A stretch of 56,666 bases of DNA, taken from positions 1 through 56,666 of the forward strand of contig JBNLCD010000001.1 of assembly GCA_050303635.1 (NCBI GenBank). Reading direction: 5' to 3'. Of the stretch, positions 1 to 56,666 are shown piece by piece (the stretch's first letter is position 1; the number at the start of each line of letters is the position of its first letter). Below the pieces are notes generated by a model. It had not been told where the DNA came from, did no database searches, and saw nothing but the letters and a program-made list of their open reading frames with translations. Source of the DNA: Anaerolineae bacterium. GTDB lineage: Bacteria > Chloroflexota > Anaerolineae > Aggregatilineales > J027. The position numbers were made by a program, and so were the translations under genes.

Positions 1-1162
1 GGACGGAGGTATCTAAATCATTCCCGATATTACTGGTCGGGCAGGGTGTATCCGCGATGGTGGCATAGTAGGTATCACCATTGAAACCAGCACTATTCAA
101 TTCTTCGCGCGTTCCGTTATAAAGATTACTTCGAATAGCGGAATTGGTCGCCCCGGCTTCACACATCGTATTGGTCGTATATTGAACACCTTGGCTAAAT
201 ACCTCGTTATAGTCCACGGTGGATTGCATCAATGAATTGGCTGAACTGTTGATTGAACAAATCACGGTGGCGGCTAAATGGTATTTCTCATCATCAGTTG
301 GACTCGTGATTTTATGGCGGAAATAACTAATCAAGATGCCAATCTTGATGGTGCTCAACGCGCTGTGTTGAACATTCGGCAAAATACCCATTTCTTCGCC
401 AGTGTTCAGATTTTGCACATAGACCGACACTGCCATCGTATCCCCATCGTAGAAGATACCTTCGCTATTCAGGTAAGAAACAATGGCTTGGCGTAAGGTG
501 TCCATTGTGGCGGCTTCACCTTGTAATGTCACAGTCGGTAAATCAATAGACCGTAAAGACGAATCGGACGTAAATAATGCTGACGTAATCATCGGGCGCG
601 CCGCATTTTTATCCAGTTGCGTATTCCCAACTCCGCCTGAAAATTCCATTGAAACCAAATCAAAGCTGGCCCCTTGCGCAGAGGCATCATAACGATTAGA
701 GATATCTTGCAAATACTTATCAAGCTCTTCCTCGTTATAGGTGGCCATCAAATCAACTTCAATCGCGGGTTGAGGTTCACGCCACAGATAATTCCAGAAG
801 CCTGCCCAATAATTATCTTCCCGGCCACTTTCAGCCGTCGCGGCGGCTTGCATCCCGTCCATATCGAGTTGGAAACCTACTTCAGCGGGATAGAGCCAAA
901 TGGGATTGCCGTTATAGCGCAAGAAAATAGGTTGTTCCACATATACTTTTTCAAGTTGTTCAAGACGTTGGCTTTCATTTAAACCACCGACTTGAACGCC
1001 ACCCATTTTGACATCAGCCCCCAGAGAATCAGAAGTACTGCTATAGTCGCGTAATTCCAAACCAAATAATAAAGCCGCGACGAGCACCGCTCCGATTGAA
1101 AGCAATTCAATAATGGGTAGACGACGGCGCGCGTTACGTGAACGATAATCAGTTAGCGTCAT
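1..1162 (-). CDS. Membrane-anchored serine hydrolase, class A beta-lactamase / DD-peptidase-like (C-terminus cut by window edge)
   Basis: Absent from the ORF track because it runs off the window. Hand translation of the minus strand from ATG at 1162 (MTLTDYRSRNARRRLPIIELLSIGAVLVAALLF...) stays open to position 2. It has one N-terminal TM helix, then HSALSTIKIGILISY containing an S-x-x-K motif. Its start overlaps the Nudix stop in ATGA (1159-1162). Confidence 0.55.
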   Translation of the reverse strand, partial: MTLTDYRSRNARRRLPIIELLSIGAVLVAALLFGLELRDYSSTSDSLGADVKMGGVQVGGLNESQRLEQLEKVYVEQPIFLRYNGNPIWLYPAEVGFQLDMDGMQAAATAESGREDNYWAGFWNYLWREPQPAIEVDLMATYNEEELDKYLQDISNRYDASAQGASFDLVSMEFSGGVGNTQLDKNAARPMITSALFTSDSSLRSIDLPTVTLQGEAATMDTLRQAIVSYLNSEGIFYDGDTMAVSVYVQNLNTGEEMGILPNVQHSALSTIKIGILISYFRHKITSPTDDEKYHLAATVICSINSSANSLMQSTVDYNEVFSQGVQYTTNTMCEAGATNSAIRSNLYNGTREELNSAGFNGDTYYATIADTPCPTSNIGNDLDTSV

Positions 1163-1665
1163 GAACTGATCTCCTTTTCATCAATTGCATGCGTAAGGTA
1201 GTGATAGCGCAATGCCAAATCAATAATTCGATAGTGGTCGGGTAAAAGGTGCGGCAATTGGTCACGCTTGAACCACTGATAATCTGTTAATTCAGCCGAT
1301 AATTCAAGCTTAGTCGGGAATGGTTCGGTCAGACTAACCACAAATGCCATATCTAAATGATTAAACCAAAATTTATTCGACCAAATTTCGAGTGGCATAC
1401 CCACTTCGACATTTAGATTGAGTTCTTCACAAAATTCGCGTTGAACTGCCACCGATGGCAATTCATTGGCATCAACCCAACCCCCCGGCAATCCCCACGG
1501 ATGCAGAGGGTGAAACACATGCTCTACCAATAAAACTTCATGTTCTTCATTGAGCAGAACACCCACCGCCCCAACCGTGAAACGTGGTTGAAAAATTCGA
1601 TAGAGTGTCTGCATCCACTTTGCCACGAAGGGAAAGCGCTGGATAATCCGTTGGGCTTGCCGCAA
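1159..1665 (-). CDS. Nudix hydrolase
   Basis: The Nudix box is visible: GGWVDANELPSVAVQREFCEELNL (G-x5-E-x7-RE-U-x-EE). Confidence 0.85.
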   Translation of the reverse strand: MRQAQRIIQRFPFVAKWMQTLYRIFQPRFTVGAVGVLLNEEHEVLLVEHVFHPLHPWGLPGGWVDANELPSVAVQREFCEELNLNVEVGMPLEIWSNKFWFNHLDMAFVVSLTEPFPTKLELSAELTDYQWFKRDQLPHLLPDHYRIIDLALRYHYLTHAIDEKEISS

Positions 1666-1912
1666 TATTCGTGGTGATGGCTGGCTTAAATAACGATTAA
1701 TAGACAGTCTCCTTCAAGCAATTTCAATGCTTGAGTCTAGCTAAAATTACCTATCTTAGCCAGATTAAACCACTCTAGCATACTTGTTTTGTAAATACTG
1801 CTACGTTTAGCTTGCGAAACCTATACGCATTACATAAAATAAGGAGGCTGTCTTATTAATCTTGGGTGGATCTATTTTTTAGCATTTATTAAGAAAGTGG
1901 GAGACTTCATCA

Positions 1913-3496
1913 ATGCCCCAACTTATTCCCCGAACCGATCAAGTAGGGTGGATAACCCCAGCCCTAAGTGAAATCATTGAAGCGTCTCCCGTCCGTTTGC
2001 ATACCGAACAAGAAAAATCTGAACAGATTGCGATGTTCCGGGCTCAACTTGCCCAACTGGGTATTGTGGCGCAGGTGATGGATATCAAATTTAATGATTC
2101 GCATCTTCGCTATCATTTGCGTCCCGCCGGCGAGAGTCTAGCGTCTAATAGCTACGAACAATTTATTGCAGATTTACGGCAAGCTGTGCCAGAAATCAAG
2201 CGCTTAATGGGGGCCGTTGCCGTTGAAGTGCTTGTCTCGCCGCAAAAACCCTTAATTGTTCAGATACTGGTACGGCTCGCAACCTATAAAAACTTAGAAA
2301 TTCGCACTATTTATCGTGAACACGAATTTATCGAAAATGAAAGCACCACCGCCTTGCCCCTTGGCTATAATCTCGATCAAGAATTGGTCATGGTGCAATT
2401 AGAAAATTTGCGGCATCTCTTAATTGTCGGTTCAGCGACCAATCGTTATCAGCTTTTAGCCAATTTATTAGGGACGTTAATTATGTTTAACACCCCTCTT
2501 GAATTGCGCTATGCCTTGATTGGCCAAGATGTTGAACCGTTTAGCCAACTTTCCCAAACACCGCATGTACTGGGTGGCACCTTAACCACCATTCGTGAGT
2601 TACGCCGCCTGCTCGATGGCTTGGCAAAACATCTGGGTCAACGCAAACAACAATTTGGCAAGCTGGGCACCACTTCACTTGATGAATATAACAGCCGTCT
2701 AGGTGCAGAAAACCAAAAACCATTCCCCCGTCTGCTCATTGTCATCGATACGATCCCCTTTGAAGAAGACTGGGTTAAACAACGTGAAGGGTGGTTTAGC
2801 ACGCTCTATCGGTTGGTTAAAGAAGGGCCGGCGGTTGGCATTTATGTCATCTTGACTACCAGCAGTGTGGCCAAACATCATTTACCGCCCCAACTGATGA
2901 ATTTATTTAAGTCACAAATTGGCTTAAAATCAGCGCTGAATCAGATGACATGGCGTGAAAGTTTACCCTCTATGCCCTTACCCTTTATTGATGTTGTTTA
3001 TCAAGGTTCAACGGGTAAGCCTACCCCAATTGAACTCCCCGAAATTGATGACAATCATTTAACCACCTTGGTTAGATATTGGCGGCAAATGACAGCCAAA
3101 CGTTCCATGGTCGCCTTAGCCCAAGGACGTGAAAAATCAACTGGCGATACAGGTTTGTTAACTTTACGCCAAGATGCTCGTTTAAAGACAGCCCGCGCTA
3201 AACAGCAACAAAATCAACAAACCAGACAAGAATTGTCCGGCGCTTCACTTTCCACACCGATTTTGCAACCCAAACCAGCAAGTTTGCCTCCCCAAACGGC
3301 GATTCTGGAGAAAAGTCATCGTCAAGCTGGGGCCTTAGCCGCTTATTTAGGCTGGCTGAGCATTGGCCCCTTGGTTGATGTTTTAGACTTGTCGCTGGAA
3401 GAAGCCCGTTCAACGATTGATGCCTTGCAAGATAGCGGCGTTTTGGAACGGGGTTCAGGACCAATTTGGCGCTTCCTAAGACTGGACAACAACTAA
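1913..3496 (+). CDS. FtsK/SpoIIIE-like protein with degenerate Walker A and B motifs and a winged-helix-like C-terminal tail
   Basis: Collinear with the FtsK motor core (LPLGYNLDQELVMVQLENLRHLLIVG, RLLIVIDTIPFE, GIYVILTTSS). The P-loop position reads GSATNRYQ instead of G-x-T-G-S-G-K-S, and Walker B reads IDT instead of DE. Confidence 0.6.
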   Translation: MPQLIPRTDQVGWITPALSEIIEASPVRLHTEQEKSEQIAMFRAQLAQLGIVAQVMDIKFNDSHLRYHLRPAGESLASNSYEQFIADLRQAVPEIKRLMGAVAVEVLVSPQKPLIVQILVRLATYKNLEIRTIYREHEFIENESTTALPLGYNLDQELVMVQLENLRHLLIVGSATNRYQLLANLLGTLIMFNTPLELRYALIGQDVEPFSQLSQTPHVLGGTLTTIRELRRLLDGLAKHLGQRKQQFGKLGTTSLDEYNSRLGAENQKPFPRLLIVIDTIPFEEDWVKQREGWFSTLYRLVKEGPAVGIYVILTTSSVAKHHLPPQLMNLFKSQIGLKSALNQMTWRESLPSMPLPFIDVVYQGSTGKPTPIELPEIDDNHLTTLVRYWRQMTAKRSMVALAQGREKSTGDTGLLTLRQDARLKTARAKQQQNQQTRQELSGASLSTPILQPKPASLPPQTAILEKSHRQAGALAAYLGWLSIGPLVDVLDLSLEEARSTIDALQDSGVLERGSGPIWRFLRLDNN

Positions 3497-3502
3497 GCTA
3501 CC

Positions 3503-4174
3503 ATGCTCGTCAAAAATATATGGCTCAATACGTTTCTTTGGGCATGGGGCGCATTTAATCTGTTCCTAACAGTCATCTCTTTGTTAGATGGTGAACCATC
3601 TCTGCTACTCATGACCATTATTTGGATTGGGGGCGTTGGTGGTTTTTGTTATACCCAGTGCGCGCGTTTAACCAAACTTCTGCCAGCTTTAAAACCACGT
3701 TGGCGATTTCTTTTACTGGCGATGGTGATGGCCATTGCTGAGGAAGTTATTGTCACGTTGCTTGGCGGTGGTTTAGGCGGTCATACCGATAGTTTAGTGG
3801 TTGATTTAGCCAATACGGTGCCTCTTTTCTTCTTTTGGAGCATCGGTTGGTGGATGTTGATTAACCGATTTTCGTTCACTATGCGTGAAGCCCTATGGTT
3901 AGGAGCTCTGCATGGGTGGATTTTTGAGATGCTTTACTCCGGTATTGCGTTTTATAATCCATTTGGTGCAATATTGTTCTTCCCAATGTTCGCCGCTGTT
4001 TATGCCATCATCCTCTATTTGCCGCTCCTAACCGTCCAGCGGATCTTACGGCAAGGTCAATCTACCCCGCTCCGTTTAGGTCTGGCTCTGGCCTTACCGT
4101 TTCTGATTATTCCGCCAATTATCTTGGTGTTAGTCCTTGGTGAAGCAATTTTCCCAAGCCTCTATCCATTTTAA
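3503..4174 (+). CDS. Polytopic membrane protein, unknown function
   Basis: 223 aa with about 6 hydrophobic helices. Starts 6 nt after the FtsK-like gene, so it is probably co-transcribed. Confidence 0.6.
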   Translation: MLVKNIWLNTFLWAWGAFNLFLTVISLLDGEPSLLLMTIIWIGGVGGFCYTQCARLTKLLPALKPRWRFLLLAMVMAIAEEVIVTLLGGGLGGHTDSLVVDLANTVPLFFFWSIGWWMLINRFSFTMREALWLGALHGWIFEMLYSGIAFYNPFGAILFFPMFAAVYAIILYLPLLTVQRILRQGQSTPLRLGLALALPFLIIPPIILVLVLGEAIFPSLYPF

Positions 4175-4192
4175 TTCATCTTAACCAACCGT

Positions 4193-5983
4193 TTATTCTC
4201 CACTCGCGATGAGCTCAGTAACTTCGATTTCTTCATAAACAAAAGCTTGCCCAGTAGGTGCAACAAGACCAATTTGTCCACCCGGAAGGGGAAACTCATC
4301 ATCAGCGGTTAAAATAATCGTCGCTTGATTAGCTTGTCGCCAATTGACTCTCAGACTGCTTTCATAAATGTCAAAACTCAAATCTACCGTTTGATTCGGT
4401 TGCCAAGCTGAAATCTCAACATCGGCTAGAATAGCGCACGTACTCACTTCTTTACAATCTGCTTGCCGCACCAGATAGAGCTTCGGTGTATTATCGCGTA
4501 TCGCATAGGCCAGCACATACGCTATATTCTCAGATGCATCTAATTGCATGTCGATGAGTGGATAAAATTGCTCAGCCATAAATGTGCTGGTGGGATGCAA
4601 GCGAGCATTCATTTGATAATTTTCTTGATCGCCAATATCCAAATACACAACATCTTCAGTTGCCAAGCCGGATGTCCGATAGATTACAGTATCGTCTGTT
4701 GCAACCCGTTCCCAAAAACGCAATCCTTCGACAAATTCCTGTTCCGCGATAGTGCCTTCATCGGCTGACCAAATCGTCGCGCCGACAGTATAAACTGGCT
4801 CCGCAATTTCGATTGAATCATTCGGCTTATCAGAGGGTAATTCTGTTCCCGCAAAAAGTTGAATCAGCAAGTAAATTCCACCACCGACCAATAAAGCAAC
4901 AGCAATAATGCCGATCGCCCACGTCAATAATGGCGTGCGCGCGGGGGTTTCAAGTTGGATCGCTGGCATGGGATGTGAAATCGGCGGCGGGCTGGGGGTC
5001 GGTGTGTAATTTGGCGTTGTTTTATTAATTATTGGAGCAGGTGCCGGGCGAGCATAAGTGTTTCCCGCCATTGTCTGACCCGCATGTGTTATGGATGCCG
5101 AAGGCTGGGTATCACTAAAGCGGACCGCCTCATTTTCAATTGTTTCGTTATCTTCGAGGGCTTCCCCAAAGGCTTTGGCAAATTCAAGGCAACTCGCATA
5201 ACGCTCAGCAGGTTTACGAGCCAGACCTTTTAAGAGAACTTTTTCAGCGGCATGTGTTAAATCTGAACGGTCTTCACGCACGGAAGGCATCGGCGCTGTT
5301 AAATGTTGTTGAATAATAGCTAGCGGCGTATCTGCCATAAAAGGCACATCTCCGGTCAGCATCTCAAAAAGGACAATACCGAGAGCGTACTGGTCAGAGG
5401 CTGGCGTTAAATCGCGATGACCTTGGCACTGTTCGGGACTCATATACTTGGGTGTACCCACAATCCCACCCGTCGCTGTAAGGTCAGGGTGATCGCCTTC
5501 CAACATTTTAGCGACCCCAAAATCGGTCAAGATGGCATTATTGCGATTATCAATCAAAATATTGGTGGGTTTAACATCCCGATGAATCACCCCGCGTTCA
5601 TGCGCGTAATCTAGTGCGCCTGCAATTTGGGTGAGGATACGATGGGCGTCATCCAGCGGCAACTGACCACGTTTACGAATATATTTAGTCAGCGTGCCCC
5701 CATCGAGATACCGCATCACAATATAGGTGATGTCATCTTCTTCGCCATAGGCAAAAATCGGCAAAATATGGAGATGTTCAAGTTGCGCGATGGATTTCGC
5801 TTCACGCTCAAAACGAATCTTAAATTCAGGATATTGAGCGTAATATTCTGGCAAAATTTTAATGGCGACATGCCGCTCAGTTTGAGGATCAAAGGCTTTA
5901 TAAACCGTTGCCATGCCACCCATACCCAATGGCTGAACGATTTTATAGCCGCCGAGCGTCCGCCCTAAAATCTTATCTTTCAA
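4193..5983 (-). CDS. Hanks-type Ser/Thr protein kinase with TM helix and extracytoplasmic C-terminal domain
   Basis: Kinase motifs are GMGGMATVY, VAIKIL, HRDVKPTNILI, DFGVAK and GTPKYMSPE. A Pro-rich linker follows, then a TM helix (LLTWAIGIIAVALLVGGGIYLLI) and a roughly 220-aa beta-rich ectodomain. Confidence 0.9.
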   Translation of the reverse strand: MKDKILGRTLGGYKIVQPLGMGGMATVYKAFDPQTERHVAIKILPEYYAQYPEFKIRFEREAKSIAQLEHLHILPIFAYGEEDDITYIVMRYLDGGTLTKYIRKRGQLPLDDAHRILTQIAGALDYAHERGVIHRDVKPTNILIDNRNNAILTDFGVAKMLEGDHPDLTATGGIVGTPKYMSPEQCQGHRDLTPASDQYALGIVLFEMLTGDVPFMADTPLAIIQQHLTAPMPSVREDRSDLTHAAEKVLLKGLARKPAERYASCLEFAKAFGEALEDNETIENEAVRFSDTQPSASITHAGQTMAGNTYARPAPAPIINKTTPNYTPTPSPPPISHPMPAIQLETPARTPLLTWAIGIIAVALLVGGGIYLLIQLFAGTELPSDKPNDSIEIAEPVYTVGATIWSADEGTIAEQEFVEGLRFWERVATDDTVIYRTSGLATEDVVYLDIGDQENYQMNARLHPTSTFMAEQFYPLIDMQLDASENIAYVLAYAIRDNTPKLYLVRQADCKEVSTCAILADVEISAWQPNQTVDLSFDIYESSLRVNWRQANQATIILTADDEFPLPGGQIGLVAPTGQAFVYEEIEVTELIASGE

Positions 5984-6059
5984 AATAGCTCCCTAGTTTT
6001 GCGCACCTTCCACATCTCTTCTATTGTACCCAAAATTTGAATCTCGGCATGTCCCACAG

Positions 6060-9000
6060 CTAGGCATTATCTCCGTTATAAATATTGAAATTATGAATGG
6101 TGCCATGGTTTTCAATCGTGATATGAACATGAATCAATGGCCGGGGTTTTGTTTCATCAACTAGTTCATCTGATAAGGAAGCATCTTCGTTTTCTTTGAC
6201 AACCATTGTTTTGACGATAGGCGGTTCATCGGCTTCGATATGAATCACAACCGGAGTTTCATCATCGGCTTGCACTGAAAAGGTCTCTTTTTGAGGTCGC
6301 ACAGGTTCATCCGCAATTTCACCCACCACCACTTCGATCTCGTCGGGCTCAGGTTCGGCGTGTTCAATAATTTCATCTTCGACCATTGGCGGTTGCTGGC
6401 TGATTTCGGGGTCCGTGACATCATCCAAAACTTCTGGCTCGATACCTTTGAATTTATGATAGGCTTCAACGACCTTGCGGTTGTAATAAACATTTTCAAA
6501 GAATTGGCGGCGCTGTTCGTCATTTTCGAGACGTTCCGCAATAAATTGCAGACTTTCATAGCCTTCTTCTAAGCAGAGATAGGCGCGTCGATCTCCGTTG
6601 GCTTCCCAAACGCGATAAAGCTCATAATAGAAATTCATGCCAACATTATGATTTGCCCGAACCTCGCTCCAATATTTGCCATGCAAAGTGCTCCAAATTC
6701 TCTCAGCGCGGATGAGCGCTTCATTATGCTTATCTTCATGCATCAAGAAACCTAATAAGTAAGACTGAATTACAGCACTGACATCTTCACCAAAACTGTT
6801 TTCACTTGCATCAATATTGGGCTCAAGTTCAATCACTTTGTCATAGTGGGTTCTTGCTACAGGATAATTCTCAAAGATCTGAGAATATAGTACCGCTTCG
6901 CCTGACGTCATATATTGAAGCGTTGGCGATTGTGATTCTTCAGCCTTAGCCAGCATTTGCTCCACATAGTATTGAGTTTTATCATAGTCCCCAAGTTCAA
7001 AATGAAACGCGGCTAGATAACTGAATTCTCCAATATTCAAAACGTTACTCTGCTGGGCTTTCTTCAACCCTTCGTCGTAATATTCACGTGCTTTTGTCAA
7101 TTCACCTAACTGTCTAAAGAAATTTCCCAAATTAAATAATGTATGAACTTCGCTCGGTTGATAAGAAATTTCCCGATACAAATTCAACGCCCGCAGGTAA
7201 TATTGCAGTGCTTCAGCGTGATGATGCGCATCAAAAGCAAACTTGGCTAATCTACTCAATCCCCTTGCTTCTAGCATGCGATCCCCTATTTCTTCAGCAA
7301 TGCTAAGTGCATGTTGGGTTAATTGACGGGATTCTTCATGTGAATCCATGAAATCTGCAATGGAATATAAAGTGACAGCTTCTTTGCGCCGATTACCCGT
7401 TTCTCTAAATATATCTAACGCTTCTTGTCGATATTGCATATACAGTGATTGGTCTAAGTTTTCGCCTAACATAAAATGACTGAGCCGAATGAGGGCTTCA
7501 GCTTCTGTATCGCGATCACCAATAGCGCGAGCTAGATTAAGCGCTTGGTCAATATGGTATCTTTGCGCATTTTTATCCATGTCAGAAAAAGTGGCATAAA
7601 CTTCTGCCAGTTGAGCATGCGCTAACGCTTCAATATCGATGGCTTGGGCAGACTGAGCCAATTTAATGGCATGTTCCGCATGTTCAATGGCTTCATTTCG
7701 CTGCGAACGCATATACGCCAATTGAGCCTGTTTTAGAGAAGTTTCAGCTTTTTGGCGGGGAATTTGGCTTTGTTCAGCCAGAGCGGCCAATTCTGTTAGA
7801 TCGGCTTCAGCCAAGTTCCATTTCTGAATATCAAAATAGGCACCACTGCGTTTCAATAACGCATCATAGCGCTTGGCATTGTCTAACGCAGGCGTAATCT
7901 CTAAACATCGCGAGAAATAATCGGCGGCAATTTCTTGTTGATAATTAGCAAGTGATTGTTCGCCAATTTTCCACAAATAAGCAAAAGCTTTATCAGCTAC
8001 TTCGGGAATACCCTGTAAATATGCGGCTTCATAATGATACGCAATATCCCGATAATAATTGGCTAATTGACTGGCATGAACAGTTTCCAGAGTTTCTGCC
8101 GCTACTTGATGCAAAACCCGCCGCCGTGCCCGTAGTTGCATCGAATAAGCCGCATCGCGTAACAAGGCATGCTTAAACAAATAGCGGACTTGGCTCAGTG
8201 CTGACCAAACGGTTTCTTGTTCCGCTTCTAGGACCTTTTCCGTGAGCTGTGGTTCGTCTTTGAGCATCGACGCTAAAATGTCGACTTCAAATTCGCGACC
8301 TAAGATTGAAGCGGCTTGCACCACACCTTTCACTTCCTGCGTGAGTTGATCGAGCCGTGCCACAAAAATGGCGCGCAAATCGCCCGGTAAACTGCCGCGT
8401 TGGGTGGTGTTGGTCAGGAACCAAACCCCATTGCGCAACTCAATTTCATTTTGTTGCTGTAGATACAGCAAAATTTGTTCCGCAAAAAACGGATTACCTT
8501 CTGAGCGCTCCATCACCAGATTTAAAATGTCGCGGCTAATTGAATTCCCCAGAATAGAGGCGGCCAGTGCTTCCACTGATTCTTCAGAAAGTTGCTCAAG
8601 ATTAATTAAGGTGAACGGAATATCGGGGAATTCAAAATTGGCTTCAAGCTCTGCCAGTCGTACCGTGCCGACCATTGCAATTGGAAATCCATCCATATTA
8701 CGGAATAAACGCTCAGCAAATGTCCGTGTTTCGGGATCTATCCAGTGTAAGTCTTCAGTAATAATAATGGTTGGCTGAACCAGACTCATGCCTTGCATCA
8801 TGCTTTTCAGCGCTGTAAACAGCATTTCTTGACGGGCTTCAGGGTCAGCCGTGGCATAGAGTGAATTTTCCCAATATAAATCAAGGAGTGAGCCAATAAA
8901 TGAGCGTAAGCGGTTGAGCTCCCGACCATATTCAGGTGGCACCAGCGCAATAATTTCATCCATCCGTCGACTGAAAGCACGTTTATTATGCATTTCAGAA

Positions 9001-10559
9001 GCGGTAGGAACTTGTCCAAATTCGTTCATCAAGGCATAACGGAAGGGACTCAGGGGTTCTTGAATAAGTTGATTGGTATAACCAAAAAGCCATTTTACGG
9101 CTTGCCCCTTTTCCGCCAACTCAGTCTCTAATTTTTGACGAAATTCGTAAACCAAACGACTCTTGCCTAAACCGGCTTCACCCGCAACAACACATACACC
9201 TGCAAATTGGGATTCACCGCCATCGAGCATTTGAAGTATCGGATCAATGGTGTCCCGAATTTGTTGCAATTCAGTATCCCGCCCTACCATTTTGCCTTGA
9301 AAAAATTCTTCGAGCGCTTGTTGTTTGGTATCAATCAAATTATAAACGGGTTGGGGTTCAGTGAAGCCTTTAAAGGGATACTCACCAACTTTTTGCAATT
9401 CAAAATAGCGTTGAGCCCGTTCTTGCAAAGCTTCGTTCATCCACACTTCTCCCCATGGCGCTTTGACCATGAGCCGTGCGGCCAAGGCAATACCGCCGCC
9501 ATAAGTTGTGAATTCACTGCGGAAAGATGATCCGGCGAAACAGGCAAATACAGTTTGATAAGTTACGCCTGCTTTAAATGTGCTGGGGGTAATATTGGGT
9601 AAATCAAGCAAGAAGTTTAAAGCGCGGCTAATATCGTTTTCGTGGCTGGTTGGCATCCCCCAGAACAATAATAAATTACAACCTTTATCCCCAAAATCAA
9701 CGCGCCCCAGATAACCCCCATATTGTTCTTGCAAAGAAAATACCGAACGCACAAAATCAGCCAACTGACGTGCAGTATCAATCCCCATTAAATTGACAAA
9801 AACCGATACCACTTGCCGAAATTCACCACGCGTTTTGCGTTCTAAAATAGCCGATGGTATAAAGTGTTCTTGCGCTATATCTGGAAAATTGGGTAATTCA
9901 GATGGTTCAGGTAAAGATTCCGATACCGCAATCACCCGGCGATGACCATCTTCGCCAGCCGCAATTGTTTGAATGCTTTCACCTAAGATCTCATTGGCCA
10001 TGGCGGTCACAATTAAATTCCCGCTTTCGGCATAATGTTCAGCGCGGGCCGCTTCATCAACTGCGCCACCATTAAAATAGTAAGCGGATTTAATGGTGGT
10101 ATTCTCATCCGGTGTCAAAATACCCCAGCCCACTTGACCGCAAGCAATGCCTAATTTTACGCTAAACGGGAAATTGCCATATGGCGTTTCTTGCGTGGGA
10201 CTTTCACGTAAATAATTTTGAATAGTGAGAGCCGCCGCTAATGCTTGTAAATAGGTGTTTTTGGTCTGTAAATTGTCAGTGGGGAAAAGCGCGGTGAAAG
10301 CATCGCCCGCAAAAGTTGTGATAAAGCCACCATAAACATAAATCGCGGACACCAAGGGTTCAAATAAGGTGTCCATAATATCTGACATTGCTTCGGCGGC
10401 CTCATTACCATGTTGCATAAGGGTGGTGGTAACGGTGCTAAAACCGGAAACATCGACAAATAGTGAGACAGCCTCAAACTGGCCGCTATATTCACCTTCA
10501 GCATATTTGTTGAGAATAAAGCGTGGAACAAGATATTGCATGGCGCTTGACCTATTCAA
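6060..10559 (-). CDS. Multidomain signalling protein: two class III adenylate/guanylate cyclase domains + STAND/AAA ATPase + TPR array + acidic C-terminal tail
   Basis: 1499 aa. Cyclase-type segments are FVDVSGFSTVT...GGFITTFAGDAFTALF and VSVFVNLMGID. Walker A is AGEAGLGKS. A long TPR-like helical repeat region follows, then a D/E/P-rich tail. Confidence 0.85.
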   Translation of the reverse strand: MNRSSAMQYLVPRFILNKYAEGEYSGQFEAVSLFVDVSGFSTVTTTLMQHGNEAAEAMSDIMDTLFEPLVSAIYVYGGFITTFAGDAFTALFPTDNLQTKNTYLQALAAALTIQNYLRESPTQETPYGNFPFSVKLGIACGQVGWGILTPDENTTIKSAYYFNGGAVDEAARAEHYAESGNLIVTAMANEILGESIQTIAAGEDGHRRVIAVSESLPEPSELPNFPDIAQEHFIPSAILERKTRGEFRQVVSVFVNLMGIDTARQLADFVRSVFSLQEQYGGYLGRVDFGDKGCNLLLFWGMPTSHENDISRALNFLLDLPNITPSTFKAGVTYQTVFACFAGSSFRSEFTTYGGGIALAARLMVKAPWGEVWMNEALQERAQRYFELQKVGEYPFKGFTEPQPVYNLIDTKQQALEEFFQGKMVGRDTELQQIRDTIDPILQMLDGGESQFAGVCVVAGEAGLGKSRLVYEFRQKLETELAEKGQAVKWLFGYTNQLIQEPLSPFRYALMNEFGQVPTASEMHNKRAFSRRMDEIIALVPPEYGRELNRLRSFIGSLLDLYWENSLYATADPEARQEMLFTALKSMMQGMSLVQPTIIITEDLHWIDPETRTFAERLFRNMDGFPIAMVGTVRLAELEANFEFPDIPFTLINLEQLSEESVEALAASILGNSISRDILNLVMERSEGNPFFAEQILLYLQQQNEIELRNGVWFLTNTTQRGSLPGDLRAIFVARLDQLTQEVKGVVQAASILGREFEVDILASMLKDEPQLTEKVLEAEQETVWSALSQVRYLFKHALLRDAAYSMQLRARRRVLHQVAAETLETVHASQLANYYRDIAYHYEAAYLQGIPEVADKAFAYLWKIGEQSLANYQQEIAADYFSRCLEITPALDNAKRYDALLKRSGAYFDIQKWNLAEADLTELAALAEQSQIPRQKAETSLKQAQLAYMRSQRNEAIEHAEHAIKLAQSAQAIDIEALAHAQLAEVYATFSDMDKNAQRYHIDQALNLARAIGDRDTEAEALIRLSHFMLGENLDQSLYMQYRQEALDIFRETGNRRKEAVTLYSIADFMDSHEESRQLTQHALSIAEEIGDRMLEARGLSRLAKFAFDAHHHAEALQYYLRALNLYREISYQPSEVHTLFNLGNFFRQLGELTKAREYYDEGLKKAQQSNVLNIGEFSYLAAFHFELGDYDKTQYYVEQMLAKAEESQSPTLQYMTSGEAVLYSQIFENYPVARTHYDKVIELEPNIDASENSFGEDVSAVIQSYLLGFLMHEDKHNEALIRAERIWSTLHGKYWSEVRANHNVGMNFYYELYRVWEANGDRRAYLCLEEGYESLQFIAERLENDEQRRQFFENVYYNRKVVEAYHKFKGIEPEVLDDVTDPEISQQPPMVEDEIIEHAEPEPDEIEVVVGEIADEPVRPQKETFSVQADDETPVVIHIEADEPPIVKTMVVKENEDASLSDELVDETKPRPLIHVHITIENHGTIHNFNIYNGDNA

Positions 10560-10624
10560 ATGATTGAGTATGCGTATTCATACCAATCTTAGCGCTCTTC
10601 AGTCATCTCGCCAATTTTTGTGTT

Positions 10625-11629
10625 TTACTTCTTATTGCCATTCCCATTATTACTCTTTGTGCCATTTTCACAGCGGTCGCGCCATCCTTGGGCGTTGGCG
10701 TGATCGGGCGGTGGATTCTTGCACGTATCGGGTGAAGCATCATTCTGATTATCTGGACCGGTACTATTATCCGAATCTGTAGTCGGTGTCGGTGTTTGGC
10801 AATTAGTCGTAATGGCGTCTAAATTACTGGCTGTTTCTAGCATGGCTCGCCCTATAGTTGTTGTGGCGTCAATTTCAAAGGGCAGTTTGCCTGAATAACC
10901 TTCGAGCAAAACGTTGGCTTCGGCTAACGCTTGTTCACTTCGGTCATTGAGATAAGCAACGATAATCGCTTTTGCCAATGCTAAGCTGGCATCACTTTCG
11001 GCTGGTGTCGCCAGAATTGTCACTAAATCTGCCTGTACATACTCTCGATTACCGATCGTCAGCGAATCAATATCCCAATTCTCTAGATTATTTTGCCAAT
11101 AACTGAGGTCGTTTTCACAAACAACAACTATATTTGGCGTGACATCACTGTTATCGGCAGGATTCGGTGTGCTAGCTGTAAATTCATCGCCGTCACCCGG
11201 TGTGCTTGATATCGATTCAGTGGGTAATGGTGATTCTTTTTCTGCTGGCGTGCCTTCTTGGATGGTTGTTACTTGGGCCACCTCATCTTCTCGAATGGAA
11301 TCCCATAGTGCAAAAGCACTCCCTATTCCGAGAAGCAGAACAAGGGTTGCCGCGAAAAATTGCCAGCGTGCAAATCGCCGAACTCGGACAGATTGCGGCG
11401 GATGAGCGAGTACTTGGGCGTGCAAGGCCGCTTCAATCCGAGCTTTGCTTGCCGCCGAGAGTGTTGGAGCAGGTGCTTGATGTAAATTTTCAGCCAAGTT
11501 TAACAAAGACTCAGCCGACGCCAACTCATCTGGGGCTAAACCACCAGCTGAAACGTTCGACTGAATGCCCAAGCGCTTATTCAGCTCAGCATTAAATCTC
11601 TCATCAAAACTTGAATTATGATTCATCAT
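10625..11629 (-). CDS. Putative single-pass anti-sigma factor
   Basis: Overlaps the 3' end of the ECF sigma gene by 14 nt. Has one TM helix (WQFFAATLVLLLGIGSAFALW) and a large extracytoplasmic domain. No HxxxCxxC zinc motif is seen, so the call rests on context. Confidence 0.5.
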   Translation of the reverse strand: MMNHNSSFDERFNAELNKRLGIQSNVSAGGLAPDELASAESLLNLAENLHQAPAPTLSAASKARIEAALHAQVLAHPPQSVRVRRFARWQFFAATLVLLLGIGSAFALWDSIREDEVAQVTTIQEGTPAEKESPLPTESISSTPGDGDEFTASTPNPADNSDVTPNIVVVCENDLSYWQNNLENWDIDSLTIGNREYVQADLVTILATPAESDASLALAKAIIVAYLNDRSEQALAEANVLLEGYSGKLPFEIDATTTIGRAMLETASNLDAITTNCQTPTPTTDSDNSTGPDNQNDASPDTCKNPPPDHANAQGWRDRCENGTKSNNGNGNKK

Positions 11630-12194
11630 TTACCCCGCGCAAATAATGTCGTGCGCGTTCATCTGTTCCCATTCTTTTAGCTAGTTCATTGAGTGCCCGA
11701 TGTTGTGCTGTCATAATTGCCGCTGGACTTTTTTCCAAAATTTCAGCGACTTCTTCGTGAGTTTTCTGTTCGATAAATCGTAAAATTAAGATGGACTGAT
11801 GTGTTTCATTGAGTTGAGCGATAGCTGATTTTAGAGCTTCAAATTCTTCAGCTTGTTCAATATTCCACTCTAAAATCGGTTCTTCGGCGGGAATATCATC
11901 GGCGAGTTCAGTTTGTTGTTCACGCTTCATCTGGCGATAGTAATCCACCAGTTTGGCATGTGCAATCCGATAAAGCCAAGCAACGAAAGGTACACCGCGA
12001 TATTCGTAATTCGGTAACCCTTCAATCATTGCCAGAAAAATTTCAGAAATTAAATCTTCAACAACATTTGGGTGCGATATACGATATGCTACAAAACGCG
12101 TGATAGCATCGATATTTTCGTTATAAAGTTGAGATATGGCTTGCGTGTCGCCTTGTTGGGCACGCTCTATCAACTTCATTTCGTTCTGAGACAT
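11616..12194 (-). CDS. ECF-type RNA polymerase sigma-70 family factor
   Basis: 192 aa. Region 2 (VPFVAWLYRIAHAKLVDYYR) and region 4 HTH (THEEVAEILEKSPAAIMTAQHRALNEL) are recognisable. Confidence 0.85.
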   Translation of the reverse strand: MSQNEMKLIERAQQGDTQAISQLYNENIDAITRFVAYRISHPNVVEDLISEIFLAMIEGLPNYEYRGVPFVAWLYRIAHAKLVDYYRQMKREQQTELADDIPAEEPILEWNIEQAEEFEALKSAIAQLNETHQSILILRFIEQKTHEEVAEILEKSPAAIMTAQHRALNELAKRMGTDERARHYLRGVNDES

Positions 12195-12634
12195 GCCCCA
12201 AGCCTATTTTGCGAGTTCACATAACTCATCATCATGCCACCCATCTAATTAGTTTATCGGAATAAGCCATCTAATCTTACATTATTCGACTATTAATTCT
12301 AAAGTCGCAATTATATCTAGTAATCTAAAAATTTCTGTAGGCTTCATTTTCAATCGCCTCTATTTATGATCTGAAATGTTAAAGGCGAAAGGAGTTCCCA
12401 AATTTTTAGTATTAAGATAAAAACTGAACCCAAAATTTAATGAAACCTGTCGAAAAGTGGCTTCTGAACTATTTTAGATCATATCCGCTAAGTAATAAAA
12501 TGGTTAGAAAATTTACAAATTTGGCATATTGACAATTCCCCAACAAAATTTCTGTAAGATTGCCGCTACCATGACGATATATGAAGTGTAAGTGTATGGA
12601 ACGCAAACACAAGAGAGAAAGGGAATAATCTCTT

Positions 12635-13660
12635 ATGCGCAAGTCTTTGTTCACACTCATGACAGTTATTATGGTAGTTCTTTTAGCTTTACCAACATTG
12701 GTACCCAACCAAACCGTCTCAGCTCAAGAAGATGGCGATCCTATTGAAGTTGAACTCGAAGGTGTAGTTCAATATGTAGGTGAAGGCTTCATTGTTGTAG
12801 ATGGAATTGTCGTTTATGCCAATGATATCTTTGATGTTACATCTGTGAATGTGACCGATACGGTTGCTATTACTGGTGAGCTTCAAGAAGACGGTACCGT
12901 TTTAGCCACGGCTTATGCCTTGGTAGAAGCTGGCGAAGGTCCAACTGACCCAGAACCCGGCGATTCCGTTGTTGTTGTAGGTTATGTCGAATCACTTGAC
13001 CCCGATATTATTATTGAAGGCTATGTTGTTGCCCCAGCCAGTGCATTCAATCCTTCCACCCTTGAAGAAGGCGATTTGGTCATACTTGAAGGCTTGCTTT
13101 TGAATGACGGCGAAACGATTCAAGCCACCAGCCTTGCCCTTCTCGTTGAAACTGACGCTGAAGACGAAGATGAATGTCTTGACGACGGTGAAGATGAAGA
13201 TGGTGAAGACTCTGGCGACGTCGTAACCGATGGCGATGGTGAAGGCGACGAAGACGATCCATGTGCCGATGAAGAAGACGAAGAAGATGACGAAGAAAAT
13301 ACTGGTGTCTGCGAAAACGTAGATCATCCTGTGACCTTACGCTATGCTGAAGCTTATGGCATTAGCGCTGAACAAATTACCGAATGGCGTTGTGACGGCT
13401 TTGGTTTTGGTCAAATTGGTAAGGTTTTGGCATTAGCTGAAGTTGTTGGTGTTGATCCTCAAGAAATCTTTGATCGCATTGCTGGTGGCGAAGGTTGGGG
13501 CAACATCTTGAAAGATTATGATGTCAAGCCTGGCGATTTAGCTCCAGGTAAGGGCCTGAATAAAGATAAAGAACGTGGTAACAGCGGAAATGCCGGAAAC
13601 AATGGTAATGGCAACAAACCGGACAAGAGCAACAATGGCAAAGGTCCCAAGGACAAGTAG
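12635..13660 (+). CDS. Secreted protein with repeated beta-domain (DUF5666-like as I recall it), D/E-rich linker and N/G/K-rich tail
   Basis: Signal peptide MRKSLFTLMTVIMVVLLALPTLVPNQTVSA. Repeated V.G.V......I.V.G motifs. An acidic stretch at about 13145-13300. C-terminal tail GNSGNAGNNGNGNKPDKSNNGKGPKDK. Confidence 0.6.
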   Translation: MRKSLFTLMTVIMVVLLALPTLVPNQTVSAQEDGDPIEVELEGVVQYVGEGFIVVDGIVVYANDIFDVTSVNVTDTVAITGELQEDGTVLATAYALVEAGEGPTDPEPGDSVVVVGYVESLDPDIIIEGYVVAPASAFNPSTLEEGDLVILEGLLLNDGETIQATSLALLVETDAEDEDECLDDGEDEDGEDSGDVVTDGDGEGDEDDPCADEEDEEDDEENTGVCENVDHPVTLRYAEAYGISAEQITEWRCDGFGFGQIGKVLALAEVVGVDPQEIFDRIAGGEGWGNILKDYDVKPGDLAPGKGLNKDKERGNSGNAGNNGNGNKPDKSNNGKGPKDK

Positions 13661-13716
13661 TTTGTTGCACCGCTAATCATAGATTTTGCTAGCTCGAGTG
13701 GAGCTAGGGAGGGAAT

Positions 13717-13755
13717 GAGGACACAACGCGTATGGTTGTGTCCTCTTCATTTTTT
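13717..13755. terminator. Bidirectional intrinsic terminator between convergent genes
   Basis: GAGGACACAAC-gcgtatg-GTTGTGTCCTC followed by TTCATTTTTT. Confidence 0.75.
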
Positions 13756-14584
13756 ATGGCGCAAATTGTATGGGAAAAAGTATTTCAGTGATTGGTGGCT
13801 CATTTGGCATCGGCGGGCGGAGATAAATTTCATGTGAGGGCGCAATAATATGATAAGCATTGGCCGCAATCCATTGTCCTAAGGCCGCATAGGCACTGCT
13901 GATATTCTCAAATTCCCCGACATAAACGATCGAAGCACACATCTCATAGGCAGGGCTTTCTCCTGCGATTAATTGGCGGTTGGCATCAATTTGGATATTC
14001 TCTGTGACAGTTTGTGCCACAGGAAAGACAACTTCAACATCCAAATCATGCGGTTTATATTCCATATCATGAAAAACAGCAAAGGTTGGTCCCTGCGGTT
14101 GAATATGATGTTGTCCTAATTGACTGTAGCCGAGACCAATCAGTTCACCCACCTGGGGTGGTGTAGCTACGATATGTCGCAAAGCTAACCCATGAACTGG
14201 CTCAACAGACTTAGTTACAATATCGTGGGTGGGTAGTGTCCCCTCCTGATAGATTTGCTGAAGACGACTTTGCACACGCCTCAGTTGCGCTTGCGTCTCG
14301 TTGACAACGTGCTCTAATTCAGACTGCTTTTGGTTAAGTAAATCTTCGATTTGCTCCGGAGAAACACCATCTTGTAAAACATCGGCAATTTGATTGAGCG
14401 CTAATCCCAAATCTTTGAGTGCTAAAATTCGATTGAGAGACGGCAATTGCTCAAAAGTGTAATAGCGATAACCCGATGAATCATCAATATGCGCGGGTGA
14501 TAGCAGGCCAATATCAGCGTAATAACGCAATGCAGAAACAGGTACCTGACATATTTTTGAAAATTCACCAATCCGAAACATCAT
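13754..14584 (-). CDS. MerR-family transcriptional regulator with GyrI-like effector-binding domain
   Basis: N-terminal MerR HTH (MFRIGEFSKICQVPVSALRYYADIGLL), a coiled-coil linker and a roughly 150-aa C-terminal domain. This is BmrR-type architecture. Confidence 0.85.
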   Translation of the reverse strand: MMFRIGEFSKICQVPVSALRYYADIGLLSPAHIDDSSGYRYYTFEQLPSLNRILALKDLGLALNQIADVLQDGVSPEQIEDLLNQKQSELEHVVNETQAQLRRVQSRLQQIYQEGTLPTHDIVTKSVEPVHGLALRHIVATPPQVGELIGLGYSQLGQHHIQPQGPTFAVFHDMEYKPHDLDVEVVFPVAQTVTENIQIDANRQLIAGESPAYEMCASIVYVGEFENISSAYAALGQWIAANAYHIIAPSHEIYLRPPMPNEPPITEILFPIQFAP

Positions 14585-14911
14585 ATCTGCCTTTCAATCG
14601 AATCGTCCCGCAAGTTTAGCTTCAATTATAGCTAATCCCGTATTGATACAATATCTCTCTCAAGATTAATAGAAGATGAGAGGAAATTAATTTTTGAACC
14701 TATCAACCTTTAAATTTCTATTTTTAGCGATTAACCTCCACATACAGATAAAGTTCCGACCAACTTGGGTGAATTACCCAATTCAACAACTAACTAATAA
14801 AAAATTTATGGCAAATTGGCCATAATAACAGGTAAGATACAATACATTCACCGCGTTTCTAATTAGGTAACGGTATAATTGAAGCATAAATTGAGATGGG
14901 AAGTATAAAGT

Positions 14912-15940
14912 ATGGGTATCAATGCTGTGAAAGGGGATAACGTGCTGTCCTTGACGGTACACACCAACGCATCTGCATTTGAAGTTTTGCAACCAGAATG
15001 GAATGCGCTCTTAGATCACGCGCGTTCAAATCGAATTTTCTCCACATGGGAATGGCAATCAACATGGTGGACCGCCTATCATCCCGGCGAACTGTTGATT
15101 ATAGCAGTCCGCAATGATGATGAAGAACTTGTCGGATTAGCCCCCTTGTTTATTGATGCAAATCGCAACGCGCATTTTGTTGGATGCGAAGACGTGACTG
15201 ATTATCTAGATATAATCGTCCATCAGGATTACGAAACCGAAGTTTACCATGCGCTCGCCGACTATTTGGCTGAGAATAAAGGTAACAATTTCGATGCTAT
15301 TGAATTATGTAATATCCCAGCAGAATCGCCAACTTTGTCTGGTTTTCAGGAAGTTTTGGTTTCTGCTGGATTTACGACCGGTACTGAATTGATTGATGTT
15401 TGTCCGGTTATTGAACTCGGCGATGACTGGGAAGAGTATTTGGCTAATCTTGATAAAAAACAACGCCATGAAATCCGCCGCAAAATCCGCCGCGCCAGCG
15501 GTGACAACATCAACTGGTATATTGTCAGTGATGAACATGATCTCACCACCGAATTGGATACTTTTCTCGACTTAATGGCTTGTGCCAGTGAAGATAAGAC
15601 CAAATTCCTGCAAGACGAAAACAATCTTGCCTTCTTCAAAGCAATGGTGCCTCTTTTCTATGAAAAAGGCTGGCTTCAACTCGCGATTATTAAGATGGAT
15701 GGCGAACCTGCCGCTGGTTATTTAAACTTCGATTATGGCAATGAAATTGGAGTTTATAACTCCGGTCTCAATATCGAAGTTGGTGGTACACTTAGCCTAG
15801 GGATTGTGCTCTTGTCACATCTTATTAACCATGCCATTGATCAAGGCCGTGATCGCTTTGACCTTCTACGCGGTAATGAAACCTATAAATATCGCATGGG
15901 TGGTCAAGACGACGAAGTACATCGTTTAATGGCACATTAG
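14912..15940 (+). CDS. GNAT-superfamily acetyltransferase, CelD/FemAB-like
   Basis: The pattern LDKKQRHEIRRKIRR...MDGEPAAGYLNF...FDLLRGNETYKYRMGG is typical of the CelD/BioF2-like acetyltransferase family. Confidence 0.7.
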   Translation: MGINAVKGDNVLSLTVHTNASAFEVLQPEWNALLDHARSNRIFSTWEWQSTWWTAYHPGELLIIAVRNDDEELVGLAPLFIDANRNAHFVGCEDVTDYLDIIVHQDYETEVYHALADYLAENKGNNFDAIELCNIPAESPTLSGFQEVLVSAGFTTGTELIDVCPVIELGDDWEEYLANLDKKQRHEIRRKIRRASGDNINWYIVSDEHDLTTELDTFLDLMACASEDKTKFLQDENNLAFFKAMVPLFYEKGWLQLAIIKMDGEPAAGYLNFDYGNEIGVYNSGLNIEVGGTLSLGIVLLSHLINHAIDQGRDRFDLLRGNETYKYRMGGQDDEVHRLMAH

Positions 15941-16106
15941 CCTTAAACTCATCAAATAATTGTTGCGTTAGGGGTAACGCTTCAATTATGAAGTCAAGCA
16001 TTAAAAATGAGGATGAAAGAAATTTTCATCCTCACTACATCGTAGAATAAACAAGTTTTATAGGGATATTGAGGGACATTGCCACAAATACCTGTGGCAC
16101 AATGAG

Positions 16107-17477
16107 TTGTGTGTGAGAAAATATCATATGGATGAGCAAGGCTGTAGATGCAATTCTCAAGTTGAGATGAAATCTATTTCGCCTTCAATACGTCGCATTG
16201 CCCTCCTAAGTGTGCACTCTTCGCCACTTGGGGTAGCGGGTGGGCGTAAAGTAGGCGGCATGAATGTTATGGTGGAGGCTCTCGCCAAAACCTTAGGACG
16301 GCGGGGGATCAAAGTTGATGTCTTTACCCGTGAAGATACCCCCAGCCATGTTGGCAAAATTGTATCTATGGGCAAAAATGCCCGTCTAATCTATTTACCT
16401 GCGGGTCCACCGGAATATCTTGAATCGAATCAAATTCACCGCTATGTTGATCAATTCACGACGGCGCTGTTAGATTTCACGATTAAATCCAAATTGCATT
16501 ATGATCTAATTTACAGCCATTATTGGATTAGTGGTGCCGTAGCTTTGCATCTACGGGAAGCGTGGAATATTCCTATTGTTCAGATGTTCCACACCCTTGG
16601 TCAAATGAAAAAGCGGATTGCTAACGCCGGCACCGATATTCCACCCACAACCCTTATCCCGCCGCCTGCCGACCAACGCGTAGAAGTTGAAAATAAAGTC
16701 ATTGCCAACGCGGATCGTCTCATTGCCGCCACGCATGCGGAACGCGTGCAAATGCTGATGTTGTATCGCGCTGACCGCCGTCGTATTGAAATTGTACCCC
16801 CAGGAGTTGACTTAGATCGTTTTCAGCCTGTCTCACAATGGATGGCCAAGAAGTGTCTCAATATTGAACCTACGCGCAAACTTTTAGTCTGGGCTGGCCG
16901 TGTCGAGCCGTTGAAGGGTATCGACAATATTTTATATGCGCTGGCGCTAATCCAAAAAGCCACGCCCGAATTAGCATCTCAGACCTCGTTATATATTGTG
17001 GGGGGGGATCCATTTGCCGATACACCCGATAATGAAGAAATGCGCCGCTTGCAAAGCCTTGTGCGCCGTCTAGAAATTGAGCATATGGTCTGTTTTGTGG
17101 GAGCCAAGCCGCAAGCTGAATTGCATTATTATTTCAATGCCGCTGAAGCCGTATTAGTACCATCGGATTATGAGAGTTTTGGCATGGTCGCGCTTGAAGC
17201 GATGGCCTGCGGGACACCTGTGATTGCTTCTGAAGTTGGCGGACTAGCGTTTCTGGTTAAAGATGGTGAGACGGGCTATCATGTTCCCACTCGTGACCCA
17301 GCCACCCTTGCTGAGCGCATATACCAGATCACGAGCAACCCTGAAAAACGTGCGCAGATGGGCCGTGCCTCGCAACAACGTGCTGAAGAATATAGTTGGG
17401 AACGTATCACCGATCGTTTGATTGAAATTTTCAATGAAGCCTTAGTGGACCGACTCCCCAGTCTAGGCGGAGCCTAA
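16107..17477 (+). CDS. Glycosyltransferase family 4, MshA-like (retaining GT-B)
   Basis: IALLSVHSSPLGVAGGRKVGGMNVMVEALAKTLGRRGIKVDVFTR and ESFGMVALEAMACGTPVIASEVGGL match the MshA/GT4 pattern. The track start is TTG at 16107. The true start is more likely ATG at 16167 (MKSISPS...). Confidence 0.85.
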   Translation: MCVRKYHMDEQGCRCNSQVEMKSISPSIRRIALLSVHSSPLGVAGGRKVGGMNVMVEALAKTLGRRGIKVDVFTREDTPSHVGKIVSMGKNARLIYLPAGPPEYLESNQIHRYVDQFTTALLDFTIKSKLHYDLIYSHYWISGAVALHLREAWNIPIVQMFHTLGQMKKRIANAGTDIPPTTLIPPPADQRVEVENKVIANADRLIAATHAERVQMLMLYRADRRRIEIVPPGVDLDRFQPVSQWMAKKCLNIEPTRKLLVWAGRVEPLKGIDNILYALALIQKATPELASQTSLYIVGGDPFADTPDNEEMRRLQSLVRRLEIEHMVCFVGAKPQAELHYYFNAAEAVLVPSDYESFGMVALEAMACGTPVIASEVGGLAFLVKDGETGYHVPTRDPATLAERIYQITSNPEKRAQMGRASQQRAEEYSWERITDRLIEIFNEALVDRLPSLGGA

Positions 17478-18715
17478 CGCTTGCGCATATCAATCACTTG
17501 ATGCGTTAAGCGCGCTTCTTCCGCCGCAAACGCCAGCAGATGACTTTCTAGCGATTCGTCTGCGGTTGTTAAACTATCGTCGGGAACGCCTTGTACGGCA
17601 TTTATAAACGACCGCATCAAGCCAAAATCACCCCCACCATGCGGAACTCCAGCAAATTCTGAGTTGATATCAAAGACTTCAATCTGATTGGTCAAATGAT
17701 CATGGATTTGTAACTGACTATCCTTTTTACCCATGTAACCACTCAGAGTGGCTTGTGTGCCTTCATAACGAATCCGACGTTGTTCTTCATCGGCATGTCC
17801 GTGCATCGTGAGCGTAATGGTCGTTCCTTGCTCGGTTTCCATCATAACAACCTGATGATCAACCACATTATTATCACACGCATACACACAGCGCCCATAT
17901 GGTCCGGTTTGCAAAGCTTCTAACCGATCCGCCGGATTGAGGGCAACCACTGTATACGGCCAAGTTTCTTCTTCGTTCACATAAAAACGCACGGCATCGA
18001 ATTTGCAGGTTTCGGCGACTGGACAACCGTCTGTGCATCGCTCCGGTGCTTCGGGTGGACGATTTTCGGCGCAATAGTGCGTTAAACTTCCACTAGATGA
18101 TAAATAGCGTACTTTTTCGCGCAAAATCCAATAAAGAATATCAAAGTCATGACAGCACTTGCTCAAAATCATTGGCCCGGATTGTTCACTATTTCGCCAA
18201 TTACCCCGCACAAAACTGTGTGCCATATGCCAATGCACAACATTTTCGCTGTGATCAATGTGCACAATTTTTCCTAGCCGACCCGACTGTACAATCTCGC
18301 GGACTTTTTGAAAAAAATTGGTGTAACGTAACACATGGCATATTTGTAACAATCGACCTTCTTCTTTGGCCACATGTACCAGTTCAATATTTTCCGCCAA
18401 AACAGGTGACATCGGTTTTTCCAGGAGAACATCATAACCAGCGCGCAAAGCGGCAATGGCGGCCGGGGCATGTTGTCGATCAGGCAGAGTAATAATCGCG
18501 ACCTGCGCCAATTGTGGTTGTGCCAATAATGCTTCCCACGTTTCGTACTGCTGAGAAACGGCTATCTCGTGTGCTTCAGAAAAGTGTTGACGATAATCGG
18601 CACGTGGCTCAGCCACACCTCCAATCTGAATTTGTTCGGGATAGGTCAGCGCATAATTCCCATATTTATGACCTCGATCACCTGCACCCAAAACAATACC
18701 CGTTAAGCCTATCAT
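17474..18715 (-). CDS. Gfo/Idh/MocA-family NAD(P)-dependent oxidoreductase
   Basis: N-terminal Rossmann segment (GIVLGAGDRGHKY), an EKP motif (LLEKPM) and a C-terminal alpha/beta domain. Confidence 0.85.
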   Translation of the reverse strand: MIGLTGIVLGAGDRGHKYGNYALTYPEQIQIGGVAEPRADYRQHFSEAHEIAVSQQYETWEALLAQPQLAQVAIITLPDRQHAPAAIAALRAGYDVLLEKPMSPVLAENIELVHVAKEEGRLLQICHVLRYTNFFQKVREIVQSGRLGKIVHIDHSENVVHWHMAHSFVRGNWRNSEQSGPMILSKCCHDFDILYWILREKVRYLSSSGSLTHYCAENRPPEAPERCTDGCPVAETCKFDAVRFYVNEEETWPYTVVALNPADRLEALQTGPYGRCVYACDNNVVDHQVVMMETEQGTTITLTMHGHADEEQRRIRYEGTQATLSGYMGKKDSQLQIHDHLTNQIEVFDINSEFAGVPHGGGDFGLMRSFINAVQGVPDDSLTTADESLESHLLAFAAEEARLTHQVIDMRKR

Positions 18716-18798
18716 CTCAATTTAATCCCTTTATTCACCAGTCCACGGTATAATGAAATCAACCTGTTATCAAATGGTATCAAGCGAAAAGTATAAGT

Positions 18799-20385
18799 AT
18801 GATCAAACAATCTGTATCAGAAGTAGTCCCACCCAATCATGAAAAAACACCACACATCGAACAAGATTGTATCCAGTCTTACAATCCAGCCACAGGTGAA
18901 ATAATTGGTCAAGTTTCGACGACCAGCCCCGCCGATGCGCCCTTGATTATGAATGAACTAGCCCAAGGGCAAACTAACTGGGGTAATGTAGACATAAAAG
19001 AACGCATTTCTATTCTGCATCGCCTCTATGAATTGATGGTTGAACGTCACCCTGCCCTTGTAAAATTGCTTGGCCAAGAATTGGGCAAAATCGAGCATGA
19101 AGCTCGCTTTGAAGTCTTGCAAGCCATTCTGAATTTGAAGTACATGCTCTGGAAGGCACCCCGTGCCCTAAAGTCTAAACGTGTCTTTGTTTGGCAATTA
19201 CCCTATCGGATGCATAAAATTTTGCGTCAACCGCATGGTGTTGTCTTGGTGATTTCTCCGTGGAACTTTCCCGTGGCGCTGACCTTTGATGCCATTATTC
19301 CTGCTTTATTGGCGGGCAACAGTGTAGCTTACAAGCCGTCTGAACATGCCCCGCTGATTGGACAATTTATGGCCGACCTGATTGTGGAGGCAGGTGTTCC
19401 AGAAGATGTCTTCAAAATTATTCACGGCGACGGGGCTTTAGGCGCGGCACTAATTGATGCTGGCCCTGATAAAATCAGTTTTACGGGCAGTGTGCCTGTT
19501 GGGCGTAAGATTGCCCAAAAAGCCGGTGATTTATTGATACCCGTTACGCTTGAACTCGGTGGTAAAGATGCGGCTCTAGTTTTGGTAGATGCCGATCTAA
19601 AACGCAGTGCGCGAGGCATTCTCTGGGGCAGTATGGTCAATTCTGGACAAATGTGCCTAGGTGTCGAGCGAGTTTATGTCATGGACTCGGTAGCTGATCA
19701 ATTTGTCCAAGAATTACGCCAAGCCGTGCGTAAGTATCTACGTGTAGGCGAATCTGATGATCCTCAAGCTACGCTGGGCTTACTTGCTCTATCCAGTCAG
19801 GCCGATATTGTTCGCGCACAAGTGAATCAAGCTGAAGAATTTGGAGCCACCCTTTATCGTGACTATCAAGCATTGGGTAAACTCAAACAACATCCCAATT
19901 TAATTGAGCCACTCATCCTCACCGATGTGCCACCTGAGGCAGATATTGTCCGCGCCGAAACTTTTGGCCCCGTTATGGTCGTGATGCCCGTGACAAATGA
20001 AGACGAAGCCATACAAAAAATCAATGACAGTGAATTTGGCTTAACAACTAGTATTTGGACCAAAGACAGCAAAAATGTCCAGCGCCTTGCCCCGCGTCTA
20101 AAAGTGGGCTTGGTGCATATGAATGAACATATTTTATCGTCCGCCGCACCACAAGTACCATGGGGTGGACGCAAACAAAGTGGTTATGGACGTCATCGCG
20201 GGGCCGATAGCTTTTTGGCAATGACCATTCCGCAAGCGGTTAGCACCGAATGGTTCAAACTGCCGTTCCATCCCTTTGCCTATCCATATAATCGCTTCAA
20301 ACGAGATTTGGTTCGCCGCTTAGTCTATCTCTGGGCAGGGCCAACGCTCAAAGATAAATTGAAAGCATTCGGACGCTTAAAATAA
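18799..20385 (+). CDS. Aldehyde dehydrogenase family protein
   Basis: ELGGKDA, the catalytic-Cys motif GQMCLGVERVYV and an EEFGP-like ETFGPV. Confidence 0.9.
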   Translation: MIKQSVSEVVPPNHEKTPHIEQDCIQSYNPATGEIIGQVSTTSPADAPLIMNELAQGQTNWGNVDIKERISILHRLYELMVERHPALVKLLGQELGKIEHEARFEVLQAILNLKYMLWKAPRALKSKRVFVWQLPYRMHKILRQPHGVVLVISPWNFPVALTFDAIIPALLAGNSVAYKPSEHAPLIGQFMADLIVEAGVPEDVFKIIHGDGALGAALIDAGPDKISFTGSVPVGRKIAQKAGDLLIPVTLELGGKDAALVLVDADLKRSARGILWGSMVNSGQMCLGVERVYVMDSVADQFVQELRQAVRKYLRVGESDDPQATLGLLALSSQADIVRAQVNQAEEFGATLYRDYQALGKLKQHPNLIEPLILTDVPPEADIVRAETFGPVMVVMPVTNEDEAIQKINDSEFGLTTSIWTKDSKNVQRLAPRLKVGLVHMNEHILSSAAPQVPWGGRKQSGYGRHRGADSFLAMTIPQAVSTEWFKLPFHPFAYPYNRFKRDLVRRLVYLWAGPTLKDKLKAFGRLK

Positions 20386-20403
20386 ATGTGGGTGTTTTTT
20401 ATC

Positions 20404-20841
20404 TCATTCATTCTTGAGAAATGACATTAGCCATTTTTCAGCTTCTTGACGATCAAAAAATATCCGACGTTGACGGTTTGCATCACGCTGAGCGGGCAAT
20501 TTTTCGACAAACATTCGCGTTACATGGGCAAAGAAACTTTGTGGAATGACAACTGCGGTATAGGTAACAAGTTCGGGGCGTATCGTTGCCAATTCTTTCG
20601 CCCGTAGACGGACATGCGGTGTCGTGACAACACTTTTGGCACCCATCCAATCATAGATTGCTAGACAAGGTGTATCTTCAGGCCAATTTTGCATGATGTC
20701 GGCGGCCATATTCGCCCAGACGTCAATGACATCTTCCTTCAGACTACTGAGGTTATAGGCAACAATTGCACCGTTATTTATTTTCTCGATGTAAAACTCC
20801 GGTGTAATTTGTTCTTTAGTTATATTGGTTTCACCATCCAT
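20404..20841 (-). CDS. Small conserved protein, tandem paralog 1 of 3 (SpoIIAA-like/STAS fold suspected)
   Basis: Shares VDxWA, TTPHxRxR, RPxxxxxTAxVxP and RRIFFxxxEAxxWL blocks with the next two genes. Confidence 0.6.
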   Translation of the reverse strand: MDGETNITKEQITPEFYIEKINNGAIVAYNLSSLKEDVIDVWANMAADIMQNWPEDTPCLAIYDWMGAKSVVTTPHVRLRAKELATIRPELVTYTAVVIPQSFFAHVTRMFVEKLPAQRDANRQRRIFFDRQEAEKWLMSFLKNE

Positions 20842-20857
20842 CTGGCAGTCCTTAGAA

Positions 20858-21271
20858 CTAATTTAAAGCCTCTTCAAGCCAAACCATCGCGTCTTCCACT
20901 GAAAAGTACATCTTCCGAATGCGATTCGGATTAGGCTTGGGTAGAGATTGAATAAAAACGCGGGTTGCATTGGAAAATAGACTTTTCGGCATCACAATGG
21001 CTGTCCGCGTCGCCACATCGGGGCGTAAATTAATAAATTCTTGGGAGCGTCTCCGCATGTGAGGTGTCATTACAATGCTGTCAGCCTGTAAGAAGTTATG
21101 CAGAGTTAAAAGTGGGAGTTCGCTTTGCCAATTACTTAATATTTCAATATATTTATTGGCCCAAGCATCAACCATTTCGCGATGGACACTCGTCACATTG
21201 AAAACAACTATTTTGCCATCACGTAACCATTCGAGGGTGAAATTCTCATTTATTTTTTCTGTTGCGGTCAT
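20858..21271 (-). CDS. Small conserved protein, tandem paralog 2 of 3
   Basis: VDAWANK, MTPHMRRRS, LRPDVATRTAIVMP and YFSVEDAMVWLEEAL are collinear with its neighbours. Confidence 0.6.
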   Translation of the reverse strand: MTATEKINENFTLEWLRDGKIVVFNVTSVHREMVDAWANKYIEILSNWQSELPLLTLHNFLQADSIVMTPHMRRRSQEFINLRPDVATRTAIVMPKSLFSNATRVFIQSLPKPNPNRIRKMYFSVEDAMVWLEEALN

Positions 21272-21295
21272 GAGATGTTCCTTTTAAATATCTAT

Positions 21296-21826
21296 TTAAG
21301 TTTCATCAAGGGCTTCTTTAAGCCAATCCATTGCTTGTTCATATGATGTAAAAATTCGACGCTGGCGCGATGATTTATGTGGTTGGGGCAAGGCGCGCAG
21401 AAAAACAGCAGTCATCCGAATAACAAAGCTATCTGGCAAAACGACGGCTGTTCGGGCATTTAAATCAGGTCTTAGCATTACATTTTCGCGGGAACGACGG
21501 CGGAGATGAGGTGTGGTAACGAAATTTTCGATCTCAGAATAATCGTGCAGTGTAAGCAGAATTTTATTTTTGGGCCAAGCAAACATAATCTCTTGCATCT
21601 TATCGGCCCAAGCATCGACTACCTCACGTTTAATGCTGTTTGCATACAAAATTGCAATCTGATGCTCTTCTGCCCATTCTAAGCGGAGGTGTTTATTGAT
21701 TTGGCCGGGTAAAATATCTTTGAGGTTAACCACCATTCTAGCCTCTTTGTTAATTACAAATTTTATATTGAATGTATTGTAACTCAGTGTGCCATTTTTT
21801 ATGCAAAATTCATTTCGAAAAATCAC
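21296..21826 (-). CDS. Small conserved protein, tandem paralog 3 of 3
   Basis: VDAWADK, TTPHLRRRS, LRPDLNARTAVVLP and RRIFTSYEQAMDWLKEAL. The likely true start is ATG at 21736 (MVVNLKD), preceded by AGAGG. The first 30 codons of the track ORF have no counterpart in the paralogs. Confidence 0.6.
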   Translation of the reverse strand: MIFRNEFCIKNGTLSYNTFNIKFVINKEARMVVNLKDILPGQINKHLRLEWAEEHQIAILYANSIKREVVDAWADKMQEIMFAWPKNKILLTLHDYSEIENFVTTPHLRRRSRENVMLRPDLNARTAVVLPDSFVIRMTAVFLRALPQPHKSSRQRRIFTSYEQAMDWLKEALDET

Positions 21827-21871
21827 GTTTAATTAAGATAGCTATTAGATAATGCAGAGGTAAGATTATAA

Positions 21872-22684
21872 ATGTTTGATTTAACGGATAAAATCGCCTT
21901 AATTACAGGTGGTTCAGGTGTCCTTGGCAGTACGTTAAGTTTAGGTCTGGCCCAAGCGGGAGCCAAAGTTCTCATTCTCGGACGCGATTTTGCAAAAGCC
22001 CAAGCGGTGGAATACAAAATTGTGGAACACGGCTATAAAGCTCAAGCAATAAAATGCGATGTGCTTGATAAACAAGCCTTAGAAACAGTCCATGCAAAAC
22101 TCATTGCTGAGTATGGCCGCATCGATATTTTACTCAACGCGGCAGGTGGAAATCATCCGTCGGCCACGGCAATTCCTGATCAACGCAATTTCTTTGATTT
22201 GCCCGAAGATGCTTTACAATGGGTGTTCAATCTAAATTTGATGGGTACATTATTAGCTTGTCAAGTCGTCGGACGGAGTATGGCTGAAGCCGGTCAGGGT
22301 GTTATTTTGAATGTGTCGTCTATGGCCGCTTTCCAACCGCTTACACGGGTGGTTGCCTATGGCAGTGCCAAAGCGGGCATCAATAATTTTACCCGGTGGT
22401 TGGCGGTTTATATGGCTAAAGAACATAATCCAGCTATTCGCGTGAATGCCATTGCACCCGGCTTTTTCGTAGGCGAGCAAAATCGTTTTCTGCTCTATGA
22501 TGAAGCCACCGGTGAACTCACCGCGCGTGGTCAACAAATTATCGACCATACGCCCATGGGACGTTTTGGCAATCCTGAGGATTTAGTCGGGACGGTTTTA
22601 TGGTTAGTGAGTGATGCGTCCCGTTTTGTAACGGGAGTTGTGGTGCCTGTTGATGGCGGATTTAGTGCCTATAGTGGAGTTTAA
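21872..22684 (+). CDS. Short-chain dehydrogenase/reductase, resembling the D-mannonate oxidoreductase-type SDR subgroup
   Basis: TGGSGVLG, a YGSAK catalytic motif and the insertion NAAGGNHPSATA...FFDL. I associate that insertion with UxuB-like SDRs, and this is from memory, not checked. Confidence 0.8.
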   Translation: MFDLTDKIALITGGSGVLGSTLSLGLAQAGAKVLILGRDFAKAQAVEYKIVEHGYKAQAIKCDVLDKQALETVHAKLIAEYGRIDILLNAAGGNHPSATAIPDQRNFFDLPEDALQWVFNLNLMGTLLACQVVGRSMAEAGQGVILNVSSMAAFQPLTRVVAYGSAKAGINNFTRWLAVYMAKEHNPAIRVNAIAPGFFVGEQNRFLLYDEATGELTARGQQIIDHTPMGRFGNPEDLVGTVLWLVSDASRFVTGVVVPVDGGFSAYSGV

Positions 22685-22693
22685 AATTAGCTT

Positions 22694-23962
22694 ATGACAA
22701 TTCTTGCGCAGGCCGTTGCGCCTGATAATCAGTTTTTAGATGAATCAACGATTCGAGAAGTTCTGGAACAAGGTCTAGCCGGACGCTATCCCAATGCCCG
22801 TCTCCTCTTCCTGATTCCTGACCACACCCGCACCATTCCCTTACCTATGTTGTTTCGGACCATTACCAAGATTTTGCACGATGTCCGTCAACTTGATTTT
22901 ATGGTGGCGCTCGGCACCCATCCGCCCTTAAGTGATGAAGCTTTAAACAAATTAGTGGGTATCACCGCTGAGGAACGCACTTCCACTTATCAACATATCG
23001 GCCTGCTCAATCACGATTGGGAAAATGGCGAGGCGCTAACTACATTGGGCATCCTGACCGTTGATGAAATCAAAGAGATTGCCGGCGATCTGTGGCACCC
23101 CTCTCTCGGTGGTGACACTGCGATTCGCATCAATAAAAAGGTGCTCGATTATGATGAAATCATCATTTTGGGTCCAACCTTTCCACATGAAGTTGTTGGT
23201 TTTAGTGGCGGCGCAAAATATCTGTTTCCCGGTATATCGGGCGCAGAAATGATTCATGTCACCCATTGGCTGGGCGCATTGATGACCATTTTGGACACGA
23301 TTGGTATTCAAGATACGCCGATGCGGGACATGATTCATCGTGCGGTGGAAAAAGTCCCGACGCCTATTAGTCTCATTAGCATGGTTGTCATGCACGATGG
23401 CCAACTTGCTGGCATCTTTGTCGGCGATCATCTTACCGCGTGGCGTAAAGCCGCTGATTTATCCGCTCAACGGCACATTATCTGGATTGATAAACCCTTC
23501 CAAAAAGTTTTGTCTTGGGCCGATGCCAAATATGATGAATTATGGACGGGTGCCAAAGCCATGTATAAGTTGGAACCGGCCATTGCCGAAGGAGGTGAAC
23601 TTATTCTCTATGCGCCCCATATGATGGAAGTCAGCATTGTTCACAGTGATAACCTCTATCAGGCAGGCTACCATATCCGCGATTATTATCTGGCCAATTG
23701 GGAACATTATAAGCAATATCCGCTCGGCGTATTGGCGCATGGGACCCACCTCAAAGGCAGTGGCATCATGGAAAACGGCATCGAAAAACCGCGTATTCAA
23801 GTGACTTTATCGAGCCCCATCCCTGAACCCGACTGTGCCCAACTCAATCTGGGTTATCTTGACCCCTCCACCGTGAATCCAGACGAATGGCAAAACCGCG
23901 AAAATGAAGGGGTTTTATTTGTGCCCCATGCGGGCGAAATACTTTATCGAGCGAAACCATGA
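22694..23962 (+). CDS. LarA-like (lactate racemase family, nickel-pincer cofactor dependent) hydroxyacid racemase/epimerase homolog
   Basis: An N-terminal LFLIPDHTRTIPLP segment and PHEVVGFSGGAKYLFPG, which carries the His and Lys expected at the cofactor site. The stop overlaps the next start (ATGA at 23959-23962). Confidence 0.75.
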   Translation: MTILAQAVAPDNQFLDESTIREVLEQGLAGRYPNARLLFLIPDHTRTIPLPMLFRTITKILHDVRQLDFMVALGTHPPLSDEALNKLVGITAEERTSTYQHIGLLNHDWENGEALTTLGILTVDEIKEIAGDLWHPSLGGDTAIRINKKVLDYDEIIILGPTFPHEVVGFSGGAKYLFPGISGAEMIHVTHWLGALMTILDTIGIQDTPMRDMIHRAVEKVPTPISLISMVVMHDGQLAGIFVGDHLTAWRKAADLSAQRHIIWIDKPFQKVLSWADAKYDELWTGAKAMYKLEPAIAEGGELILYAPHMMEVSIVHSDNLYQAGYHIRDYYLANWEHYKQYPLGVLAHGTHLKGSGIMENGIEKPRIQVTLSSPIPEPDCAQLNLGYLDPSTVNPDEWQNRENEGVLFVPHAGEILYRAKP

Positions 23963-25407
23963 GTATCTTAATCATTGATGTCGGCAGTTCATCGGCGCGG
24001 GCTCTGCTCTTTGATGACACTGCCAATCTCATTCCCCAAACCGAAACACGCCGTCTCCACCAATTTCAGAATACTAATGATGGCGGCCTAATCGCTGATC
24101 CTGAAACTTTGCGTGATTTGGTCGAAACCTGTTTGGATGAGATTCTCCAACACCCTGAAGCGGAGCACATCGAAGCGGTGGGCATGACAGGGTTTGTTGG
24201 AAATGTAGTTGGTTTAGATGAAGCCAAACAGCCGCTAACCCCGTTGTTCACCTATGCCGATACGCGTGGCGCGGAACAAATTGCAAATCTCGAAAAATTA
24301 ACGGATAAGCAAGCTAGTCATCAACGCACGGGCTGTTTACTCCATACCGCCTATTATCCGGTGCGCTTGGCATGGTTTGCGCAAGAACAGCCTGATACAT
24401 GGCCAACAATTGCTCAATGGTGTGATTTTGGCACCTATTGTTATCAAACCTGGTTTGGACGGGCAGTTCCAGCTAGCTATTCGATCATGTCCTGGAGCGG
24501 TTTACTCAATCGCGAAAAATTAGATTGGGATGAAGAATGGCTTACTCAGTTGAATTTACCGTCTGAAAAATTACCCAAACTCGCCGAATTCAATGAAGCT
24601 CAACATGGTCTGGTCAGTACTTATGCTCAGCGTTGGCCGCAATTAGCTAATATTCCTTTTTACTTGGCGATTGGTGATGGCGCAGCGGCAAATATTGGAT
24701 CAGGTGCAATTGACAGCCAACATACCGCACTAACCATTGGCACGACAGCGGCGATCCGACGTATTTCAACTGAAATATTACCCACCGTGCCAACTGGTTT
24801 ATGGAGCTATCGTGTCACTGCGCAACATCATCTTATCGGTGGAGCCACCAGTGAAGGCGGCAATATTTATAAGTGGATTGACCGCAATCTAAAATTGACG
24901 AACGATGCAGATCTTGAAAATTATTTACTTACCCAGCCTGCCGATAATCATGGTTTGACCGTGCTACCCTTACTCGCAGGTGAACGCAGTCCGGGATTCA
25001 ATCCGCTAGCGACTGGCGCGATTCTTGGCTTGAATCTGAGCACCAGTCCCCCACAAATTTTGCAAGCATTTTTAGAAAGCATAGGCCTACGTTTGGCTTT
25101 AATTGCTGAACAACTCAATCTATATGAAAATACCCAAATCATGGCGAGTGGTGGCGCTTTAGCAAAATCAACCGCCTGGACACAAATTTTAGCCAATGCC
25201 TTGGATCGCCCCATCAATCTTTTAGCGCATACTGAATTAACATCTCGTGGGGTCGCCATTTTGGTGTTAAGTCATCTCAACCAACAAGCATGGCAAGATT
25301 TTGCCGTAACAGTCCAGAAGACGATAGAACCACAACCAGCTAATGCGGAGCGCTTAGCCCAAGCGCGGCAACGTCAACAGGCGCTCTATGCTAAGCTGTG
25401 GGGATAG
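23959..25407 (+). CDS. FGGY-family carbohydrate kinase (gluconokinase/xylulokinase-like)
   Basis: MSILIIDVGSSSARALLFD at the N-terminus, GDGAAANIGSG and SGGALAKS motifs. Confidence 0.85.
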   Translation: MSILIIDVGSSSARALLFDDTANLIPQTETRRLHQFQNTNDGGLIADPETLRDLVETCLDEILQHPEAEHIEAVGMTGFVGNVVGLDEAKQPLTPLFTYADTRGAEQIANLEKLTDKQASHQRTGCLLHTAYYPVRLAWFAQEQPDTWPTIAQWCDFGTYCYQTWFGRAVPASYSIMSWSGLLNREKLDWDEEWLTQLNLPSEKLPKLAEFNEAQHGLVSTYAQRWPQLANIPFYLAIGDGAAANIGSGAIDSQHTALTIGTTAAIRRISTEILPTVPTGLWSYRVTAQHHLIGGATSEGGNIYKWIDRNLKLTNDADLENYLLTQPADNHGLTVLPLLAGERSPGFNPLATGAILGLNLSTSPPQILQAFLESIGLRLALIAEQLNLYENTQIMASGGALAKSTAWTQILANALDRPINLLAHTELTSRGVAILVLSHLNQQAWQDFAVTVQKTIEPQPANAERLAQARQRQQALYAKLWG

Positions 25408-26161
25408 TGGCGAAATTGCGCCAGGTCAGGCCAATAACCAGCAGAAGTGCCGTCGCAAATAGCAACATGCTAAGTGCCCAAATAGTCAGGCTATGCCAAA
25501 TTTCATCCACGGGCGGCAACCAGATTGGCCGTTCAATCGTCTGCCCACCCAAATCAAAGAGTTCGGTGTAATCAGAGTTGTCGGGACGCACTTTAGCTAA
25601 CGACCAATGGATTGAATCATAAGGAATAAAGGCAATCCATTGCCCATCCGGTGACCATGTTGGGGCGAGTTCGCTAATATCCTCGCTAACAGTGAGCTGA
25701 ATCATGTCTGAACTTTGCGTATCTCGTAAAAATAGTTCTGTATTGGCTTCACTGACGAGATAAGTGGTGACAAGCCATTGACCATCGGGTGATTGCTCAT
25801 AGGGATAAACATCAAGTTCATCACGGGGCGAGATATCCAAGCGTTGCCAATCCCAGCCATTCAAATCAAGGCTATACGCCTGCACATTGACATAATCAAC
25901 CACAACCAACAAATGTAAATGACGCCCATCTTTATCCGCTGTGACCAACGTTTCTTGTTGGGATGTAGCCGTCAACTGATCAAGTTCTTCTGTGTGCGGA
26001 TTATAGCGATAAATATCACTTTGATTCCCCAACACTGAGGAGAAAAATATCCATTCTGCTGTGGAGGGTTGCTGACGTTGAATGAACAAAATTGTACTGG
26101 TGAGTGCTCCGCATAATCCCAGAACCAATCCCAAATAACCTATAAAACGAAACATCATCAT
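25391..26161 (-). CDS. Membrane-anchored TolB-like beta-propeller fragment protein
   Basis: N- and C-terminal hydrophobic helices and a WD40-like PD40 motif (APTWSPDGQWIAF). Its 3' end overlaps the convergent kinase gene by 17 nt. Confidence 0.55.
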   Translation of the reverse strand: MMMFRFIGYLGLVLGLCGALTSTILFIQRQQPSTAEWIFFSSVLGNQSDIYRYNPHTEELDQLTATSQQETLVTADKDGRHLHLLVVVDYVNVQAYSLDLNGWDWQRLDISPRDELDVYPYEQSPDGQWLVTTYLVSEANTELFLRDTQSSDMIQLTVSEDISELAPTWSPDGQWIAFIPYDSIHWSLAKVRPDNSDYTELFDLGGQTIERPIWLPPVDEIWHSLTIWALSMLLFATALLLVIGLTWRNFATIPTA

Positions 26162-26191
26162 ACCTTTAGAAGTTAATCAAATTGTGCATAG

Positions 26192-26223
26192 TTATAAAAA
26201 GGGGTGACATGCTTGCCACCCCT
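26192..26223 (-). terminator. Intrinsic terminator after the FG-GAP/cytochrome c gene
   Basis: On the minus strand: AGGGGTG-gcaagcatgt-CACCCCT followed by TTTTATAAC. Confidence 0.7.
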
Positions 26224-26317
26224 GCGAAATCTGCTTCAGCTATTATATGGATTTGGCGTTATCTGTGATGGCACGTTTCTGCAATGAATACCCTATGCCA
26301 ATCCACAACAAACGTAA

Positions 26318-28480
26318 TTACTGTTGGGCATTGATTTGGCGGATGTAGGCAATAATATCCCACATTTCCGCCGGACCCCAATCTGCCCGTCCGCCATAAG
26401 CTGGCATAATAATTCCGGTCGTGTTGGCGGCATCATCCGCAAAACGTCCTACTTGGAGGAAATACAGCAAATCTTCATCCGAAATATTCTGAATAAAATC
26501 TGTCCCGATCAAGGCCAAACCAACGCCTTCACCACTGCCGCCGGGGCCATGACAGCCAGCACAAACCTCATGATAATGGAGGAAGCCTAAGGCGGGATTG
26601 CCGGGGATGCTGGTATCATATTCTGGCACCGGAATCGGGGTATTTGTTGGCGGGATAATTTGGATAATGGGCGTAATAGTCTGTTCCGATGGGTTCCGCA
26701 GATCATGGTCCGTTGAAAGGAACTCAGCACCACTAATCACATAAATTTCGCCCGTGTTAGAGATCGTATTATAGGCGCCATCACCACCCATGCCATTTGG
26801 CGCAATATCCACAATGCCGTCATTATCAACATCGCCCACCGCCATTGCGTAGGACATCATATCATTTTCATCAGCCCCGACAATATAGCGGACGATTAGT
26901 CCATTGGGTTCGGCACTTGGCAAGAGAATCTGTCCATCATTGGTCGGGAAACCACCGAGTTCACCAAAGATGACCGCGAGAAAACCTGCATTGCGGCGTG
27001 GTTCGAGATCATAACCCATCGGATCATAATCCGGCACACCATAAAACAAATCATCAACACCATCACGGTTTAGATCGGCCACACGTACGGTGTCGCCACC
27101 CTTGCTATAAGTTTGGTCGGGATAAATAGCAACCATTTTGTCAAAATCAGGATCAGCCAGATCAAACGCTTGACCGGGCAATTCACCATCATTATAAACA
27201 ACCCATGCTTCGCCGCTTTCTAATATGGCATTATTGGGTCCATCGCCAATGAGAGTAGCGACGACAACATCCAGTTGACCGTCCCCATTCAAATCACCCG
27301 TAGCAATTTCTTCACCGAGCAAGTCATTTTCATCAGCTCCATAGAAAACAGTAATTGAGTCATCCAGCGGATAGCCAAATTCATCCACCCGTGTCGCTAA
27401 GTCAATAATCTCGCGACGGAAATTAGCGTTCCCGTAAACAATATAGGTCTCACCCGCATTGTAACGGCTATTCCCCGGACCATCACCGCCACCGAAGGAT
27501 AAACCTTCAACACCCGCTGAACCACGCCACAGGGCCGCACTGACAATCGCATCATCGTAGCCATCGCCATTGACATCATCACCCCAGACCGTTGAGCCCA
27601 GCAAATCATCAAAATCGGCTCCAATAATCCAAGTTGCATCTAAATCATCGGTGGCTAAATCGGTGACGGGACGATATTTCGTCAACAAATACTCATCACC
27701 ATAAATAATCCAAACTTCACCCGCATTGGACCGACTATTTTCATAACCATCGCCTTGATTAGCACCAAGGAGCATATCTTCATAGCCATCGCCATCAAAA
27801 TCGCCACCTTCGACCCACATCCCGAAGCGGTCATTGATATTCGCCCCATAGAAGGTCAAAACATAGGCCGGCGGAGTCCGCAAATCAATATCGGTATTCA
27901 AGGCAAAATCTTTGTTGCCCAAAATCAGATAAACGGCTCCGGCGTTAATGCGTTCGAGGGACGCACCATCATTGTTTTGGGCACCGATGACCAAATCATC
28001 GTAGCCATCGCTATTGAAATCGCCGACATAAATTTCAGTTCCAGCCATGTCGCCCGCATAAGCCCCGTAAACAGTCACAACCGTGTGACTAGGCGTTTGG
28101 TCTTCTTCCATCGCAATTCGGCCACCTACGGTGCACATATCCATCACAATACGGACATGACCTGCTTCGCGCCGCGCACCTTCAGGTCGCAACGTGGTCG
28201 CGTTTTGACCTGTAATGGCAATATCCCCACAGCCATCCCCATCAAAATCACCCAAATCCAACGGCTTGCCGGTTTGCGACGCGCCGGCCGGATTGTCATA
28301 GAACACGAAAAGACCGTTTTGCGGCATAATTTTCAAATCCCACGGATTGCGTCCGGTGGGACCCGAATCTTGAGAATTAGCAGGTTGTGAATTTAGCGCA
28401 AGAAAGGCTAGAAAAGAACTTAATATGAAGATAAAAACAAGTAAATAGCGGATTGAATTATGTTTTAAAAGGGACTGCAT
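26318..28480 (-). CDS. Secreted FG-GAP (integrin-alpha-like) beta-propeller fused to a C-terminal class I c-type cytochrome domain
   Basis: Signal peptide. At least 7 repeats of the GDFDGDG / GDFNSDGYDDLVIGA / GDLNGDGQLDVVVA type. The C-terminal 110 aa carry CAGCH heme attachment and an IIMPAYGG Met ligand region. Confidence 0.8.
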   Translation of the reverse strand: MQSLLKHNSIRYLLVFIFILSSFLAFLALNSQPANSQDSGPTGRNPWDLKIMPQNGLFVFYDNPAGASQTGKPLDLGDFDGDGCGDIAITGQNATTLRPEGARREAGHVRIVMDMCTVGGRIAMEEDQTPSHTVVTVYGAYAGDMAGTEIYVGDFNSDGYDDLVIGAQNNDGASLERINAGAVYLILGNKDFALNTDIDLRTPPAYVLTFYGANINDRFGMWVEGGDFDGDGYEDMLLGANQGDGYENSRSNAGEVWIIYGDEYLLTKYRPVTDLATDDLDATWIIGADFDDLLGSTVWGDDVNGDGYDDAIVSAALWRGSAGVEGLSFGGGDGPGNSRYNAGETYIVYGNANFRREIIDLATRVDEFGYPLDDSITVFYGADENDLLGEEIATGDLNGDGQLDVVVATLIGDGPNNAILESGEAWVVYNDGELPGQAFDLADPDFDKMVAIYPDQTYSKGGDTVRVADLNRDGVDDLFYGVPDYDPMGYDLEPRRNAGFLAVIFGELGGFPTNDGQILLPSAEPNGLIVRYIVGADENDMMSYAMAVGDVDNDGIVDIAPNGMGGDGAYNTISNTGEIYVISGAEFLSTDHDLRNPSEQTITPIIQIIPPTNTPIPVPEYDTSIPGNPALGFLHYHEVCAGCHGPGGSGEGVGLALIGTDFIQNISDEDLLYFLQVGRFADDAANTTGIIMPAYGGRADWGPAEMWDIIAYIRQINAQQ

Positions 28481-28561
28481 ACCATTTCTCCTACCGTGTG
28501 GCTACCAGTCAAACATGAATTATTATGGCGCGGTCTGCGGAGAAAATAAAGACATATCCAC

Positions 28562-28800
28562 CTAAAAGAATTCATCGACCAATCGATACCGGCAAATTTT
28601 TGCAGTGTCCGGTGTTATTCCATAAGCTTCAAACAAGATCAGAATGGGTCCCGTGGGGTAAATATTTGAGATAGCGCATTGTCTTTGGGTAGCTTCAGTC
28701 GATACACTTCAGCCGCTGATAGACCATCTTTAGCAGTGGTCCACTGGGCACCATCGATGAGTTGGCTTAATTGGACGGGAATATTTTGGAGCAATGGCAA
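28562..28800 (-). pseudogene. Internally deleted relic of an aminoglycoside-phosphotransferase (APH(3')-like) family gene
   Basis: Hand translation in one frame (28800-28639) gives (L)PLLQNIPVQLSQLIDGAQWTTAKDGLSAAEVYRLKLPKDNALSQIFTPRDPF*. A second frame (28639-28562) gives ILFEAYGITPDTAKICRYRLVDEFF*. These resemble the N-terminus (..W......G.S.A.V.RL) and the extreme C-terminus (..[25 protein letters not shown]) of APH(3')-II. The roughly 190 codons in between are missing. Confidence 0.6.
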
Positions 28801-28817
28801 ACCTTGGCATAGATAGT

Positions 28818-28857
28818 CGAAAATTACTACGATTGATTGCGTGCAACCAATCGTAGT
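28818..28857 (-). terminator. Hairpin terminator after the cytochrome c gene
   Basis: ACTACGATTG-A-TTGC-gt-GCAA-C-CAATCGTAGT long hairpin, followed on the minus strand by AATTTTCG. Confidence 0.55.
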
Positions 28858-28862
28858 TTATT

Positions 28863-29282
28863 CTATTGCAAGGTGAGGAGATAGGCCACCAGATCATCAA
28901 TTTGTTGCGCGGTTAATTTCTCACCAAAGTGTTTATACATCAAACTCATGTCTTCCCCGTTTGCAATATATGCATCTGGTTCAACAATGGATTGATGTAA
29001 ATAGTCGATAGTTGATAAACCATTTACGCGACTACCTGCCCTTGTTGCGATATGGGTAAGTGCCGGACCCACAATGGTTTGGTTGCCTTCAACAGCATGA
29101 CAGGTGCTACATGCGGGGGCGTCCTCATGCCATGCATTGAAAATGATTTGGCCTTCGTCTGGATTTCCGACGGTTTCTGGCGCTGGAATATCTTGATTTT
29201 GTGCACCCGCTTCTTTGCCACCACAGCCCACTAAACCTAGGGCTAACAAGAGCACTAGAAGCAAAATATAATAACGACTCAT
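28863..29282 (-). CDS. Lipoprotein c-type monoheme cytochrome
   Basis: Lipobox LVGC, heme motif CSTCH and a distal Met region (DMSLMY). 139 aa. Confidence 0.8.
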   Translation of the reverse strand: MSRYYILLLVLLLALGLVGCGGKEAGAQNQDIPAPETVGNPDEGQIIFNAWHEDAPACSTCHAVEGNQTIVGPALTHIATRAGSRVNGLSTIDYLHQSIVEPDAYIANGEDMSLMYKHFGEKLTAQQIDDLVAYLLTLQ

Positions 29283-29297
29283 TCACGTTCCTCTCAC

Positions 29298-30494
29298 TTA
29301 TGCGACCAAAAATGCTGTGCCATACATGATGGCAATTCCCACAAATAACCCCAAGAAGTTCAGCGTTGATAATGTGTTTTCTGATCGTTGTTCAGCATGA
29401 CGCTGGATAATGCTCGATACTTCATATACCACTTGCAGAATGGCCCCGGCCCCAATGCTTAAAAAGATGACCGCCAATAAAGGCTCGAAGGTAAATCCAC
29501 CAATCCAAGTTCCTAAAATGGCCGGACCGCCCGCAACAATTGCTAATAACCCAAAATGATGTAATGCTGGGCGTTTCTCGGCAATCGGTGCCGCAATCCC
29601 TATACCCTCGGTGATATTATGCAGGATGAAGCCGATGACTAAGAATGTGCCTAAGGATACTTGGCCAAGCGCAAAAGCACTCCCCACCGCTAAACCCTCG
29701 CCTAGATTATGTAAACCAATACCCAGCGCAATCGTATAGGACAAGAATAATGGACTTGAACCCCGATTAAATGTATGGCTAAATGTCATAACAGCGAGCA
29801 GAGTCACCAAAGTCAACAAAAAGACCAATGGTTCGGCATTAAATGCCCCCGCAACATCACCCGCTACTTCAAGTGCTTCTAGCAACGTATCTACGGCAAG
29901 GAAAACTAACAAGCCAACAGTTAACGCCAGCATAAAATCAAGCCAACGTTGGTCTAATTTGCGGATAAAGGGATACCATAACAAGCCCAAGAAAACGGGC
30001 ACAATCCCGACATAAAATCCGAGCAATCCATAGGCTTGGAATTTCTTCGCCGAAGGTTGCGGCGTTTCTAATGCAACGTCAACTTCAAAGGGAAATGAAA
30101 CACCAGTACTCGTCAAAACGACAATTTCATGCGCTTCGCCTTCAACCCACGGATACGGGATATCTAGCGTAGCGGTTTCAAGCCGATTCAGTTCATTGTC
30201 ACCGCCCTCAATGGTATAGTGCCAATAGGCTTCATCTACTTGAACTTGTGCAATAACTATCGGATCAGGTCCACTATTGATGACATGGAGTTCAAAACCG
30301 TCGTCATTCAACACGATGCGCTGAAGTTCAAGTTCTTCAATCGGTGGAACTTCCTCGGTAAATATCGCCAATGGGTCAATCGCCAAAAATATAGCGATCA
30401 CTGCAATGAGTGCAACCAATGGTAAAAAGCCCATAAGCCATGGCGAAGCGGTTGGATTCGATGTATTTTTTTCAGCACTATTGTTGACTGTCAT
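29298..30494 (-). CDS. ZIP-family metal cation transporter with N-terminal extracytoplasmic domain
   Basis: HNLGEGLAVG and HNITEGIGIA signature helices. A roughly 140-aa beta-rich domain follows the first TM helix. The start overlaps the oxidase gene by 17 nt. Confidence 0.8.
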   Translation of the reverse strand: MTVNNSAEKNTSNPTASPWLMGFLPLVALIAVIAIFLAIDPLAIFTEEVPPIEELELQRIVLNDDGFELHVINSGPDPIVIAQVQVDEAYWHYTIEGGDNELNRLETATLDIPYPWVEGEAHEIVVLTSTGVSFPFEVDVALETPQPSAKKFQAYGLLGFYVGIVPVFLGLLWYPFIRKLDQRWLDFMLALTVGLLVFLAVDTLLEALEVAGDVAGAFNAEPLVFLLTLVTLLAVMTFSHTFNRGSSPLFLSYTIALGIGLHNLGEGLAVGSAFALGQVSLGTFLVIGFILHNITEGIGIAAPIAEKRPALHHFGLLAIVAGGPAILGTWIGGFTFEPLLAVIFLSIGAGAILQVVYEVSSIIQRHAEQRSENTLSTLNFLGLFVGIAIMYGTAFLVA

Positions 30495-31572
30495 CCGAAA
30501 CCTCCGTTTCTAAAGCAGTATCATCGGCTTCAACCCGGAACATGCCCATCCAACCCAATTCAGCAAATTCACTTTGATGCCCGTGGAACATATACATCCC
30601 CGGCACTTTATACGTAAATTCCAGAATGCCGCGTTGGGCCTGACATTGCATAACCGTGTCGATTGTTTTGGAGGTGGGTTCAAGCGTAGTTCCATGATCA
30701 TAATAATCAAAAAACTCTGCATGAATATGCATCGAATTGATGAGATCAAATTCTGTGATATTGATCAAATAAACCCGCACCAATTCATTCACTTTGAGTT
30801 GAATAGGGTTTTCCACATAGGCAAAGGCAATTGAATTAACGGCATAAACATCATTACCATTATCAAAATTGGTATCAAAGCCATTCATGACCATGACCAA
30901 CTCTTTCGCTTCCGGTCGACCTTCTTTAGGATCAACAATAAAAGCGCCATAAAGCCCCTTATGAACATGCCGTTTAAGCGGGATAGCATGGCAATGATAT
31001 AGATGACAGCCAAATGGTTCTGCATCAAATTCATACGTGAAGGAGTCCCCGGGTTGAATCATACCGGGACCTGTCATCTCATACGGCATCCCCGGCATGG
31101 CTGGCACCCCATCCATAACGGCTGAATGAATCCCGTGAAAATGAATGGTGTGTGGATGCGATCCTGCATTCACAAAATTAAGACGAATTTTATCGCCTTC
31201 TGTACAGCGAATGGTGGGTCCGGGAATTTGACCGTTATACGTCCACGCGGGGAAGAAAACACCCGGTGCAATTTCAACTTCTTTATCAATAGCCACGAAA
31301 TAATATTCGCGGACGGTTTGACCGTCTTCTTCGTAAACATTATCCCCATAATTGAAGTCGGTCAGAATTTGCGATGGATGAAATCCATTCCGCTCATGGT
31401 CAACAGTCCCCATCACGCCAAAGACATCCCCGGCATGGCCTGCATGTTTATAGGTTGTGCCCGAATCTTGCTGAGGCGTGGGTTCTTCCACCGGCGGCAA
31501 AAGTCGTGTGACAAAGGCCGCAAGCCCTGTCCCAACGGTACCTAGCATAAAATTGCGGCGATTTATTTTCAT
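30478..31572 (-). CDS. Tat-exported two-domain multicopper oxidase (NirK-fold, T1 site in domain 1)
   Basis: Twin-arginine signal MKINRRNFMLGT. Collinear with NirK (HTIHFHG, YHCHAIPLKRHVHKGLYGAFIV, FHGHQSEFAELG). It carries four HxH pairs (HFH, HCH, HIH, HGH), as expected for a trinuclear Cu cluster. Confidence 0.75.
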   Translation of the reverse strand: MKINRRNFMLGTVGTGLAAFVTRLLPPVEEPTPQQDSGTTYKHAGHAGDVFGVMGTVDHERNGFHPSQILTDFNYGDNVYEEDGQTVREYYFVAIDKEVEIAPGVFFPAWTYNGQIPGPTIRCTEGDKIRLNFVNAGSHPHTIHFHGIHSAVMDGVPAMPGMPYEMTGPGMIQPGDSFTYEFDAEPFGCHLYHCHAIPLKRHVHKGLYGAFIVDPKEGRPEAKELVMVMNGFDTNFDNGNDVYAVNSIAFAYVENPIQLKVNELVRVYLINITEFDLINSMHIHAEFFDYYDHGTTLEPTSKTIDTVMQCQAQRGILEFTYKVPGMYMFHGHQSEFAELGWMGMFRVEADDTALETEVSDDSQQ

Positions 31573-31640
31573 ATAGAATAACTTTCATTTTAGGTTTACC
31601 TAACAAAGTTATTCTATCGGTTAAAGACTGGTTTTGTCAA
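31573..31640 (-). promoter_or_regulatory. Sigma-70-like promoter (TTGACA-18-TAGAAT) overlapped by a 45-bp nested palindrome abutting the oxidase start codon
   Basis: The minus strand reads TTGACA (31640-31635) and TAGAAT (31616-31611). The palindrome is ATAGAATAACTTT...AAAGTTATTCTAT (13-bp perfect arms, 31573-31617), with an inner TTAGGT-nn-ACCTAA. Confidence 0.45.
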
Positions 31641-31666
31641 CCTGTGATCGCTATTTAAGACAAAGC

Positions 31667-31701
31667 GAAAAACTGCTGATCTTGCCTGATCAGCAGTTTT
31701 T
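31667..31701. terminator. Strong bidirectional intrinsic terminator after the MbnH-like gene
   Basis: AAAAA-CTGCTGATC-aggcaa-GATCAGCAG-TTTTT. Confidence 0.8.
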
Positions 31702-31728
31702 CAATCTCTAAATTGCGGTAAGGCTAGT

Positions 31729-33345
31729 CTATTCTTCTTGGAATGGATCACCAAAGCGTGGATTGGTTAACACTGATTCATCCGTTAGGCTTTCCAAGAA
31801 ATTGACCAAATCATCAACTTCTTGGTCAGTAATATCAAATCCCGGCACAAAACCACTCTTATACGGGTTGGTGCGTCCGTCTCCGGCATTGTCACCGTCT
31901 TCAATGACGCGCCCACCATCCGCATAAAAACGAATGACTTCTTCCAACGTTTTAATACTGCCATCATGCATATACGGCCCGGTCAACGCAATATTGCGTA
32001 AACTTTGTGCGCGAAAGCGGCCCATATCACTTGGCTCGCCTGTAATTTCAAACACACCGCGATTATTGGTTGGGAAACCACCTTCACCATCAATATTATA
32101 CAAACCCGTATTGTGGAAAGGCGTTTCGATAAATACTGAAGCCGCGTGGACTGTTGAGTCACTGAAATTGAACCCACCATGACAATGATGACATTCAAAC
32201 CGTTCCCCAAAGAACAAATCCATGCCCCGAATAGCTGATTCCGACAAGGCAGATTTGTCGCCCTCAAACACATATTGATCATACGGCGAATTCGCTGAGA
32301 TTAAGCCACGCACAAAGGTTGCCAGTGCATATTGCATATTCCCAATGGTGAAGGGATCTTCATTGTCAGGGAAAGCAACTGCAAACATCTCTTGATAGCG
32401 CTCATCCTCACGGAAACGGTTGAGTATTTCATCTTCAGAACCTGTCATTCCCAATTCAATTGGGAATTCCCCAAACATGGGAATCAAGACTTGCCGTTCA
32501 ATATGCGTTAATGTTGGATTCGCCCATGTATAGGTAGGGTTATAGGCCACATTCACCAGTGATTGCGAGTTCCGGGGATGGAATTCCCCTGTTGAACCCA
32601 CCGCCACTGTTAAGCCATCCGTAAAAGCACGTGCTTGGAGATGGCAAGTTGAACAAGATTGCGTGCCATTCCCTGATAACCGCGCATCATAAAATAAATA
32701 GCGCCCCAATTGGAATTTTTCTTCTGTCATGGGATTATGGCTAGGCACAATCGGCAATGGGAAACCCGCTGGTAAATTCCAATCAAAGCTTCCTGCTACT
32801 GCATTATCGTCTAATGTCCCAAAACTCGTTGGCACAGCATACGCATTGATAACTTGAAATGTATCAATGACTTGCACATTCCGCCCCGAACCAGCATCAA
32901 ATTGAACGGGTACATCCAATGTGATTGCGTCGCCCGACTCAAAACGCAAGGTAACGGCTACCCTGTTACCTATTTCCAGATCGTTCTGCACACCGTACAA
33001 CATCAAAAATAATGTTCCAGATGTCATTTCAACTTGTACATGTGGATTGAGTGTTAGACCCGCTTCATCGGTTTCTAAACTAGGATTACGATACAAACTC
33101 ACCAAATCAACATTCTCGACAGAAGCCGAAGCCAATTTTTGCGGCGCACTTCCGCTATTGATAATGCTCATGTAAACCGCACTAATATTGACCTGCATGT
33201 GATTCGCATCCGCCGGGGTCGAGTCTGATGTTGGACTGTCTTCTTCATCGTTAGTACGCGTCGCCAAAACATAGCTGGCTACCAATAAGCCGACCAAAAT
33301 AATGCTAAATATCAGGCGATAACGCATAGAACTAAGGAATTTCAT
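31729..33345 (-). CDS. mbnH: Fusion of a PCuAC-like (DUF461-like) domain and an MbnH-family di-heme cytochrome c peroxidase-like enzyme
   Basis: N-terminal TM/signal sequence. Residues about 50-150 (AVYMSIINSGSAPQKL...LFLMLYGVQNDLEIGNRVAVTLRFESGDAITLDVPVQ) follow the PCuAC fold pattern. Two heme motifs follow, CSTCH and CHHCH, in a CCP/MbnH-like context. Confidence 0.7.
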   Translation of the reverse strand: MKFLSSMRYRLIFSIILVGLLVASYVLATRTNDEEDSPTSDSTPADANHMQVNISAVYMSIINSGSAPQKLASASVENVDLVSLYRNPSLETDEAGLTLNPHVQVEMTSGTLFLMLYGVQNDLEIGNRVAVTLRFESGDAITLDVPVQFDAGSGRNVQVIDTFQVINAYAVPTSFGTLDDNAVAGSFDWNLPAGFPLPIVPSHNPMTEEKFQLGRYLFYDARLSGNGTQSCSTCHLQARAFTDGLTVAVGSTGEFHPRNSQSLVNVAYNPTYTWANPTLTHIERQVLIPMFGEFPIELGMTGSEDEILNRFREDERYQEMFAVAFPDNEDPFTIGNMQYALATFVRGLISANSPYDQYVFEGDKSALSESAIRGMDLFFGERFECHHCHGGFNFSDSTVHAASVFIETPFHNTGLYNIDGEGGFPTNNRGVFEITGEPSDMGRFRAQSLRNIALTGPYMHDGSIKTLEEVIRFYADGGRVIEDGDNAGDGRTNPYKSGFVPGFDITDQEVDDLVNFLESLTDESVLTNPRFGDPFQEE

Positions 33346-33467
33346 AATTTACAACTTATCTCTGGTTATTGAGGTAAACCGCTGAACTGTTTCATGATGA
33401 ACAACTCAGCGGCATTTATTCTAGCAATCTAGATGTAGGGTTTGAAGACTATTCGCGTTGGCGGAGT

Positions 33468-34517
33468 CTAGTCGTGGTGCATTTCATCCATATTGCTCTC
33501 ATCGTGTTCACTGTGGTCCATGTCCATATCACCATCCATGTTCATTTCATCGGTCATGTCCACAGTTTCAACCATGGTCACATCATCCACACTCGCCAAA
33601 CGGAAAAAGTGTTGATTCATACAATCACCGTCTAAACAAGCACCTGTTTCCATATCCAGACCAAAACTCGCAAATGTTGCTGGACAATCTGGGTCATCAA
33701 AGCCTGACATACAACCGGGGGGTGAAACCGTATTCTCATTCAAATCAATGGTCGAGAAAAATAGACCTAAATCAGCGACGACAACATCGCCTTCCCCAAA
33801 TTCATCAAAGGTAATGGTGGTGATATTGGGACGGCCACACCGTTCAGTTGGCGGCGTAGTTGAGTCTGGAGATTCGCACGCCGTGCTTCCAATATGGATA
33901 AGCCATGCCAAATCAGTATCAACCATCGTATCAATGCGGATAAACTTATAACCACCCGCCCAGTTCCACCACATGGATGGACTATTTAAGGGGGCAGGAG
34001 CAGTCGCTGTATTGAGGTGATTGAGTTCGAATGGCACCCCCATATCAAATTGCAAGCCCACATAATCCCCTACGGGCAATTGACCACGTAACGTCCCATT
34101 GAGCGCGGCATTACCGCTGGCATCACATCCGGCGGTACCATCTTCAAAATCAAGCAAAGCCACATTGGCATATTGCCAGATAGCATCTTGCTCGAGTTGG
34201 AGTGGTACGGCTTCACCATCGGCGGTCAAGAAATTAATATTGGAGACATAAAAACGAAAATCAGTAATACTAATCGCATTTTCACCAAGGCCGATAGCGG
34301 AATATTCCATGCCGCACATGGCCATTTCGTCACCAACCATTGCAACAAAAGGTATCTCAACTGACATCATTTCCTCGCCACCATCTTGAGCTTGAGTCAA
34401 TTGATTTCCAGTTAATACAAAGCTCACCATGATAAGGGCGATCAAAACCGAACGTACCCACACTGACATATCTTGCTCCTTGAATTGAAAATTTAATGAA
34501 TAGGAATTATTTCGCAT
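33468..34517 (-). CDS. mbnP: MbnP-family copper-binding protein with Met/His/Asp-rich C-terminal tail
   Basis: FRFYVSNINFL, ALLDFEDGTAGCD, GVPFELNH, MWWNWAGGYKFIRID and conserved Cys residues match my recollection of the MbnP ('metallo-mystery pair') family. The tail is DMTDEMNMDGDMDMDHSEHDESNMDEMHHD. The likely true start is ATG near 34469 (MSVWVRS), after AAGGAG. Confidence 0.7.
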   Translation of the reverse strand: MRNNSYSLNFQFKEQDMSVWVRSVLIALIMVSFVLTGNQLTQAQDGGEEMMSVEIPFVAMVGDEMAMCGMEYSAIGLGENAISITDFRFYVSNINFLTADGEAVPLQLEQDAIWQYANVALLDFEDGTAGCDASGNAALNGTLRGQLPVGDYVGLQFDMGVPFELNHLNTATAPAPLNSPSMWWNWAGGYKFIRIDTMVDTDLAWLIHIGSTACESPDSTTPPTERCGRPNITTITFDEFGEGDVVVADLGLFFSTIDLNENTVSPPGCMSGFDDPDCPATFASFGLDMETGACLDGDCMNQHFFRLASVDDVTMVETVDMTDEMNMDGDMDMDHSEHDESNMDEMHHD

Positions 34518-34596
34518 TTTAGCACCAAATAAAATTTCGAAAATGGGCTGTTTTTCCTATTTTTATATATTTTATCTAGCGGATGTTAAGTTTTTA

Positions 34597-34632
34597 TAAA
34601 GCAAAAGACATAAATCGCCAAAGATTTATGCC
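34597..34632 (-). terminator. Intrinsic terminator after secreted paralog A
   Basis: Minus strand: GGCATAAATC-tttggc-GATTTATGTC followed by TTTTGCTTTAT. Confidence 0.6.
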
Positions 34633-34687
34633 TTTCTAGGTTTTATATTTGGATTACGAACTGAATATACGTTCAGCCCAGCCTAAC

Positions 34688-36292
34688 TTACTTTCTCAAC
34701 AACGGCGACCACAGCAAAACTTGGTCATTCGAATAATGAAAATTATCGTAGAGTGGCTCTTCGGTCAATACAACTTCTGTACCCGAGTCGGGATGAATCG
34801 CTAACAATCTATCTGGTCGACAAGCCAGATTGTATACATCCTCAGTACAAACCTGCACAAGGAACCAGCTTTCATCAGGCGCGGCATTCCCGTACCAATA
34901 CCCCCTGAACGATTCATCGGATAGAAATTCATAACTCACTCCGGTTTGCCAGTTATACGCTAGATTTTGGAATGTACCATCTGCATATTCAGCATAGAGA
35001 AATAACCATGTGCCATTTTCGCTAAAACGTGGCCAACGGGCATCATCCAAATAATGTACTGTTCTGGCATCTAAAGCTGTATTGAGGGAAAGATGCTCAC
35101 CCTCCGGTGTATAAAGATCAAGCGATGTTTCATCTTGATCGCTCACCAACATAAATTGACCATTTGGCTCAATAAGATAGGGTGTTGTTAGATTGCGATA
35201 AACAGGTTCATCCAAAAGGGTTTGACCAGTCCAATGCCAGCGCGAAACCGAGAATTCATTATCACCTTTTTGGACATTCCAATAGATCAGGGTATCGCCT
35301 TCAAAATAGTAAACTGGATTCTGCTCATCTATATGGGCTTCAAAACTGACCACGCTTAATGACGTGAGATCAATAACACCCATATTATTGTCGCTAAGGA
35401 AAGCCACTTTTACGTAATCAGGGCTGATTTTAATTGAATGACCTGCCGCAAGTTCTGTTAAACTATCACTTTGTAGATCATATAGAAAAATCTTGGTATC
35501 ACCGACAGCATAAGGATACGCAAATAACCAGCGCCCATCCCCAATCGGATAACTTTCATACGCCAAGGCATCTTCATCAATCTCCGCAAAGCGTTCCCGA
35601 AAATCGACAAGCGTTTCACCCGATTCCATATCAACCAAAATGGCTGTTTCTTCCATATAGCTGATTAAATACACTTGATGATCTTGCCATGCACTGATAA
35701 AAGTTCCCATCGCTTCAAAATTTTGGACCTGACCCGAGCCGAGATTGATCACATGCGAGGTGTATTGCAAAGCCGTATTCACCAATAAATAATTGCCATC
35801 GTCAGACATGCCTTGGATAACAAGTGCCTCCGTATAAGCGATAGATTCCTCATCAATCACCGAATCTTCGCGGACAAGTTGCGGCGCGGCGCTGGCAATA
35901 TCAATTTGGTAGAGATACGTGCCGTGGATATCTGCAACGTCTGCGGTCAAATCTGGCGCAACACCCGCGGCTATTAAACGACCATCATCCAGCCATTGGG
36001 GCGTGATCATAAACACGTCATATTGGCCAAAAAGCAAATAATCGGGGAGCGAGTCAACTTGCCATGTATTATCTGTTCGCAACTTGGCTAAATAAATATG
36101 TTCATTTGTTTGGAATATCAAGCCATACTGTACTTCAGGGTCAGTTTGGGCCTGTGCAGATGATGCCTTGAACCCTGTTTGTCCAAAACTTGCTAATGTG
36201 ATCAATAAACATACTATCCCGCCAATGATTACACGTCCAACACGCATAGCAAATTCCCTTCTGATCAGCGACGAATACGTTAACTGTAGCAT
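34688..36292 (-). CDS. Secreted/anchored beta-propeller-like protein, tandem paralog A, unknown function
   Basis: Roughly half of residues are identical to the next gene along the full length (YGL..., GDGRW.FAYPY, WPRFSE.G.WLF, PDESW.L.QVC, LLAIHP.SGTEVVL, QVLLWSP). The likely true start is ATG at 36247 (MRVGRVIIGG), aligning with MRLGRLIL of the paralog. Confidence 0.65.
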   Translation of the reverse strand: MLQLTYSSLIRREFAMRVGRVIIGGIVCLLITLASFGQTGFKASSAQAQTDPEVQYGLIFQTNEHIYLAKLRTDNTWQVDSLPDYLLFGQYDVFMITPQWLDDGRLIAAGVAPDLTADVADIHGTYLYQIDIASAAPQLVREDSVIDEESIAYTEALVIQGMSDDGNYLLVNTALQYTSHVINLGSGQVQNFEAMGTFISAWQDHQVYLISYMEETAILVDMESGETLVDFRERFAEIDEDALAYESYPIGDGRWLFAYPYAVGDTKIFLYDLQSDSLTELAAGHSIKISPDYVKVAFLSDNNMGVIDLTSLSVVSFEAHIDEQNPVYYFEGDTLIYWNVQKGDNEFSVSRWHWTGQTLLDEPVYRNLTTPYLIEPNGQFMLVSDQDETSLDLYTPEGEHLSLNTALDARTVHYLDDARWPRFSENGTWLFLYAEYADGTFQNLAYNWQTGVSYEFLSDESFRGYWYGNAAPDESWFLVQVCTEDVYNLACRPDRLLAIHPDSGTEVVLTEEPLYDNFHYSNDQVLLWSPLLRK

Positions 36293-36366
36293 AGAACTTA
36301 ATTTCTCATGACGACAGTAGGACGATAGTTGCTGAGCGTCACAGGGTCGTCATCGTTGAGTAGGAA
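36284..36366 (-). repeat. Conserved 83-nt upstream element, copy A (putative promoter/leader)
   Basis: 72 of 83 positions are identical to 38096-38178 by hand alignment. It sits immediately upstream of paralog A. Confidence 0.7.
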
Positions 36367-36397
36367 TAGCTCCTGTTTCTGATTTTTTTTGCAATAA

Positions 36398-38062
36398 TTA
36401 TGGATTGCTCAATACCGGTGACCACAGAAGAACCTGATGAGTTGAATGCATAGAATTATCCAAAAGGTCTTTTTCCGCTAAAACAACTTCTGTTCCAGAT
36501 TCGGGGTGAATAGCTAATAATTTATAAGAGCCACACCCGGCTTTATTCACATCATCTGCACAAACTTGGATGAGTAGCCAGCTCTCATCAGGTGACATAT
36601 TACCGTACTTAGAATATTGAAATACTGAGCCTCTTGGGATTTCATAACGAAGATTCGTTCGCCAATTATAGACTAATTTATGGTGGATATTATCTTCATC
36701 TGTCACGTCGAGAAATAACCACGCGCCTTTTTCACTGAAGCGTGGCCACCTTTCATCATCAAGATAACGAATAGTTTTCACCCCTAAAACATCATTTAAA
36801 GCAACTTGGGTACCATCGGGTGTATAGAGCGTGAGTGCTAGCTGATCTTCGTTTTGAATAAGCACAAAATCTCCACTCGGATGGATCAGGTAGGGCGCAG
36901 GTGGGCCTGCATAAACAAGGGTTTCTACCAATGCTTGACCCGTCCACTTCATTTGAGTAATGGTTAGCTCCTCTTTATTGTTCACAATGTCCCAGTAGAA
37001 CAAGTTATCACCTTCCCAATAATAAAGCGGAGTTTTAGGACCTAAATTTGAGTAGAAAGGTGTATGGGCATCAAAATAGGAATTTGCATAAAGAGACGGC
37101 TTAGGGTCTAAACTTGCTTCAAATTCAAGGACTTCACCCGTATCCAGATCAAGAAGGCCAACCCCATCTACATTTGAATACAAGAACGCTACCTGATTCT
37201 GGGTTTCATTGATTTTGGGAGCATAGCCTTCCGCAAGTGATACTAAACTGTCACGGGTTGAGTCATAAAGCCAGATGTGCGCATCTTCTAGAAAATAAGG
37301 ATACGCGAAGATCCAACGACCATCACCAACGGGATATCCGCCAAAAGCGAGATCCGATTGCCCAATATCGGTAAATTTTGCCAACAAATCAGCTACGATT
37401 TCGCCGGTTTCCATATTGGCTAGGTAAGCCGATGAGCCTGAGTGTTCGATAGCATATAAATAAATCTGCTTATCTTGCCACCTAATCAAGCGCATACCCT
37501 GCTCATTAAAATCTTGTGAAACACCTGACTGTAAATTAACAATGTGGGTAGTATACCGAAAAGCGGCGTTGACCATTAAATACTGACCATCATCCGACAG
37601 TCCTCGAATATCAAGAGCTTCGTAATGACCGTCGAGGGTTTCCTCGTCAATAATAGAACCTTCAACCAGAGGGTGTACCTGCGCGGTTACGATATCAATT
37701 TCATACAGATAAATCGCGCGCAGATTACTATCATCTGGTAAATCGGACGCGACACCCGTCGCCAATAAACGGCCATCAGCCATCCAGCGTGGTGCAACGG
37801 TAAACACATCATATTGACCAAAAGGTAACCGTGCATCATACATACTAAAGTGTAAATAGCCGGGTAAGGCATCAACTTGCCATGTATTATCCATGAACAA
37901 CTTAGCTAAATAAACACGCCCACCTGCCTTATAAACAAGACCATATCGTATCTCGTTGCTAGTTTGCGCCTTGGCGACTGGTCTAGTTAACTGAGTTCGG
38001 CGAAAACCACTGAAGATCATGGTGCAGATTAGCAACACCAGAATTAATCTCCCTAGTCGCAT
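36398..38062 (-). CDS. Secreted/anchored beta-propeller-like protein, tandem paralog B, unknown function
   Basis: 554 aa with an N-terminal hydrophobic signal/anchor. Collinear with paralog A. Confidence 0.65.
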   Translation of the reverse strand: MRLGRLILVLLICTMIFSGFRRTQLTRPVAKAQTSNEIRYGLVYKAGGRVYLAKLFMDNTWQVDALPGYLHFSMYDARLPFGQYDVFTVAPRWMADGRLLATGVASDLPDDSNLRAIYLYEIDIVTAQVHPLVEGSIIDEETLDGHYEALDIRGLSDDGQYLMVNAAFRYTTHIVNLQSGVSQDFNEQGMRLIRWQDKQIYLYAIEHSGSSAYLANMETGEIVADLLAKFTDIGQSDLAFGGYPVGDGRWIFAYPYFLEDAHIWLYDSTRDSLVSLAEGYAPKINETQNQVAFLYSNVDGVGLLDLDTGEVLEFEASLDPKPSLYANSYFDAHTPFYSNLGPKTPLYYWEGDNLFYWDIVNNKEELTITQMKWTGQALVETLVYAGPPAPYLIHPSGDFVLIQNEDQLALTLYTPDGTQVALNDVLGVKTIRYLDDERWPRFSEKGAWLFLDVTDEDNIHHKLVYNWRTNLRYEIPRGSVFQYSKYGNMSPDESWLLIQVCADDVNKAGCGSYKLLAIHPESGTEVVLAEKDLLDNSMHSTHQVLLWSPVLSNP

Positions 38063-38095
38063 ACAAAAATCCCTTCTACCTTGCCCCCATATTCA

Positions 38096-38178
38096 CTGTA
38101 GCATAGAACTAAATTTTCCATGAGAGCAGTAGAATGATAGTTGCTTAGCGTCACTGGGTCGTCATTGTTGAGTAGGAA
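38096..38178 (-). repeat. Conserved 83-nt upstream element, copy B
   Basis: Same element as 36284-36366. It lies between the sufS terminator and paralog B. Confidence 0.7.
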
Positions 38179-38180
38179 AA

Positions 38181-38216
38181 TAAAAAAGCACAGACTCAAA
38201 ATGACTGTGCTTTTTA
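38181..38216 (-). terminator. Intrinsic terminator after sufS
   Basis: Minus strand: AAAAAGCACAGTC-attttga-GTCTGTGCTTTTTT. Confidence 0.8.
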
Positions 38217-38236
38217 AATTCACATGATGGTTGTAT

Positions 38237-39490
38237 TTAGCGGTTGAACATATGCTTCACAACATAAATCGCTTCGACAAGTTTATCAATTTCTTCGCGG
38301 GTGTTGTACAAATAGAAACTCGCCCGTGAGGTTGCCGGAATACAGAAATGTTCTTTGTGTAAAGGCATCGCACAATGATGACCCGCCCGCACGGCAACGC
38401 CTTGTCCATCTAAAATCTGCGCGATATCGTGGGCATGCGCTTCGGGTAGGGTAAATGTGGCCACACCACTCCGATGGGGTGCATCTGGATTATAGGTCGT
38501 TAGGCCGGGAATTTCAGCCAAACGTTCATGCACATAATCACTCAACATTTGCTCATGTGCATGAATGGCTTCCATCCCAATACTAGAAAGATAATCCACC
38601 GCCGCACCGATTCCAATGGCTTCGGCAATGGCCGGCGTCCCTGCTTCAAATTTGTAGGGTAACTCATTCCAGCGGCTACCATCCGTGCTAACGGCCCGAA
38701 TCATGTCGCCCCCACCTAAGAAAGGCGGCATGGCCTCTAAGATGGCTTGCTTACCGTATAAAATCCCAATTCCAGTCGGGCCACACATCTTATGTCCACT
38801 AAACGCATATAAGTCTACATCCAGTGCTTGCACATCAATTGGCATATGCGGCACACTTTGCGCACCATCCCCAATTGCAATGGCACCGGCATCGTGCGCC
38901 AGCGCAATAATCTCCTTGAGCGGATTAATCGTGCCCAGCACATTGCTTACATGTACAATACTCACGGCTTTGACGTTGCCCTCGGCTAAATATTGCCGAT
39001 AGACATCCATATCGAGCATTTTACCCTCAGTTAAGGGGATAAACTTAATCTCGAAGCCTTTTTCTTCTTGCAGAATTTGCCACGGCACAATATTGGAATG
39101 GTGTTCCATGATGCTGATAACCACAACATCACCGGGACCTAAATTAGCTCGACCCCAGGTTTGCACAATCAGATTCATACTCTCGGTGGTGTTCCGTGTA
39201 TAGACAACTTCTTCACGGTGGGCGGCATTGATAAAGTTCTGAACTTTATCGCGTGCCCCTTCATAGGCTTCCGTTGCCCGTTCACTCAACGTATGCACGC
39301 CGCGATGCACATTCGCATGACTTGTATAATAATAATCTGCCAAAGCCTCAACCACTTGACGCGGTTTTTGGCTACTCGCGGCACTGTCCAGAAAAACGAG
39401 CGGTTTGCCGGGATGTACTTCTTGTTGCAGAATCGGAAAATCTTCCCGAATTTTAGCCACATCCAAGGGCTGGGTATTTACTTCACTCAC
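38237..39490 (-). CDS. sufS: Cysteine desulfurase SufS (group II)
   Basis: HHSNIVPW, the PLP lysine in SGHKMCGPTGIG and the active-site loop RAGHHCAMPL. Confidence 0.92.
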   Translation of the reverse strand: MSEVNTQPLDVAKIREDFPILQQEVHPGKPLVFLDSAASSQKPRQVVEALADYYYTSHANVHRGVHTLSERATEAYEGARDKVQNFINAAHREEVVYTRNTTESMNLIVQTWGRANLGPGDVVVISIMEHHSNIVPWQILQEEKGFEIKFIPLTEGKMLDMDVYRQYLAEGNVKAVSIVHVSNVLGTINPLKEIIALAHDAGAIAIGDGAQSVPHMPIDVQALDVDLYAFSGHKMCGPTGIGILYGKQAILEAMPPFLGGGDMIRAVSTDGSRWNELPYKFEAGTPAIAEAIGIGAAVDYLSSIGMEAIHAHEQMLSDYVHERLAEIPGLTTYNPDAPHRSGVATFTLPEAHAHDIAQILDGQGVAVRAGHHCAMPLHKEHFCIPATSRASFYLYNTREEIDKLVEAIYVVKHMFNR

Positions 39491-39508
39491 ACAAAACTTC
39501 CTTCAATG

Positions 39509-39964
39509 TTAATTCTGTTCTTTGATAGCTTGCTTGGCATAATATTTGAGCAAGGAAACCATGCCCATCAGACCTTCGCCTTTACCCATTGAGATGCGCT
39601 TGCCAAACATTTTGATGACAATATCTTCTGGTACGCTCAAAATATCCGCAACTGAACCACCCGATAAACTCTCTTGCAGAATTGCGCCAAGTGCTCTTGC
39701 CGAAACGCCTTGCGGATTTTCTACCGCAAAATGAAATTTCAGAGCATTGCCTTCACTCAAAGGTTCGGTGAATACATACGCTTCAGATTCGCATCGTTGC
39801 ACCCGATTTTCTTCAGGAAAAGGCCGTACCGCGAGCGCTTCCGGAACTTCCACGAAACGGTCACTATAATCGAGCAAAACTTCAATTCGCTCAGATTCAG
39901 AGACTTCGTCAAAGATTTCCATAATCTCGCGGAGTTTTTCAGGATATTGGCTTAAATCAGACAT
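39509..39964 (-). CDS. sufE: SufE-like sulfur acceptor protein
   Basis: 151 aa with a VQRCESEAYVF conserved-Cys loop. It lies immediately upstream of sufS. Confidence 0.8.
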   Translation of the reverse strand: MSDLSQYPEKLREIMEIFDEVSESERIEVLLDYSDRFVEVPEALAVRPFPEENRVQRCESEAYVFTEPLSEGNALKFHFAVENPQGVSARALGAILQESLSGGSVADILSVPEDIVIKMFGKRISMGKGEGLMGMVSLLKYYAKQAIKEQN

Positions 39965-39998
39965 TTAGCTACCTTTACACTATAGTTTTTGTTTCAAG

Positions 39999-40475
39999 TT
40001 AATACACCGGTTGCCCGCATTCAGGACAGGTTGTGATATTGGGTGCATAGCTCAATCCACAGGATGCGCAATGTACTCGGCCGGGGCCAATCGCATCATC
40101 GACCATTTTAAGCACCAAATCACGATCTAATCCGGTGGCTGTTAAATCGCGCACCAAATATTCAATGGGCATCCCTTTTTGCAGATAGGTGGCCATGTTA
40201 TTCATCAAATTTACGGGCTGAGGGCGGGCTTGCTGTGCCTGTGTTGTTTGCGGTTTGAGGGTTAAAACTTTGGTATCGAAAGCTCGTCCACAGGATTGAC
40301 ACTCAACCACTTCACCTAATTGCCGAATAGGAAAAATCGGGATGAAATAGAGGGTGAACCATTGTGCCGCTTTTTTGCGATGATAATGACGTTGGGTATT
40401 TTCATAGGGACAGAAAAATTCCCCTTCATCAATCTTTTTAAAGCGACTGCGCATACCAAAGAAAATAAATAACAT
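39999..40475 (-). CDS. Zinc-ribbon domain protein with membrane-associated N-terminal segment
   Basis: FFCPYENT...VECQSCG and CASCG...CPECG Cys pairs. FTLYFIPIFPI hydrophobic segment. Confidence 0.6.
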   Translation of the reverse strand: MLFIFFGMRSRFKKIDEGEFFCPYENTQRHYHRKKAAQWFTLYFIPIFPIRQLGEVVECQSCGRAFDTKVLTLKPQTTQAQQARPQPVNLMNNMATYLQKGMPIEYLVRDLTATGLDRDLVLKMVDDAIGPGRVHCASCGLSYAPNITTCPECGQPVY

Positions 40476-40496
40476 CTCAAATCCTCTTAATATCGG

Positions 40497-40844
40497 CTAG
40501 TTGTTAGCAATAAGTTCTGTCAGTTGGGCAACATAATCCATCGGATTAGCATCGCGCTCAATCGCAACGGAAATATGGCCATTAGCTAGATTCGCCACAA
40601 ATTGATAAAAATTACGATAGCAAATCAGCGTATATTCCAAGCCACCACAATCAATATTCCCGCGTTGTGTAAGCAAAGTGAGCAAGGTGGGGTTAACTAA
40701 TAATTCTTCATAATGGTCTGATTCCAAATCAGTCACATTCACCAAGTCATCACGTTGTTTGATAACAAGTTTGCCATTTTTGTAGATGGCTACATAACGA
40801 ATATTTTCAGTAATGTCGAAGATTTTTGCACTTAAATCGCTCAT
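40497..40844 (-). CDS. Small hypothetical protein (Roadblock/LC7-like pattern, tentative)
   Basis: 115 aa with an alternating beta/alpha pattern (IRYVAIYKNGKLVI...YTLICYRNFYQFV...HISVAIE). No motif is firm enough for a functional call. Confidence 0.45.
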   Translation of the reverse strand: MSDLSAKIFDITENIRYVAIYKNGKLVIKQRDDLVNVTDLESDHYEELLVNPTLLTLLTQRGNIDCGGLEYTLICYRNFYQFVANLANGHISVAIERDANPMDYVAQLTELIANN

Positions 40845-40955
40845 GGGGGGTTATTTTCCTTTTAGGCTTCTTGCCCTTAAGATGAATGGTATAGTGCCCA
40901 TCATAACAAAGAAAATAGATTTTACAGATAGGTTTTTGTAGCTTACCTCAATTTT

Positions 40956-40989
40956 AACAAAAAGGGACGATGAAATTGCGCACCGTCCC
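40956..40989 (-). terminator. Intrinsic terminator after the rhodanese gene
   Basis: Minus strand: GGGACG-gtgcgcaatttcat-CGTCCC followed by TTTTTGTT. Confidence 0.65.
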
Positions 40990-41022
40990 ATTATTTTTCC
41001 AATCAAAATGTCAAAGATTGAG

Positions 41023-41868
41023 CTACTTCTCGATAGGGACACCGACACTGTTGCCCCATTCAGTCCAACTGCCGTCATAATTGCGGACACTGGGATAACC
41101 CAACAAATAGGTTAAAACGAACCAAGTATGAGCGGAACGTTCACCAATCCGGCAATAGGTGATGATGCTTTGGTCAGGATTATAACCATTACCTTCTTCA
41201 TAGAGTGTTTTCAAATCAACGACACTCTTGAAGGTGCCATCTTCATTAGCGGCTTTGCTCCACGGAATATTCTTGGCACCAGGAATATGGCCACCGCGCA
41301 AAACACCTTCTTGAGGATAATCAGGCATATGCATCAGTTCACCGCTGAATTCACCGGGACTGCGAACATCAATCAACGGACCATTCATGTTGACTTGATC
41401 TAACACTTGATGACGGAAAGCACGATGCTTGTAATCAGTCCGTGCTTGGGCTGAATATGTGACAGTATCATATTTAGGTACTTCACGGGTCATGTCGCGA
41501 CCTTCGGCTTCCCACTTGGCGCGACCACCATTCATCACAGCGGCATTGGCGTGACCGAAAAGTTGGAATACCCAGAATGCATAGCATGCCCACCAGTTGT
41601 TTTTGTCTCCATAGAAAACAACCATCGTGTCGTTACTAATGCCATTGCGTGACATTAAGGCTTCAAATGCTTCTTTACCCAAATAATCACGGCGGACTTG
41701 ATCGTTTAAGTCTTCAACCCAGTCAATTTGCACTGCACCGGGAATGTGTTTAGATGCATATAAAAGCGGATCTTCATTGGATTCAACAATCCGTACATTG
41801 GGGTCATTTAAGTGTTCGGCTACCCAATCGGTACTGACCAGAGCTTCTGGCCGAGCATAATCACTCAT
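41023..41868 (-). CDS. Tandem-rhodanese thiosulfate/3-mercaptopyruvate sulfurtransferase
   Basis: 281 aa with two rhodanese domains and the active-site loop CRIGERS. Confidence 0.88.
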
Positions 41869-41905
41869 CAGTCTAATCTCCTACTTCCTCATGCTAATCT
41901 GTGAC

Positions 41906-41951
41906 GTAAAAAAGGGCGACCTCATCCGGCTTCGCCGACTTCACCCGCCCC
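41906..41951 (-). terminator. Possible terminator/attenuator hairpin between sufD and the rhodanese gene
   Basis: Minus strand: GGGCG...branched GC-rich hairpin...CGCCC followed by TTTTTTACG. Confidence 0.45.
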
Positions 41952-41966
41952 TCAAAGTTTCTGACG

Positions 41967-43313
41967 TTATTTGCCAAGCAATTTGCGGTCAACATCAGTC
42001 AAGAGACGATGTTGCACTTCTTCGAATGGAATACGTTCCAAAACATCCTGGAAATAACCATTTACGAAGAGACGTTCGGCTTCTTTACGAGGAATACCAC
42101 GCGCCATCAAATAGAAAATGTATTCGGGTTCCATTTGACCAACCGTCGCGGCATGGGTACAGCGGACATCATCCGCTTCAATTTCCAACCCCGGAATACT
42201 ATCAGCACGGGCATGATCGCTCAAAATCATGTTGCGATTAGCTTGGAAACCATCGGTCAATTGTGCACCGGGCATCACCTTAATCATACCGCGCCAGACA
42301 CTGCGGGCATTGTCGGTGAGAGCGGACTTAAAGAGCAAGTCGCTGGTGGTATTGGGCGCATTATGCAATTGGAAGGTGTCATGGTCGAGTAATTGGTTTT
42401 CGTTCGCGAAGAACATACCACTCATCCGGCCCCATGCACCGGGTTCATCCAAAGCAATTTGCATGAATTTCTTGGTGAGTTTGGAACCCATACTGCCCAC
42501 AACCCAGTCCAATTGACCATCACGACCGACATGGCCCCGACCATAACTGAATTCATAGAGATTGTGGCCCCAGTTTTGCAAACCTACATAACGCAAGTTG
42601 GCGTTGCGCCCGACTAGTAATTCGGTGCCACCAATATAACTCGCATGTAAGTCGCCTTCAGGGGAAATATATTCTTGAGCAACAGTGGCTGAGGCGTTTT
42701 CTTCAACAACAACTAAAACATGCCCTAAAGAGGCACCTTCATTGTTTTGGAAGAAAATACTGTGCAAGGGCAGTTCAACATGAACACCGCGTGGCACATA
42801 GATAAATAAGCCGTAAGTCCAAGCGGCAACATGTAAAGCGGCAAATTTACCTTCATCGGCCTTAACCGCTTTTTGGAAGAGATGCTTTTGCACAAGTTCC
42901 GGATATTCATGCACAGCCGTGTGCAAATCAGTGAAAATAACGCCTTGTTCAGCGATACGTTGATTGAGCTCATTATGAACAAGGTGGTTATCAACCCACG
43001 CAATCAGGCCACCTTGTTCTTCACCGATCAAGGGTTCCAAGTGTTGGGTCGGAATATTCTCTAAAACGGGATTGGTTGAAGCGGCGAGTGGGCCAGCGGA
43101 GTCCCAATTAATATGGCTGTAATCAGTGCGTCGCCACGCTTCATCATTAATGGTCGGCATCGGCATGGATTCATAGAGTTCCCATGCGGCACGGCGCATA
43201 TCGACCAACCATTCAGGTTCATTCAAAGCAGTCGCCCGTTCTTGAACTTGTTCCCAACTAAATGGCGGGGCAACAAATTCGCGGCGACGGCGAATAGTAG
43301 GTGCTGTGGTCAC
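41967..43313 (-). CDS. sufD: Fe-S cluster assembly protein SufD
   Basis: 448 aa with a beta-helix core similar to SufB. Position after sufB. GTG start preceded by GGAG. Confidence 0.88.
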   Translation of the reverse strand: MTTAPTIRRRREFVAPPFSWEQVQERATALNEPEWLVDMRRAAWELYESMPMPTINDEAWRRTDYSHINWDSAGPLAASTNPVLENIPTQHLEPLIGEEQGGLIAWVDNHLVHNELNQRIAEQGVIFTDLHTAVHEYPELVQKHLFQKAVKADEGKFAALHVAAWTYGLFIYVPRGVHVELPLHSIFFQNNEGASLGHVLVVVEENASATVAQEYISPEGDLHASYIGGTELLVGRNANLRYVGLQNWGHNLYEFSYGRGHVGRDGQLDWVVGSMGSKLTKKFMQIALDEPGAWGRMSGMFFANENQLLDHDTFQLHNAPNTTSDLLFKSALTDNARSVWRGMIKVMPGAQLTDGFQANRNMILSDHARADSIPGLEIEADDVRCTHAATVGQMEPEYIFYLMARGIPRKEAERLFVNGYFQDVLERIPFEEVQHRLLTDVDRKLLGK

Positions 43314-43362
43314 GGATATTTTTTCTCCAAAGATTTTGCAGATTTATGTTCTCAATTATTGA

Positions 43363-43452
43363 CCCCAATCCCGACCTCCTCCCGCCAGAGCGAGAGGAGG
43401 CGTATCAGGGATTTACCTCCCACAAGGGGAGGGTATCAGGGGATTGGGAGGG
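43363..43452. repeat. Composite palindromic (REP/MITE-like) element in the sufB-sufD spacer
   Basis: Outer arms CCCCAATCCC / GGGATTGGG. Two internal hairpins (CCTCCTC..GAGGAGG and CCTCCC..GGGAGG). On the minus strand each hairpin is preceded by ATCCC(C)TGATAC. Confidence 0.6.
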
Positions 43453-43472
43453 AATGCTTAACTAGCGGTTCC

Positions 43473-44903
43473 TTAACCTACGGAACCTTCAAGTTGAATC
43501 TCAATCAGGCGGCGCAGCTCAATACTGAACTCAACCGGCAATTCTTTGGCCAGCGGTTCAATAAAGCCATTTACAATCATGGCATTTGCTTCAGCTTCGC
43601 TCAAGCCACGGCTCATCAGGTAGAAGAGTTGTTCTTCACCGACTTTGCTCACACTGGCTTCGTGCCCAACTGTGACATCATCTTCTTCAATTTCAATATA
43701 GGGATAGGTGTCGGAGCGACTTGCATGATCAAGCAATAATGCATCACAGACAACATTACTGCGGACACCTGTCGCGCCTTGATGAATCTTCATCAAACCA
43801 CGGTAGCTACTGCGTCCGGTTCCCTTAGAAATGGATTTGCTAACAATATTGCTGGTGGTGTTTTCAGCCACATGCACAATCTTGCCACCCGTATCTTGGT
43901 GTTGATCATCACCGGCAAAGGCGACACTCAAAACTTCACCGTGCGCACCCGGTTCCATCAAATAAACTGCTGGGTACTTCATGGTGACCTTGGAACCAAG
44001 ATTGGCATCAACCCATTCCATCGTCGCGTCTTGATAAGCTACGGCGCGCTTGGTAACGAGGTTGTAAATATTACCTGCCCAGTTTTGGATGGTGGTATAA
44101 CGTGCTCGGCCACCCTTCTTGACGATGATTTCAACCACCGCACTGTGGAGGCTAGCTGTGGAATAAACTGGCGCTGTACAACCTTCAACGTAGTGAACAA
44201 AGGCACCTTCGTCCACAATAATCAAGGTGCGTTCAAATTGCCCCATGTTTTCCGTGTTAATGCGGAAATAAGCTTGAAGCGGCATTTCAACGTGAACACC
44301 GGGTGGTACATAAATGAAGCTCCCACCGGACCAAACGGCGCTATTCAAAGCGGCAAATTTGTTGTCGGTGTAGGGAATGATTGTGCCGAAATATTCTTTA
44401 ACAATTTCAGGGTGTTCGCGGAGACCAGAATCCATATCAAGGAACAGCACACCTTGGCGTTCAAGGTCTTCACGAATCTTGTGATAGACAACTTCTGATT
44501 CATATTGAGCCCCGACACCGCTCAAAAATTGGCGTTCAGCTTCGGGAATACCCAACTTATCAAATGTACGCTTAATATCTTCAGGAACGTCGTTCCAGTC
44601 CGTACTTTGACGGTCAGCGGCACGCACAAAATAGCGAATCTTTTCAAAATCAATGCCGTCTAATGAGGCACCCCAATCGGGCATCGGTTTCTTGCGAAAT
44701 TCGTGATACGCTTTCAAGCGGAATTCGAGCATCCATTCGGGCTCTTCTTTCAGCGCACTAATCCAGCGTACGATATCTTCGCTTAAACCCATCTCTGCCT
44801 TAATAGAATAGAAATGTTCAGGGTCTTGGAAGCCGTATTTCTCTAGATATTCGTCATTAATATCTCTAAGCTGATTTTCTTCAGCAGTTAATTCTTTTGG
44901 CAT
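43473..44903 (-). CDS. sufB: Fe-S cluster assembly scaffold SufB
   Basis: 476 aa with typical SufB sequence throughout (e.g. [43 protein letters not shown]). Confidence 0.93.
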
Positions 44904-44917
44904 AGTTGCCTAGCTCC

Positions 44918-45706
44918 TTAACGATATTCTTCGGTGACTTCCAAACCATATTTGTCGAAGAAGGGACGATAGCCTTCATCTTCAATTTGTTGGGCTAATT
45001 CAGGACCACCACTTTCCACGATACGGCCATTCATCATCAAATGAACATGTTCGGGGGAAAGATAATCAAGCATCCGCTTGTAGTGGGTAATAATCAAAAC
45101 GCCCAAATCTGGACCCTTCAATTTATTAACGCCATCGGCCACAATCCGCAACGCATCAATATCGAGACCGGAGTCGGTTTCGTCAAGAATGGCAATACGG
45201 GGTTCAAGGGTAGCCAATTGCAAAATTTCATTACGCTTCTTTTCACCACCAGAGAAGCCTTCGTTCAAGTAGCGACCGGCAAAAGCGTGATCAACATTCA
45301 AAAAGTCCATCTTGGACTTCAGCAAACGGCGGAATTCAGGAATGCTGATTCCGGCATCATCAGGGTCTTCAGCTTTACGCCGTGAATTAATGGCACTGCG
45401 CAAGAAGTTAGCAACAGTTACACCCGGTACGGATACTGGGTATTGGAATGCCAAAAACAGACCTAAACGACTGCGTTCATCTGCTTCAAGTTCAAGAATA
45501 TTTTCGCCTTCAAAGAAAGCTTCACCTTCAACAACTTCGTAATCGGGATGTCCCATCAAAGCATAAGCCAATGTGCTTTTACCAGAACCGTTGGGACCCA
45601 TCAAAGCGTGAGTTTCGCCTTGATTAATGGTTAGATCAACTCCACGCAGAATCGGTGTGTCGTTAATGTTGACGTGAAGATTTCGGATTTCAAGGGTTGC
45701 ACCCAT
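44918..45706 (-). CDS. sufC: Fe-S cluster assembly ATPase SufC
   Basis: Walker A GPNGSGKST, ABC signature FSGGEKKR and Walker B ILDETDSGLD. Confidence 0.93.
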   Translation of the reverse strand: MGATLEIRNLHVNINDTPILRGVDLTINQGETHALMGPNGSGKSTLAYALMGHPDYEVVEGEAFFEGENILELEADERSRLGLFLAFQYPVSVPGVTVANFLRSAINSRRKAEDPDDAGISIPEFRRLLKSKMDFLNVDHAFAGRYLNEGFSGGEKKRNEILQLATLEPRIAILDETDSGLDIDALRIVADGVNKLKGPDLGVLIITHYKRMLDYLSPEHVHLMMNGRIVESGGPELAQQIEDEGYRPFFDKYGLEVTEEYR

Positions 45707-46006
45707 AATGGACGTATATCCTCCTGAGCAAATTCAAAAAATTGTGTAAATTACAAGCTCGCAAGAAGAATTATTATGCAATAAAAACCGCATTAATAAA
45801 AGGTTTAAGCGGAGTATAACACGCGATACAAAAGGCTGTCAATAAGTTTAATAAATATTCAAAAAATTAAAGGCGAGTCTGATGAAATTCTTATAAAACT
45901 TTTCTGATAAGAGTATTGTACAGTCAAACTAAGGCATATAGTAGGGATGATGGGTGTAAGATTTCCACAAAAACTTCAAACTATTAAAAATATTCATGAC
46001 ACACCA

Positions 46007-46920
46007 TATAAAACCTTGATTGCTAGTTGAAATCGTTCATGGAGAACCCGTTAGAATAGAGTTGTCAGACAAAATTCAACGGGAAACTCACATGAACGAC
46101 GACTATATTGTACCGGTTTATGTCATCATTGATGAACTCTTAGGCGCGATGAATTACCAAGATGATGTACGAGCGCAAGTGAAAGCGGCAGAAATAATGA
46201 CCATTGCCATTGTAGCAGCCAAATACTTTCAAAATCACCATGAGCGCGCGGTCTGTATGATGGTCCGCTTAGGCTACATCAAGGCTTGTAGTGTCTCACG
46301 CTTTAATCGACGCTTACATGCACTTGCCCACTGGCTCTGGCATGTGACGCAAATCTTGGGTGAAGTTTTCGCCTACGGTGAAATATTTGTCATTGATACG
46401 ATGCCCATTCCGGTTTGCAAGTTCGTCCGCGCTAAGCGCTGTAAAAAAGTGCAAGGTTTAGCCTATCACGGTTACTGTGCTAGCAAACGGGAACATTATT
46501 TTGGCTGGCAACTCCATTTGGTCTGTGATCAGTTTGGCGTACCCGTTGCTTTTGAACTTTTGCCGGCTAAATGGGACGAATTAGTCCCGCTTCAGGCTTT
46601 GCTAGCACCTCTGAAGTGGGGTAGCAAAGTCGTGGCGGATAAAGGCTATATCAGTGCCCATGAGCAAATTTTAGCGTATGTCTATGGTGGCATTTATCTA
46701 GTTGCTAAAGCACGTAAAAACATGCCCAACAATAGTCCCACGGAGGCCCGTCTTATTCGACGGCATCGGTCTGCTATTGAAACACTCAATAGCCAACTTG
46801 AGAAAATGGGACTGCAACGTCTCCATGCACGCACCAATGCTGGTCTAGCTGTTAAAGTACTAGCTTCCTTAGCTGCTTTGACTTTTTCAAATTCTATTCT
46901 CTAGCAATTAAGGTTATAAA
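46007..46920 (+). mobile_element. IS982-family insertion sequence
   Basis: Imperfect terminal inverted repeats TATAAAACCTTGATTGCTAG (46007-46026) and CTAGCAATTAAGGTTATAAA (46901-46920) flank a single DDE transposase ORF. No target-site duplication could be identified by eye. Confidence 0.7.
46020..46904 (+). CDS. IS982-family DDE transposase
   Basis: The VIDTMPIPVC, HYFGWQLH, ADKGYIS and HRSAIETLNSQL blocks match the IS982 transposase pattern. The probable start is ATG at 46092. Confidence 0.8.
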   Translation: MLVEIVHGEPVRIELSDKIQRETHMNDDYIVPVYVIIDELLGAMNYQDDVRAQVKAAEIMTIAIVAAKYFQNHHERAVCMMVRLGYIKACSVSRFNRRLHALAHWLWHVTQILGEVFAYGEIFVIDTMPIPVCKFVRAKRCKKVQGLAYHGYCASKREHYFGWQLHLVCDQFGVPVAFELLPAKWDELVPLQALLAPLKWGSKVVADKGYISAHEQILAYVYGGIYLVAKARKNMPNNSPTEARLIRRHRSAIETLNSQLEKMGLQRLHARTNAGLAVKVLASLAALTFSNSIL

Positions 46921-47072
46921 TATTTTGACAGAATGACCCCGCAATTTTTTACAAAATTCCTCAACCCAAGAAACCTTAAACTTCGCTTTCAAAACTAGTC
47001 AATATAATAAAGGATATGTTAAGCTATTAAAACTCAGTACATTTTGTCTAAACAACGCAAAGGAATGAGTAA

Positions 47073-47738
47073 ATGAGCGGAAATTTGCATTCTGTGCCCC
47101 CGACTGATGACATGGACGAATGGGAAGATGAACCCATTGAAGGGTACTGCATGTCTTGCCGCGATAAAGTCGAAATTGAAAATCCACAAGCTGTTTGGAC
47201 AAGCCAAGGACGACCCGGTACGCGCGGCACCTGTCCAATGTGCGGCGGCACCGTTTATCGCATGGGTAAAACCGATGCCCACGACAAACTCAAACAACCT
47301 GAAGCCGTTCAAGTTGTTGATAATAGCGGCATTCGCAAAACCAAAGCCGCCAAGATTAAGATTGAAGCGGCCACATATGTCGTCGGCGCACCTGCGGATA
47401 GCGACTTGGTTGAACGTATTGCCAAAGATCTAGATACATTTGGTATCGCAACTTGGTCTGATACGGAGGCCACTGTGGAAGACGTCAACTGGGCCGGTGG
47501 TGTTCATCCAGCCTTGGTTCAGTGTAAGAAAATGGTAGTCGTAATTTCTTCTGCCGCAATCAACTCTGAAAATGTTGAGGAATCATGGCGCTATTTCCGT
47601 GACCAGCGCAAGCCCGTGATTGTAGCCTTAGCTGAAAATATTGATCCGCCCGATGATTTGCGCAGTCGTCCGCGTTTTGATTTACATTCCGATTATAAAA
47701 AAGGCTTCCGTCAACTCATGGCTCAACTCTCCCGTTAA
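47073..47738 (+). CDS. Zinc-ribbon (DUF5679-like) + TIR-domain protein
   Basis: N-terminal YCMSCRDKVEIENPQAVWTSQGRPGTRGTCPMCGGTVYRMGK. The C-terminal 130 aa follow the TIR_2 pattern (ATYVVGAPADSDLVERIAKDLDTFGIATWSD...VVVISSAAINSENVEESWRYF...PVIVAL). Confidence 0.65.
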   Translation: MSGNLHSVPPTDDMDEWEDEPIEGYCMSCRDKVEIENPQAVWTSQGRPGTRGTCPMCGGTVYRMGKTDAHDKLKQPEAVQVVDNSGIRKTKAAKIKIEAATYVVGAPADSDLVERIAKDLDTFGIATWSDTEATVEDVNWAGGVHPALVQCKKMVVVISSAAINSENVEESWRYFRDQRKPVIVALAENIDPPDDLRSRPRFDLHSDYKKGFRQLMAQLSR

Positions 47739-47862
47739 TTGAGCGATTGTTGAGGACCTGTCAAAATTTGTAAATCTGCTTGATTTTGAGGACAAACTCA
47801 TTATAAACTGTAGACATAATTGATTTACAATTAAATATTCACCGAAAACAATTGCCACCTTT

Positions 47863-48246
47863 ATGTTTTTAAGACCTGTTTATCTTATTAGACGTAGAGG
47901 TGGCATTATGCGTATCTTCAGTCGCTACTTCATACTCGCTCTGGTTATATCATTCGTCGCGCTTCGCCTAATTACCCATTCAACCGACCTACAAACGCAA
48001 TCTAAAACCGCTAATCATCAATATTTCAAAGCTGTGCAAGGCGAACCGCCCAACCCTGACCGAGAGGTTCTGCGCTTTGAGCGAGAATCTGAAGTCATCG
48101 TTTATTATGCTCTATGGCATCAAGGCGCACACTATCAGGTTCAGTGTGTGTTGACCAATAAAATGCTACTAGATTGTGAAGCTGTCATTCATTACGGTCT
48201 GGTACGTGTTCCTGCCAGTGATCGTTATGTGTTCAACTGGGATTAG
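47863..48246 (+). CDS. Small membrane-anchored hypothetical protein
   Basis: The likely start is ATG at 47908 (MRIFSRYFILALVISFVALRLI), after GAGGTGG. It has one TM helix. Confidence 0.45.
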   Translation: MFLRPVYLIRRRGGIMRIFSRYFILALVISFVALRLITHSTDLQTQSKTANHQYFKAVQGEPPNPDREVLRFERESEVIVYYALWHQGAHYQVQCVLTNKMLLDCEAVIHYGLVRVPASDRYVFNWD

Positions 48247-48282
48247 CCATGGACATATTTTTATCAACAATGAAACTCGCTT

Positions 48283-48328
48283 AAACACAGGTCGTATTTT
48301 CTGATGCGCCTGTGTTTATTAATTTTTT
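48283..48328 (+). terminator. Intrinsic terminator
   Basis: AAACACAGG-17 nt-CCTGTGTTT followed by ATTAATTTTTT. Confidence 0.7.
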
Positions 48329-48399
48329 ACGCAACTTATATTGAGCAACCATGCTACCCTAGAAATATATGCTTGCGCTGAGTCTAGGGAGATTGATCA

Positions 48400-49173
48400 A
48401 TGCGTATCGCTATTTTTTCAGATGTCCATGGCAATATTCATGCGTTTGAAGCTGTTCTCTCAGCTATTCAAAAAAATGGCCCTTTTGATCAAATATTATT
48501 TGCGGGCGATTTGGTTTTGGGTGGCGCTAACCCTAAAGATTGCGTTGATCTCCTCAAGGCCAATAATATTCGAGGTGTGCATGGCAACACCGACTTAATT
48601 GCCATTGACCCACCCCCGCGTTCAGAAGATTGGGATGCAAACACTCAACAACTTTGGCAAATGAGATATGCCCGCATCGATTGGACGCGGACTCAAATTG
48701 GGCCTGATGGGCTAGCTTATCTACAATCCCTTCCTTTTGAAATCCGCCTAGCGCCTGATGAAAAGACTGAGCATGATTTACTTGTTGTCCATGCCAATCC
48801 GGTGGATGTTGATCAAGTGATTTTGCCGCCAGAGACTATGCAACAAGCAGAAATGGGCAAAATAACACAACCCGATTCAGAAGTTTTACCCCTCCTCCAA
48901 GATGTCACTGCGCTCACAATTGCCTTTGGCCATATCCACGTCCCCAATATTCGCCACATCGGAGACTATACCCTTGCCAATATTGCTTCAGTTAGTTTCC
49001 CTCAAGATCATGATTGGCGTGCTAAATGGGGTGTTTTGGAATTTAGAGACAACCAATGGGACGTCACTCACCACTATGTTGACTATGATGTTCAAGCGGC
49101 TCGCCAAGCCTATTCTGATATGGATATGCCCTATCCCGATCAATTGATTGCGGGGCTATTGTTGCCCGATTAG
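48400..49173 (+). CDS. Calcineurin-like metallophosphoesterase (YfcE/MJ0936-like)
   Basis: Motifs in order: SDVHGN, AGDLV, HGNTD, VVHANP, FGHIH. Confidence 0.85.
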   Translation: MRIAIFSDVHGNIHAFEAVLSAIQKNGPFDQILFAGDLVLGGANPKDCVDLLKANNIRGVHGNTDLIAIDPPPRSEDWDANTQQLWQMRYARIDWTRTQIGPDGLAYLQSLPFEIRLAPDEKTEHDLLVVHANPVDVDQVILPPETMQQAEMGKITQPDSEVLPLLQDVTALTIAFGHIHVPNIRHIGDYTLANIASVSFPQDHDWRAKWGVLEFRDNQWDVTHHYVDYDVQAARQAYSDMDMPYPDQLIAGLLLPD

Positions 49174-49308
49174 CGGCAATTCTAGGGCAACTTGCGCATA
49201 GTATCAGTAGGTGAGACGTCGCACGGAGACATACAAACCAACCAGTTTAAGGGCTCATAAATTTGGTAAGATAAATTTATTCGCTGGAACACAACTGAAA
49301 GGCATAAA

Positions 49309-50832
49309 ATGATGATTTGGCGTGGTGTAATCATTTGGCTAATTTGTGCAGGTCTAGTCATACCTTTGCCTCAAGCGGTTCCTATCACCTGTGAATTGAG
49401 TTTAATCAATCCCCCTAATCAACAAGAATCCGTTATTTTTGGTACATTTCAACGGTTACCGAATGACAACTTGCTATATGTAAGTCATGGCGAAGATGTT
49501 GAAAAATTATGGCTCGTCACAACCGATAATGCTGTTCACTATCTGGCGGACGTTGATATCTACTATTCGATGGTGCCTGAGATTCGAATCTATCGTGATG
49601 AGAGATTTATTTATCTATCTCAAGATGAACAAACCGAAACCATCAGTGTTGAACAAATCGACCTGCATACCTACGCTCACAAAATGTTATTTGAGCATGT
49701 CTACCAAGCCTATATTTATCTGCGCGGCGATTGGCTGTTTGTCCCGACGGCTCCGCAAAAAACTACTGCGTTAAATCTCCAAACGGAGTTTCAAGTCAAT
49801 CTAGAATTTCCTAATGTGGGTGGGCGCGGTTCAGTCGATCCGCTTGCGAAAATTACGGAATCTCAATGGCTATTTAGCAAGGACAACACAATTTTTGTGG
49901 TCGATCTAACCACCGCCTCAGTTCTGGCATTAGCCATGAATGCAATTGCGGCATCCTATTTAGCGCCTCAATATGCAATTTTCGACGATCGATTGATTTA
50001 TTTTGACCGCAACCCCAATGCTCTAATCCTACAACCATTGGATGGTTCTGCTTCGCAAGAAATAACATTACAAGGTCCCGGTGATTATAAGTATCTGCAA
50101 GCCACCGAACGCGGCATCATTTATACCTATGAATCGACGCTTACGGGTCGCCAATTGTATTTTGTTGATCTAGCCGGACAAAATGACATCATTCATCTGA
50201 ATGCAGATACCGCTGAACTAAGCAGGTTTCGGCTAGCTACCGCGCCTCGCGAGAGTACCGAACCTAGTTCAGTTTGGTATCAAACAACAACCGCAGGCAT
50301 GTATCGTGCTGAACTCATCCCACCATTTCCCCAAGAACATATTAGCAACCATGAAGTTAAAAGCTCAATCCAGATTGAACATGGCCAGATTACCTATTTT
50401 TCAGATGAAGGCTACGTGTTGGTTTCAAGCGATGGTCAACATATCAAAAATATCGGAACCGATTGGGGCTATGCAATGACAGACGAAGAAGTCTTTTACA
50501 GAAAGAACGAAGACGGGACTATTTTACGCTACAACTATCTAACTGATACTGTTCAGGAACTGAGCGTGCTGGAAGGTAGCGAAGTCCGACTCTACCCTGT
50601 AAAAGGTCAAAATTTCTTATACTTTCAGAGTGATGACCGTGTGGGTATTTTGAGTTTTGACGGCGCTGTCAGTCTGGCCAACGGGCAAATTCGCTATTTG
50701 AATGAATATCCTGTTGGCCAAGATCCTCACTGGGGCAATGTCCGTTACTTACCTGACGGCTCGTTTGTTTTCGCTTCCAATCACAACAAAGTTTTGACAC
50801 ATGTTCACTGTTCGCAAATAGCCAGCAATTAG
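49309..50832 (+). CDS. Secreted hypothetical protein (beta-rich, propeller-like)
   Basis: Signal peptide MMIWRGVIIWLICAGLVIPLPQA. 507 aa with no recognisable catalytic motif. Confidence 0.5.
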   Translation: MMIWRGVIIWLICAGLVIPLPQAVPITCELSLINPPNQQESVIFGTFQRLPNDNLLYVSHGEDVEKLWLVTTDNAVHYLADVDIYYSMVPEIRIYRDERFIYLSQDEQTETISVEQIDLHTYAHKMLFEHVYQAYIYLRGDWLFVPTAPQKTTALNLQTEFQVNLEFPNVGGRGSVDPLAKITESQWLFSKDNTIFVVDLTTASVLALAMNAIAASYLAPQYAIFDDRLIYFDRNPNALILQPLDGSASQEITLQGPGDYKYLQATERGIIYTYESTLTGRQLYFVDLAGQNDIIHLNADTAELSRFRLATAPRESTEPSSVWYQTTTAGMYRAELIPPFPQEHISNHEVKSSIQIEHGQITYFSDEGYVLVSSDGQHIKNIGTDWGYAMTDEEVFYRKNEDGTILRYNYLTDTVQELSVLEGSEVRLYPVKGQNFLYFQSDDRVGILSFDGAVSLANGQIRYLNEYPVGQDPHWGNVRYLPDGSFVFASNHNKVLTHVHCSQIASN

Positions 50833-50874
50833 ACTTCTAAATGAGCAATTGTTGAAACTAGCTAAGTCAATCTG

Positions 50875-50903
50875 TTGACATGGAGCGTGGGCTTTGTTAC
50901 CAT
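50875..50903 (+). promoter_or_regulatory. Sigma-70-like promoter for the trp leader
   Basis: TTGACA (50875-50880), a 17-nt spacer, then TACCAT (50898-50903). Confidence 0.45.
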
Positions 50904-50934
50904 TTCGCACATGACTAAAACTAAATAGTTTTAC

Positions 50935-51278
50935 AGGCCATGATCCGAAAGAGTAAATCTGCCTTGGGTGTCTAGAGAGTTGTCGGTTGCTGAAAAGACA
51001 ATACACCACACCAGATTGAATGGGTTCGGGGAGTCGTTGAGGTGAAAATTTAAGTAGCTTCAATCGGGTTCGCCGCCGTTATCCGGCGTTTGGGTAGCTA
51101 AAATTTTATTGTGTGATGTTTTATTCATCCCAATAAATAGATTTTTCGTTCAATTTCAAAAAATCAACTATTCAAAGATAAGTGAGATGTTTGGCAAATC
51201 AGCAACAGCGCCTTACATCTAATCCAGGTGGCACCGCGGGAAGCCCTGTCTCGTCTTGGAAACGACAGGGCTTTTTTG
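50935..51278 (+). ncRNA. T-box leader (tRNA-sensing riboswitch) with Trp (UGG) specifier
   Basis: - Stem I: a TGAT/GA base, AGAGTA, helix AATCTG/CAGATT, an AGAGAG bulge, helix TTGTC/GACAA and distal loop GGTTGCTGAAAA.
- Specifier loop: GAA-TGG-G, with the codon at 51021-51023.
- T-box sequence: AATCCAGGTGGCACCGCGGG (51221-51240).
- Terminator: GCCCTGTC..GACAGGGC plus TTTTTT (51243-51277). Confidence 0.85.
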
Positions 51279-51317
51279 ATTCTGCATTTTGCATGAAGAT
51301 GAAAGGTCATATGAATC

Positions 51318-52796
51318 ATGCCTACCGTGGTACGGGATTTTACCCGTTTTTACCCTACTCTAGAGGAAATGCCTGCTCTTTTTGAAAAAGGTGACCTCGT
51401 CCCTGTTTATCGTGTTCTGCCTGCTGATCTGGAAACCCCGGTCTCAGCCTTTCTCAAATTATTCAACGATGACGAAGCCGCGTTCCTGCTCGAAAGTGTT
51501 GAAGGTGGCGAACAAGTCGGGCGCTACTCCTTTATTGGCGTGAGCCCCCGCGACATTTTACGTCCGTCGGTGGCTCCGGGTAATGATGCGCTTGCCGAAA
51601 TTGAAAATCTCCTAGCTCAATATAATCCTGTTCAATTGCCTGATTTACCCCGTTTTACGGGTGGTGCAGTCGGCTTCTTGGGCTATGATGTGGTCGGCCA
51701 ATTTGAACGCCTTCCGCAAGATGCACCGGATACGACAGGCTTGCCTGCTTCATTATTTATGATTTTCGATAAACTGATTATTGTTGATCATGTAAAAACT
51801 CAGATTATTGTGCTGGCCAATGCCCACAATCAAGGTGATATTGAAGCCGCCTATCAAGATGCGATTGATCAGATTTCTGAAATTGTCACGCGCTTGCGGC
51901 AAACTTTGCCAGATATGAAATCCGCTGGACCAGCCGCTCACAATGAATTAATCTCAAATAGAACCCAAGACGATTATGAAAGTGCCGTCCGTGCCGCCAA
52001 AGAATATATTGCCGCCGGCGATGCCTTCCAAATTGTGCTTTCGCAACGCTTGAGCTGTGAAACAACCGCCCATCCCTTCACTATTTATCGTGCTCTACGG
52101 ATGCTCAATCCAGCACCTTATATGTTCTTCTTCCATTTCCCCAAAGAAATTGAAGGCGAAGACTTCAGCATTGTCGGGGCTTCTCCAGAAATGATGGTTC
52201 GTCTCGAAGACGGTGTTGCCAGTGTGCGCCCGATTGCGGGTACCCGTCCACGTGGCGAAACGCACGAAGAAGATCTTGCCCATGAGGAAAATCTACTGTC
52301 TGATCCCAAAGAACGCGCTGAACATGTCATGCTCGTTGATTTAGGACGTAATGACTTGGGCCGCGTTTGTGAATATGGTTCAGTCCATGTGCCTGAATTG
52401 ATGGTCATTGAACGCTATTCCCACGTCATGCACATTGTCTCGCATGTTGAAGGCAAAATCCGTGATGGTCTCAATGCGTTCGACTTACTGCGGGCTACTT
52501 TCCCCGCTGGCACAGTCAGTGGAGCTCCTAAGATTCGCGCAATGGAAATTATTGATGAACTCGAACCCGATCGCCGTGGCCCATATGCGGGTGCCGTCGG
52601 CTATTTTAGCTTTAGTGGCAGTATGGATACCTGCATCACCATTCGCACCATCACAATGAAGGGTAATCATGCCTATATTCAAGCGGGTGCCGGTCTCGTA
52701 GCCGATAGTGATCCAGCTACTGAATATGCTGAAACACGTCATAAAGCGCAAGCACTGGCCGAAGCGATCACCTTAGCCGAAAAAGGGTTTGAATAA
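51318..52796 (+). CDS. trpE: Anthranilate synthase component I
   Basis: LLESVEGGEQVGRYSFIG, GAGLVADSDP and the typical chorismate-binding C-terminal domain. Confidence 0.92.
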   Translation: MPTVVRDFTRFYPTLEEMPALFEKGDLVPVYRVLPADLETPVSAFLKLFNDDEAAFLLESVEGGEQVGRYSFIGVSPRDILRPSVAPGNDALAEIENLLAQYNPVQLPDLPRFTGGAVGFLGYDVVGQFERLPQDAPDTTGLPASLFMIFDKLIIVDHVKTQIIVLANAHNQGDIEAAYQDAIDQISEIVTRLRQTLPDMKSAGPAAHNELISNRTQDDYESAVRAAKEYIAAGDAFQIVLSQRLSCETTAHPFTIYRALRMLNPAPYMFFFHFPKEIEGEDFSIVGASPEMMVRLEDGVASVRPIAGTRPRGETHEEDLAHEENLLSDPKERAEHVMLVDLGRNDLGRVCEYGSVHVPELMVIERYSHVMHIVSHVEGKIRDGLNAFDLLRATFPAGTVSGAPKIRAMEIIDELEPDRRGPYAGAVGYFSFSGSMDTCITIRTITMKGNHAYIQAGAGLVADSDPATEYAETRHKAQALAEAITLAEKGFE

Positions 52797-52913
52797 AATC
52801 CAATACGGCTGATTCTAATTAATTGAGTGCCGTAAATCACCTGTCGGACCACGGCATGCCGTGGTCGCTGATCAGCATAATCAATTTAGCAAATAATTGG
52901 GAGACAACCCATC

Positions 52914-53480
52914 ATGATTTTAGTCATCGACAATTACGACAGTTTTACCTACAACTTGGTTCAACTTTTAGGGTCGTTAGGTGCTGAACTCTGTGTCCGC
53001 CGTAACGACGAAATCACGCTCGACGAAGTTCGTGATCTGAATCCAACGCATATTGTGATCTCACCCGGACCCGGTACGCCCGATGATGCGGGCATGTCAC
53101 GGGAAATCATGCGCGAATTTGGTCCAACCATACCAATTTTGGGCGTTTGTTTGGGCCACCAATGTATGGGCGAAGTTTATGGCGGCAAAGTCACCCGTGC
53201 GCCGCGTCTCATGCATGGCAAAACCTCACCCGTCTTTCACCGCAATCAACCCCTGTTTACAGGCATACCTAGTCCCTTCACGGCCACCCGCTATCACAGC
53301 TTGATTGTAGAAGAACCTCTGCCGGATAGTTTAACGGTAACCGCTTTTACGGAAGAAGGCGAAGTGATGGCCATCAAACATAAAGAATATCCTGTGGTTG
53401 GTGTTCAATTCCATCCTGAAAGTATCCTTACCGAATACGGAGCCCGTATTCTCCAAAACTTCCTTGATGGTCGCATTTAA
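52914..53480 (+). CDS. trpG: Anthranilate synthase component II / glutamine amidotransferase (TrpG/PabA type)
   Basis: [17 protein letters not shown], catalytic GVCLGHQ and FHPES. Confidence 0.9.
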
Positions 53481-53503
53481 AACATTACATTTCAACTAGA
53501 ATC

Positions 53504-53540
53504 AAAAATGGGCAAAGTTTTCATATTTGCCCATTTTTGA
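53504..53540 (+). terminator. Intrinsic terminator after trpG
   Basis: ATGGGCAAA-gttttcata-TTTGCCCAT followed by TTTTT. Confidence 0.8.
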
Positions 53541-53753
53541 TTTGTCTAAGTTAACAAAGAATTAAGGTAATTTGACTGAATAAGTCACTTTTCATACCAT
53601 TCAAACAAATTTTATCCCGTTTTTTAACAAGATTATAGCGATAATAATTGCTTTAATGGCTTGACTAGGCTTTATTTTAAATTAACCCTAAACTAAAATA
53701 AGTCAAAGCAATTGCAATTAACAAAATTGTAAAATTACCCAAAATAGGATGTC

Positions 53754-54542
53754 ATGCCAACTCTAGACCGTCACGAACGCCAACGTTTGCGTTATTTGCA
53801 AGAACACCTGCTAAATCAATGTGTTCTTGCGGGTGCCGACTATACCCCCATCAGTACTGTCGGGACGATTTATCATCCGCAACTCGATCATCCCGATCTA
53901 AATCTAATTATTCCTCATCGGGGTGTGGCCTGGACTCGCACCGATGATGTGATGGAAGCCTTTGAATATATGCGTGACCATCATCGTGAACCGCGTTTTC
54001 AATATCTAGAGAAATTATTTCCTGCCGCGTTTCATCAACAATTACTGCTTAAAGGTCTAAAACCTGTTGCTTCTCGCCATATATGGGTCTATGAACCAAT
54101 TTATGGACCGTCATTACTTAATGAATCATTGTATGGCCAAATTATGGATGGTAATCGACCGCTTCGTGGAAATTCGGTTCAATTAACAATCCATAAAGTA
54201 AAGTCTGAAACAGAAACGGAAAAATGGCGGGATTTAACGCATATTGAGGACGATGTAATTGCCCCGATGCTCGTTCATCGCTGGCTAGGCTATCACAATG
54301 ATGAACCCGTTGCCGCCCTTCAATCGACCTTTGAGAACCAAAACACCGAAATTTTACTGCCGTGTGTTATAGATGACTGGCAAGGATTTGGTTTTGAAAG
54401 AGCAATAGTAAACACGGCGCTCCTCACTGCTTTAGAGGCTAGTAGTCAAATGGTTTATCTTGTTGGCGAATCAAAGAAACACGCCGCCCAATACGAGGCA
54501 CTCGGCTTTACATTCTTTACCCGTGTCTTGAGTTTTGCCTAA
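53754..54542 (+). CDS. Hypothetical protein with GNAT-like C-terminal half
   Basis: WQGFGFERAIVNTALLTA resembles the GNAT motif A (Q/R-x-x-G-x-G/A). The call is weak. Confidence 0.4.
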   Translation: MPTLDRHERQRLRYLQEHLLNQCVLAGADYTPISTVGTIYHPQLDHPDLNLIIPHRGVAWTRTDDVMEAFEYMRDHHREPRFQYLEKLFPAAFHQQLLLKGLKPVASRHIWVYEPIYGPSLLNESLYGQIMDGNRPLRGNSVQLTIHKVKSETETEKWRDLTHIEDDVIAPMLVHRWLGYHNDEPVAALQSTFENQNTEILLPCVIDDWQGFGFERAIVNTALLTALEASSQMVYLVGESKKHAAQYEALGFTFFTRVLSFA

Positions 54543-54551
54543 GCGTCAGTT

Positions 54552-55097
54552 TTATTGATAGTAAATCATTCGACCACAATATTGACATTTACGTGCCCCA
54601 TACTCATTGGCTTGATTGCAATTCGGGCAAAGGATGTGCCGCGTCCGTTTTTGCAGATTATCTTCCGCAACCATAATTGTTTCTAGCCACACTAAACTAA
54701 AGAGCAAAACACCCGCTAATAAACTCAACCAATACCCAAATTGTAATTGGGATTCGCCCCATTCTGCTGAACTGAGATAAAACCATAACAAAGGTAAAAT
54801 CGCGAGATAACCCGTCCGACGTGCTAATTTCAACCCCGGTGCTGTGCTCTGATCAATAATACCGGAGAAACCACGTACAATACCGGCAAAAATAAACGGA
54901 ATCAACAAAAGCAAAACCCACCACGGTCGTGAAACGATCAAGACGACATCAAAAGGTGGCTTAAATGCAGGTAACGCATACCGAATAAGACTGGCCGCTG
55001 AGTGGGTTTTTTGATGCCAAGGTAAAAATAAAGACAAAAACAAATTGAACCCGCTTAGCATTTCTAAGAGATAAGTCATTCTTTGATAAATCTGCAT
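54552..55097 (-). CDS. Polytopic membrane protein with C-terminal zinc ribbon
   Basis: About 5 TM helices, then CPNCNQANEYGARKCQYCG. Confidence 0.55.
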   Translation of the reverse strand: MQIYQRMTYLLEMLSGFNLFLSLFLPWHQKTHSAASLIRYALPAFKPPFDVVLIVSRPWWVLLLLIPFIFAGIVRGFSGIIDQSTAPGLKLARRTGYLAILPLLWFYLSSAEWGESQLQFGYWLSLLAGVLLFSLVWLETIMVAEDNLQKRTRHILCPNCNQANEYGARKCQYCGRMIYYQ

Positions 55098-55105
55098 GAA
55101 GGGAT

Positions 55106-56314
55106 TTAAGCTCCTTCAGTGTCGGACGTTTGTCGTGGACGAAATAGCGCGAGACTGGCCGTATGTCCATGCAAAAAATTCTGGTCGCCGATAGGACCAA
55201 GTTCACCTGCGGCAAAGAAACCTGCCATTTTGACGCTTCCTAGCGTATTGGTAATGGTTGAAACATCCCCATTCGGGTGGTCAAACAGGCGAGTCCCACG
55301 ACTATTGCACGACACCACAAAAATGCCAGCCGGTGCGCCAAACATACTTTGCGGAGTCAACATTAAACTCAAGTCTTCAATAGCAGTGCTGGCATCCCGG
55401 ACATGAAATTGAACACGTTCGCCCACATCCATATAATCACCCACGGCAATTGCCCCGTATTCATGATCAACACCCAATACCCCGCGCACCAAAAAATCTC
55501 CCCGGCCTAAATCGTCATTATCAGACTGAATCGCCCGTCCAATAAAAATACCATTGCGCAACAGATGATGCGCGGAAGGCGGCAAGTTGTCAACCAACTT
55601 TTGCAAATGTAACAATGGGGAACTATTATCCATACGGATAATGACATTTTCTTCAATTTCTTCAATCGTATGCACATCGCCCAGCGGTCGACAACCTTGT
55701 GAAACAATCATATCCACTTGGATATTGCCACTCAACACAACCCCAACGGCACCACCCGGAATAATTTCCTCATCAAAAAAGAGAACATTGCCATTCGGAG
55801 CGGTTGCGGCACTGGCCATCCCGCCGATAATCGGAATTTCTGGGAAATAGGAATTGAGTGCATTCAATAATTGGTTGATTGGGGTCGAGTAGGGGTCTGC
55901 CAACAAAATAGTTGCTTCCGTGGCCTCATCAACCGAGTAAACGCCACCAAGATGGGCTTTATCAACTAAGATATCTTGCCATGCCCCGATATTCCACTGG
56001 AATGGTTTCAGCGTAACATCGGGCAAATGCGCCGCTAAACAGGCGATACCGTGCTCAAATTCAATTTCAGTCTTGTTACCAATCACGCTTTCCGCTGAAC
56101 AGCCTAGAAATAAACCCGGCGCAAGTTTTTCTCGCAAAGTTTTGCTGATGACCTCAGCTTGGCCTACCCATGGTTCTGTGATAAATACTAAGGCGAGGTC
56201 AATTGATTGATTATCTAGTTGTTGCTGAATATCATTCGTGATCGTAGTCAAAGCCTCATCAAGGGTTGTCTCGGCGGATGAAGCTGAAGCAAATTGCATC
56301 ATAAATTCCTTCAA
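55106..56314 (-). CDS. FIST-domain (FIST_N + FIST_C) sensory protein
   Basis: 402 aa. The C-terminal GFFAAGELGPIGDQNFLHGHTASLALF is typical of FIST_C. TTG start. Confidence 0.75.
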   Translation of the reverse strand: MKEFMMQFASASSAETTLDEALTTITNDIQQQLDNQSIDLALVFITEPWVGQAEVISKTLREKLAPGLFLGCSAESVIGNKTEIEFEHGIACLAAHLPDVTLKPFQWNIGAWQDILVDKAHLGGVYSVDEATEATILLADPYSTPINQLLNALNSYFPEIPIIGGMASAATAPNGNVLFFDEEIIPGGAVGVVLSGNIQVDMIVSQGCRPLGDVHTIEEIEENVIIRMDNSSPLLHLQKLVDNLPPSAHHLLRNGIFIGRAIQSDNDDLGRGDFLVRGVLGVDHEYGAIAVGDYMDVGERVQFHVRDASTAIEDLSLMLTPQSMFGAPAGIFVVSCNSRGTRLFDHPNGDVSTITNTLGSVKMAGFFAAGELGPIGDQNFLHGHTASLALFRPRQTSDTEGA

Positions 56315-56362
56315 TTTCGAGTCTTGTCGCTACCTAGTGAAAATGCTAAAATATTAAACGTT

Positions 56363-56435
56363 GCCATCGTAGCTCAACTGGCAGAGCGATCGCTTCGTAA
56401 GCGATAGGTTATGGGTTCAAGTCCCATCGATGGCT
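56363..56435 (+). tRNA. tRNA-Thr (anticodon CGU)
   Basis: Hand-folded cloverleaf:
- acceptor GCCATCG/CGATGGC;
- D arm GCTC-AACTGGCA-GAGC;
- anticodon arm ATCGC-TTCGTAA-GCGAT;
- variable loop AGGTT;
- T arm ATGGG-TTCAAGT-CCCAT;
- discriminator T.
CCA is not encoded. Confidence 0.9.
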
Positions 56436-56453
56436 CTCAGAGTATTATACAAG

Positions 56454-56484
56454 AAACCGCGAATTAATCGCGGTTTTTTATTTT
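56454..56484 (+). terminator. Intrinsic terminator after tRNA-Thr
   Basis: AAACCGCGA-attaa-TCGCGGTTT followed by TTTATTTT. Confidence 0.8.
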
Positions 56485-56666
56485 GCATTTTGCCCATAAC
56501 TTCCCCGCGTTTGAATATAACAGGCAAATTCTGAGCAAGGATAAAGATTGATGATCGAGGTTAAATCCCCCTCGCTTAGATCAATTCTAACAAGGGACTG
56601 ATTGCTTTGTCTCAATAATTGACGGGTATGTCGGCCAAGCTTACACGGCTAAACCAAGAATCGAAG

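Follow-up and report, generated by a model that had tools for sequence, protein, structure and literature searches.

The closest described relatives of the MbnP/MbnH pair studied here are those of Methylosinus trichosporium OB3b (PDB 7L6G and 6E1C), which belong to the same two families, the "metallo-mystery pair" TIGR04052/TIGR04039, and are encoded in the same order, MbnP then MbnH. The WxW motif of MbnP holds the Trp that is the precursor of kynurenine (PMC11951088). A second described system is formed by MCO1, a two-domain multicopper oxidase (MCO), and an adjacent ZIP permease, a conserved pair in ammonia-oxidizing archaea such as N. viennensis (NVIE_000600/NVIE_000590). For this pair, Cu uptake according to an oxidase-permease model has been proposed, MCO1 and the permease are mildly upregulated under Cu limitation, and an analogy of MCO plus permease with the yeast iron uptake system Fet3p-Ftr1p has been drawn (PMC7785015).

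Here we analysed a stretch of DNA of 56,666 nucleotides (the window) from a Chloroflexota host (Aggregatilineales-like), in which genes of both kinds lie side by side. As in M. trichosporium OB3b, the window MbnP has the WxW motif, the invariant His and the Cys pattern, and the window MbnH has two CxxCH motifs. Unlike the M. trichosporium OB3b pair, the window pair comes without a methanobactin operon or a TonB-dependent transporter, its MbnH has a membrane anchor and carries a degenerate PCuAC-like domain as a fusion, and its MbnP ends in a Met/His/Asp-rich tail. Similarly, the oxidase and the permease are arranged like the archaeal MCO1-ZIP genes, an analogous and homologous-looking pair, but the bacterial MCO-ZIP module differs from it by its association with MntR-type regulators and the palindrome TTAGG-N4-CCTAA and by frequent carriage on plasmids, and the window copy also by a lipoprotein cytochrome c. 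With Fet3p-Ftr1p it shares the logic of a multicopper oxidase plus a membrane permease, the permease being here a ZIP and not Ftr1/OFeT. Finally, the structures 7RAB/7RAC and 3GDC, two-domain MCOs that we take to be from Arthrobacter, are very close sequence relatives of the window MCO with the same ligand motifs, and no functional study of them was found in the searchable literature.

A preliminary description of this locus, made from the sequence alone, had read its five genes as one route for copper capture, redox and import. Our analysis indicates that the region probably consists of two autonomous extracytoplasmic metal modules, made adjacent by the lineage-specific insertion of a ~3.1 kb cassette, and not of one copper pathway, with MCO-ZIP as a putative divalent-metal uptake system that would be repressed by an MntR-type regulator.

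Results

Five genes in two operons

The five gene calls were upheld, and every feature of the preliminary description was found in place, on the minus strand. The features of the region are the following:

33468..34517, minus strand: MbnP-family copper-binding protein (TIGR04052, PF20243), with a Sec signal peptide
33468..33572, minus strand: Met/His/Asp-rich C-terminal tail of MbnP, VETVDMTDEMNMDGDMDMDHSEHDESNMDEMHHD, by direct sequence reading
31729..33345, minus strand: MbnH-family di-heme enzyme (TIGR04039, two CxxCH), membrane-anchored, with an N-terminal PCuAC-like fusion
32920..33195, minus strand: PCuAC-like domain of MbnH, residues 51-142 (PF04314)
31666..31703, minus strand: intrinsic terminator after MbnH, a 16-bp stem followed by a T-run (-26.5 kcal/mol, z=-5.9)
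31611..31640, minus strand: sigma-70-type promoter of the MCO operon, TTGACA-18-TAGAAT (11/12 consensus matches)
31590..31603, no strand: operator-like palindrome TTAGGTTTACCTAA (TTAGG-N4-CCTAA), between the -10 box and the MCO ATG
30478..31572, minus strand: Tat-exported two-domain multicopper oxidase (PF07732 + PF07731), with an HCH motif in domain 1
29298..30494, minus strand: ZIP-family permease (HNxxEG twice, Foldseek), extended at the N-terminus by an additional TM helix and an extracytoplasmic beta-sandwich domain
30060..30362, minus strand: N-terminal extracytoplasmic beta-sandwich domain of the ZIP permease, residues ~45-145 (AlphaFold model)
28863..29282, minus strand: lipoprotein mono-heme cytochrome c (PF00034, 41.8 bits; lipobox LVGC; one CxxCH, CSTCH)
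28826..28857, minus strand: hairpin terminator with a 14-bp stem (-19.4 kcal/mol, z=-4.0) behind the cytochrome c gene, where the inserted cassette ends
28565..28794, minus strand: remnant of an aminoglycoside phosphotransferase (APH) gene, a pseudogene flanking the insertion (tblastn with the intact APH of L087)

TIGRFAM, Pfam and PDB matches together with motifs bear out the family assignments made earlier for all five products. The division into two operons is equally correct, the terminator and the promoter between the units being both real. We could also confirm that methanobactin and TonB genes are missing: by Pfam scans of ORFs of at least 120 aa over the whole window, we found neither Mbn biosynthesis genes (MbnA/MbnB/MbnC) nor an MbnT TonB-dependent transporter, an MbnA-sized peptide falling below the size scanned. 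The syntenic relatives likewise lack methanobactin operon genes. MbnP/MbnH is here an orphan pair, of a type common in Chloroflexota.

MbnP scored 251.7 bits on TIGR04052 (cut-off 140) and 128.3 bits on PF20243 (cut-off 27), and matched 7L6G with E=1.8e-40. Translation probably starts at the ATG at 34469, which is preceded by an AGGAG box and conserved in orthologs. By comparing 62 sequences, we observed that W168-N-W170 (WxW), H192, C198, C211 and C262 are 100% conserved, and H151, C52, C115 and C253 97-98% conserved. The Met/His/Asp-rich tail noticed earlier is real and can be read from the sequence. It is restricted to one clade, as it was found only in the window, L087, L088 and L089 and in 0/58 of the other MbnPs compared.

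The MbnH gene lies immediately downstream of MbnP. Its product scored 534.4 bits on TIGR04039 (cut-off 362.85), matched 6E1C with E=1.4e-128 and has two heme motifs, CSTCH (residues 231-235) and CHHCH (residues 385-389), both invariant. The extra PCuAC-like domain reported for MbnH is present, with 45.7 bits on PF04314 for residues 51-142 against a gathering cut-off of 29.4, but its canonical Cu(I) ligands have been lost in this lineage. The sequence match to PmoF1 6P16 is weak (E=2e-4), and the Cu(I) ligand motif H(M)X10MX21HXM was not found in the window domain in alignment A3, where relatives retain LH...ARMR...HIML whereas in the window, P0122 and P0123 the corresponding segments read LY and FLML and the Met loop is deleted. 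Hence, compared with the PCuAC chaperones and PmoF1 (2K6W, 6P16), the ligand motif is replaced or deleted in the window MbnH while more distant PCuAC-MbnH fusions keep it. Such fusions are common in Chloroflexota, with Cu ligands intact in some and degenerate in others.

The MCO matched 7RAB (E=2.6e-169) and 3GDC (E=2.2e-135), and is related to the archaeal MCO4 structure 9CCK (E=2.5e-57). Its ligand set is complete and invariant (H139/141/144/146/190/193, C194, H195/202/204/282/284/330/332), with HPHTIHFH, HCH and H202/H204 in domain 1 and HxH at 282-284 and 330-332 in domain 2; the allocation of these ligands to individual copper sites is what we infer from the motifs. The Tat signal MKINRRNFMLG has R5 and R6 conserved in at least 90% of 21 homologs, and the identity of the MCO across phyla is 55-65%.

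The start of the ZIP gene overlaps the MCO stop by 17 nt. Although the permease scored only 31.2 bits on Pfam Zip, below the gathering cut-off of 35.1, the assignment is settled by the two HNxxEG motifs, invariant and placed on two helices (H262/N263/E266 and H292/N293/E296), and by the Foldseek match of its AlphaFold model to BbZIP 5TSA (E=1.7e-7, 26% identity). In this model, the beta-sandwich domain has its strands at residues 55-138 with a pLDDT of 79-91. The domain is represented by 599 cluster representatives, nearly all of which have it around residues 35-150 of fragments or of proteins as long as a ZIP, and the alignment of homologs revealed no conserved His, Cys or Met in it. Lastly, a cytochrome c gene follows ZIP only in the window, L081, L082 and L016, and is a clade-specific accessory of the cassette.

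The MCO operon was inserted as a complete cassette

The closest relative, L087, is syntenic with positions 41942-19072 of the window (~23 kb) at 80-86% nucleotide identity, and lacks the segment 31742-28636 (~3.1 kb), at which it has an intact APH gene of 259 aa. The segment contains the promoter, the operator-like palindrome, MCO, ZIP, cytochrome c and the terminator. In the window, the APH remnant keeps only residues 1-53 (with a frameshift) and 223-259, with an internal deletion of ~510 bp. The nearest homolog of the cassette, in L081, aligns exactly with 31672-28854 at 71.6% nucleotide identity (81% amino acid identity for MCO) and has a homologous promoter region. It sits in a different gene context, and its homology to the window stops at 28854. 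The change was an insertion in the window lineage, a polarity given by parsimony with one outgroup, L088.

An assembly chimera is ruled out, since the MbnP-MbnH-MCO-ZIP junction is also present, at 99.9% identity, in an independent assembly of a second sample. The adjacency is stable across two samples of the species and could still be put to functional use.

The two modules are not linked at other loci

We surveyed 80 species-representative MCO-ZIP loci from at least nine phyla, and sought MbnP/MbnH within 10 kb of them. First, ZIP directly followed MCO in ~77 of the 80 loci (at least nine phyla), and MbnP or MbnH was found within 10 kb of MCO-ZIP in none (0/80). Second, among 80 metagenome MbnH loci, MbnP and MbnH were adjacent in 68, and neither MCO nor ZIP was present at any (0/80). 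Third, MCO-ZIP was absent from all PCuAC-MbnH fusion loci (0/5). In addition, 128 plasmids carry the MCO, and 74 of these are conjugative. The MCO-ZIP pair forms an independent two-gene module that is conserved and often located on plasmids.

Neighbourhood conservation, which had been set beforehand as the refuting test for the copper-route inference, thus came out against that inference. In a single surface route, MbnP would capture copper once MbnH has matured it by kynurenine formation, the oxidase, partnered by the cytochrome c, would set the redox state of the copper and ZIP would import it. All five products are indeed extracytoplasmic or membrane proteins, three of them copper-related by family, two independent samples of the organism show an unchanged arrangement, and the archaeal MCO1-ZIP pair was proposed to take up Cu (PMC7785015). 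Moreover, one PCuAC-MbnH fusion locus (1/5, L173) has a CopC-CopD fusion gene upstream, and this importer-type gene beside MbnP/MbnH means that a linkage of the pair to import systems is possible. However, these points have to be set against the missing pairing in the reciprocal tests (0/80, 0/80 and 0/5 loci) and the closest syntenic relative without the cassette, which leave the single route proposed earlier without support. Further points against it are the strong terminator that divides the units, the promoter of unit 2 with an operator-like palindrome associated with MntR-type regulators, the lost Cu(I) ligands of the PCuAC-like domain and the lack of conserved His, Cys and Met in the N-terminal domain of ZIP. 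Taken together, we consider one common copper route very unlikely.

MCO-ZIP is associated with MntR-type regulators and a palindrome

DtxR-family regulators adjoin MCO-ZIP in 16 of 68 loci. As in the MntR/DtxR regulons for Mn importers (MntH, Nramp), these regulators score best on MntR models (~200-223 bits on a Thermus-type MntR model versus ~100 bits on DtxR) and have MntR-type ligand residues, that is Asp and Glu/Asp at the positions of DtxR M10 and C102, like B. subtilis MntR. No MntR/DtxR gene was found in the 56.7-kb window. The palindrome TTAGG-N4-CCTAA has a single match in the window, which is not significant within the window alone (1.15 expected at ≤1 mismatch). Across the loci, 21 of 31 matches lie within 300 bp upstream of MCO-ZIP operons, a space that makes up 1.8% of the sequence (p=1e-29), and further palindromes are found 29-36 bp upstream of regulator genes. 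A Deinococcus plasmid encodes MCO-ZIP opposite a metal-dependent regulator and an Nramp transporter, which diverge from it, and the intergenic region contains two palindrome sites. The TTAGG half-site resembles the DtxR/IdeR box, whereas the candidate palindrome has a spacer of 4 nt, as against a DtxR box of 19 bp. A candidate operator downstream of the -10 box, together with MntR-type regulators, fits repression in the metal-replete state, as in uptake systems. Together, these data make the oxidase-transporter pair MCO-ZIP look like a module under manganese control and not like one piece of a copper route.

Other MCO-ZIP loci also have copper- and heavy-metal-type neighbours, namely HMA P-type ATPases (11 loci), ArsR (8), CDF (6), MerA (4) and PCuAC (3), and the Deinococcus plasmid carries SCO and CopZ genes as well, which makes copper or metal-resistance roles possible. 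One could imagine that MCO-ZIP, with or without cytochrome c, acquires copper independently of MbnP/MbnH, the oxidase converting Cu(I) to Cu(II) and ZIP importing Cu(II). The conserved archaeal MCO-ZIP linkage proposed for Cu uptake (PMC7785015), the relation of the MCO to the archaeal MCO4 structure and the PCuAC, SCO, CopZ and HMA-ATPase genes near some bacterial copies are consistent with such a role. Yet the commonest adjacent regulator is of the MntR type with Mn-type ligand residues, the copper sensors CsoR, CopY and CueR are not consistently linked to the module, and on the Deinococcus plasmid the module has its regulatory region in common with an Nramp Mn transporter, so that we regard copper acquisition by the module as unlikely.

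Alternatively, MCO-ZIP might be a resistance or detoxification element, in which the oxidase would act, for instance, on cuprous or on ferrous/manganous ions like CueO or CopA, and ZIP would be compensating or efflux-like. Spread by plasmids and islands would suit this role: besides the 128 plasmids, a P0008-lineage copy is located amid ArsR regulators, two P-type ATPases, a CDF exporter, transposases and integrases, and MerA, MerR and CDF genes are recurrent nearby. But to our knowledge ZIP proteins are importers in every characterised case, the palindrome downstream of the -10 box and the MntR-type regulators fit the metal-replete repression of uptake systems, and no resistance genes flank the cassette in the window. 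A resistance element therefore appears highly improbable.

Discussion

Returning to two autonomous modules as the preferred reading, we propose how each of them may work. For the first one, the membrane-anchored di-heme MbnH would, by homology, oxidise the WxW Trp of the secreted MbnP to kynurenine and thereby create the MbnP copper site. Low-affinity capture of metal is the probable contribution of the clade-specific Met/His/Asp tail, and the PCuAC-like domain, without its Cu(I) ligands, probably has a docking or structural role. For the second one, repression of MCO-ZIP through TTAGG-N4-CCTAA would come from a Mn(II)-sensing DtxR-family protein of the MntR type, with its gene at another place in the genome. 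MCO-ZIP would then be a divalent-metal uptake system, most likely for Mn2+, in which the Tat-exported oxidase would work at the mouth of ZIP, where the beta-sandwich domain may be its docking site, with the lipoprotein cytochrome c as its electron partner. The data themselves show the families, the limits of the operons, the direction of the insertion, the lack of a conserved pairing and the association of the module with these regulators and the palindrome, while we infer which metal is transported, what the oxidase acts on and what the beta-sandwich domain and the cytochrome do. Since ZIPs carry divalent cations, a trivalent oxidation product would be of no use to ZIP as a substrate; moreover, there is no obvious role for an oxidase in Mn2+ import, a point against the uptake reading.

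More broadly, and with some doubt, we consider it possible that bacterial MCO-ZIP is a widespread, horizontally mobile, MntR-controlled system of oxidase-coupled metal uptake, a ZIP-based prokaryotic counterpart of oxidase-permease systems such as Fet3-Ftr1, built from a Tat-exported two-domain oxidase and a ZIP with a dedicated beta-sandwich domain outside the cytoplasm. Its lineage-specific electron partners would include a cytochrome c in this organism and, in Rhodococcus, a Rieske protein. Here, the insertion next to MbnP/MbnH could in addition have given rise to a local copper supply for loading the copper-demanding oxidase.

If true, a conserved five-gene copper route would have placed the MbnP/MbnH "mystery pairs" in a physiological context and demonstrated copper import by a ZIP. 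The evidence says that the juxtaposition of MbnP/MbnH and MCO-ZIP is a recent accident of cassette insertion, and the claim of a copper island is therefore not to be carried forward. The window and L087 provide a clean natural before-and-after pair for the mobility of a complete promoter-to-terminator metal operon, and the PCuAC-MbnH fusions, with ligands intact or degenerate, offer a handle on the copper supply of MbnP. The bacterial MCO-ZIP module is uncharacterised, and it is the lead worth following rather than the five-gene island. With a likely regulator, a candidate operator and candidate electron partners at hand, the function of MCO-ZIP becomes directly testable, including that of the pair in ammonia-oxidizing archaea.

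Gene content and layout of the locus

Five ORFs, all co-oriented on the minus strand, occupy 28863-34517, and profile searches bore out each of the family assignments made for them in the preliminary description. We could also confirm the 17-nt overlap between the ZIP start and the oxidase stop, the strong terminator followed by a promoter between the two units, and the lack of TonB and methanobactin genes, none of which was found across the whole window. The junction running from MbnP through MbnH and the oxidase (MCO) to ZIP was reproduced at 99.9% identity in an independent assembly from a different sample.

Features of the locus, in the direction of transcription
MbnP, minus strand: 349 aa; TIGR04052, 251.7 bits (cut-off 140); PF20243 match
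MbnH-family di-heme enzyme, minus strand: 538 aa; TIGR04039, 534 bits (cut-off 363); match to 6E1C, E=1.4e-128
31703-31666, minus strand: strong inter-unit terminator (-26.5 kcal/mol, z=-5.9)
31640-31611, minus strand: near-consensus promoter downstream of this terminator
31590-31603: palindrome TTAGG-N4-CCTAA, single match in the window, located downstream of the -10 box and ahead of the oxidase ATG
Oxidase (MCO), minus strand: 364 aa; two cupredoxin domains (PF07732 and PF07731); RR Tat motif
ZIP, minus strand: 398 aa; Pfam Zip score slightly under the gathering score; two invariant HNxxEG motifs
Mono-heme cytochrome c, minus strand: 139 aa; lipobox
28857-28826, minus strand: second terminator (hairpin), 3' of the cytochrome gene
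28794-28565, minus strand: degraded aminoglycoside phosphotransferase (APH) gene; what is left are codons 1-53 (frameshifted) and 223-259, about 510 bp being deleted

MbnP aligned to the solved MbnP structure 7L6G (E=1.8e-40), and its probable start is the ATG at 34469, which follows an AGGAG box kept in orthologs. The N-terminal domain of MbnH matched the PCuAC model PF04314 (45.7 bits against 29.4), and the predicted fold of ZIP resembles that of BbZIP (E=1.7e-7).

Insertion of the oxidase unit next to MbnP and MbnH

The closest syntenic relative (L087) is collinear with 41942-19072 of the window at approximately 80-86% nucleotide identity, and the two MbnH proteins are 89% identical. Around the locus they differ on a large scale only in the stretch 31742-28636 (terminator, promoter, MCO, ZIP and cytochrome c), which is absent from L087, where an intact 259-aa APH gene is found 125 bp past MbnH. 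In a more distant Aggregatilineales MAG (L088), SufE, SufS, MbnP and MbnH are followed by a UvrD helicase gene. Conversely, the contig with the closest oxidase relative (L081, 81% amino acid identity) aligns to exactly 31672-28854, that is from the promoter through the cytochrome c stop, at 71.6% nucleotide identity, with flanks unrelated to those of the window, and another contig (L082) carries MCO-ZIP-cytochrome c without the MbnPH pair. Most parsimoniously, the lineage of the window gained a self-contained cassette of about 3.1 kb by insertion at the site separating MbnH from APH, with APH decaying afterwards. These comparisons are clear evidence that the adjacency of MbnPH and MCO-ZIP results from a recent insertion.

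The TIR_2 and Metallophos families, encoded at 47-49 kb in the window, also precede the cassette of L081, and for this reason we considered that the cassette had been relocated within the genome from a site next to these genes. In the window, a DDE transposase, a DUF5679-TIR_2 protein and a Metallophos phosphoesterase are grouped at 46020-49173, and in L081 TIR_2 and fragmented Metallophos genes (644-3146) directly precede the MCO cassette. Such a relocation was not demonstrated, the proteins being only 30-42% identical, and the shared context may be coincidental or may record where the cassette once was.

The gene at 26318-28480 encodes a secreted protein of 720 aa that combines FG-GAP repeats with a cytochrome c domain at its C-terminus; its counterpart in L087, with 94% amino acid identity, is beside the APH gene. 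A Suf cluster (SufC, SufB/D, rhodanese, SufE and SufS) lies upstream of MbnPH in all three related contigs; in L087 a CN_hydrolase gene (2431-3370) sits between SufE and SufS, and it is absent from the window (39505-39508). Directly upstream of MbnP are two tandem paralogs of 534 and 554 aa (34688-36292 and 36398-38062), each starting with a signal or anchor segment and neither matching a Pfam or NCBIfam model. Since L087 has a single copy (519 aa) and L088 none, this is a recent tandem duplication in the window. Further away and unrelated to the metal modules, a run of co-directional genes at 4193-12194 may be a signalling cluster; its products are a Ser/Thr protein kinase, an AAA_16/TPR protein of 1499 aa, a 334-aa protein and an ECF sigma factor.

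Conservation of the five-gene arrangement

By scanning one genome per species with the oxidase alignment, we collected 80 loci from Chloroflexota, Deinococcota, Actinomycetota, Alpha- and Gammaproteobacteria, Rhodothermota/Bacteroidota, Planctomycetota, Myxococcota and one candidate phylum. First, the oxidase is immediately followed by ZIP with its N-terminal extension in about 77 of the 80, the rest being truncated by contig ends. Second, MbnP or MbnH was found within 10 kb of the oxidase in none of them, and a cytochrome c gene follows ZIP in one only (L016). Third, among 80 metagenome loci retrieved with the MbnH alignment, MbnP is directly upstream of MbnH in 68 and neither oxidase nor ZIP is nearby in any; MCO-ZIP is likewise absent from all five loci with the PCuAC-MbnH fusion architecture, two of which have a divergent two-component system. 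Non-fused pairs recur next to a sigma-54 activator and a histidine kinase, neither of which links them to a transporter. The five-gene arrangement is therefore not conserved from either side, and while the observation of the preliminary description stands, its proposal of one route of copper capture, redox and import is not supported, a neighbourhood not conserved in relatives being one of the refuting conditions set by that description itself.

One of the five PCuAC-MbnH fusion loci (L173, 4300-9590) instead has a CopC-CopD-YtkA-PCuAC fusion gene, with a product of 758 aa, immediately ahead of its DUF4397-MbnP and PCuAC-MbnH genes. This is a more plausible natural combination of MbnPH with an importer than that of the window.

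The MbnP/MbnH pair

In the characterised pair, MbnH converts a tryptophan of a WxW motif into kynurenine, which enables MbnP to bind copper (PMC11951088). All positions that are shared by the 62 MbnP proteins compared (W168-x-W170, H192, H151 and six Cys) are intact in MbnP of the window, and by homology its MbnH would carry out the same conversion and allow copper binding. The Met/His/Asp-rich tail of MbnP is restricted to the clade of the window.

Fusions of PCuAC to MbnH are common in Chloroflexota, with about one third or more of the best 120 matches carrying both PF04314 and PF03150. In the PCuAC domain of the window and of two homologs (P0122 and P0123), substitutions or deletions have removed the canonical Cu(I) ligands, which longer relatives keep; the domain of the window is therefore unlikely to be a classical Cu(I) chaperone. 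Many Chloroflexota MbnH proteins (P0125, P0127, P0135, P0141 and similar in the MbnH alignment A3; loci L174 and L175) reach about 675 aa, their N-terminus being extended by a further, multi-TM domain; they also have a His-rich linker (HDHHDHDHG...), and their PCuAC domain retains its Cu(I) ligands. In this group a HisKA_3/GerE two-component pair is divergent from MbnP. The region upstream of MbnP in the window is conserved with L087 and L088, and we found there no recognisable copper-sensor operator and no strong promoter.

Orphan MbnP/MbnH pairs are of a known kind (PMC3621798), compared to which the window holds a Chloroflexota variant whose MbnH is membrane-anchored and fused to a degenerate PCuAC domain and whose MbnP has a putative metal-binding tail.

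The MCO-ZIP module

The oxidase family is unusually conserved, with 55-65% identity across phyla and an invariant set of ligands (HPHTIHFH, HCH and two more His in domain 1; two HxH motifs in domain 2). Its close solved relatives are 7RAB and 3GDC, and literature searches on these two and on MCO+ZIP+DtxR/MntR returned no functional study of the bacterial module. An identification of 7RAB with Nmar_1354 was rejected, as the latter corresponds to 9CCK, which is an MCO4 and less closely related. The closest MCO homolog (P0001; L081, 3281-4423) ends in a Met/Asp-rich tail, EMNMDMDADSEMDMDTDTEMEMSDDDQ, which resembles the tail of the window MbnP, whereas the tail of the window MCO is merely acidic.

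ZIP carries one additional TM helix as well as an extracytoplasmic beta-sandwich some 100 residues long (model pLDDT 79-91). The beta-sandwich marks this subfamily, being at the same position in nearly all of 599 representatives. No conserved His, Cys or Met was found in this domain. Fold searches with it returned weak Ig-like matches alone (FlaF/FlaG, DsbD-N and PmoF1, E=0.04), and we therefore assign it no function. Apparent MCO-ZIP fusions in the representative library (P0386, P0462, P0400 and P0408) are garbled or frame-shifted calls and were dropped as Rosetta-stone evidence.

The commonest neighbour of MCO-ZIP in neighbour clustering is a DtxR-family regulator (16 of 68 loci), often immediately upstream and co-oriented. 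The Thermus-type MntR model scores these regulators about twice as high as DtxR does. The position of DtxR Met10 is occupied by Asp in 15 of 17, and that of Cys102 by Glu or Asp in all 17, a combination that we take, from reference sequences and the selectivity rule, to be that of B. subtilis MntR. Moreover, 21 of 31 matches to TTAGG-N4-CCTAA in 1.12 Mb searched fall within 300 bp upstream of the first gene of the operon (p=1e-29), further palindromes lie 29-36 bp ahead of regulator genes, and L081 has a symmetric variant. The match in the window, not significant within the window alone, is a candidate operator by its position and by its recurrence across genomes.

On a Deinococcus plasmid (L170), genes for a "metal-dependent transcriptional regulator" and an Nramp transporter are transcribed divergently from MCO-ZIP, and the intergenic region between them contains two palindrome sites; the regulator is MntR-like, and SCO and CopZ are nearby. 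The module is present on 128 plasmids, 74 of them conjugative, and its accessory genes differ by lineage, with cytochrome c in the window. A Peribacillus plasmid (L171) has TatA and TatC downstream of MCO-ZIP, and a Rhodococcus plasmid (L172) a Rieske protein, a cytochrome oxidase assembly-like protein, ArsR and a P-type ATPase.

Heavy-metal genes (P-type ATPases, ArsR, CDF, MerA and PCuAC) also recur beside MCO-ZIP. Taking these findings together, we read the module as an uptake operon of the metal-starvation type, probably responsive to Mn. Metal resistance and copper uptake are live alternatives, the latter being a role proposed in ammonia-oxidizing archaea, where a two-domain MCO and a ZIP permease are a known conserved pair (PMC7785015). 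Compared with the archaeal pair, the window holds a bacterial member that has a cytochrome c as accessory and a candidate operator of MntR type. The five-gene island as such is ordinary; the worthwhile lead is the widespread, mobile MCO-ZIP module, which deserves to be pursued because there is now a defined likely regulator, together with a candidate for its operator and candidates for its redox partners.
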